Source: Halogeometricum borinquense DSM 11551 (GTDB lineage: Archaea > Halobacteriota > Halobacteria > Halobacteriales > Haloferacaceae). Taken from it: a DNA stretch of 32,000 nucleotides. Positions 1 to 32,000 of this stretch are shown one piece after another. A model generated the notes under the pieces. That model saw only the letters and a list, made by a program, of their open reading frames with translations. It was not told where the DNA came from and did not search any database. The DNA lies in contig NC_014729.1 in the NCBI RefSeq assembly GCF_000172995.2, positions 960,001 through 992,000 of the forward strand. The letters run 5' to 3'. Made by a program: the position numbers and the translations under genes. Every line of letters begins with the position of its first letter. Position 1 is the stretch's first letter.

Positions 1-673
1 ACCCGACCTCAACGCACGCATCGTCGCGGATCGTCTGGCGAACGCACTCGAACGTGGTTGGTACTTCCGCAAAGCGGGCCACACGACCATCGACCGCATC
101 ATGGACGCTGGCGCACTCGGCGCCGAAATCGTCCTCTCCGGTAAGGTCACGGGTGCCCGCTCGCGCGTGGAGAAATTCAACCGCGGCTACATCAAGCACA
201 ACGGCGAACCCGCCCAGGAGATTGTCGACGAAGGGCAGGGCGTCGCTGTGATGAAGCTCGGCACCATCGGCGTGACGGTGAAAATCATCCCGCCGGGAGC
301 CAAGCTTCCCGACGACTTCGAGATCGAAGAGGACGCCGACGTGGAACCGGTCGAGCAGGCCGTCGAATCCGAAGGCGTCGAGGAGCTCCTCGAAGACGAA
401 CCCGAGGAGATTCCGGACGTCGCCGCGGACCAAGAGGAAGTCGAGGTCCCCGACGAGGAACCCAGCGAAGTCATCGACGAGGAGATCGTCGAGGAAGTCG
501 TCGAAGAGTCCGGTGACGTTGAGTCGGACGCTGAGACCGACGAGTCCGAAGACGACGAAGAGCCGGCCGACGAAGCTGAACTCGACGAGGAGGTCGAGGC
601 GGAAGCCGAAGACCTCGTCGCCGAGATGGAAGCGGCCGACGAAGATGAAGACGACGAGGAGACGGAGGAATAA
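1..673 (+). CDS. rps3: 30S ribosomal protein uS3 (S3), 5'-truncated by the window edge, with a long acidic C-terminal tail
   Basis: Frame 2 is open from nt 2 with no stop before 671-673. The translation [70 protein letters not shown] is the conserved uS3 C-terminal domain. It sits directly upstream of L29, as in the S10 operon. It has a roughly 120-aa D/E-rich tail. Confidence 0.95.
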
Positions 674-676
674 CAC

Positions 677-889
677 ATGGCAATCCTCTACACCGCAGAG
701 ATCCGCGACATGACGCCCGCAGAGCGCGAGGCTGAAGTCGAAGAGCTCGAAACGGAACTCCTCAACGCGAAGGCCGTTCAGGCGGCTGGTGGTGCACCGG
801 AGAACCCCGGACGCATCAGCGAACTGAAGCGAACCATTGCTCGGATCAAGACGATCCAGCAAGAAGAAGGCGACTTCGATGAGCAGTAG
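677..889 (+). CDS. rpl29: 50S ribosomal protein uL29 (L29)
   Basis: 70 aa. [33 protein letters not shown]...[15 protein letters not shown] is the typical L29 coiled-coil signature. It occupies the conserved position after uS3. Confidence 0.95.
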
Positions 890-942
890 CTCATCGGACC
901 GTCAGACGAAGTCCGACGACTTCGACGACGAATAACGAATCA

Positions 943-1419
943 ATGGCACTGACACCCGAGACGCTGACGCGACACGAACTCAACGGCCTCCGAGTGGAGG
1001 TCGTTGACGCCGCTAACCCCGACCTCGTCGGGATAGCTGGCCGTGTCGTCGTCGAGACAATGCAGACGCTCCACGTGGACGTGAGCGACACGTCTAACGG
1101 GGGAACACGGGTCTGTCAGGTGCCCAAGCAGGGTGCAACCCTGCAGTTCGAGATTCCGTCACGGGACACTCGTCCCACACACACAGATGAAGCCGCCGAC
1201 GCCGAGAAGGCGTCGGGGACCACGTCCAAACTTCGGTCGGAAACTGCTGGCGGATTGGAAGCCAGTCAGTCTGGTCGGCCTGCTGAGGATTCCTCAGCGG
1301 CTTCTCGGACATCGTCCGGGAATTGCGAGGGCGTGGCCTACGTTACGGTGGATGGCACACGTCTGCTCTCACGACCCGCCTTGCGAACAGAGAAGGCAGG
1401 TGACACAACATGGCGATAG
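943..1419 (+). CDS. rnp1: RNase P protein component 1 (Rpp29/Pop4 family) with an internal low-complexity insertion
   Basis: ELNGLRVEVVDAANPDLVGIAGRVVVETMQTLHV and the C-terminal VTVDGTRLLSRPALRTEK match the Rpp29 Sm-like barrel. It lies at the archaeal-specific position between L29 and S17 and overlaps the S17 start by 10 nt. Confidence 0.85.
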   Translation: MALTPETLTRHELNGLRVEVVDAANPDLVGIAGRVVVETMQTLHVDVSDTSNGGTRVCQVPKQGATLQFEIPSRDTRPTHTDEAADAEKASGTTSKLRSETAGGLEASQSGRPAEDSSAASRTSSGNCEGVAYVTVDGTRLLSRPALRTEKAGDTTWR

Positions 1420-1736
1420 GACTGAACGTAGAAGAACCGGAGGAGGCTTGCTCCGACGAGAACTGTCCGTTCCACGGCTCCCTTGCCGTCCGCGGACAGA
1501 CGATCGAAGGCACAGTCGCCTCCACTGACATGGACAAAACCGTCGTTGTGGAACGCGAATACGACGTTCGCGTCCCCAAGTACGACCGCTACATGAAGCG
1601 GCGTAGTCGCATTCCGGCCCACGCACCCCCGTGCATGGACCTCGAGGAAGGCGACACGGTACGTATCGCAGAGACCCGACCGCTGTCGAAGACGAAGGCG
1701 CACGTCGTCGTCGAGACGCTCGGAGGTGAGGAGTGA
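1410..1736 (+). CDS. rps17: 30S ribosomal protein uS17 (S17)
   Basis: 108 aa. [36 protein letters not shown]...[13 protein letters not shown] is the canonical archaeal S17 sequence. Confidence 0.95.
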
Positions 1737-2134
1737 TGGAGGCGCTGAAGGCCGACATCACGAAGGGCCTCGCACGAGGCTCGCTCATCACGTGCGCTGA
1801 CAACACTGGCGCACGCCAGCTGAAAGTCATCAGCGTGAAGGGTTACTCAGGAACCAAGAACCGACACCCCAAGGCGGGCATCGGCGACCAGGTCACCGTT
1901 TCGGTGACGAAGGGTACGCCCGAAATGCGCCGCCAAGTGCTCGAAGCCGTCATCGTTCGGCAGCGGAAATCGATCCGCCGACCGGACGGGACGCGCGTGA
2001 AGTTCGAGGACAATGCCGCCGTCATCATCGACGAGATGGAAGAGCCTCGCGGGACCGAAATCAAGGGTCCCATCGCACGCGAAGTTGCAGAGCGCTTCGG
2101 GAGTATCGCCTCGACGGCGACGATGATCGTATAG
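1736..2134 (+). CDS. rpl14: 50S ribosomal protein uL14 (L14)
   Basis: [34 protein letters not shown] is a typical L14 sequence. ATG at 1736 overlaps the S17 TGA (1734-1736). The track ORF starts one codon earlier, at GTG 1733. Confidence 0.95.
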
Positions 2135-2137
2135 ACC

Positions 2138-2497
2138 ATGACGAAGCAACCACGCAAACAGCGAAACGAGACGCAGAACGCGCCGCTTCACGAGCGACAG
2201 AAGCAGGTCCGCGCGACGCTGACCGACGACCTCCGAGAGGAGTACGGCCAGCGCAACGTCCGCGTCAACGCAGGCGACACGGTGGAAGTTCTCCGCGGCG
2301 ACGCCGCCGGAACGGAGGCAGAAGTCACCGACATCGACCTCAAGGACGCGGTTGTCTACGTCGAGGATGTCACGGTCGCAAAGGCCGACGGCGAGGAAGT
2401 TCCTCGTCCCCTCGACGCGAGCAACATTCGCGTGACCGAACTGGACCTCGAAGACGAGCGTCGTGAATCGCGTCTCAAAGCGGAGGATAACGAATGA
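2138..2497 (+). CDS. rpl24: 50S ribosomal protein uL24 (L24)
   Basis: 119 aa. [41 protein letters not shown] contains the KOW motif and closely resembles haloarchaeal L24. Confidence 0.95.
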
Positions 2498-3204
2498 CGC
2501 GACATCAGAAGCGACTCTCGGCACCGAACTCGTGGCCGATCGAACGCAAAGAAGGGACGTTCACGGTGAAGGCCAGCGCCGGCCCGCACGGTGAGGCAGG
2601 GGTTCCCCTCCTCATCCTGCTTCGGGACGTGCTCGGCTACGTGGACAACAAAAAGGAGGCGCGCTACGCGCTCAACCAGGACGGCGTCCTCGTTAACGGT
2701 GACGCCATCTCCGACGAGCAGCGCCCCATCGGGATGTTCGACATCCTGGCGTTCACGGAGCGAGAAGAGTACTTCCGTGTCTTCCCCGACGAGGGTGGAC
2801 GCCTGACGCTCACGCCTATCGACGCGTCGGCGGCGGACAGCCGCCTCGGCAAAGTCGTCGGCAAGCAGAGCGTCAAGGGCGGCGCGACGCAGCTGACGCT
2901 GCACGACGGCTCGAACGTCCGCGTCGAGGAAGACGAAGAACCCAACCAGTACAGCTCGAAGGACTCGCTCGTCATCGACAACGAGACGAAGGAGATCGTC
3001 GCACACTTCCCGTACGAGGAAGGCGCGCTGGTCACCGCTGTCGATGGCTCCCACGCGGGCGAAATCGGGACGGTCACCGAAATCACCGTCACGCCCGGGA
3101 GCGGGAACAACTCCGTGACTGTCGAGACAGAGGACGGCGAGTTCGAGACTGTCGAACAGTACGTCGTCGTTATCGACGAGAACTTCACGGGTGATGACGA
3201 ATGA
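2494..3204 (+). CDS. rps4e: 30S ribosomal protein eS4 (S4e)
   Basis: 236 aa. [33 protein letters not shown]...[23 protein letters not shown] is the S4e N-terminal/S4 domain. It has a 4-nt ATGA overlap with L24. Confidence 0.95.
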
Positions 3205-3728
3205 GCGAGAGCGAAGTCGTCTCTCACGAGATGCGCGAACCGCAGATCGAGAAGGTCGTCGTCCACATGGGCGTCGGTGAAGGCGGTCGGGAACTGGCTA
3301 ACGCCGAGGAGATCCTCGAAGAGATCACCGGCCAGCAGTCGGTCCAGACCATCGCCACCCGTGCCGCGACGCAGTTCGGGGCACGGAAGGGAGACCCAAT
3401 CGGTGCGAAGGTTACGCTCCGTGGCGACAAGGCCGTCGAGTTCCTCGAAACCGCGCTCCCGCTGGCCGACATCTCGGCCAAGCAGTTCGACGAGACGGGC
3501 AACTTCAGCTTCGGTGTCGAAGAACACACCGAGTTCCCGTCTCAAGAGTACGACCCCCAGATCGGTATCTACGGGCTGGACGTGACGGTTAACCTCGTCC
3601 GCCCCGGCTACCGCGTGAAAAAGCGCGACAAAGCGTCGCGTAGCATTCCGTCGGCACACCGCATGAGCGCCGAGGATGCAACTGCCTTCCTCGAAGCGAA
3701 CTTCGACGTGGAGGTTGCAGAAGAATGA
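3201..3728 (+). CDS. rpl5: 50S ribosomal protein uL5 (L5)
   Basis: 175 aa. [19 protein letters not shown]...[17 protein letters not shown]...EHTEFP...[12 protein letters not shown] is the L5 signature. Confidence 0.95.
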
Positions 3729-3901
3729 GCGAATCAGAGACAGAACAGACGGGCGAGCACGCATCGCGCCGCACTGGTCAAGAAAACGAGTGCCGTCGCT
3801 GCGATCGTAAGCAGGGTCTCGTCGGAAAGTACGACATCAATCTGTGTCGCCAGTGCTTCCGTGAGGTCGCCCGCGACATGGGATTCAAGAAGTATCGATA
3901 A
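3725..3901 (+). CDS. rps14: 30S ribosomal protein uS14 (S14, zinc-binding type). Not in the supplied ORF track (58 aa).
   Basis: Hand translation from ATG 3725, which overlaps the L5 TGA: [58 protein letters not shown], ending at TAA 3899-3901. It has a CxxC...CxxC zinc ribbon and lies at the canonical slot between L5 and S8. Confidence 0.9.
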
Positions 3902-3903
3902 CA

Positions 3904-4296
3904 ATGGCAGGAAATGACCCCCTCTCCAACGCACTCGCTGGCGTGAACAACGCCGAGAGCGTCGGGCATCTGTCGCACGAGATACAGCCCGCCTCCAACG
4001 TCATCGGCTCCGTCCTCGAGGTCTTCTACGACCGCGGGTACATCGACGGCTTCGAGTTCGTCGACGACGGCAAAGCCGGAACGTTCGAGGTCGAACTGAA
4101 TGGCGCTATCAACAAATGTGGCGTCGTCAAGCCCCGCTACTCCGCGGGCGCAGACGAGTTCGAAAAGTGGGAGAAGCGATACCTCCCGGCCCGTGACTAC
4201 GGGACGCTCATCGTCACGACGAGTCACGGCGTCATGAGCCACTACGACGCCCGCGAACAGGGTATCGGTGGCCAAGTAATCGCCTACGTGTACTGA
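3904..4296 (+). CDS. rps8: 30S ribosomal protein uS8 (S8)
   Basis: 130 aa. [18 protein letters not shown]...[30 protein letters not shown] is the S8 signature. Confidence 0.95.
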
Positions 4297-4300
4297 GACA

Positions 4301-4837
4301 ATGAACCGAGTAGAAATCGACATTCCGGACGACGTCTCTGCCGAGGTCAAGAATCTCGACCTGACCGTCGATGGACCGAACGGGAGCGTTACGAAGACGC
4401 TCTGGTATCCCGACATCAGCGTGACCGTCGAAGACGGACAGGTCGTCATCGAATCTGAGGAGACGAACGCGAAAACGAACGCGACTATTGGCACCTTCGA
4501 GAGCCACGTAGAGAATATGCTCTACGGCGTCACCGAGGGATGGGAGTACAAGATGGAAGTCTACTACGCCCACTTCCCGATGCAGGTGAACGTGCAGGGT
4601 GACGAGGTCGTGATCGAGAACTTCCTCGGCGAGAAGTCGCCGCGACATGCAAAGGTCCGCGGCGACACGGATGTACAGGTCGACGGCGAAGAACTGGTCC
4701 TGACCGGCCCCGACAAAGAGGACGTCGGGCAGACCGCAGCCGACATCGAACAACTCACCCGCGTGAAGGACAAGGACACGCGCGTCTTCCAAGACGGCGT
4801 CTACATCACGCAGAAGCCGCAGACAGGAGGAGCCTAA
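4301..4837 (+). CDS. rpl6: 50S ribosomal protein uL6 (L6)
   Basis: 178 aa. GWEYKMEVYYAHFPMQVNVQGDEVVIENFLGEKSPR and DKDTRVFQDGVYI are typical of archaeal L6. Confidence 0.95.
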   Translation: MNRVEIDIPDDVSAEVKNLDLTVDGPNGSVTKTLWYPDISVTVEDGQVVIESEETNAKTNATIGTFESHVENMLYGVTEGWEYKMEVYYAHFPMQVNVQGDEVVIENFLGEKSPRHAKVRGDTDVQVDGEELVLTGPDKEDVGQTAADIEQLTRVKDKDTRVFQDGVYITQKPQTGGA

Positions 4838-5542
4838 ATGTCCGACGAAGAAATCCAAGAACTGGAAGACATCAGCGGTGTCGGCCCCTCGAAAGCTGAC
4901 GCACTCAGCGAGGCGGGTTACGAGTCGGTCGAAGACGTGAAGGCCGCAAACCAGTCTGAGCTTGCGGACGTCTCCGGCATCGGTAACGCCCTCGCAGCGC
5001 GTATCAAAGCCGACGTCGGCGGCCTCGAAGTCTCAGAAGAGACCGAGGCCGAAGTCGAAGAGGAAACCGACGAGGAAGAAGCAGTCGAAGAGGACGTTGA
5101 GACGGAACTCCGTCCCCGCGGCCTCGCCGACAAGACGCCGGAACTCGACGACGAGACGGCTGCCGCCCTTACGCAGAAACACCGAGAGGGCAAGCCGCAG
5201 TTCAACCGGCAAGACTACCACAAGAAAAAGCGGACGCCTACCTCGTGGCGCAAGCCCCGCGGCAACCTCTCGAAGCAGCGCCGCGGTATCAAGGGCAAGG
5301 GCGACACGGTTGAGGCGGGCTTCCGCTCGCCGAAGGCCGCCCGCGGACTCCACCCGTCCGGCTTCGAGGAAGTCCACGTCCACAACGTGGACGACCTCGA
5401 AGGCGTTGACGGCGACACGGAGGCCGTTCGAATCGCCTCCTCGGTCGGTGCTCGCAAGCGCGAGCGCATCGAGGAAGCGGCAGAGGACCGCGAAATTCGC
5501 GTTCTCAACCCCACCTACGTTGAAGTGGAGGTGGACGAATGA
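4838..5542 (+). CDS. rpl32e: 50S ribosomal protein eL32 (L32e) with the haloarchaeal N-terminal helix-hairpin-helix extension
   Basis: The C-terminal half ([36 protein letters not shown]...GFRSP) is the L32e core. The N-terminus carries two HhH-like motifs ([24 protein letters not shown]) and an acidic linker. Confidence 0.9.
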
Positions 5543-5994
5543 CCGACCTGAAAGCACAACGACGAATGGCCGCTGACGTCCTCGACGTCGGGAAGAACCG
5601 AGTCTGGTTCGACCCTGAGGCACAAAGCGACATCGCGGAAGCCATCACGCGCGAAGACATCCGCGAACTCGTTGACGACGGCACGATCCGTGCCGAAGAC
5701 GCCAAGGGTAACTCGAAGGGCCGTGCCCGCGAACGCGCCGAGAAGCGTTCCTACGGCCACCGCAAAGGACCCGGTTCCCGCAAGGGGAAGTCCGGCGGTC
5801 GGAAGAACTCGAAGGACGAATGGATCAGCCGAATCCGCGCACAGCGTCGTCGCCTGAAGGAACTGCGCGACGACGGACCACTGACGCCGACGCAGTACCG
5901 TGAACTGTACAACAAGGCGTCTGGTGGCGAATTCGATAGCGTGGACCGGCTCGAAGCATACATCACGAACAACTACGACGTGGAGATAGAATAA
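5539..5994 (+). CDS. rpl19e: 50S ribosomal protein eL19 (L19e)
   Basis: 151 aa. [43 protein letters not shown] is the L19e signature. Confidence 0.95.
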
Positions 5995-6548
5995 TGGCGA
6001 CAGGACCACGCTACAAGGTGCCGATGCGCCGTCGCCGTGAGGTTCGGACGGACTACCATCAGAGGTTGCGCCTGCTGAAATCGGGTAAACCCCGGCTCGT
6101 TGCTCGCGTGAGCAACAAGCACGTCAGGGCGCAGCTGGCTTCCCCTGGACCGAACGGAGACAACACTCACGCGGCCGCCTCCTCGGAGGATCTCGCAGAG
6201 TACGGCTGGGAAGCCCCGACGGGCAACCTCCCCAGCGCGTACCTGACGGGGTACCTCGCCGGGAAGCGGGCGCTCGAAGCCGGCCTCGAAGAGGCCGTCC
6301 TCGACATCGGCCTGAACACGGCGACGCCCGGTAACAAGGTGTTCGCAGTTCAGGAAGGAGCGATAGACGCTGGCCTCGAAATCCCGCACAACGAAGACGT
6401 ACTGGCCGAGTGGCCGCGTAACCGCGGCGAACACATCGCCGAGTACGCTGAGCAGCTCGACGAGCCGCTCTACAGCGGTGATTTCGACGCCACGAAACTG
6501 CCAGAGCACTTCGACGAAGTGCTTGAGCAACTTCAGGAGGACGCATGA
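5994..6548 (+). CDS. rpl18: 50S ribosomal protein uL18 (L18)
   Basis: 184 aa. [47 protein letters not shown] is a typical L18 sequence. It has a TAATG overlap with L19e. Confidence 0.95.
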
Positions 6549-7192
6549 GCCAACGCAACAGCAACGGCTGGGAACCGCGGACGCGGCTCGGCCGAATGGT
6601 ACAGGAGGGCGACGTCACCTCGATGGAGCAGGCGCTGGAGACCGGACTTCCGCTCAAGGAAGCCGAAATCGTCGATCAGCTCCTGCCCGGTCTCGAAGAC
6701 GAGGTGCTCGACATCAACATGGTTCAGCGCATGACCGACTCCGGTCGGCGTGTGAAGTTCCGTTGTGTCGTCGCCATCGGGAACCGCGACGGGTTCCTCG
6801 GCTACGCCGAGGCCCGAGACGACCAGGTCGGCTCGGCCATTCAGAAGGCCATCGACGTGGCGAAGCTGAACATCATCAAGGTTGACCGCGGCTCCGGTTC
6901 GTGGGAAGACTCTGCTGGTGGCCTGAACTCTCTGACGCGCAAGGCGGAAGGGAAAGCTGGCTCCGTGACGGTGGAAATCATGCCCGCACCGCAGGGCCTC
7001 GGCCTCGCGGCGGCAGAGACCGTCCGGAACATCCTCGAACTGGCCGGCGTGCAGGACGCGTGGACCCGCTCGAACGGGAACACGCGCACGACGGTCAACC
7101 TCGCCAAAGGGACGTACAACGCGCTGAAGAACGCCTCGCAGTCGCGCACCCCGCGACGCGCACGTGAGAAACAGCGGGAGGCGGGTAACTGA
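6545..7192 (+). CDS. rps5: 30S ribosomal protein uS5 (S5)
   Basis: 215 aa. [60 protein letters not shown] is the S5 dsRBD plus S5 C-terminal domain. Confidence 0.95.
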
Positions 7193-7656
7193 TGCAAGCA
7201 GTCGTTCAACTTCGCGGCGACGTGAACATGAGCGAAGCGACGCACGACACGCTGAAGATGCTCAACATCCACAGCGTGAACCACTGCGCCCTCGTCCCCG
7301 AGTCGGACACCTACCGTGGAATGATCACGAAGGTCAACGACTACGTCGCGCACGGTGAGCCGAGCGTTGACGTGGTCGAGACGCTGCTCCGAACCCGTGC
7401 AGAACCCGAAGAGGGTTCCGACACGGTCGATGCCGAGTGGCTCGAAGCGAACACCGACTACGACGACGTGACCGCGCTCGCGGAAGCGCTCATCGACGAG
7501 GAGACGACGCTGCGCGAGCAGGGTCTCTCGCCGGTGCTGCGCCTGCACCCGCCACGCGGCGGACACAAAGGGCAGAAGCACGTCACGAAAGAAGGCGGTC
7601 AGCTCGGCAAACACACGACCGAGCAGATCGACGACCTCCTGGAGGATATGCGATGA
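7192..7656 (+). CDS. rpl30: 50S ribosomal protein uL30 (L30)
   Basis: 154 aa. [50 protein letters not shown] is the L30 signature. Confidence 0.95.
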   Translation: MQAVVQLRGDVNMSEATHDTLKMLNIHSVNHCALVPESDTYRGMITKVNDYVAHGEPSVDVVETLLRTRAEPEEGSDTVDAEWLEANTDYDDVTALAEALIDEETTLREQGLSPVLRLHPPRGGHKGQKHVTKEGGQLGKHTTEQIDDLLEDMR

Positions 7657-8150
7657 CCTCGAAGAAACGACGACAGCGTGGATCCCGCACGCACGGTGGC
7701 GGTACGCACAAGAACCGGCGCGGTGCCGGTCACCGCGGTGGCCGCGGCCGCGCGGGACGCGACAAGCACGAGTATCACAACTACGAACCGATCGGGAAGC
7801 ACGGCTTCAAGCGCCCCGAGGACGCGAAAGATACCGTCGTCGAAGTGAAGGTTCAGAAGCTCGACGAGGACGCCGCACTCCTTGCAGCTGACGACCTCGC
7901 TGAGAAAGACGGTGACGCATACCAGATCGACGCACGTGACGTGGCCGAGGACGGCTACGAGGCGGACGTCGTGAAGGTGCTTGGTGGCGGACAGGTTCGT
8001 CAGGAACTGCACGTCGTCGCCGACGCGTTCACGGCCGGTGCCGTCGAACTCCTCGAAGGAGCTGGCGGCAGTGCCGATCTCTCGGAGCGTGCCGAAGAGG
8101 CACAAGCCGAAGAAGATAACACGGACGACGAGGAAGACTCCGAGGAGTAA
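7653..8150 (+). CDS. rpl15: 50S ribosomal protein uL15 (L15)
   Basis: MTSKKRRQRGSRTHGGGTHKNRRGAGHRGGRGRAGRDKHE is the L15 N-terminus. ATG 7653 overlaps the L30 TGA (7654-7656). The longer track ORF from 7437 lies inside L30 in another frame and reads as Arg-rich junk. Confidence 0.93.
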   Translation: MTSKKRRQRGSRTHGGGTHKNRRGAGHRGGRGRAGRDKHEYHNYEPIGKHGFKRPEDAKDTVVEVKVQKLDEDAALLAADDLAEKDGDAYQIDARDVAEDGYEADVVKVLGGGQVRQELHVVADAFTAGAVELLEGAGGSADLSERAEEAQAEEDNTDDEEDSEE

Positions 8151-8153
8151 CCA

Positions 8154-9620
8154 ATGGGATGGAAGGAGGCCGCCGAACCAGTGCTGACGCGGATGCCAGC
8201 AGTCGCCAGACCGGAGGGACACGTTCCGTTCCGCCGGAAGCTGGGTTGGACTGCCGGGATCCTCGTGATGTATTTCTTCCTGACGAACGTGACGATGTTC
8301 GGCCTGCAGACGCAGGGTCCGGGTGGGGACTTCTACGGACAGTTCCGTAGTATTCTCGCCGGACAGCAAGGGTCGATACTCCAACTGGGTATCGGTCCCA
8401 TCGTCACGGCGAGCATTGTCCTCCAACTGCTCGGCGGGGCCGACCTGCTCGGCCTAGACACCGACGACCCGCGTGATCAGATCCTCTACCAAGGGCTGCA
8501 GAAGCTTCTGGTGGTCGTGATGATCTGTCTCACCGGGCTTCCGATGGTATTCGCTGGGGGATTCTTACCCGCAGACCAGCAGGTCGCGCAGTCGCTCGGC
8601 GTCGGCGTCGGTGGTGTCAAAACCATCATCTTCGCACAGATGTTCGTCGGCGGCATCCTCATCCTGTTCATGGACGAGATCGTGAGCAAGTGGGGCGTCG
8701 GTTCCGGTGTCGGTCTGTTCATTATCGCGGGAGTCAGCCAGCAGCTCGTCGCCGGGCTGTTCAGCTGGCAGGCTCTTGGCGGTACGTCCGGGTTCTTCCC
8801 GACGTGGTTCGGCATCATCACCGGCGCGGCCGAAATCGGCTCGCCGCTCTCGCCGGGCGGCCTGTCCGACATCTTCCTCGGACAGGGGCAGTTGCTCGCG
8901 CTCTTGACGACGTTGTTCATCTTCGGCATCGTCGTCTACGCTGAAAGCGTGCGCATCGAAGTTCCGCTCTCCCACTCGCGTGTGAAGGGCGCCCGCGGTC
9001 GCTTCCCAGTGAAGCTCATCTACGCGAGCGTCCTGCCGATGATCCTCGTCCGCGCACTGCAGGCCAACATCCAGTTCCTCGGGCAGATCCTGAACAACTG
9101 GACCGGCCTTCCGGCGTGGCTCGGAACCTACAGCGACGGAGCGGTCACCGGGGGCCTGTTCTACTACCTCGCACCGATCCAGTCGCGCGCCGACTGGATG
9201 TGGTTCCTGGGGTACACCTCGCAGGATCCCGCGCAGATCCTCCTGCGCGTCCTCATCGACCTGGCGTTCATGATCGTCGGTGGCGCTGTCTTCGCCATCT
9301 TCTGGGTCGAGACGACGGGAATGGGTCCCGAGTCCACCGCAGAGCAGATACAAAACTCCGGGATGCAGATCCCCGGCTTCCGACGGAACCCGCAAATCAT
9401 CGAGCAAGTGATGGAACGGTACATCCCGCAGGTGACGGTTATCGGCGGTGCACTCGTCGGACTGCTCGCAGTCATGGCGAACATGCTCGGCACCATCGGC
9501 TCCGTCTCCGGAACGGGACTGCTGCTGACGGTCTCCATTACGTACAAACTGTACGAGGAGATCGCAGAAGAGCAGTTGATGGAGATGCACCCGATGATGC
9601 GCCAGATGTTCGGAGAGTAA
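8154..9620 (+). CDS. secY: Preprotein translocase subunit SecY
   Basis: 488 aa with about 10 hydrophobic segments. LGIGPIVTASIVLQLL, FPVKLIYASVLPMILVRAL and IPGFRRNPQ are SecY/Sec61alpha hallmarks. It lies at the canonical position after L15. Confidence 0.97.
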   Translation: MGWKEAAEPVLTRMPAVARPEGHVPFRRKLGWTAGILVMYFFLTNVTMFGLQTQGPGGDFYGQFRSILAGQQGSILQLGIGPIVTASIVLQLLGGADLLGLDTDDPRDQILYQGLQKLLVVVMICLTGLPMVFAGGFLPADQQVAQSLGVGVGGVKTIIFAQMFVGGILILFMDEIVSKWGVGSGVGLFIIAGVSQQLVAGLFSWQALGGTSGFFPTWFGIITGAAEIGSPLSPGGLSDIFLGQGQLLALLTTLFIFGIVVYAESVRIEVPLSHSRVKGARGRFPVKLIYASVLPMILVRALQANIQFLGQILNNWTGLPAWLGTYSDGAVTGGLFYYLAPIQSRADWMWFLGYTSQDPAQILLRVLIDLAFMIVGGAVFAIFWVETTGMGPESTAEQIQNSGMQIPGFRRNPQIIEQVMERYIPQVTVIGGALVGLLAVMANMLGTIGSVSGTGLLLTVSITYKLYEEIAEEQLMEMHPMMRQMFGE

Positions 9621-9665
9621 TCCCGAATATCTGCGGCCTGACGGCCAAGCATTCGACCGAATTCA

Positions 9666-9670
9666 TTTTT
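9666..9670 (+). terminator. Oligo-T tract (TTTTT) about 45 nt after the secY stop. Possible archaeal intrinsic terminator of the r-protein operon.
   Basis: attcaTTTTTcag is seen in the sequence. Archaeal RNAP terminates at T-runs. No experimental support. Confidence 0.25.
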
Positions 9671-9886
9671 CAGAACACGCTGACAGCCATCCGGGGAGCG
9701 GCGGCACTGCAGTCATCGGAAGCGTGATGCTACGTCTCGTCACCAGTGACCGAAGAACGGGCCGTTGCTATCGTTGGCATCATGATCTAACGGCCGTGAT
9801 ATCGTTGCAACTGCGATGCTGTCGTCACGACCTCTCGTGTATCAGACTGCCCTCGGAAATCTGTACCAGTGGTCGGCCAGACACCA

Positions 9887-10033
9887 TTAGTACACCTCAG
9901 CGTCGTCGTCATCTAATCGTGAATGTGGGGTCTCGAATCCGCAAGTGGCACAGATGAATAGATCAATCGTCGCGCTCGCGTGCGTATCTGTGGACCCGCA
10001 TTTGGGACAGTTCGCGTCGGCCGGGTCGTACAT
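9887..10033 (-). CDS. Small CPxCG-type zinc-finger protein (48 aa). Not in the supplied ORF track.
   Basis: Hand translation of the minus strand: MYDPADANCPKCGSTDTHASATIDLFICATCGFETPHSRLDDDDAEVY, then TAA. It has two CxxCG knuckles 15 residues apart and an acidic tail. A TATA-like GATATAGT box (complement of 10056-10063) lies about 27 nt upstream of the ATG, consistent with a leaderless transcript. Confidence 0.5.
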   Translation of the reverse strand: MYDPADANCPKCGSTDTHASATIDLFICATCGFETPHSRLDDDDAEVY

Positions 10034-10198
10034 GTCTTAACATTCACAATCACGTACTATATCAGTTGGCCCGCAACTGGCTACATCTCAAGCTCGACGA
10101 GAGCGTAATACTAGGCTTCTCACCTCCAGTATCCTCACTCCAGCAGAGAGCCCACAAGGAAAACGACACGTTGGTGATGTCGCTACGTGTTGTGGCTG

Positions 10199-11080
10199 CT
10201 ATTCGGTCGTGACCGTCGTATGGGTATGAACCATCGTCGCACGATGTGTGCCCGTCCCGACTTGGAAATGAATAGTGTGGTCGCCCGGTTCGTACTCGTC
10301 ACCCAACTGTTCTGCGAGGTCGATTCGTCCGCTGGTCGATCCGTCACCGAAGTGCATGTGGCGTGCGTCGGTCGGGATCACCTCGCCGACTGGAACGTGG
10401 TCGGTATCGATGAGCGCGTGGAGATGCCCGGCGTTCGAGTTGATGCCTTCACTAACCGGTTGAATAGTGTAGTTCTCGGCGGTGACATCCCACTCGACGA
10501 CACTGCCATCGACGGTCGTATCGAGACTGAGGCTGGCCTCGTCACGAACCGTTACCTCGACGGTATCAACCAGATCGATCGCTTTGTGCACGCCGTCGCC
10601 GACCTGCAGATGGAGCGTGTGGTCGCCCGGTTCGAGTTCGAGAACACCGTCCGTCTGACCGGTTCCGTAGTGGATGTGCGAGTCGTCTGTGGGAATTATT
10701 TCACCCGGCGTGACGGGGTCGGTGTCAACGAGGATGTGGTAGTGGCCAGCGCCTTCGATTACTTCACCGGCTTTCTCGATCGTGACGCCGTCCGCAGTGG
10801 CCTTCCATTGCACGTACGTACTGGTGAGTTCCGCATCCGAGGACGGCACAGCAAACGAGATGCTAGCGTCGGGGCCGACGCCGTTCATGTACGTCTCGGA
10901 TTCAGTCGTCGTCGCCTCCTGCGTCTCGGTCGGCGTCGCTTGTTCTTCCGTCGTCGTCCCTTCGGTTTCGGTCTCGGTTCCTCCCGACTGGTTTCCGCTA
11001 CAACCGGCGAGACCGACAGCGACTGCGCTTGAAATCGTTCCGACGAACGCCCGTCTGGAAGTGTTATTATAAAGACACAT
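10199..11080 (-). CDS. Tat-exported lipoprotein with two tandem DUF4399-like His-rich domains
   Basis: The N-terminus carries a twin-arginine motif (SRRAFVG) followed by a lipobox (LAGC) and a T/E-rich linker. Two internal repeats share GHYHILVDTD...DDSHIHYGTGQTD...GDHTLHLQVGDGVH and GHLHALIDTD...DARHMHFGDGSTS...GDHTIHFQVGTGTH. Confidence 0.85.
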   Translation of the reverse strand: MCLYNNTSRRAFVGTISSAVAVGLAGCSGNQSGGTETETEGTTTEEQATPTETQEATTTESETYMNGVGPDASISFAVPSSDAELTSTYVQWKATADGVTIEKAGEVIEGAGHYHILVDTDPVTPGEIIPTDDSHIHYGTGQTDGVLELEPGDHTLHLQVGDGVHKAIDLVDTVEVTVRDEASLSLDTTVDGSVVEWDVTAENYTIQPVSEGINSNAGHLHALIDTDHVPVGEVIPTDARHMHFGDGSTSGRIDLAEQLGDEYEPGDHTIHFQVGTGTHRATMVHTHTTVTTE

Positions 11081-11141
11081 TCTCGTGTGTACTCCTCGCC
11101 GAGGAGCGAACTATAATATTACGGCTTTGAACTGTTATGGC

Positions 11142-11894
11142 TCACAACACAAGTCCATCGTCAACGCGCACGACCTCGCCGTTGACGTAGGATGCGGCGT
11201 CGCTGGCCAAAAAGCGGATTACGTCCGCGATTTCCTCGGGTGTGGCAACGCGGCCGCTTGCGGTATCCGTCTCGACGGCCGATTCGTGACCCGATGAGGA
11301 TGCCAGCAAATCGGTGTCGGTGTATCCGGGAGCGACGGCGTTGACGCGGATGTCTTTTCCGCCGAGTTCGCGGGCCGCCGAACGAGTGAGTCCGAGGACG
11401 CCGGCCTTGCTCGCGGCGTAATTCGATTGGCCGGCCCACCCACGCTGGGCGGCGACGCTCGCAACGTTGACGATGCGACCGCCTCGGTCATCGCACCGCA
11501 GCATCTGTTTCGCTGCTTCTCGCGTGCAGTAGAACGTGCCCGTGAGATTCACGTCGATGACGCGCTGCCACCGTTCGGGCGTCATCCGGAGTAACAGACC
11601 GTTGTCCATCACTCCGGCGTTGTTCACGAGAATCGTCGGGTGACCGTACCGCTCGGTAACGGTCTCGAAAGTCGCCGCTACCGCGTCGAAGTCGGCGACA
11701 TCAAACTGTTCGACTGCGGTTTCGGTGGGGAGCGCGGCCAACGCGGCGGCAGTTTGCTCTGCGGCCTCGTCATCGTCGTGATAGGTTGCGACGACGGTCG
11801 CCCCCCGTTCGGCGAGTTGCTCTGCTACTGCACGGCCGATGCCTCGCGTTCCGCCTGTGACGACTGCGACCTCGCCGTCGAAGTCGTCGGTCAC
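11142..11894 (-). CDS. fabG: 3-oxoacyl-[ACP] reductase-like short-chain dehydrogenase (FabG family)
   Basis: TGGTRGIG cofactor motif, NNAG, and SNYAASKAG (YxxxK) with the upstream Ser. 4-nt overlap with fabD. It is the last gene of the acpP operon. Confidence 0.85.
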   Translation of the reverse strand: MTDDFDGEVAVVTGGTRGIGRAVAEQLAERGATVVATYHDDDEAAEQTAAALAALPTETAVEQFDVADFDAVAATFETVTERYGHPTILVNNAGVMDNGLLLRMTPERWQRVIDVNLTGTFYCTREAAKQMLRCDDRGGRIVNVASVAAQRGWAGQSNYAASKAGVLGLTRSAARELGGKDIRVNAVAPGYTDTDLLASSSGHESAVETDTASGRVATPEEIADVIRFLASDAASYVNGEVVRVDDGLVL

Positions 11895-12856
11895 GCAAAC
11901 ACCTCCTGAGCGTTCGCGGGCGTTTCGAGTGTGAGACAGTCGGCGTCCGGCGCGATTCGTTCGACGAGCGTCGATAGCACCCCGGCCGGCGGGAACTCGA
12001 CGAATCGCTCGATGCCCTGTGCGCGAAGTTCTTCGACGACACGGACCCAGTCAACTGCCGACGTAATCTGGTTCGACAGGTCTCGACGGGCGACGCTCGG
12101 CTTCGTGTACACTTCGCCGCTCACGTCGGAGACGACCGGAATATCGGCTTCGCGGAGCGTCACGTCGGCCATCGCCGTTTCGACACAATCGACAGCCGAC
12201 GCCATCACCGGTGAGTGGAACGCCGCACCGACATCGAGTTCGTGGAAGCGAACCGTCGTCCGCTCGTCGAGTCGCTCCTCCACCGCTTTCACTCCCGCAG
12301 TGGTGCCGCTGATGACGGCCTGCTTCGGTGCGTTGTACAGGGCGATACCGACATCCTCCCGGCAGGCACACGCTTTTTCGACCTCGTCTCGGGTAGCCAG
12401 GAGGACAGCAATCATCGTTCCCGGGCCATCAGCCGCGGCCGCCTGCTCCATGCAGTTCCCCCGCTGGTGCGTGAGTTTGGCCGTCTCGGCAGGGGATATC
12501 GCCCCCGCAGCCCCCAGCGCGGTAAAGTGGCCGAGACTGTGGCCGGCGACGAGCGTCGGTTCGACATCGAAACGAGCGGTGACGCCCTCGTAGACCGCGA
12601 GACCGGTCGCCAGTAACACCGGTTGGGTGATACTCGGCTGTTGTAGCTTCTCTGTTGTTCCTTCGAAGCACAACTCCGTGAGGTCGATATCAAGCGCGGA
12701 ATCGAGACGGTCGAACAGCGCACGCGTCTCGGGCCAGTCGTCGTAGAACGCTCGTCCCATACCGACGGTTTGGCTTCCCTGTCCGGGGAAGAGGAACGCT
12801 GTTCCGTCGAGCGTGGATGGTGAATGTTCGGTCGTCATTGTGGTGGTGTGAATCAA
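11891..12856 (-). CDS. fabD: Malonyl-CoA:ACP transacylase (FabD family)
   Basis: FLFPGQGSQTVGMG start motif and GHSLGHFTALGAAG nucleophile elbow. Its length of 321 aa is typical of FabD. It overlaps acpS and fabG by 4 nt each. Confidence 0.9.
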   Translation of the reverse strand: MIHTTTMTTEHSPSTLDGTAFLFPGQGSQTVGMGRAFYDDWPETRALFDRLDSALDIDLTELCFEGTTEKLQQPSITQPVLLATGLAVYEGVTARFDVEPTLVAGHSLGHFTALGAAGAISPAETAKLTHQRGNCMEQAAAADGPGTMIAVLLATRDEVEKACACREDVGIALYNAPKQAVISGTTAGVKAVEERLDERTTVRFHELDVGAAFHSPVMASAVDCVETAMADVTLREADIPVVSDVSGEVYTKPSVARRDLSNQITSAVDWVRVVEELRAQGIERFVEFPPAGVLSTLVERIAPDADCLTLETPANAQEVFA

Positions 12857-13329
12857 ATACGGCGATTAGTGGTTCGTCTCGCTGTACCGACGACAGTCAC
12901 CGATCCGATGGCGTATCCTGCGGTCTGATCGTGGGTCAGACTGACTGCGATGTCGGCAGTCTCGGGCTGGACGTCGCATGCGTCAAGTGTCGCATCGAGC
13001 GCGTCGGATGCGACGGGAGCCAGTGACAGTCGAGGGCCGTCGGGTCGGCGGTCGATTTCGATGGCGGCGGTCGGGACACCGGGTGAGGAACCGGCCAGCG
13101 TCTTCAGGAATGCTTCTTTGGCTGCCCAGCGGGCGGCGTAGTGCTGCGGTGGGTCGCCCTGCGCCTCGCAGTAGGCCTGCTCGGCCGGAGTGAATACTCG
13201 GCCGCGGAACGAATCGCCGAACTCCGCAAGAAGGTCGGCAATGCGGTCGATAGCCACCACATCGACGCCGTGTCTAACTGTGGGGCCAGTGTTTCGAGCG
13301 ACGTCGGGCGCTTCGTCGGACATGGTCAC
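12853..13329 (-). CDS. acpS: Holo-[ACP] synthase (AcpS-type 4'-phosphopantetheinyl transferase)
   Basis: GVDVVAIDRIADLL...FTPAEQAYC......HYAARWAAKEAFLKTLG matches the AcpS family core. It lies between fabF and fabD with 4-nt overlaps. Confidence 0.85.
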   Translation of the reverse strand: MTMSDEAPDVARNTGPTVRHGVDVVAIDRIADLLAEFGDSFRGRVFTPAEQAYCEAQGDPPQHYAARWAAKEAFLKTLAGSSPGVPTAAIEIDRRPDGPRLSLAPVASDALDATLDACDVQPETADIAVSLTHDQTAGYAIGSVTVVGTARRTTNRRI

Positions 13330-14549
13330 GGCTGCTCGAAGACGAGTGCGCCGTTCGTTCCGCCGAACCCGGCCGACGTGCTGACAGCGACGTCAACGTC
13401 CATCGCTCGGGCTTCGGCGACGACCGGCAGATCACAGTCTGAATCGGATGTCTCGTAGTTCATCGTCGGCGGAATCGTTCCCTCGGCAATCGTCTGTGCG
13501 ACGATAGCGGCTTCGATAGCACCGGCGGCCCCGAGTGCGTGTCCGAGGTGGCCCTTGACGCTCGTGGTTGGCGGCACATCCGTCTCCGAGAACACCGTAT
13601 TGAGGGCTTCGGCCTCACGCGCGTCGCCAATCGGTGTGCTCGTCGCGTGCGCGTTAACGTGATCTACGGCGGCCGGGTCTCTGCCAGCGTCCTTCAGCGC
13701 TCGCTCGATACATCGGCGGAGCCCATCTCCCGACTCGGCCGGGCGCGTGACGTGGTGTGCGTCAGCAGATCGGCCTGCACCGGTCACGGCCGCATACGGG
13801 GTCGCGTCACGCTCACGAGCGTGGTCGCGCGATTCCAGGATGACAATACCGCAGCCCTCCGCGAGAACCAACCCGTCTCGGTCGGCGTCGAACGGGCGAC
13901 TCGCCGCGGCAGGGTCGGCAGCGCGAGTGCTGAGCGCCCGCATTGAGTCGAAACTCCCGACGCCGAGCGGCGAGATTGAGGCCTCAGTTCCGCCGGCGAT
14001 GACGACATCGGCGCGTCCGCGCCGAATATCGTCGGCTGCGGCCGCGATGGCGTGGGTGCCCGCCGAACACGCCGTTCCGGGTGCGCGGTTCGGTCCCTTC
14101 GCGCCGACAGCCATACTGACGTGCCCGGCCGCGAGGTTCGTCAACGCGCGTACGAGGAACGACGGGGAGGGACGAGAACCGGCCGCGGCTTCGATCTCCG
14201 AAAGTCCAGCCAGTCCGGAGCCGATGCTGGTTCCCGCGCGTTCCGGTGTCCACGCGGGATCGACGGGATCGAATCCGGCGTCTTCGAGCGCCTCGGCAGC
14301 GGCGGCGACGGCGAACTGCGTGTACCGCCCCATCGTTCGGTCGTCAATGCGGTCGTCGGACGTGTCGGCCGCTGGGTCCGTTCCGATCTCGCATGCGACG
14401 TTGGCGCGTACGTTGGCCTCGTCGGGATCAAACCGCGTTATCGGACCCGCGCCGCTCCGCTCGTCGAGCAGTCCCGCCCACGTGCTGTCGGCTGTCTCTC
14501 CGAGCGCGGTCACCAGACCGATGCCTGTCACGACGACGTCCCGTTCCAT
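13326..14549 (-). CDS. fabF: Beta-ketoacyl-[ACP] synthase II-like condensing enzyme (FabF/KAS II family)
   Basis: VVVTGIGLVTALG, active-site TACSAGTHAI (Cys), NAHATSTPIGD (His), KGHLGHALGAAG (His) and a C-terminal GFGGTNGALVF. The complete Cys-His-His elongating ketosynthase triad is present. Confidence 0.92.
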   Translation of the reverse strand: MERDVVVTGIGLVTALGETADSTWAGLLDERSGAGPITRFDPDEANVRANVACEIGTDPAADTSDDRIDDRTMGRYTQFAVAAAAEALEDAGFDPVDPAWTPERAGTSIGSGLAGLSEIEAAAGSRPSPSFLVRALTNLAAGHVSMAVGAKGPNRAPGTACSAGTHAIAAAADDIRRGRADVVIAGGTEASISPLGVGSFDSMRALSTRAADPAAASRPFDADRDGLVLAEGCGIVILESRDHARERDATPYAAVTGAGRSADAHHVTRPAESGDGLRRCIERALKDAGRDPAAVDHVNAHATSTPIGDAREAEALNTVFSETDVPPTTSVKGHLGHALGAAGAIEAAIVAQTIAEGTIPPTMNYETSDSDCDLPVVAEARAMDVDVAVSTSAGFGGTNGALVFEQP

Positions 14550-14550
14550 G

Positions 14551-14796
14551 TTAGGTCCGCTCGGTGACGTACGCCGTCAGGTCGCCGACCGTCTCTAGCT
14601 CTTCGAGGTCCTCGTCGGGGATGTGGACGCCGACGTCGGCTTCGATGGCCTCGGCGATTTCGACGAGGTCCAGCGAATCGGCATCGAGCGTTTCGCCGTC
14701 GAACGGTGTCTCGGCGTCGAAATCGCCAGTATCGACGCGCAATCGCTCTTCGACGATGCCTTCGATGTGGTCCGTGGTATCTTGGCTATCGGCCAT
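14551..14796 (-). CDS. acpP: Acyl carrier protein
   Basis: 81 aa and very acidic. LDADSLDLVEIAEAIE contains the DSL phosphopantetheine-attachment serine motif in the expected helix II context. Its stop lies 1 nt before the fabF ATG. Confidence 0.88.
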   Translation of the reverse strand: MADSQDTTDHIEGIVEERLRVDTGDFDAETPFDGETLDADSLDLVEIAEAIEADVGVHIPDEDLEELETVGDLTAYVTERT

Positions 14797-14818
14797 GTGC
14801 TGCGGTTCGCTGTCTGTT

Positions 14819-14828
14819 GTAAAAATTG
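14819..14828 (-). promoter_or_regulatory. TATA-like box (CAATTTTTAC on the minus strand) about 26 nt upstream of the acpP ATG. Implies a leaderless acpP-fabF-acpS-fabD-fabG transcript.
   Basis: Seen in the 68-nt gap between the reductase stop (14865) and acpP ATG (14796). The spacing matches archaeal TATA-to-TSS distance. Not verified. Confidence 0.35.
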
Positions 14829-14864
14829 CCCGGTTTCCGTAAGTCTGCGGTAGCTATCACGTTC

Positions 14865-15830
14865 TCAGGGCGTCAGGACCACTTTTCCGACTGTCTCGCG
14901 GTTGGCGAGGGCGTCGTGAGCCTGCTGTGGCTCCGAAAGCGGAACCGTTCGATCAACGACGACTTCGACCTGACCGGACGCGAGATGGTCGATCACGGAC
15001 GGCACAGCTTCGAGTACGCGTTCTGGGACATGGTCGAGCGCGTGTTCGAGATGGTAGCCGATGACGGATTGATTCGCAAAGAACAGTCGCGGTGTCGCCA
15101 CAGTCGGCACTGAGCCGCTCGCCATCCCGAACGTCACGATTCGACCGACTGGCGCGAGTGCCTCGACGCTGGCAGCGAACGCGTTGCCGCCGACGCCGTC
15201 AACGACCAAATCGACACCATCGGTTCGGGACAGGACCGCGTCCGCCACGTCAACGTCCGTGTAGTCGATGGCGTGATCGGCACCGAGGTCTCTGGTGAGT
15301 TCACGCTTTTCGGCGGTACTGGCGGTGGCGAGTACGGTCGCTCCGGCGGCGTCTGCGAACTGGACGGCGAGTGAACCGACGCCCCCTGCTCCAGCATGGA
15401 CCAATACTCGCTCATCCGGTGACAGGTTGCCCCACTCGTGGAGGACGTTGTGGGCGGTCAACCCTTGGACCGGCAGCGCGGTCGCCGCAGCCCATGAGAG
15501 CGATTCCGGGATCCGGAACGTCTGTTCGGCTGGTGCGGTCGCGCGTTCTGCGTACCCCCCGCTCGACGTGAGTGCGGCAACCCGGTCACCGACCGCAAGG
15601 TCGCTCCCGGCTGGAGCGGTCCTGACAGTTCCAGCAACCTCCAATCCGGGGACGAACGGTGGCGACGGGCTATCGGGGTAATTGCCTCTGCGTTGCTCGA
15701 TGTCGGCGAAGTTGACGCCGACGGCCGCGACATCGATGCTGACCTCGCCCTCACTCGGTGTCGGCGCTGGTCGGTCCGTTATCGTCAGAACGGAACTGTC
15801 TCCGTATTCGGTGACTTCGACGGCGCGCAC
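14865..15830 (-). CDS. Zinc-independent MDR-family NADPH oxidoreductase (quinone oxidoreductase / enoyl reductase-like)
   Basis: MRAVEVTEYGDSSVL..., PFVPGLEVAGTV, and the HAGAGGVGSLAVQ Rossmann motif. It lacks the catalytic and structural zinc Cys ligands of ADHs. GTG start lies 2 nt after the stop of the R2-like gene. Confidence 0.8.
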   Translation of the reverse strand: MRAVEVTEYGDSSVLTITDRPAPTPSEGEVSIDVAAVGVNFADIEQRRGNYPDSPSPPFVPGLEVAGTVRTAPAGSDLAVGDRVAALTSSGGYAERATAPAEQTFRIPESLSWAAATALPVQGLTAHNVLHEWGNLSPDERVLVHAGAGGVGSLAVQFADAAGATVLATASTAEKRELTRDLGADHAIDYTDVDVADAVLSRTDGVDLVVDGVGGNAFAASVEALAPVGRIVTFGMASGSVPTVATPRLFFANQSVIGYHLEHALDHVPERVLEAVPSVIDHLASGQVEVVVDRTVPLSEPQQAHDALANRETVGKVVLTP

Positions 15831-15832
15831 GG

Positions 15833-16681
15833 TCAGTTCACCGTCCCATGCTCGGACTCGGCTCCACGAGAGAGTTGCGCCAGTCGGTCACGTCGCTTCC
15901 GAACTGCGAACGCGGTGAGGTCGTCGCTGTCGGGACCGGGGAGGCGTCTCCAACCCATTCGCTCGACAACGGCATCGACCGGTTCTGCGAGCGTCTCGAC
16001 CGTTTCCTCGACGAACGACCGCTCGACTGCTGTACGCTGGAGGAGTTCAGCGAGTTGATTCATGCCGTACCCGACGTGCCGTCCCTCGTCCTGCCGAACG
16101 TGACTGATTCCCTCGACAAGGCCCGGAAGTGACGGTCCGTCCGTCTCCGGGTCGAACGTCGCCTCGATGGCGTGAAACCCGGTCTGACCGAAGACGCCTT
16201 CGACCGTCAGGTGGTAGTGGCAGTACGCGTTGGCGCGGTTGGTTGGCGTATCGTCGTCGAGGAGTTGGTTCATCGCCGTTTCCGTCCGATTGAATATCTC
16301 CTCGTAGGCGGCAGTGAACCATCGGTCGGCCGTCGGATCGGTCGGGTCCAATCCGCGGGCGTCTTCCGCCGGTCTGATGACGTCTTTCCAGTAGCGCTCG
16401 AAGAAGGCGGCATGCTTGGCCTCCTCGTAGATGTGGCTGGCGACGAATCGTTGGTCGGTTTTGTTCGTCGTAGTTGCGGCCAGCGGAACCAGATCTTCGG
16501 TCACGTTCTCCTCGCCCGCGCCGAACATTGCAATCGTCGCGCGTAACTGTGTAAACGCGCTCCGGCCGAGGTCGGAAATCGCCGCTCGGTCGGCAGCCAA
16601 GTCTATCTCGTATGGACTCCAATGGCGCTCGGTCGCGTGCCTGAAGTATCGCTCTGCTCGCCCCCGATTCTCCGCAGACAT
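15833..16681 (-). CDS. R2-like ferritin-fold di-metal carboxylate protein (ribonucleotide reductase small-subunit family, R2lox/R2c-like, no radical Tyr)
   Basis: HWSPYEIDLAADRAAI resembles the R2 N-terminal W-P-E-I-D-L motif. Candidate metal ligands are GEENVTEDL (E), YEEAKHAAFF (ExxH), LTVEGVFGQTGF (E) and RQDEGRHVGYG (ExxH). I chose ATG 16681 as the start; the track ORF starts at GTG 16726. Confidence 0.8.
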   Translation of the reverse strand: MSAENRGRAERYFRHATERHWSPYEIDLAADRAAISDLGRSAFTQLRATIAMFGAGEENVTEDLVPLAATTTNKTDQRFVASHIYEEAKHAAFFERYWKDVIRPAEDARGLDPTDPTADRWFTAAYEEIFNRTETAMNQLLDDDTPTNRANAYCHYHLTVEGVFGQTGFHAIEATFDPETDGPSLPGLVEGISHVRQDEGRHVGYGMNQLAELLQRTAVERSFVEETVETLAEPVDAVVERMGWRRLPGPDSDDLTAFAVRKRRDRLAQLSRGAESEHGTVN

Positions 16682-16741
16682 ATCCGCTCTGTTGGACGCT
16701 CCGGTGAATAAGACTGGCCGTTCCACTCGCTCAGCAGAGCG

Positions 16742-22922: not shown

Positions 22923-24152
22923 ATGAAGCGACATACAGAACAGTTCGTCGGTGCGCTGTTTCGAGTTCTCGCAGACGAGGGTCACGACGAGGTACAGAAG
23001 CGGCTTTTGGAGTCGTACCATTCGAAGGCGTCTATCGACCGAGACGAACTCGCAGCGAACATGTTCTCCGAACTCGTCACAGTTCTCCATCAACATCTCG
23101 ACACCCGTGACGAAATCGACGTTCTCACGACTGCAACGCGGCATCTTCTCAATCGCTTCTCGACAGTCATCGGTGTTGTACCCGTGGCCATTGTTGTGGT
23201 CGATGCTGCCGGCCAAGTCCAGTTGTGGAACGAGGGTGCAGAGCGAACGTTCGGATGGTCGGAGTCGGAGATACTCACGCAGTCGTACTTGGAAACGCTT
23301 TCTCCACCGACGGACCTCGCGGAGACGGTTCGTGGCCGACTCGAAGCAGGTGAGCGACTCGATGGGGTCGAAACCCGGCACCAGCACCAAGACGGGTCGA
23401 TACTCGACGTTCGGTTGTGGGCGGCACCGCTCAGTCACCGCGAGAGCGGGTTCGGCGGTGCGGCGTTCGTCGTCAGCGACATCACCGAACAGAAACAGCG
23501 CGAGCAACGCCTCGCCGTGCTCAACCGTGTGTTGCGGCACAATATCCGCAACGACGTGAACGTCGTGCAGGGGCACCTCGACATGCTGATCGACTCGCTT
23601 CCGGAGAACGACGAACACGCCGATGTGATACAGCGGCGACTCACGAACATCATCGAACTGAGCGACGCAGCACGGTACGTCGAGCAGTTACAGAGCGATG
23701 GAATGAGAAGTTTCGCAACGCTGGACCTCGGGGCACTCCTCCGTACTCGTCTCGACCGGTTGGATAGCGAGTATCCCAACGCCGAGATTCACGCAACGAT
23801 GCCCGAGTCGCTGCGCGTCGCCGCACACGAACTCCTGCCGTACGCACTCGACAACATTCTCGAAAACGCGCTCAAGCACAACGATTCGGGTGTCCCGCAC
23901 GTCACGGTCGATGTGCAGACCGAAGACGACGACCGTCGGACGATCCGTATCGAAGACGACGGTCCCGGACTCCCCGAGACCGAACGGGAGGTGCTGACGA
24001 CGAGAACGGAGACGCCGTTGACACACAGCGCCGGGATGGGGTTGTGGCTGGCGAGTTGGATTCTCCGTCATTCCGGCGGTGACCTCACCGTCGAAGACGG
24101 TCAGTCCGGTGGCACGCGTGTGACGATTCAGTTGAACGCACCGCCCCAGTGA
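22923..24152 (+). CDS. PAS-domain sensor histidine kinase
   Basis: PAS core: VAIVVVDAAGQVQLWNEGAERTFGWSESEIL...DGSILDVRLWAAPL. H-box: LNRVLRHNIRNDVNVVQGHLD. HATPase N/G boxes: LENALKHN, IEDDGPGLP, GMGLWL. I chose ATG 22923; the track starts at TTG 22893. Confidence 0.88.
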   Translation: MKRHTEQFVGALFRVLADEGHDEVQKRLLESYHSKASIDRDELAANMFSELVTVLHQHLDTRDEIDVLTTATRHLLNRFSTVIGVVPVAIVVVDAAGQVQLWNEGAERTFGWSESEILTQSYLETLSPPTDLAETVRGRLEAGERLDGVETRHQHQDGSILDVRLWAAPLSHRESGFGGAAFVVSDITEQKQREQRLAVLNRVLRHNIRNDVNVVQGHLDMLIDSLPENDEHADVIQRRLTNIIELSDAARYVEQLQSDGMRSFATLDLGALLRTRLDRLDSEYPNAEIHATMPESLRVAAHELLPYALDNILENALKHNDSGVPHVTVDVQTEDDDRRTIRIEDDGPGLPETEREVLTTRTETPLTHSAGMGLWLASWILRHSGGDLTVEDGQSGGTRVTIQLNAPPQ

Positions 24153-24173
24153 GAGGTACAATGAAGAGACTGC

Positions 24174-24995
24174 TTAGACGACGAACAGCCACGCAACGAA
24201 GACGATGACCCCGCCTAAGAGCGTGCTAACGACGGCGTGAACGCGGAGTCTGTCGAGGAGAGCGTGCGCGTCGCCCTCGACGGAGAGGTGGTCGTGAATT
24301 TCCGAACCGATCTCACACCGCGGGAGGAAATCCATGGCAACGTGAAGGAACACCCCAGCGGCGAACCCGAAGACGACGCCGCGGAACGGTCCCGACCCCG
24401 GGAGGACGATGATACTCGCCAGTATCGCGGCGATACCGAGGGCCGCGGCGGGGAGGAGGAGCGAAGATGCAGTGCGGCCTTTCGAGGTGAGACGGCGCGC
24501 CGCCGCGTATCCGGCGGGTCCCTTGTGCGAGACGATAGCGAGTCCGAGCGTCGGCCCGAGATCCGGCATGTTTCCGTAGACGATACCGATGATAAGGCCC
24601 GCAGAGAAGGCGTGTGCGGCGAGTTCTGCGACAGTTCGATCCACGGGAAGGTCCATGTGCGCGAGACGGTGACCAACGGTGTGGGATGCGAATCCGACGA
24701 GAAGTCCCGCGGCGATGCCGAATCCGCCGTACTTCGGGTGGTGGTTAATCGCCTGCGGGACCAAGAAGACGGCCGCACTCGTCACCATCGCACCGCTGGC
24801 GAGGCCATAGCCCCAGACGAGAGCGTTCGCTCCCTCGTCGTGATGGCGGACGCCGAGCGGTGCCGCGAGTGCCATCGCCGCGAACGCCACCCACGTGATT
24901 CCGAGGAGTTTCCACGCGCCGACGCTCGCCGCGTACGCTGAGAGACCGATGAAGATGACGGTGGCGGCGACACCGACACGTGAGATTCGTGTCAC
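24174..24995 (-). CDS. ZIP-family divalent metal transporter (ZupT-like)
   Basis: Multi-pass membrane protein with a histidine-containing AIVSHKGPAGYA motif (the HK.PEG-type motif of ZIP/ZupT) and FAAGVFLHVAMDFLP. The start is uncertain. Codons between 24996 and 25079 are AT-rich and look like promoter sequence, so I prefer GTG 24995. The longest ORF starts at ATG 25079. Confidence 0.75.
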   Translation of the reverse strand: MTRISRVGVAATVIFIGLSAYAASVGAWKLLGITWVAFAAMALAAPLGVRHHDEGANALVWGYGLASGAMVTSAAVFLVPQAINHHPKYGGFGIAAGLLVGFASHTVGHRLAHMDLPVDRTVAELAAHAFSAGLIIGIVYGNMPDLGPTLGLAIVSHKGPAGYAAARRLTSKGRTASSLLLPAAALGIAAILASIIVLPGSGPFRGVVFGFAAGVFLHVAMDFLPRCEIGSEIHDHLSVEGDAHALLDRLRVHAVVSTLLGGVIVFVAWLFVV

Positions 24996-25175
24996 GCTGT
25001 TAATTCTGGCGTATCGGTTAATAGGAGTCACGATATTAACACAGCCAGTCGAGTTCATAACAATGTCGATCCCGACCATCTGAAATGAGTTACGTCCACT
25101 GCGGCGTCGGTGCCGAAAAAGAGTCAGTTCACACCACGCTTCTCCGTTTTGCCGTCCCTCGTCGCCTTCTGCTCC

Positions 25176-25880
25176 TCACCGGGTCGCCTGCTTCCACGCC
25201 TGTCGGTCGAGACGGCCGCCGTCGAGTTCGTCTCGGTCGGCTTCGGTGGCGGCCCACACGTACATCGGTGCGACGTCGTCGGCGTCACGTCCCTGACCGT
25301 CAGTTAGCCCGGTGGCAACCAGTCCGGGGTCAACGACACCGATAACGGGTGCAACGTCGGCGGCGAACTGTCGGGCCAGTCCCTCGACGGCCGCTTTCGA
25401 GACGGCGTACGCGCCCATACCCGGCTTGGGATCGTGTGCGATGGACCCCGACGGAACGAGAACACGCGTGTCGTCGTTCACGTGCGGCAGCGCCTCACGA
25501 ACTGCGGTGAAAACACCGCGAACGTTCGTCCGGATGGTGTCGTCGAATCTGGTGTAAGACTCCTCGTGAACCGGCATCTCACCTGGAGTCCCGTGGTTCA
25601 CGGCGGCGTTTGGGACGAGGACAGCGATGCCGTCGTCGTCGCCGCTTCGTGCAGCAGTCTCCATCAGTCGTTCGACGTCGTACTCGTCGCGTACGTCGGC
25701 GCGAACCGCCTCGGCGGATCCGGGTGTGTCTGCCACGTTCGCCACGACATCGGAGAGCGCATCCTCGTCGCGGGCACAGCAGACGACGTGTGCGCCTTCC
25801 GCAGCGAACGCCCGGACAAGGGCTACGCCGATTCCCCGACTCGCACCTGTTACGACGACCGTCTTTCCTGACACGTCCAT
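25176..25880 (-). CDS. Short-chain dehydrogenase/reductase (SDR) family oxidoreductase
   Basis: VVVTGASRGIG, NAAV and YAVSKAAVEGL (YxxxK) motifs. Divergent from crtD. Confidence 0.85.
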   Translation of the reverse strand: MDVSGKTVVVTGASRGIGVALVRAFAAEGAHVVCCARDEDALSDVVANVADTPGSAEAVRADVRDEYDVERLMETAARSGDDDGIAVLVPNAAVNHGTPGEMPVHEESYTRFDDTIRTNVRGVFTAVREALPHVNDDTRVLVPSGSIAHDPKPGMGAYAVSKAAVEGLARQFAADVAPVIGVVDPGLVATGLTDGQGRDADDVAPMYVWAATEADRDELDGGRLDRQAWKQATR

Positions 25881-25955
25881 ACGTCCGCTTCGGACGAATC
25901 CGAGGTAAAGCCACAGCTTCCGGTCCCCGATATCGAACCTCTCACAGTCAGTCGA

Positions 25956-25961
25956 TTTATA
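25956..25961 (+). promoter_or_regulatory. TATA box (TTTATA) about 28 nt upstream of the crtD ATG. Implies a leaderless or near-leaderless crtD-lyeJ-cruF transcript.
   Basis: gtcgaTTTATAgtttc is seen in the sequence. The spacing to ATG 25987 matches archaeal TATA-TSS distance. Confidence 0.35.
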
Positions 25962-25986
25962 GTTTCATCGTCCCTAGGAATGCGAT

Positions 25987-27489
25987 ATGAATGCTGTCTC
26001 GGACCTCTCCGTCCTCGACGGAACGTCCGTGGTCGTTGTCGGTGGGGGATTCGGCGGACTATCGACGGCGTGTTACCTCGCCGACGCCGGTGCTACCGTG
26101 ACAGTACTTGAGAAAAACGAGCAGTTAGGCGGCCGGGCCAGTCGTCTCGAACGGGACGGCTTCCGCTTCGATATGGGACCGTCATGGTACTTGATGCCAG
26201 ACGTGTTCGAGGACTTTTTCGGATACTTCGACCGAACGCCTTCGGACTACTACGAACTCACGCGACTGGACCCCCACTACCGAATCTTCTTCAAGGACGG
26301 CGACCGGGTTGATATGGTTCCAGACCTCGAACAGAACCGCGAGACGTTCGAGGCGTACGAACCCGGTGCGGGCAAGCAGTTCGAGAAATATCTGCAGAAG
26401 GCCGAGAAGAACTATGAGGTGGGGATGGAACATTTCGTCTACACCGACCGGACGAAACTATCCGATTTCGCAGACTGGGACGTCATCAAGAACGCGCGGG
26501 GCCTGTCGCTCATCGGGTCGATGCAGGACCACGTCGAGAAGTACTTCGACCATCCGAAACTCCAGCAGATAATGCAGTACACGCTGGTGTTCCTCGGCGG
26601 CGCGCCGAACAACACGCCCGCGCTGTACAACCTGATGAGTCACGTAGATTTCAACATGGGCGTCTACTACCCCGACGGCGGCCTCGGCGGCGTCGTGGAC
26701 GGGATGGTCTCCTTGGGCGAGGAACTCGGCGTCGAGTTCCGCGTCGAGAGCCCGGTAAACGAGATTCGCGGCCGCGAGGAGGCGTTCGTCACGCGCACCG
26801 AGGACGGCCGGGAGTTCTACTCCGACTACGTCGTCAGCGACGCCGACTACCGGCACACCGAGATGGACCTCTTACCCGAGGGCAAGCGGCAGTACGACGA
26901 GGATTACTGGCAGTCGCGGACGTATGCACCCTCCGCTTACTTACTTTACCTCGGCGTCGAGGGCGACGTACCCGAACTCGAACATCATACGCTGGTCCTG
27001 CCGACGGACTGGGACGACCATTTCGAGAAGATATTCGACGACCCGGCGTGGCCCGACGACCCGGCGTACTATCTCTGTGTTCCCTCGAAAACGGACGACA
27101 CTGTCGCTCCGGAAGGCCATTCGAACCTGTTCGTTCTCGTCCCCATCGCGGCAGGATTGGACGATACGCCCGAGCAACGCGAACGCTACCGTGATCTCGT
27201 CTTAGACGACATCGCAGCACACACCGGAGAGGACCTACGGGACCGAATCGTCCTCGAAGAGTCGTTCTGCGTAGACGACTTCTCCGACCGGTACAACGCG
27301 ACGCAAGGGACGGCACTCGGTCTCGCGCACACACTCCGACAGACGGCACTCCTCCGCCCGCCGCATCACTCTGAGGAGGTTTCTGGCCTGTACTTCACCG
27401 GGTCGTTCACAACGCCCGGTATCGGCGTCCCGATGTGTCTCATCAGCGGCCAACTGACGGCCGAAAAGATGGCCGAACGGATGGCGTAA
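25987..27489 (+). CDS. crtD: Phytoene desaturase-family FAD oxidoreductase, carotenoid 3,4-desaturase of the bacterioruberin pathway
   Basis: N-terminal dinucleotide fold VVVVGGGFGGLSTACYLADAGATVTVLEKNEQLGGRA and C-terminal GLYFTGSFTTPGIGVPMCLISG, typical of the CrtI family. It is the first gene of the crtD-lyeJ-cruF order known from haloarchaeal C50 carotenoid clusters. Confidence 0.85.
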   Translation: MNAVSDLSVLDGTSVVVVGGGFGGLSTACYLADAGATVTVLEKNEQLGGRASRLERDGFRFDMGPSWYLMPDVFEDFFGYFDRTPSDYYELTRLDPHYRIFFKDGDRVDMVPDLEQNRETFEAYEPGAGKQFEKYLQKAEKNYEVGMEHFVYTDRTKLSDFADWDVIKNARGLSLIGSMQDHVEKYFDHPKLQQIMQYTLVFLGGAPNNTPALYNLMSHVDFNMGVYYPDGGLGGVVDGMVSLGEELGVEFRVESPVNEIRGREEAFVTRTEDGREFYSDYVVSDADYRHTEMDLLPEGKRQYDEDYWQSRTYAPSAYLLYLGVEGDVPELEHHTLVLPTDWDDHFEKIFDDPAWPDDPAYYLCVPSKTDDTVAPEGHSNLFVLVPIAAGLDDTPEQRERYRDLVLDDIAAHTGEDLRDRIVLEESFCVDDFSDRYNATQGTALGLAHTLRQTALLRPPHHSEEVSGLYFTGSFTTPGIGVPMCLISGQLTAEKMAERMA

Positions 27490-28331
27490 TGAACGCACGC
27501 GGCCGACTCGAATACCTGCTCACGCTCTCGCGCCCGCGGTTTTGGCTCTACCTCGCCGGACCCGTCGCCGTCGGCGTCGCCTTCGCCGCAACGGCCGTGA
27601 GCGACCTGCTCAGCCCTGCCGCCCTCGTCCTGTTCGGCTACTTTCTCCTGCCGGGGAATATTCTCCTCTACGGCGTCAACGACGCCTTCGACGCCGACGT
27701 AGATGAGGCGAACCCGAAGAAAGACGACAGAGAGGCGCGGTGGCAGGGCGACACCGTCGTCACCGCCGTCATCGTCGCGTCTGGCGTTCTCGGTCTCGGA
27801 CTGTTCGCTGTCGCCCCCCGACTCACGTGGCCGTACCTCGCCGGATTCTTCCTCCTCGGCGTGGAGTACAGCGCGCCGCCGTTCCGGTTCAAGACGACGC
27901 CGTTTCTCGATTCGGTATCGAACGGTCTGTACATCTTGCCGGGCGCGGCGGCGTTCGCGGCCGTCGCCGGACAACACCCACCACTCTCTGCCCTCGTCGG
28001 CGCGTGGGCATGGACGATGGGGATGCACACGTTCTCTGCCATCCCCGACATCGAACCGGACCGTACGGCAGGTATCCGCACGACAGCCACATTTCTCGGC
28101 GAACGTCGAACGTACGCGTACTGTTTCGCCTGCTGGCTGGTTGCCGCCGCTGCCTTCGCGCTCGTGGACTGGCGACTGGGTGCGGTGTTGTCGGCGTACC
28201 CACTCGCTGTTCTCGCCGTCGCCCGCTCCGAAATCTCAGTCGAACGTGCGTACTGGTGGTATCCCGTGTTGAACACGGTTATCGGCGCAACCCTCACAAT
28301 GGGTGCGCTCTGGAGATTGTTCTATGGTTGA
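27489..28331 (+). CDS. lyeJ: UbiA-family prenyltransferase, lycopene elongase/hydratase
   Basis: About 8 TM helices. The Asp-rich motif NDAFDADVDEANPKK (NDxxDxxxD) is present. TAATG overlap with crtD. I chose ATG 27489; the track ORF from 27435 begins inside crtD. Confidence 0.85.
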   Translation: MNARGRLEYLLTLSRPRFWLYLAGPVAVGVAFAATAVSDLLSPAALVLFGYFLLPGNILLYGVNDAFDADVDEANPKKDDREARWQGDTVVTAVIVASGVLGLGLFAVAPRLTWPYLAGFFLLGVEYSAPPFRFKTTPFLDSVSNGLYILPGAAAFAAVAGQHPPLSALVGAWAWTMGMHTFSAIPDIEPDRTAGIRTTATFLGERRTYAYCFACWLVAAAAFALVDWRLGAVLSAYPLAVLAVARSEISVERAYWWYPVLNTVIGATLTMGALWRLFYG

Positions 28332-29223
28332 AGCCGACGTTGCTCTCGCAAATCGGCTCCCGACCACGCGCGAGGAGTGGGAGTACCGGCTGGACCGACT
28401 CGTTCGAGAGAACCGCTTTACCATCTCGGTGTTCTTTCCGCTGAACGGTATCGTACTCCTCCTCGCCAGCGCGGAGGGCTGGCTTTCGGGGACCGTTCTC
28501 GCCCCGTTGGCGTTCAACGGCCTGTTTATCCTCTTCGGGACGTTCGTGATGCGCTCGCCCCTTCTCGTCGGCGTCCTTCCGCACACGACTCGTCGTGGGG
28601 CAACCGGCGTCGGCCTGTTGACGCTGTACGCGTACCTGATCGAGTACACCGGCGTTCACACCGGATTCCCGTATGGACAGTTCGCCTACGGTGTTGCCCT
28701 CGGACCGACCGTTGGCGGCATCCCGTTGGGTCTGCCGGTGTTTTTCGTCCCTCTCGTGATGAACGCCTACCTGCTGTGTTTGCTTCTTCTCGGCGATAGA
28801 GCCGAACACACAGTCATCCGTCTCTGTACGGTCATCATTGCCGTACTGGCGATGGACGTGGTGTTAGATCCCGGCGCGGTCGCTCTCGGGTTCTGGGCGT
28901 ACACCCCGCCGGGCGCGTTCTACGGCGTTCCGCTCTCGAACTACGCGGGGTGGGTCCTCAGCGCGACCGTCGCTGTTATCCTGCTCGATTGGGGATACGA
29001 TCAGCACATTCTCCTCACCCGCCTTTCGGAGTGTGAGTTCATGCTCGACGATCTCGTCTCCTTTGTCATCCTCTGGGGCGGCCTCAACGCGTGGTTCGGC
29101 AACTGGCTTCCCGTCGCTGTTGCCGCCCTGTTCGGCCTGGGACTTCTGAAGACCGAGCGATTCGACTCGCGGGTGTTTCGATTCAGTCAGCGGAAACGGT
29201 CCGGAAAGAACAGTTCGGAGTGA
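28324..29223 (+). CDS. cruF: Carotenoid biosynthesis membrane protein (CruF-type C50 carotenoid 2'',3''-hydratase family)
   Basis: Polytopic membrane protein immediately after lyeJ (8-nt overlap). GVHTGFPYGQFAY...LGP..GGIPLGLP.FF and NYAGWVL are typical of the DUF422/carotenoid synthesis family found next to lyeJ. Confidence 0.8.
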   Translation: MVEADVALANRLPTTREEWEYRLDRLVRENRFTISVFFPLNGIVLLLASAEGWLSGTVLAPLAFNGLFILFGTFVMRSPLLVGVLPHTTRRGATGVGLLTLYAYLIEYTGVHTGFPYGQFAYGVALGPTVGGIPLGLPVFFVPLVMNAYLLCLLLLGDRAEHTVIRLCTVIIAVLAMDVVLDPGAVALGFWAYTPPGAFYGVPLSNYAGWVLSATVAVILLDWGYDQHILLTRLSECEFMLDDLVSFVILWGGLNAWFGNWLPVAVAALFGLGLLKTERFDSRVFRFSQRKRSGKNSSE

Positions 29224-29244
29224 GCGTCGTTGACGCGACGCCAG

Positions 29245-30261
29245 CTACTCTCCGCGGGTGAAACTGCGGACCCAACTGGACAGTCGGCCGCCCAATAGAC
29301 CCGGCGACCGGGAAGCGCCAGAATGCCCGGGGTCGTGATGAGAGTGATCCTCGCTCGAAGGGTACGGAACGACACTCACTTTCCGGAACACCGTTTCGGG
29401 GTCCTTTTCGACCGCCCAGTAGGCTCGCGTTTTGACGAGAAGCGCAAGCTTCCGCGCCGTCGAGAGCGACGGCGTCACCGAGAGTACATCGTAGGCGCGC
29501 TTGCGAATCGCGCGGTGGTGGTCGGCGTACAGGACCGCAGCCAGAAGCACGGCGAACTGGCAGTCTTCGGGGAGGTACTGGATACCGTGGACGCCCTCTC
29601 GATAGAGCGCTTCCGTCCGACGCATCTCCTCGCGCATCACCGCGCGGAAGTTCTCGTCACAGCGGAACGACTGGAGTTGTTCCTCGGTGACGCCGTGTTT
29701 TTCGAGCGTCTCCTGCGGGAGGTAGACTCGGTCCCGTTCGACGATGTCCTCACGCACGTCGCGCAGGAAGTTCGACATCTGGAACGCCTCGCCGAGGGCC
29801 GTCGCGTGCGGACGTGCTTTCTCCGCGTTCGGGGTCTGCATGATGTCGGTCATCATCCGTCCGACGGCGGCCGCGGAGCCGTCCATGTACGTTTCGAGTT
29901 CGTCGTACGTCTCGTAGCGGCTCTTTGTGATGTCGGAGCGCATCGCATCGATGAAGACGTTCACGTCCTCGTCCGCGATGTCGTACTGCTCGCGGAGTTC
30001 GGCAAACGCCGAGAGGACGGGGTCGTCCGTCTCGTCTCTCCCTAACGCCTGCGCACGAAGTTGCTCTAACCGTTCGCGTTGTGCCGACGGTTCGGCGGTT
30101 TCCTCGGCATCTACAACTTCGTCTGCGACGCGGAAGAACGCGTAGAGAACGTACGTCGCATGCCGGACCCGTTCCGGAAGCACCCGTGTTGCGAGGTGAA
30201 ACGTCTTGCCGGTTTTACGCTGAATCGCCTTGCTTTGCTGGATCTGTTCCTGTTTTACCAT
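29245..30261 (-). CDS. crtB: Phytoene synthase
   Basis: KTGKTFHLATRVLP, YVLYAFFRVADEVVD (first Asp-rich motif), FQMSNFLRDVREDI..DRVYLP (second Asp-rich motif). ATG 30261 (MVKQEQIQQSKAIQ) is preferred over GTG 30312. Confidence 0.9.
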   Translation of the reverse strand: MVKQEQIQQSKAIQRKTGKTFHLATRVLPERVRHATYVLYAFFRVADEVVDAEETAEPSAQRERLEQLRAQALGRDETDDPVLSAFAELREQYDIADEDVNVFIDAMRSDITKSRYETYDELETYMDGSAAAVGRMMTDIMQTPNAEKARPHATALGEAFQMSNFLRDVREDIVERDRVYLPQETLEKHGVTEEQLQSFRCDENFRAVMREEMRRTEALYREGVHGIQYLPEDCQFAVLLAAVLYADHHRAIRKRAYDVLSVTPSLSTARKLALLVKTRAYWAVEKDPETVFRKVSVVPYPSSEDHSHHDPGHSGASRSPGLLGGRLSSWVRSFTRGE

Positions 30262-30453
30262 TGTAGGATATCGAATGACGGCACCCTCGGAGCGATTGCA
30301 ACGCGCCCACACATCTGCCAGACACTATTAACACTCGCAGTGACATAACCGTTCGTGACAAGCCTTAACTTGATACGGACCTACACCGTGGTATTCAGTC
30401 AAAAACGCCGTACAATGAGTCGATCGACGGTGGCACTCCCGAAACGATTCCGG

Positions 30454-30591
30454 CTACCAAAAAGTGTCACTGCAATCATATATCACGCCATGTGTCGGAC
30501 AGACGTACTTACAGTGTCGGTGGGCCATCGACGTGCCGCAGAACGGGCACGGACGACCGGGAACCGTCTCGGTGCTCTCCGAGTCAGTCAC
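30454..30591 (-). CDS. Small zinc-finger protein (about 45 aa), directly upstream of crtB on the same strand
   Basis: The conserved-looking C-terminal part is TDSESTETVPGRPCPFCGTSMAHRHCKYVCPTHGVIYDCSDTFW, with the pattern CPxCG...HxHC...CPxHG. I propose the in-frame GTG 30591 as start, because the upstream 49 codons of the 94-aa track ORF are Arg/Pro/Ile-rich and look non-coding. Confidence 0.5.
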   Translation of the reverse strand: MTDSESTETVPGRPCPFCGTSMAHRHCKYVCPTHGVIYDCSDTFW

Positions 30592-30827
30592 ACAACCGGC
30601 GATGAACGGGATGCGCAAGTAGATTGCTATCGGCGGCGGCCGATCCGAAACGGGGAATTCGACCCGAATTTTGAACAAGACTCTTAGGCGTTGCCGAGGA
30701 GGAACGATACGGTAGTCACGTCTGTACGGTATCGCCACACAACCACACGATGTCGTGCGGTCAGTTGTGGATCCCGTTTCAGACGCCGCAAACAGTCTCG
30801 CTCACGAACGACGGCCGAACACAGTCG

Positions 30828-31103
30828 ATGGAAAAGGCGCTCTGGTACCTGTTCGCGGGAACAAGAGGCGGTGAGAACCGCGTCCGTATCGTACACGCCC
30901 TTTCGGATCGACCGATGAACGCGAATCAACTCGCCACTGAACTGAACGTGGGATACCGGACGATACGCCACCACATCGAACTGCTCGAAGAACACGATGT
31001 GGTCGAGGGCGGCGACAACGACTACGGGAAGTTGTACTTCCTTACGGACCGGTTCGAGACGTACCGAGACACCTTCGAACAAATCACGGAACACGTAGAC
31101 TGA
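30828..31103 (+). CDS. Winged helix-turn-helix (ArsR-like) transcriptional regulator
   Basis: MEKALWYLFAGTRGGENRVRIVHALSDRPMNANQLATELNVGYRTIRHHIELLEEHDVV is a classic wHTH. I chose ATG 30828; the track ORF starts at 30750. Confidence 0.75.
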   Translation: MEKALWYLFAGTRGGENRVRIVHALSDRPMNANQLATELNVGYRTIRHHIELLEEHDVVEGGDNDYGKLYFLTDRFETYRDTFEQITEHVD

Positions 31104-31399
31104 TGGCAATGGAAACAACGATTCAGGCGGCCAGTGCGCTGGCGGGAGTGAATATCCTCCTTCTGGTCGCCCTCACCGCAGTGTGGGTGAACAACTATCG
31201 AACGTTTCGGACGCCGCTCATCTTGGGTCTCGTCGCCTTCGGAGCGGCGATGCTCGCAGAGAACGCCCTCGCACTCTATTTCTTCTTCACCATGCAGAGT
31301 CTCTACTCCGGCGACCCCCACGTCCAACAGGCCGTGTTAGCCCTTCGATCCCTCCAACTGATCGCACTCGGTTTCCTGACGTATGTGACCGTGCAGTGA
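31103..31399 (+). CDS. Small integral membrane protein (3 predicted TM helices), translationally coupled to the wHTH regulator
   Basis: TGATG overlap with the regulator. Hydrophobic segments AGVNILLLVALTAVWV, LILGLVAFGAAMLAENALALYFFF and ALRSLQLIALGFLTYV. Confidence 0.7.
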   Translation: MAMETTIQAASALAGVNILLLVALTAVWVNNYRTFRTPLILGLVAFGAAMLAENALALYFFFTMQSLYSGDPHVQQAVLALRSLQLIALGFLTYVTVQ

Positions 31400-31451
31400 C
31401 GGCGCGCCGGACAGTCGTTTCTTGTCTCTCGTCTCGCTCCGTCTGTTCTAC

Positions 31452-31456
31452 TTTTT
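31452..31456 (+). terminator. Oligo-T tract (TTTTT) about 50 nt after the membrane-protein stop
   Basis: ctacTTTTTcgcc is seen in the sequence. Possible archaeal terminator. Confidence 0.2.
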
Positions 31457-31572
31457 CGCCCGTCTACTCAGCTGACTTTCTCGGAAAGCAGCGCGAATTA
31501 TGAACAGACTCGACACGGATCTCGAAAAACGACTTTTCCGCCGCTCTGCCTCCGTTCTCTTGGAGGAATTCG

Positions 31573-32000
31573 ATGTCAAACCAACAGCTCTCGACGACCC
31601 GACGGGCGTTCCTCGGTGCCGCGGGCGTCGCCGCCGTCGGCGGTCTCGCACTCGGTGGGTCGGCAGTCGCACAGAACGAGGCACGTAACGGCGCGCGTCG
31701 CTACCGCGTCACTGTCACAAACCTCACGGATTACCAGCCGTTTACACCGCCAGCCGTCGCGGTCCACCGATCAGACGTTGAACTGTTCTCGGTGGGCGAG
31801 ATGGCCAACGAGGCGGTCCAACAGGTCGCAGAGAACGGTAATCTCGGGCCGTTCTCGGAACTCGTGGATTCGACGGACGCCATCCGTGGTTCCGCTGTCG
31901 GGAGTGGCCCGCTCGTCCCCCGCACGGACCCGGGTGAAACAGACCTTCCGTACTTTGCGGAACTACACGTCTCCGCGGACGCCAGCGCCCGTTACCTGAG
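31573..32000 (+). CDS. Tat-secreted Spondin_N-like domain protein, 3'-truncated by the window edge. Not in the ORF track because it is open-ended.
   Basis: Hand translation of frame 1 from ATG 31573: MSNQQLSTTRRAFLGAAGVAAVGGLALGGSAVAQNEARNGARRYRVTVTNLTDYQPFTPPAVAVHRSDVELFSVGEMANEAVQQVAENGNLGPF... It has a twin-arginine signal (TRRAFLG). YRVTVTNLT..QPFTPP..AVH is the Spondin_N hallmark. No stop occurs before 32000. Confidence 0.75.
   Translation, partial: MSNQQLSTTRRAFLGAAGVAAVGGLALGGSAVAQNEARNGARRYRVTVTNLTDYQPFTPPAVAVHRSDVELFSVGEMANEAVQQVAENGNLGPFSELVDSTDAIRGSAVGSGPLVPRTDPGETDLPYFAELHVSADASARYL

Follow-up and report, generated by a model that had tools for sequence, protein, structure and literature searches.

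The window analysed here, 32,000 nt of the Halogeometricum borinquense chromosome, contains seven closely spaced minus-strand genes, which span 11142–16726 in the ORF list and lie immediately downstream of the ribosomal-protein/SecY operon (Table 1). The KR/MAT, MAT/AcpS and AcpS/KS junctions are 4-nt overlaps, and the intergenic gaps measure 1 nt (KS–ACP), 68 nt (ACP–MDR) and 2 nt (MDR–R2lox). The ORF coordinates bear out the original prediction of five minus-strand genes packed with 1-nt gaps or 4-nt overlaps, with MDR and R2-like genes upstream on the same strand. The genes of that locus were all present, but its end at 16681 is an internal ATG, giving the 282-aa R2lox protein annotated in H. 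borinquense, and the ORF reaches 16726. The MAT ORF opens with TTG, and its real start may be a downstream Met. The TATA-like box claimed ahead of the ACP–KR genes was identified as TTTTTA (14825–14820), 23 nt upstream of the ACP ATG. This spacing fits a leaderless haloarchaeal transcript, and, judged from the sequence, the element could serve as an internal promoter from which ACP–KS–AcpS–MAT–KR would be transcribed without a leader.

Table 1. Genes and promoter-like element of the locus (positions in the window)
Feature	Coordinates	Strand	Basis
FabG-like NADPH 3-ketoacyl-ACP reductase (KR; SDR, 250 aa)	11142..11894	-	Pfam, NCBIfam, motifs
Malonyl-CoA:ACP transacylase (MAT; FabD-like, 321 aa from TTG start)	11891..12856	-	Pfam, NCBIfam, motifs
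AcpS-type holo-ACP synthase (158 aa)	12853..13329	-	Pfam, NCBIfam, motifs
FabF-like beta-ketoacyl-ACP synthase (KS, 407 aa)	13326..14549	-	Pfam, NCBIfam, PDB, motifs
Acyl carrier protein (ACP, 81 aa), Ser41 in DSL	14551..14796	-	Pfam, NCBIfam, motif
TATA-like element TTTTTA	14820..14825	-	Read from sequence
Zinc-less MDR reductase (QOR/zeta-crystallin/PIG3-like, 321 aa)	14865..15830	-	Pfam, NCBIfam, PDB
R2lox-type di-metal oxidase	15833..16726	-	NCBIfam, PDB, metal ligands

All seven proteins exceeded the Pfam gathering score, and all seven predicted family assignments stand. The matches were PP-binding for ACP (4e-13), ketoacyl-synt N and C for KS (3.1e-51 and 1.7e-32), ACPS for AcpS (4.7e-14), Acyl_transf_1 for MAT (5e-42), adh_short_C2 for KR (1.2e-67), ADH_zinc_N (6.9e-27), ADH_N (2.5e-15) and also ADH_zinc_N_2 for MDR, and Ribonuc_red_sm for the R2-like protein (4.3e-10). 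Four proteins fell under the NCBIfam equivalog cutoffs for FabF, FabD, FabG and AcpP: the KS was short of TIGR03150 (443 < 494), the MAT slightly short of TIGR00128 fabD (245.8 bits, cutoff 260.9), the KR reached 261 bits against 298 for TIGR01830, and the ACP scored 62.7 against 71, its best NCBIfam matches all being acyl carrier protein models. At the subfamily level, the KS passed the KAS II model NF005589 (428.6 > 387) and the KR the FabG model NF009466 (237 > 222), and the AcpS passed TIGR00556 (55.7, cutoff 45.35). The top PDB match of the KS was Thermus thermophilus FabF (1j3n, 1.9e-97). Two further models gave good scores under cutoff: flexirubin FlxB with the KR and cispentacin AmcF with the KS.

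The catalytic residues of the core proteins were conserved. The phosphopantetheine attachment site of ACP, Ser41 (D-S41-L), was kept in 17 of 17 haloarchaeal copies. In the KS, the sole ketosynthase of the cassette, Cys161, His301, Lys332 and Phe395 were kept in 94/94 sequences and His266 in 91/94. AcpS carries a haloarchaeal N-terminal extension and an internal insertion, and its Asp23, Glu72 and His133 were kept in all 15 loci compared. The GHS107LG, Arg132 and AAFH214 motifs of MAT were unchanged in 14/14 loci, as were TGGTRGIG and Ser146/Tyr159/Lys163 of KR (14/14). The concern, raised with the original prediction, that the ORFs might belong to non-ACP families was allayed, as Pfam families and catalytic residues were all kept.

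Decayed copies do occur in other genomes: truncated KS with MDR/KR remnants on plasmid 2 of Haloarcula sp. JP-L23, a KS fragment in Haloterrigena turkmenica and a split R2lox in Natrinema. One lineage retains ACP–KS–AcpS only. It is nevertheless very unlikely that the window genes are relics, or misannotated paralogues no longer working with a carrier protein. None of the seven ORFs is broken or lacks a catalytic residue, the translational coupling by 4-nt overlaps is kept, and active-site residues were called invariant in 94 KS (with the His266 exceptions given above), about 90 AcpS and 120 R2lox sequences. Furthermore, all seven genes are under purifying selection, with dN/dS of 0.08–0.28 against three other genomes (0.11–0.17 for KR).

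The gene set had been framed as a feature of one genome. We found the ACP–KS–AcpS–MAT–KR cassette conserved in at least 18 haloarchaeal genera, including the model species Haloferax mediterranei (pHM500). The proposed survey of synteny across Halobacteria revealed a core order kept in every haloarchaeal locus and flanking genes that were different in every genus. All nine plasmid matches were haloarchaeal megaplasmids, on which the cassette is often borne, and one strain carried three copies. In Natrinema sp. SYSU A 869 the MAT and KR genes are fused, which argues for functional coupling. In contrast, the 78 bacterial fabF loci showed either fabD-fabG-acpP-fabF or a stand-alone fabF, and none of them had an adjoining acpS.

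The phylogenetic analysis that had been suggested took the form of a KS tree, in which the haloarchaeal sequences were monophyletic, forming a clade of 104 sequences with no bacterial member inside. Similarly, AcpS yielded about 90 haloarchaeal clusters at ≥47% identity, followed by an abrupt fall to 124-aa bacterial AcpS at about 40%. The haloarchaeal clade is internally diverged to about 50% identity, the proteins are acidic (pI 4.5–5.0), GC3 is 0.72–0.74, like that of neighbouring genes, and cluster G+C is 0.62–0.67 compared with 0.56–0.65 in the remaining window. Along with the dN/dS values, these properties agree with the earlier view of a host-adapted cluster that did not arrive recently. 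Also in agreement with that prediction, the literature describes archaea as generally lacking ACP and AcpS, with sporadic exceptions through horizontal gene transfer (PMC3533463; 10.1101/2024.07.05.601840).

Of about 20 loci, 17 have an MDR gene linked to the core, placed or oriented in four different ways, and three lack it. The protein did not reach the TIGR02824 cutoff (282.9, cutoff 296.8) and matched the ER region of Pks2 at 8e-40. Against PDB entries it scored 189 bits for Mycobacterium tuberculosis Qor, 112–125 bits for FAS/PKS ER domains and 74 bits for human MECR, so that its sequence places it nearer the quinone oxidoreductases than the enoyl-thioester reductases of proven function. 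The catalytic-zinc His is missing, with GLE instead of GHE in all cassette-linked copies. MDR-type enoyl reductases work in mitochondrial FAS II and in archaeal CoA-dependent FAS (10.1101/2024.07.05.601840), and we regard the MDR as a candidate trans-acting enoyl-thioester reductase.

For the R2-like di-metal protein, the predicted family was correct and could be narrowed to the R2lox type. Its NCBIfam matches were R2lox models only (best 2.2e-34, under cutoffs), and 15 of 15 PDB matches were R2lox proteins (GkR2loxI 4hr0 and variant entries, SaR2loxI/II, SeR2lox and MtR2lox). The metal ligands E72, E102, H105, E176, E214 and H217 and the cross-link pair V75/Y171 were invariant in 120/120 haloarchaeal R2lox homologues, and Phe109, judged from the sequence, stands where RNR has its radical Tyr. 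The protein thus shares with known R2lox the six Mn/Fe ligands, the Val-Tyr cross-link residues and the Phe, but differs in scoring under the NCBIfam R2lox cutoffs and in the translational coupling of its gene to the MDR and the ACP/KS cassette. At their metal site, R2lox proteins bind C16–C18 (hydroxy) fatty acids; no function or partner is known for them (PMC9314684). The R2lox literature consulted here reports ferredoxin and sterol-carrier neighbours and hexadecane induction, with no mention of an MDR/ACP/KS context. R2lox was linked to the cassette in 10 of about 20 loci, and most haloarchaeal R2lox genes (42–55% identity) stand alone; it is an accessory of one subclade, outside the universal core.

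The description of the pathway as self-contained was overstated. No dehydratase, priming KS (FabH), thioesterase, acyltransferase or other acyl-ACP consumer was found in the window, and none was conserved across about 20 related loci; apart from the dehydratase, none of these was linked at any locus. Two lineages have a candidate dehydratase near the cassette: in one (loci L105/L106) a crotonase gene immediately follows KR, and in Hfx. mediterranei a CBS-MaoC protein, 'PhaJ5', is encoded 5 kb away; its deletion gave no PHA phenotype.

On balance, we favour the joint reading that the cassette is of bacterial ancestry, having entered Halobacteria once with subsequent patchy retention and movement between haloarchaea, often on megaplasmids, and that it encodes a working acyl-chain synthase that depends on ACP and is fed by malonyl-CoA, amounting to a minimal type II FAS of the mitochondrial style. 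AcpS would move 4'-phosphopantetheine from CoA onto ACP Ser41, and the FabD-like transacylase would load malonate from malonyl-CoA. The single FabF-like KS would both prime, by decarboxylating malonyl-ACP to acetyl-ACP, and elongate; mitochondrial KAS and FabF are able to prime in this way. The FabG-like SDR would reduce the 3-keto group with NADPH, a host CoA-type hydratase (MaoC or crotonase) would dehydrate in trans, and the zinc-less MDR would reduce the enoyl thioester, yielding an acyl-ACP of medium or long chain length. In the subclade to which the window belongs, the presumably co-transcribed R2lox may oxidize (hydroxylate or desaturate) or bind the fatty-acyl product. Haloferax volcanii gave no match in KS or AcpS searches and makes fatty acids de novo (10.1101/2024.07.05.601840), so the cassette is dispensable for basal haloarchaeal fatty-acid supply. 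As regards prior work, we found no functional characterization of the haloarchaeal cassette in the literature consulted.

Without a dehydratase, the MDR would have no enoyl substrate and only 3-hydroxyacyl-ACP could form. The cassette might accordingly stop at ketoreduction, sending (R)-3-hydroxyacyl-ACP (e.g. 3-hydroxybutyryl-ACP or longer) to a hydroxy-acid product or polyhydroxyalkanoate (PHA) metabolism, with the MDR doing something else. KS and KR are the only universally conserved enzymes of the chain cycle, FabG-type reductases produce the (R)-3-hydroxy configuration that PHA synthases use, both H. borinquense and Hfx. mediterranei produce PHA, and in Hfx. mediterranei a phaC paralogue is found roughly 2 kb from the cassette, which is also near 'PhaJ5'. 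We consider this unlikely, since the phaC adjacency occurs in one genome only, no PhaG-like transacylase or thioesterase is linked, and CoA-dependent PhaA/PhaB already account for haloarchaeal PHA synthesis; MDR linkage and a long-chain-binding R2lox better suit full reduction to long chains.

Among the products originally suggested was octanoyl-ACP for lipoate. On this view the cassette would be a mitochondrial-like FAS II that chiefly supplies octanoyl-ACP or octanoate for lipoylation of GcvH and 2-oxoacid dehydrogenase E2. The cassette shares the minimal architecture of mitochondrial FAS II, with a single KS and an MDR-family reductase, and where archaea obtain octanoate for lipoylation is acknowledged to be open (PMC10332631). 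The cassette adjoins gcvT-gcvH-gcvPA-gcvPB in H. turkmenica and Haloterrigena sp. KLK7, as does the decayed copy on the Haloarcula sp. JP-L23 plasmid, but this adjacency is one shared IclR-ilvA-gcv block with no independent recurrence. In a published survey, 347 Halobacteriota genomes combined LipA with Lpl and none combined it with LipB or LipM, so that no octanoyl-ACP transferase is known there, which weakens the suggestion. The lipoate-gene rows are identical in H. borinquense, Hfx. mediterranei and Hfx. volcanii (the last without a KS or AcpS match), no thioesterase is present to free octanoate for LplA, and the cassette is patchy whereas LipA/Lpl are widespread. We therefore regard lipoylation as an improbable purpose.

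A specialized metabolite in place of bulk fatty acid (a small polyketide-like or modified-lipid signal, a surfactant, or a protein/lipid acyl modifier) would account for the accessory, plasmid-borne and patchy distribution. The megaplasmid location, the variable accessory genes (R2lox, ferredoxin, aldehyde dehydrogenase and crotonase), the three copies in one strain, the failure to reach the equivalog cutoffs set for housekeeping Fab proteins and the sub-cutoff FlxB and AmcF matches are consistent with such a role. The cassette resembles type II PKS (KS-alpha, CLF and ACP) in its discrete ACP, KS, malonyl transacylase and ketoreductase. However, it lacks the polyketide hallmarks: its one KS gene keeps the active-site Cys and is unaccompanied by a chain-length factor, and among the linked genes there is no recurrent cyclase, aromatase, thioesterase, methyltransferase, NRPS or acyltransferase. 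The proteins match plain FabF, FabD, FabG and AcpP better than PKS families, and we judge this role doubtful.

The minimal FAS that we favour is best understood beside known fatty-acid systems. With bacterial type II FAS (fabD-fabG-acpP-fabF plus acpS) the cassette shares a discrete DSL ACP, an AcpS-type PPTase, a GHSLG malonyl transacylase, a Cys-His-His FabF-like KS and a Ser-Tyr-Lys FabG-like KR, and its best matches are these families. It differs in its order with embedded acpS, in lacking FabH, FabZ/FabA and FabI/K/L/V, in having an MDR reductase in the place of the enoyl reductase, and in scoring below equivalog cutoffs. Moreover, its archaeal host has membranes of isoprenoid ethers, and no PlsX/Y/C is linked. 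A compact and intact bacterial-type ACP gene set resides in a salt-loving archaeon, although such machinery is generally said to be absent from archaea.

The likeness to mitochondrial type II FAS (ACP, PPTase, MCAT, single KAS, KR, HTD2 and MECR) would extend to one FabF-type KS that primes and elongates without KAS III, and to a non-FabZ hydratase encoded elsewhere as dehydratase; the candidate MDR belongs to the same superfamily as the mitochondrial enoyl reductase, and both would be auxiliary pathways in cells that make bulk lipids another way. In contrast to MECR, the cassette MDR is QOR/PIG3-like and not an orthologue (74 bits for MECR, 189 for QOR), Halobacteria have no LipB or LipM consumer, and the cassette KS is no nearer to mitochondrial KAS than to bacterial FabF. 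Within the archaea, Sulfolobus acidocaldarius has an ACP-independent FAS (thiolase/DUF35, SDR, MaoC and MDR), without close homologues in Halobacteriales according to its authors (10.1101/2024.07.05.601840). As proposed for the cassette, it makes archaeal fatty acids with an SDR ketoreductase, a MaoC-type dehydratase and an MDR-family enoyl reductase. The Sulfolobus system is CoA-based, with a non-decarboxylating thiolase and without ACP, PPTase or malonyl transacylase, whereas the haloarchaeal cassette is ACP- and malonyl-based.

The original prediction of an ACP-dependent gene set was borne out: seven minus-strand ORFs occupy positions 11142-16726 of the window, every protein scored above the Pfam gathering threshold for the family it had been assigned, and the proteins are acidic, with a GC3 like that of neighbouring genes. 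The five genes from ACP to KR are translationally coupled: one junction has a 1-nt gap and the other three overlap by 4 nt. The R2-like ORF and MDR are separated by 2 nt. The ACP gene is preceded by a 68-nt spacer, in which the sequence TTTTTA lies 23 nt 5' of the ACP ATG. An archaeal ribosomal-protein operon (S3, S4e, L32e, L18, L30), followed by SecY, is located upstream. The window belongs to the core chromosome of Halogeometricum borinquense, and its R2-like protein and KS match their H. borinquense counterparts at 100% and 99% identity, respectively. Scanning the window for Rfam families and tRNAs gave no matches.

Coordinates of the cassette genes and neighbouring features in the window
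Feature	Position	Strand	Remark
DUF4399 protein	10199-11080	minus	directly downstream of KR
KR ORF (FabG-like ketoreductase)	11142-11894	minus	
MAT ORF (FabD-like malonyl-CoA:ACP transacylase)	11891-12856	minus	
AcpS ORF (holo-ACP synthase)	12853-13329	minus	
KS ORF (FabF-like ketosynthase)	13326-14549	minus	
ACP ORF	14551-14796	minus	
MDR ORF (zinc-less reductase)	14865-15830	minus	
R2-like ORF (R2lox)	15833-16726	minus	annotated ATG start 16681, the end coordinate of the original prediction
CBS-ParB-like protein	16742-17545	minus	ends 15 nt upstream of R2lox GTG
AT-rich tract	17546-17730		180 nt, adjoins the GC-rich stretch
GC-rich stretch	17735-18150		~416 nt

The cluster is flanked on one side by the gene for a DUF4399 protein (two repeats, 1.2e-38), whose N-terminus reads as a twin-arginine signal followed by a lipobox (SRRAFV...LAGC), predicting a Tat-exported lipoprotein; the gene is not conserved beside the cassette in other loci. 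The protein encoded on the other side combines a CBS pair with a ParB/Spo0J-like C-terminal domain (LIPTQ...DGHHR). Because of its proximity to the R2lox GTG, this gene may be co-transcribed with R2lox; cassettes in other genomes lacked such a neighbour. Beyond it lie a very AT-rich tract and a GC-rich stretch whose only ORFs are Arg-rich and of high pI. The GC-rich stretch gave no Pfam match, no Rfam match at E<=1 and no tRNA. On either strand its predicted folding is much stronger than that of dinucleotide-shuffled sequence (z = -4.2 and -5.5). It may represent a structured RNA that has not been classified, or an intergenic element rich in hairpins.

The nearest NCBIfam models to the seven proteins were FabG, FabD, AcpS, FabF, AcpP, a PIG3-type quinone oxidoreductase and R2lox, with most scores somewhat below the equivalog cutoffs. 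The ACP (PP-binding in Pfam, 4e-13) is a discrete carrier with a predicted phosphopantetheine attachment site, as in bacterial type II FAS, and the serine concerned, Ser41 of the DSL motif, is kept in 17/17 haloarchaeal copies. AcpS matches the Pfam ACPS family and exceeds the cutoff of the phosphopantetheinyl transferase (PPTase) domain model TIGR00556 (55.7 against 45.35), and its Asp23, Glu72 and His133 are conserved at all 15 of 15 loci. The MAT protein (Acyl_transf_1, 5e-42) scored 245.8 against TIGR00128, just under the equivalog cutoff of 260.9; the serine of its GHSxG motif, the arginine and the histidine (Ser107, Arg132, His214) are conserved at 14/14 loci, and its AAFH motif suggests malonyl specificity. 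The KS passed the KAS II subfamily model NF005589 (428.6, cutoff 387) but missed the TIGR03150 equivalog (443, cutoff 494). It aligned end to end with Thermus thermophilus FabF (1j3n, 1.9e-97) with the Cys, His and His in register. Cys161, His301, Lys332 and Phe395 were found in 94 of 94 haloarchaeal homologues, and His266 in 91 of the 94. KR passed the NCBIfam FabG subfamily model, and Ser146, Tyr159 and Lys163 are conserved in all haloarchaeal loci examined. Pairwise dN/dS against three other genomes was 0.08-0.28 for all seven genes, and these low values lead us to read them as working genes; relic status is excluded for the window copy. Judged by sequence, the cassette is a type II FAS-like system.

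Homologues of the KS, at 50-86% identity, are present in many haloarchaeal genera, and cassette members occur in at least 18, including the genetically tractable Haloferax mediterranei. AcpS homologues of at least 47% identity fall into ~90 haloarchaeal clusters, after which there is a sudden fall to the ~40% identity of 124-aa bacterial AcpS proteins. The order ACP-KS-AcpS-MAT-KR was found in the neighbourhoods of ~20 distinct haloarchaeal loci, with different flanking genes in every genus. A scan of genome contigs with the KS returned mostly bacterial fabF, with two haloarchaeal loci among the matches listed. The 78 bacterial fabF loci showed either fabD-fabG-acpP-fabF or a stand-alone fabF, with acpS adjacent in none. 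All plasmid matches (9/9) were haloarchaeal megaplasmids, among them Hfx. mediterranei pHM500, Haloterrigena turkmenica pHTUR01 and a Natronorubrum bangense plasmid, and Haloarcula sp. JP-L23 carries three cassette copies, one of which has decayed. Such an accessory, plasmid-borne distribution would suit a cassette that makes a specialised metabolite, but PKS hallmarks are missing, and we consider this reading decidedly unlikely.

The 104 haloarchaeal sequences in a neighbour-joining tree of 206 KS grouped together in a single clade free of bacterial loci; the tree is a rough one (Kimura distances, midpoint root, no support values), and composition bias of the acidic proteome could inflate the haloarchaeal monophyly. 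No bacterial sister or donor of the clade was identifiable in this tree, and the topology within the clade cuts across haloarchaeal families. In the simplest history, haloarchaea acquired the cassette from Bacteria once, long ago; it then diversified, was lost in places and passed between haloarchaea on plasmids.

Several loci depart from the common layout. On a plasmid of Natrinema sp. SYSU A 869 (L096:9450-11141), MAT and KR are fused into one protein of 563 aa (Acyl_transf_1 at 6-284, adh_short at 325-513) that is annotated only as 'FabG', and R2lox at this locus is broken into two fragments. In the Haloarculaceae archaeon H-GB2-1 the set is cut down to ACP-KS-AcpS; a gene for a CCA-adding enzyme comes next, and MAT, KR and MDR are all missing within 10 kb. 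This reduced set is a remnant, or else it draws its partners from elsewhere. Four metagenome contigs (L108, L112, L116, L117; G+C 0.44-0.69) encode an intermediate group of AcpS proteins, 38-43% identical, with a convergent SDR directly downstream of AcpS and no KS or ACP nearby. An aldehyde dehydrogenase, found beside the cassette only in L082 and L083, was rejected as a conserved partner.

In Haloterrigena turkmenica pHTUR01 and Haloterrigena sp. KLK7 (L093 and L098), the cassette is arranged as divergent operons with two ACPs, [R2lox-MDR-ACP'-KR] and [ACP-KS-AcpS-MAT], and is followed by IclR-ilvA-gcvT-gcvH-gcvPA-gcvPB-glyA. The IclR-ilvA-gcv block also flanks the decayed copy on plasmid 2 of Haloarcula sp. 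JP-L23 (L094). The gcv adjacency in Haloterrigena and JP-L23 could be taken to mean that the cassette feeds octanoyl groups to lipoylation, an idea that is attractive by analogy. However, a published GTDB survey recorded no Halobacteriota genome that pairs LipA with LipB or LipM, its H. borinquense row lists Lpl and LipA only, and the same lipoate genes are listed for Hfx. mediterranei and Hfx. volcanii. The gcv adjacency was rejected as general evidence for lipoate supply, as it reflects one shared block that is absent elsewhere, and we regard a lipoate role as decidedly unlikely.

The reductase at the linked position, MDR, has GLE in place of GHE and thus lacks the catalytic-zinc histidine, as do all cassette-linked homologues. 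Its best PDB match was Mycobacterium tuberculosis Qor (189 bits, 9e-55), followed by the enoyl reductase (ER) domains of FAS and PKS enzymes (112-125 bits) and human MECR (74 bits). It scored 282.9 bits against TIGR02824 (cutoff 296.8), and PGAP names its homologues 'NADPH:quinone oxidoreductase family protein'. MDR is linked to the core in 17 of ~20 loci, in four arrangements: directly upstream, downstream and convergent, upstream and divergent, or a few kb away. Linkage maintained through four arrangements argues for a functional tie to the core rather than hitch-hiking. The alternative pairing of R2lox and MDR in alkane-to-acid oxidation is disfavoured by the absence of zinc ligands from MDR and by the stand-alone haloarchaeal R2lox genes that have no neighbouring MDR.

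The description of the pathway as self-contained proved too strong. Neither the window nor, as a recurrent feature, the related haloarchaeal loci contain a FabZ/FabA dehydratase, and the same is true of a thioesterase, an acyltransferase, LipB and PlsX/Y/C; no FabH, second KS or thiolase-fold gene was present in the window or ~20 related loci. Nor does the cassette include a second SDR, an FMN enzyme or a FabV-type gene that could represent FabI, FabK, FabL or FabV, the linked position being held by the zinc-less MDR. Candidate dehydratases beside the cassette were seen in two lineages only. The first is Hfx. mediterranei, where an island on pHM500 (L089/L099, NC_017944.1 ~426.7-438.3 kb) holds the seven-gene cassette together with a phaC paralogue, a GAF regulator, a pantetheine-phosphate adenylyltransferase (CoA synthesis) and, 5 kb from the cassette, a CBS-MaoC hydratase. 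The latter is probably PhaJ5/HFX_6433, the deletion of which gave no PHA phenotype in published work. The second comprises two hypersaline metagenome contigs with the order MDR-ACP-KS-AcpS-MAT-KR-ECH, the sole lineage with a candidate dehydratase in the operon: a crotonase (enoyl-CoA hydratase/isomerase, ECH_1 5e-43) lies right after KR on the same strand (L105:8852-9628, L106:7161-7934). As it is present only in these contigs, the crotonase was rejected as a general dehydratase. The CBS protein upstream of the window cluster was likewise rejected as a hidden dehydratase, having a ParB/Spo0J-like C-terminus (DGHHR) and no hotdog match; its relationship to the Hfx. mediterranei CBS-MaoC is confined to the generic CBS pair.

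All steps from apo-ACP to 3-hydroxyacyl-ACP are encoded by AcpS, MAT, KS and KR. Synthesis that arrests at this point, supplying 3-hydroxyacyl groups for PHA or hydroxy acids, would be in keeping with the lack of a dehydratase with the cassette and with the phaC neighbour in Hfx. mediterranei, but fits poorly with the MDR and R2lox linkage, and we consider it unlikely. Because a zinc-less, ER-domain-related MDR is persistently linked, the most economical reading is full reduction. A single FabF-type KS can prime by malonyl-ACP decarboxylation, as mitochondrial KAS does, and we propose that the lone KS of the cassette would do the same, that host MaoC or crotonase hydratases would supply the dehydration step, and that MDR would serve as the enoyl reductase. 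We give this full FAS-like cycle, with MDR as its enoyl reductase, about an even chance of being correct.

The R2-like protein matched only R2lox structures in the PDB. Its putative metal ligands E72, E102, H105, E176, E214 and H217 align with E69, E102, H105, E167, E202 and H205 of GkR2loxI, and all six are invariant in 120/120 haloarchaeal homologues. So are Val75 and Tyr171, the pair predicted to form the Val-Tyr ether cross-link. Phe109, four residues past His105, occupies the position of the RNR radical tyrosine. The best NCBIfam model, NF006200, scored 119.2 bits, below its curated cutoff of 194, and by sequence the window protein belongs to a divergent haloarchaeal branch of R2lox. The 10 loci in which R2lox adjoins the cassette, the window among them, make up a shallow derived subclade. 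The remaining haloarchaeal R2lox genes (42-55% identity) are mostly stand-alone. R2lox proteins hold C16-C18 (hydroxy) fatty acids at the metal centre, and neither a function nor a partner is known for them (PMC9314684). Homology to 4hr0, 3ee4 and 7qbp predicts a hydrophobic long-chain fatty-acid channel at the metal site. The translational coupling of R2lox to the synthase suggests that it tailors the product of its neighbour.

On the Natronorubrum bangense plasmid, a gene for a 2Fe-2S ferredoxin (L095:4865-5200) directly precedes R2lox-MDR-ACP-KS-AcpS-MAT-KR, and a gene of the geranylgeranyl reductase family is divergent from it. This ferredoxin is a plausible electron donor for R2lox. We advance only tentatively, and as a doubtful proposition, the wider view that the cassette is the first ACP-dependent FAS native to Archaea, having diversified among haloarchaea, exchanged on plasmids and operating beside the ACP-independent route, with R2lox oxidizing its product using ferredoxin electrons. 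If true, the seven-gene form would reveal the long-sought physiological partner of R2lox, with this Mn/Fe oxidase hydroxylating or desaturating the product of the neighbouring synthase, whether acyl-ACP or fatty acid.

Only a few unrelated archaea have been credited with ACP, ACP synthase and MCAT, through horizontal transfer (PMC3533463), and recent studies continue to regard archaea as lacking ACP (10.1101/2024.07.05.601840; PMC10332631). The cassette genes are routinely annotated by PGAP. In a literature search whose scope excluded the species lists of Lombard 2012 and Dibrova 2014, we found no description of the conserved cassette, its gene order or its monophyly; nor did we find one of its megaplasmid mobility or MDR and R2lox partners, or functional work on the cluster, including under the inferred old tags HFX_6421-6426. 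Public records label R2lox homologues 'ribonucleoside-diphosphate reductase (subunit beta)', with a deoxyribonucleotide-biosynthesis GO term, and several archaeal ACPs GO:0009245, 'lipid A biosynthetic process'. The RNR label and GO:0009245 are likely to be carry-over errors, and database annotation can be corrected on both points. A sizeable, coherent haloarchaeal group keeps an intact, selected, carrier-protein chain-building module with an architecture of its own. The tractability of Hfx. mediterranei gives the cassette experimental leverage: ACP-dependent acyl synthesis, and the use of its product alongside ether-isoprenoid membranes, can now be tested in a cultivable archaeon. The physiological substrate or partner of R2lox, a family for which several crystal structures but no function are known, likewise becomes testable.

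The cassette shares with bacterial type II FAS a discrete ACP, an AcpS-type (group I) PPTase, a FabD-like MAT and an elongating KS with a Cys-His-His triad. It differs in having no accompanying FabH, FabZ/FabA or FabI/FabK/FabL/FabV, and in gene order, which is ACP-KS-AcpS-MAT-KR in all haloarchaeal loci whereas the bacterial order is fabD-fabG-acpP-fabF. Unlike type II PKS, the cassette contains just one KS, which has an active Cys, and the window and related loci contain no second KS-like ORF (CLF) and no cyclase. The logic proposed for the cassette is that of mitochondrial FAS II, with KAS-type self-priming, a reductase of the MDR superfamily and a hydratase encoded elsewhere, although no LipB/LipM octanoyltransferase is known in Halobacteriota (GTDB survey). 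With the ACP-independent Sulfolobus synthase, it would share the step logic of MaoC and MDR (preprint 10.1101/2024.07.05.601840).

Follow-up and report, generated by a model that had tools for sequence, protein, structure and literature searches.

The stretch of DNA analysed here (the window) comprises 32,000 nt of the Halogeometricum borinquense DSM 11551 genome (GCF_000172995.2, contig NC_014729.1, positions 960,001-992,000 of the forward strand). It contains a tightly packed operon of seven genes, in the order R2lox-like oxidase, Zn-free MDR, acyl carrier protein (ACP), FabF-like KS, AcpS, FabD and FabG, of which the R2lox-like gene is the first. The features of the operon are as follows.

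16706-16711, minus strand: TATA-like TTATTC, a candidate archaeal promoter recognized by direct reading and centred approximately 27 nt upstream of the R2lox-like ATG
15833-16681, minus strand: R2lox-like ferritin-fold di-metal oxidase gene, 282 aa, belonging to the ACP-module-linked clade I described below
14865-15830, minus strand: Zn-free MDR of the quinone-oxidoreductase/PIG3 type, with a GTG start at 15830 and PGLEVAG where Zn-ADHs have GHE
14551-14796, minus strand: acyl carrier protein, 81 aa, with a DSL phosphopantetheine motif and a net charge of -24
13326-14549, minus strand: FabF-like elongating beta-ketoacyl-ACP synthase (KS), with Cys in ACSAG, His in HATST and His in GHLGHALGAAG
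12853-13329, minus strand: holo-ACP synthase (AcpS-type phosphopantetheinyl transferase), with a 4-nt overlap with the KS stop
11891-12856, minus strand: FabD-like malonyl-CoA:ACP transacylase (MCAT), with a GHSLGH motif and a 4-nt overlap with the AcpS stop
11142-11894, minus strand: FabG-like 3-oxoacyl-ACP reductase (KR), which closes the conserved unit, with a 4-nt overlap with the MCAT stop

Identities of the module genes were assigned from Pfam and NCBIfam matches and catalytic motifs were read directly, verifying the MDR, ACP, KS, AcpS, MCAT and KR genes that the original prediction had summarized as an ACP/KS/KR/ER set. The R2lox-like ORF extends from an ATG at 16681 to a TGA stop at 15835-15833; an upstream GTG at 16726 is an alternative start that would add 15 residues, but the ATG was preferred because orthologues begin at this position. 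Comparison of flanks placed the start of the conserved unit at the R2lox-like gene, and TTATTC may represent the promoter of a leaderless operon transcript. Scans for sigma-70 promoters and intrinsic terminators were uninformative as the host is an archaeon. As previously noted, the R2lox-like stop lies 2 nt (cc) before the MDR GTG, and the intergenic gaps from the R2lox-like gene through to FabG are 2, 68, 1, -4, -4 and -4 nt. At four other loci (L008, L011, L019 and L020) the R2lox stop and the start of the following gene overlap, and this gene spacing suggests translational coupling of R2lox with the module genes. A CBS/ParB-like gene upstream (16742-17545) and a DUF4399 gene downstream (10199-11080) were left out of the module because neither is conserved with it.

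Of the type II FAS components, ACP (DSL serine), AcpS, FabD, an elongating KS (Cys-His-His) and FabG are all present in the module. The MDR also matches FAS/PKS ER domains and MECR, and on the basis of its sequence it is likely the enoyl-thioester reductase of the module. A 3-hydroxyacyl-ACP dehydratase (FabZ/FabA or MaoC-type) was absent from the module, the window and all module loci, and a CBS-MaoC protein from locus L010 used as a dehydratase probe produced no match in the window or at the other loci. An initiating KS and a thioesterase are likewise not encoded in the module, and lacking these three activities it may not yield a long saturated chain at all. The unit resembles mitochondrial type II FAS (ACP, PPTase, MCAT, KS, KR, HTD2 and MECR) in having a discrete ACP, PPTase, MCAT, FabF-like KS and SDR KR and in having an MDR-family rather than a FabI-type putative enoyl reductase. 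It differs in that the haloarchaeal unit has no dehydratase, clade-I loci add an R2lox-like oxidase, and the haloarchaeal MDR bears a closer resemblance to zeta-crystallin quinone oxidoreductases than to MECR. Archaea are usually described as being without ACP systems (PMC3533463; bioRxiv 10.1101/2024.07.05.601840). The loci described here show that a mobile FAS-like unit, dependent on ACP and equipped with an MDR-type reductase, is present in many Halobacteria.

The first gene of the operon had been recognized as encoding an R2-like di-metal protein of the R2c or R2lox type, an assignment that database searches sharpened to R2lox. The match to Pfam family PF00268 exceeded the cut-off. A phmmer search of the PDB produced exclusively R2lox chains, at E values of 7e-20 to 3e-15 (GkR2loxI at approximately 1e-19), with every match at E<=1e-15 being an R2lox, followed by a weak and partial match to ADO (E 0.0045, 67 residues); no R2c/NrdB chain was present even at E<=1. 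Strong NCBIfam matches were confined to five R2lox models, the best of which (NF006200) scored 118.9 bits and thus fell below its cut-off of 194. As these are narrow equivalog models, such scores reflect divergence and not placement in another family; NrdB models reached 13-15 bits against cut-offs near 310. A structure prediction had been proposed as a check, and the AF2 model (pLDDT 92.5) yielded R2lox chains at Foldseek ranks 1-33 (E 1e-10 to 4e-8, TM-score 0.71-0.84), with R2c appearing after these at 16% identity. Given a Pfam match above cut-off, phmmer values of around 1e-19 and Foldseek values of around 1e-10, the match is far beyond chance. By both sequence and predicted fold, the H. 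borinquense gene is thus a member of the R2-like ligand-binding oxidase family.

Residue-level comparison is consistent with this assignment. All of the R2 N-terminal and four-helix ligand motifs originally quoted are present in the translation, which includes RHWSPYEIDL, GAGEENVTEDL, YEEAKHAAFFERYW, HYHLTVEGVFGQTGF and VRQDEGRHVGYG. The metal ligands are E57, E87, H90, E161, E199 and H202, the first being Glu and not Asp, and Phe94 occupies the radical-Tyr position four residues past the first ligand His. Alignment to GkR2loxI bore out both the Glu first ligand and the Phe at the radical position, with no Tyr there. Val60 and Tyr156, which correspond to the R2lox-specific ether cross-link pair and had been overlooked earlier, are also present. 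The nine positions E57, V60, E87, H90, F94, Y156, E161, E199 and H202 align to GkR2loxI E69, V72, E102, H105, F109, Y162, E167, E202 and H205 (numbering from PMC10867098) and are invariant across 128 haloarchaeal relatives, conservation of V60 and Y156 being counted over intact sequences. With respect to the ligand tunnel, small residues (G56 and G165) are retained at the positions of GkR2loxI G68 and A171. The protein shares with solved R2lox structures (GkR2loxI 4HR0, MtR2lox 3EE4, SaR2loxI/II 6QRZ/7QBK and SeR2lox 7QBP) the predicted ferritin/R2 fold, six identical ligands with Glu first, the Phe at the radical-Tyr site, the Val/Tyr pair, and a loop containing proline between the final helices, resembling the one that reportedly gates the ligand tunnel. 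It differs from these structures in being only 22-25% identical to them, in having Phe169 in place of GkR2loxI Tyr175, in carrying the clade-specific loop MGW(K/R)(R/H)LPGP and in having no conserved C-terminal tail.

Public records call this gene an RNR beta subunit or 'ribonucleoside-diphosphate reductase', and a class Ic (R2c-type) RNR small subunit pairing with a NrdA encoded elsewhere would account for the PF00268 match. The protein also shares with R2c (Chlamydia trachomatis NrdB, 1SYY) the overall fold, the Glu first ligand and the Phe at the radical-Tyr position. However, R2c is only 16% identical, ranks behind 33 R2lox chains, produced no match in sequence searches and lacks the context of the Val/Tyr pair that the haloarchaeal protein retains. 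Within clade I the final 12-15 residues show no conservation, so that there is no conserved R1-binding tail, and where R2c partners NrdA, the clade-I gene is instead apparently coupled translationally to lipid-type genes, a context found at 21 loci. The absence of a large subunit from the window was confirmed, with no NrdA/NrdE/NrdJ-sized gene and no complete ORF >500 aa. Since all solved R2lox structures outrank class Ic R2 in both the sequence and the predicted-fold comparison, the protein is not an RNR subunit, and as it does not group with class Ic NrdB, presence of NrdA elsewhere in the genome no longer matters. Identity as an RNR subunit was rejected on sequence, fold and genomic context and is effectively refuted. 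Genes of this kind are widely misannotated as ribonucleotide reductase.

A neighbour-joining tree, built without support values and with only a partial outgroup, separated haloarchaeal R2lox-like proteins into two clades, with all of the module-linked proteins in one of them (clade I). ACP-system genes adjoined the R2lox-like gene at 21 of 21 clade-I loci examined, whilst none of the four clade-II loci examined had an ACP module; allowing for the phylogenetic relatedness of many of these 21 loci, independent observations number nearer 10-12. All seven genes occur in the same order in the window and at 13 other loci from at least seven genera, plasmids and metagenomes included, and two short contigs are consistent with this unit. 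No flanking genes were common to different genera. Pattern scans with the single protein returned seven loci from genomes and five from metagenomes. Association of R2lox with ACP is retained in five rearranged variants (L011, L012 with L021, L019, L024 and L025), and the original suggestion that linkage to the ACP set is meaningful is thus upheld across unrelated flanks and rearrangements. R2lox and MDR remain paired in L012, and in principle the MDR could serve R2lox rather than the FAS. The ACP unit was found without R2lox at four loci (L022, L031, L032 and L034), whereas no clade-I R2lox without an ACP unit was seen among the loci examined, as would be expected of a tailoring enzyme. The best explanation of these data is that clade I is a haloarchaea-specific, accessory part of a type-II-FAS-like gene set that depends on ACP and moves horizontally. 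In the open-access literature searched, no paper tying an R2lox to an ACP cluster was found, and this operon context is unreported there for any R2lox.

The two clades also differ in sequence. Clade-II proteins (for example Natrialba 'beta subunit 2') are 44-52% identical to those of clade I and have the same ligands and cross-link residues. At residues 242-250, a loop in the AF2 model, clade I has the near-invariant MGW(K/R)(R/H)LPGP (MGWRRLPGP in H. borinquense), whilst the equivalent gating loop of clade II is acidic and variable. Clade II also has Tyr at 169, Asp at 92 and a conserved acidic C-terminal tail (IPDVDELxxLE), and mean net charge is -22 for clade I versus -39 for clade II. No ACP genes lie near the clade-II genes at the four loci examined.

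R2lox proteins have been the subject of structural and spectroscopic study since 2009. Their ferritin-fold scaffold holds a Mn/Fe (or Fe/Fe) site bridged by carboxylate and encloses a hydrophobic tunnel that accommodates an aliphatic ligand; in solved structures a fatty-acid carboxylate binds the metals. C16/C18 hydroxy fatty acids co-purify with R2lox proteins, and the physiological substrate is still debated (PMC9314684). The original prediction described the fatty-acid ligand as having no known physiological meaning, a view that is slightly dated given the 2024 report of GkR2loxI as an alkane hydroxylase (PMC10867098) and the reported induction of a haloarchaeal R2lox on hexadecane (cited in PMC9314684). 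Clade-I genes at the loci examined are invariably tied to a dedicated ACP together with its loading enzymes and a KS/KR/ER set for chain building. The cognate acyl-ACP thereby becomes a specific substrate candidate and the ACP a specific partner candidate, making the question directly testable in tractable hosts such as Haloferax mediterranei. The genomic context of clade I is therefore a testable clue to what R2lox oxidases act on.

For clade I the balance tips modestly in favour of an O2-dependent oxygenase that tailors the acyl chain of the dedicated ACP. Hydroxylation is the favoured, as yet unproven, reaction, with desaturation or C-C cleavage as alternatives. In such a pathway ACP would be primed by AcpS and malonate loaded by FabD, and an acyl chain would be built on ACP by the KS, KR and MDR together with a dehydratase supplied in trans. 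The R2lox-like enzyme would be reduced by a 2Fe-2S ferredoxin, a gene for which lies directly upstream at L018 and L023, and O2 would be activated at its di-metal site. The acyl chain, either still on the ACP or newly released from it, would then be threaded into the R2lox tunnel and oxidized, with the very acidic ACP docking on the non-acidic clade-I loop at the tunnel mouth. Since the geometry of carboxylate-metal binding is impossible for a thioester-tethered chain, either the omega end would enter first or the substrate would be the released acid. The analysis shows the family identity, the residues for metal binding and cross-linking, the fold, the structure of the operon and the clade-specific linkage; the ACP-bound substrate, the type of reaction, the electron donor, the docking surface and the trans-acting dehydratase are inferred. 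Among distant R2lox relatives, a fusion to an SCP2 lipid-carrier domain was present in 7 of 10 long proteins examined, suggesting that carrier-delivered aliphatic substrates are a theme of the R2lox family. Functional analogies may be drawn with BioI (CYP107H1), with cyanobacterial ADO plus acyl-ACP reductase and with plant stearoyl-ACP desaturase, all of which are O2-dependent and are supplied with an aliphatic substrate by an ACP system. Both ADO and stearoyl-ACP desaturase are in addition ferritin-fold di-iron proteins, comparable in fold to the R2lox-like protein. The clade-I protein is not a sequence-level member of any of these groups, so the analogy would be functional only.

A more specific proposal is that the module is a cofactor-precursor FAS like mitochondrial FAS II, in which R2lox, as a functional analogue of BioI, would oxidatively convert acyl-ACP to pimeloyl-ACP for biotin, whilst R2lox-less versions would provide the octanoyl-ACP needed for lipoylation. 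A bioB-bioU-bioF-bioD operon lies 105 nt downstream of the seven-gene module, on the same strand, in Haloferax sp. S1W, and both H. borinquense and Hfx. mediterranei carry the module and this bio operon, which has no recognizable pimelate genes beside it. The module adjoins gcvTHP and glyA at L025, an R2lox-less unit lies approximately 4 kb from lipA, glyA, gcvP and lpd at L034, and a P450 gene lies near the R2lox-less unit of L031. An MDR-type ER is also the mitochondrial FAS II solution (bioRxiv 10.1101/2024.07.05.601840), and the octanoyl transferase LipM is widely kept in Halobacteriales (PMC3904984). Adjacency to biotin genes was, however, restricted to one locus: probes with the S1W BioB, BioU, BioF and BioD proteins identified no further case at any locus or in the window, no module precedes the 97%-identical bio operon of Hfx. 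larsenii, and the plasmid bio operons examined were self-contained and without a module. Probes for lipoate and glycine-cleavage genes matched at L025 and L034 only, and no other module locus had bio, lip or gcv genes within 10 kb. BioB is present in >700 haloarchaeal clusters, which take in many genera missing from the list of KS matches, and being far more widespread than the module it indicates that the module is not a general source of pimelate. The biotin adjacency at one locus and the lipoate/glycine-cleavage adjacency at two therefore hint only weakly at a cofactor-precursor role, and the proposal is quite improbable. Also unlikely is a broader formulation in which clade I would provide the first R2lox whose physiological partner can be identified, an acyl-ACP-directed Mn/Fe oxygenase belonging to an ACP-dependent 'cofactor FAS' of archaea. 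Taken furthest, this formulation would make the protein a non-haem BioI analogue producing pimeloyl-ACP for bioB-bioU-bioF-bioD, with the same ACP unit giving octanoyl-ACP to LipM. If true, this form would fill two archaeal cofactor gaps, the pimelate source and the octanoyl donor.

The tailoring oxygenase proposed above was also weighed against a catabolic role, in which the protein would be a monooxygenase of alkanes or long-chain hydrocarbons and its adjacency to ACP genes mechanistically meaningless. The 2024 claim rests on crude lysates in which alkane loss was partly GkR2loxI-dependent (PMC10867098), and a haloarchaeal (Halorientalis) R2lox is reportedly induced by hexadecane and clustered with ferredoxin and SCP genes, as cited in PMC9314684. 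The ferredoxin genes upstream at L018 and L023 would also suit this role. Against it, linkage to the ACP system is clade-wide and outlasts rearrangement, the module contains no alcohol/aldehyde dehydrogenase, acyl-CoA ligase or beta-oxidation genes, and the stand-alone clade II is a better candidate for alkane oxidation; such a role for clade I is accordingly given little probability.

A further group of activities comprises an ADO-like or decarboxylase-like conversion of an ACP-derived aldehyde or acid to a hydrocarbon, or that of an acyl-ACP desaturase analogue. The ferritin-fold di-metal site and the weak phmmer match to ADO are compatible with this, as is the precedent of ADO and plant acyl-ACP desaturases as ferritin-like enzymes fed by ACP (discussed in PMC9314684). 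However, MtR2lox and SeR2lox reportedly lack ADO activity (PMC9314684), no acyl-ACP reductase gene is present in the module, and the Pfam search of the R2lox-like protein did not match the acyl-ACP desaturase family, making these activities improbable. Very improbable is a further alternative, that the protein binds or stores lipids without catalysing a reaction, or that the gene is a remnant travelling with the island. In its favour, no R2lox turnover has been demonstrated with co-purified ligands (PMC9314684) and the clade-I copy at L024 is frameshifted; against it, the metal ligands and cross-link residues are invariant in the 128 sequences and the clade-specific loop motif is conserved.

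Seven closely spaced minus-strand genes, with the R2lox-like gene at their head, form a unit in the window; the successive intergenic distances are 2, 68, 1, -4, -4 and -4 nt. A GTG at 16726 offers an alternative upstream start adding 15 residues, but orthologue starts align with the ATG at 16681 instead, and a TATA-like element upstream of this ATG would fit a leaderless archaeal transcript.

Genes and elements of the seven-gene unit and its 5' flank
16681 (ATG) to 15835-15833 (TGA), minus strand: R2lox-like ORF, 282 aa
16711-16706, minus strand: TATA-like TTATTC, approximately 27 nt 5' of the R2lox-like ATG
Gene 2, minus strand: Zn-free MDR of the quinone-oxidoreductase/PIG3 type, also matching FAS/PKS ER domains and mitochondrial MECR
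Gene 3, minus strand: ACP, 81 aa, with DSL motif
Gene 4, minus strand: FabF-like KS, with Cys, His and His all in place
Gene 5, minus strand: AcpS-type phosphopantetheinyl transferase
Gene 6, minus strand: FabD-like malonyl transacylase (MCAT)
Gene 7, minus strand: FabG-like ketoreductase (KR)
16742-17545, minus strand: CBS gene directly 5' of the operon, encoding two CBS domains and a C-terminal region with a DGHHR motif that is ParB/sulfiredoxin-like by eye

The CBS gene is not kept with the module in other genomes. All motifs quoted in the original prediction were found in the translation (RHWSPYEIDL, GAGEENVTEDL, YEEAKHAAFFERYW, HYHLTVEGVFGQTGF and VRQDEGRHVGYG), and it had correctly described both the junction with the next gene, where the R2lox-like stop is followed by two bases and a GTG start, and the absence from the window of an RNR large subunit, there being no complete ORF above 500 aa. 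No dehydratase, FabH-type initiating KS or thioesterase is encoded in the seven-gene unit, and a haloarchaeal MaoC probe detected no MaoC dehydratase near any module copy.

Pfam gave a sole match, to the RNR small-chain family (40 bits against a cut-off of 33.6), and BLASTP gave a 100% match to a cluster representative that bears the name 'ribonucleoside-diphosphate reductase [Halogeometricum borinquense]' and differs at one residue from the window translation. Among NCBIfam models, strong matches came only from the five for R2-like ligand-binding oxidases (best 119 bits, E 3e-34), none of which reached its strict equivalog cut-off; NrdB models scored 13-15 bits. When all PDB sequences were searched with phmmer, the matches were R2lox proteins (E 7e-20 to 3e-15), namely Geobacillus kaustophilus R2loxI (GkR2loxI) and variants, Sulfolobus R2loxI and II, Saccharopolyspora R2lox and M. 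tuberculosis R2lox, plus one weak, partial match to an aldehyde-deformylating oxygenase. In the phmmer alignment the six metal ligands correspond to GkR2loxI E69, E102, H105, E167, E202 and H205 (numbering after PMC10867098), and Phe94 corresponds to F109, so that the Phe assigned to the radical position in the original prediction holds and no Tyr occupies it. Val60 and Tyr156, a pair overlooked there, align with V72 and Y162, which make the R2lox-specific tyrosine-valine ether cross-link (PMC9314684). An AlphaFold2 model built from a 30-sequence alignment (mean pLDDT 92.5) was compared with the PDB by Foldseek, and the top 33 matches were R2lox chains (E 1e-10 to 4e-8, TM-score 0.71-0.84, 22-25% identity), R2c and other R2 proteins ranking after them at approximately 16% identity. 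Identity as a class Ic NrdB was rejected, since R2lox chains came first in Foldseek and no NrdB, including Chlamydia R2c, was among the PDB phmmer matches even at E<=1. By the sequence and fold criteria of the family the protein is an R2lox, apart from its scores below the narrow curated HMM cut-offs. At E<=1e-3 an exhaustive search over 1.84 billion representative proteins returned 600 relatives, a number that falls to 15 at E<=1e-30; the haloarchaeal group is thus compact and set apart from the other R2lox-like proteins, with which it shares 30-35% identity.

Loci for comparison were gathered through genome and metagenome pattern scans, exact-protein look-ups and plasmid searches. The genomic link between R2lox and ACP genes, proposed originally from this window, proved to be widely conserved: the window and 13 further loci have the seven genes in collinear order, two short contigs are compatible with the same order, and the association is kept in five rearranged variants.

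Loci retaining the association
Collinear: Haloterrigena sp. H1; Natrinema hispanicum (two strains); N. limicola; Haloarcula pellucida; Har. amylovorans; Haloferax sp. S1W; Hfx. mediterranei pHM500; Halostella sp. PRR32; Natronolimnohabitans sp.; Natronorubrum bangense; two metagenome contigs
L011: R2lox-MDR, two inserted genes, then ACP-KS-AcpS
L012 (Natrialbaceae archaeon AArc-T1-2): R2lox-MDR alone, with ACP-KS-AcpS-MCAT-KR (L021) 226 kb off on the same chromosome
L019: R2lox, then MCAT only
L024 (Natrinema sp. SYSU A 869): frameshifted R2lox, then MDR-ACP-KS-AcpS and an apparent MCAT-KR fusion
L025: R2lox-MDR-KR on one strand, ACP-KS-AcpS-MCAT divergent on the other

In L024 the R2lox-like gene is broken into two ORFs (11947-12833; a frameshift or pseudogene), and the apparent fusion is a 1692-nt gene labelled 'FabG' (15776-17467) in the MCAT and KR positions. 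All-against-all ORF comparison showed that between genera only the seven genes are shared, with no flanks. The unit extends from the start of R2lox to the stop of KR and has the behaviour of a mobile island, carried on a megaplasmid in several cases. In a neighbour-joining tree of 128 haloarchaeal relatives, a rough tree without support values rooted on a partial GkR2loxI sequence, all module-linked proteins fall in one clade (clade I), and ACP genes are absent beside all four members of the other, stand-alone clade (clade II) with known context (L006, L009, L026 and L027). The ACP unit occurs without R2lox at four loci (L022, L031, L032 and L034). The dependency is one-way, clade-I R2lox always accompanying an ACP system that does not always accompany R2lox, which is the pattern expected for an accessory tailoring enzyme.

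Every ligand is kept without exception in both clades, as are F94, V60 and Y156. Clade I differs from clade II in having Ala81/Ser82 in place of Thr/Thr, Ala92 (two residues past the ligand His) in place of Asp, Phe169 in place of Tyr (GkR2loxI Tyr175) and Gly165 in place of Ala (A171 in GkR2loxI), and it lacks the acidic C-terminal IPDVDELxxLE tail conserved in clade II. The most striking difference lies at residues 242-250, which in the model form the loop joining the final two long helices; this loop is a near-invariant MGW(K/R)(R/H)LPGP in clade I and variable and Asp/Glu-rich in clade II. Over residues 236-250 clade I averages 2.1 K+R and 2.0 D+E and clade II 0.5 and 4.7; the corresponding mean whole-protein net charges are -22 and -39. 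In solved R2lox structures a flexible proline-bearing loop from helix G to helix H is reported to close the ligand tunnel (PMC9314684); from its position and proline content, the clade-I stretch is probably this loop. The cognate ACP has a net charge of -24 over its 81 residues, and the MGW(K/R)(R/H)LPGP loop is a candidate docking surface for it.

The analysis shows the protein's identity, key residues and predicted fold, its operon and the conserved linkage; for substrate, reaction, electron donor and docking we infer a scheme. In it AcpS would convert apo-ACP to holo-ACP, FabD would load malonate, and an acyl chain would be made by KS, KR, an in-trans dehydratase and the MDR as enoyl reductase; the R2lox-like enzyme, with its di-metal site reduced, would activate O2 and oxidize the chain sitting in the tunnel. 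Hydroxylation is the favoured reaction, on the grounds that hydroxy fatty acids co-purify with R2lox proteins, that cross-link formation is two-electron chemistry (PMC9314684) and that GkR2loxI is reported to consume alkanes, albeit in crude lysates only and with modest effects (PMC10867098). In R2lox crystals the metals are bound by the carboxylate of the fatty acid. A thioester-tethered chain cannot bind in this way, implying either that the chain enters omega-end first or that the enzyme acts after release from ACP. In L018 and L023 the gene directly upstream of R2lox encodes a 2Fe-2S ferredoxin, a plausible electron donor.

Among ten unusually long distant relatives, an SCP2 lipid-carrier domain is fused to the R2lox-like domain in seven and an alpha/beta-hydrolase in one. 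Fusion proteins among these are P0383, P0416, P0420, P0457, P0462, P0510 and P0475; the SCP2 domain is N- or C-terminal, and the alpha/beta-hydrolase fusion is P0475. The SCP2 fusions parallel the report, in PMC9314684 (citing Kumar 2020), that R2lox genes of haloarchaea cluster with genes for ferredoxin and sterol carriers. Carrier-protein delivery of an aliphatic substrate looks like a theme of the R2lox family, with ACP taking that part in clade I, and the fusion architectures may help to define R2lox substrates generally. A few archaea gained ACP, AcpS and MCAT through transfer from bacteria (PMC3533463), and R2lox is a known family; no paper tying R2lox to an ACP cluster was found in the literature searched. 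What is new is a distinct subclade with its own conserved surface loop, always coupled with an ACP-dependent chain-building system, which gives a family of unsettled physiological role a defined candidate substrate and partner in genetically tractable hosts.

Several neighbouring genes together suggest another role for the module, that of a 'cofactor FAS' like mitochondrial FAS II, where the reductase is also of the MDR type (bioRxiv 10.1101/2024.07.05.601840), although this role appears improbable. In Haloferax sp. S1W, bioB, bioU, bioF and bioD lie 105 nt downstream on the same strand, constituting a late biotin pathway missing only its pimeloyl-thioester source, and the same four-gene operon occurs elsewhere in the H. 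borinquense and Hfx. mediterranei genomes with no pimelate genes beside it, which prompted the idea that R2lox might act like BioI and make pimeloyl-ACP. Against this, the adjacency was seen at one locus only, Hfx. larsenii has a 97%-identical bio operon without the module upstream, and BioB is far commoner than KS among haloarchaea. For lipoate, the module adjoins gcvTHP and glyA in L025, the R2lox-less unit of L034 is approximately 4 kb from lipA, glyA, gcvP and lpd, and the octanoyl transferase LipM is widely kept by Halobacteriales (PMC3904984). L031 carries a cytochrome P450 gene near its R2lox-less unit.

In two unrelated arrangements (L034 1-4526 and L025 1-4749) the ACP unit is accompanied by genes for lipoyl synthase, glycine cleavage, SHMT and dihydrolipoamide dehydrogenase, a hint that it may provide octanoyl-ACP for lipoylation. 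The compact bioB-bioU-bioF-bioD operon, with BioU replacing BioA, is found in L008 (Haloferax sp. S1W, 15830-19996), L028, L029, L030 and L033; it lies on plasmids or beside an integrase and is apparently mobile, no pimelate-synthesis gene is recognizable beside it, and several records label BioU 'transcriptional regulator' or 'hypothetical protein'. R2lox-less ACP-KS-AcpS-MCAT-KR units (L031 3151-7735 and 12359-13774; L022 7324-9601) are flanked by a divergent MDR and by two or three genes for GNAT acyltransferases; one of these GNATs contains an SCP2 domain, and the GNATs may be N-acyl transferases using acyl-ACP. In L031 P450 and aldehyde dehydrogenase genes are nearby, and the P450 may be a non-orthologous oxygenase partner.

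The left third of the window (1-9620) is a ribosomal-protein operon ending in SecY (8154-9620), indicating that the ACP island inserted near core housekeeping genes in the chromosome of H. borinquense. A bacterioruberin-type carotenoid block (25176-30312), comprising an SDR, a phytoene-desaturase-like amine oxidase, a probable UbiA prenyltransferase, a CruF-like Caroten_synth protein and phytoene synthase, lies 9 kb upstream of the module. The same block is present in L012 (2862-7868), 2 kb upstream of the R2lox-MDR pair, and its recurrence near R2lox could be either coincidence or a link.
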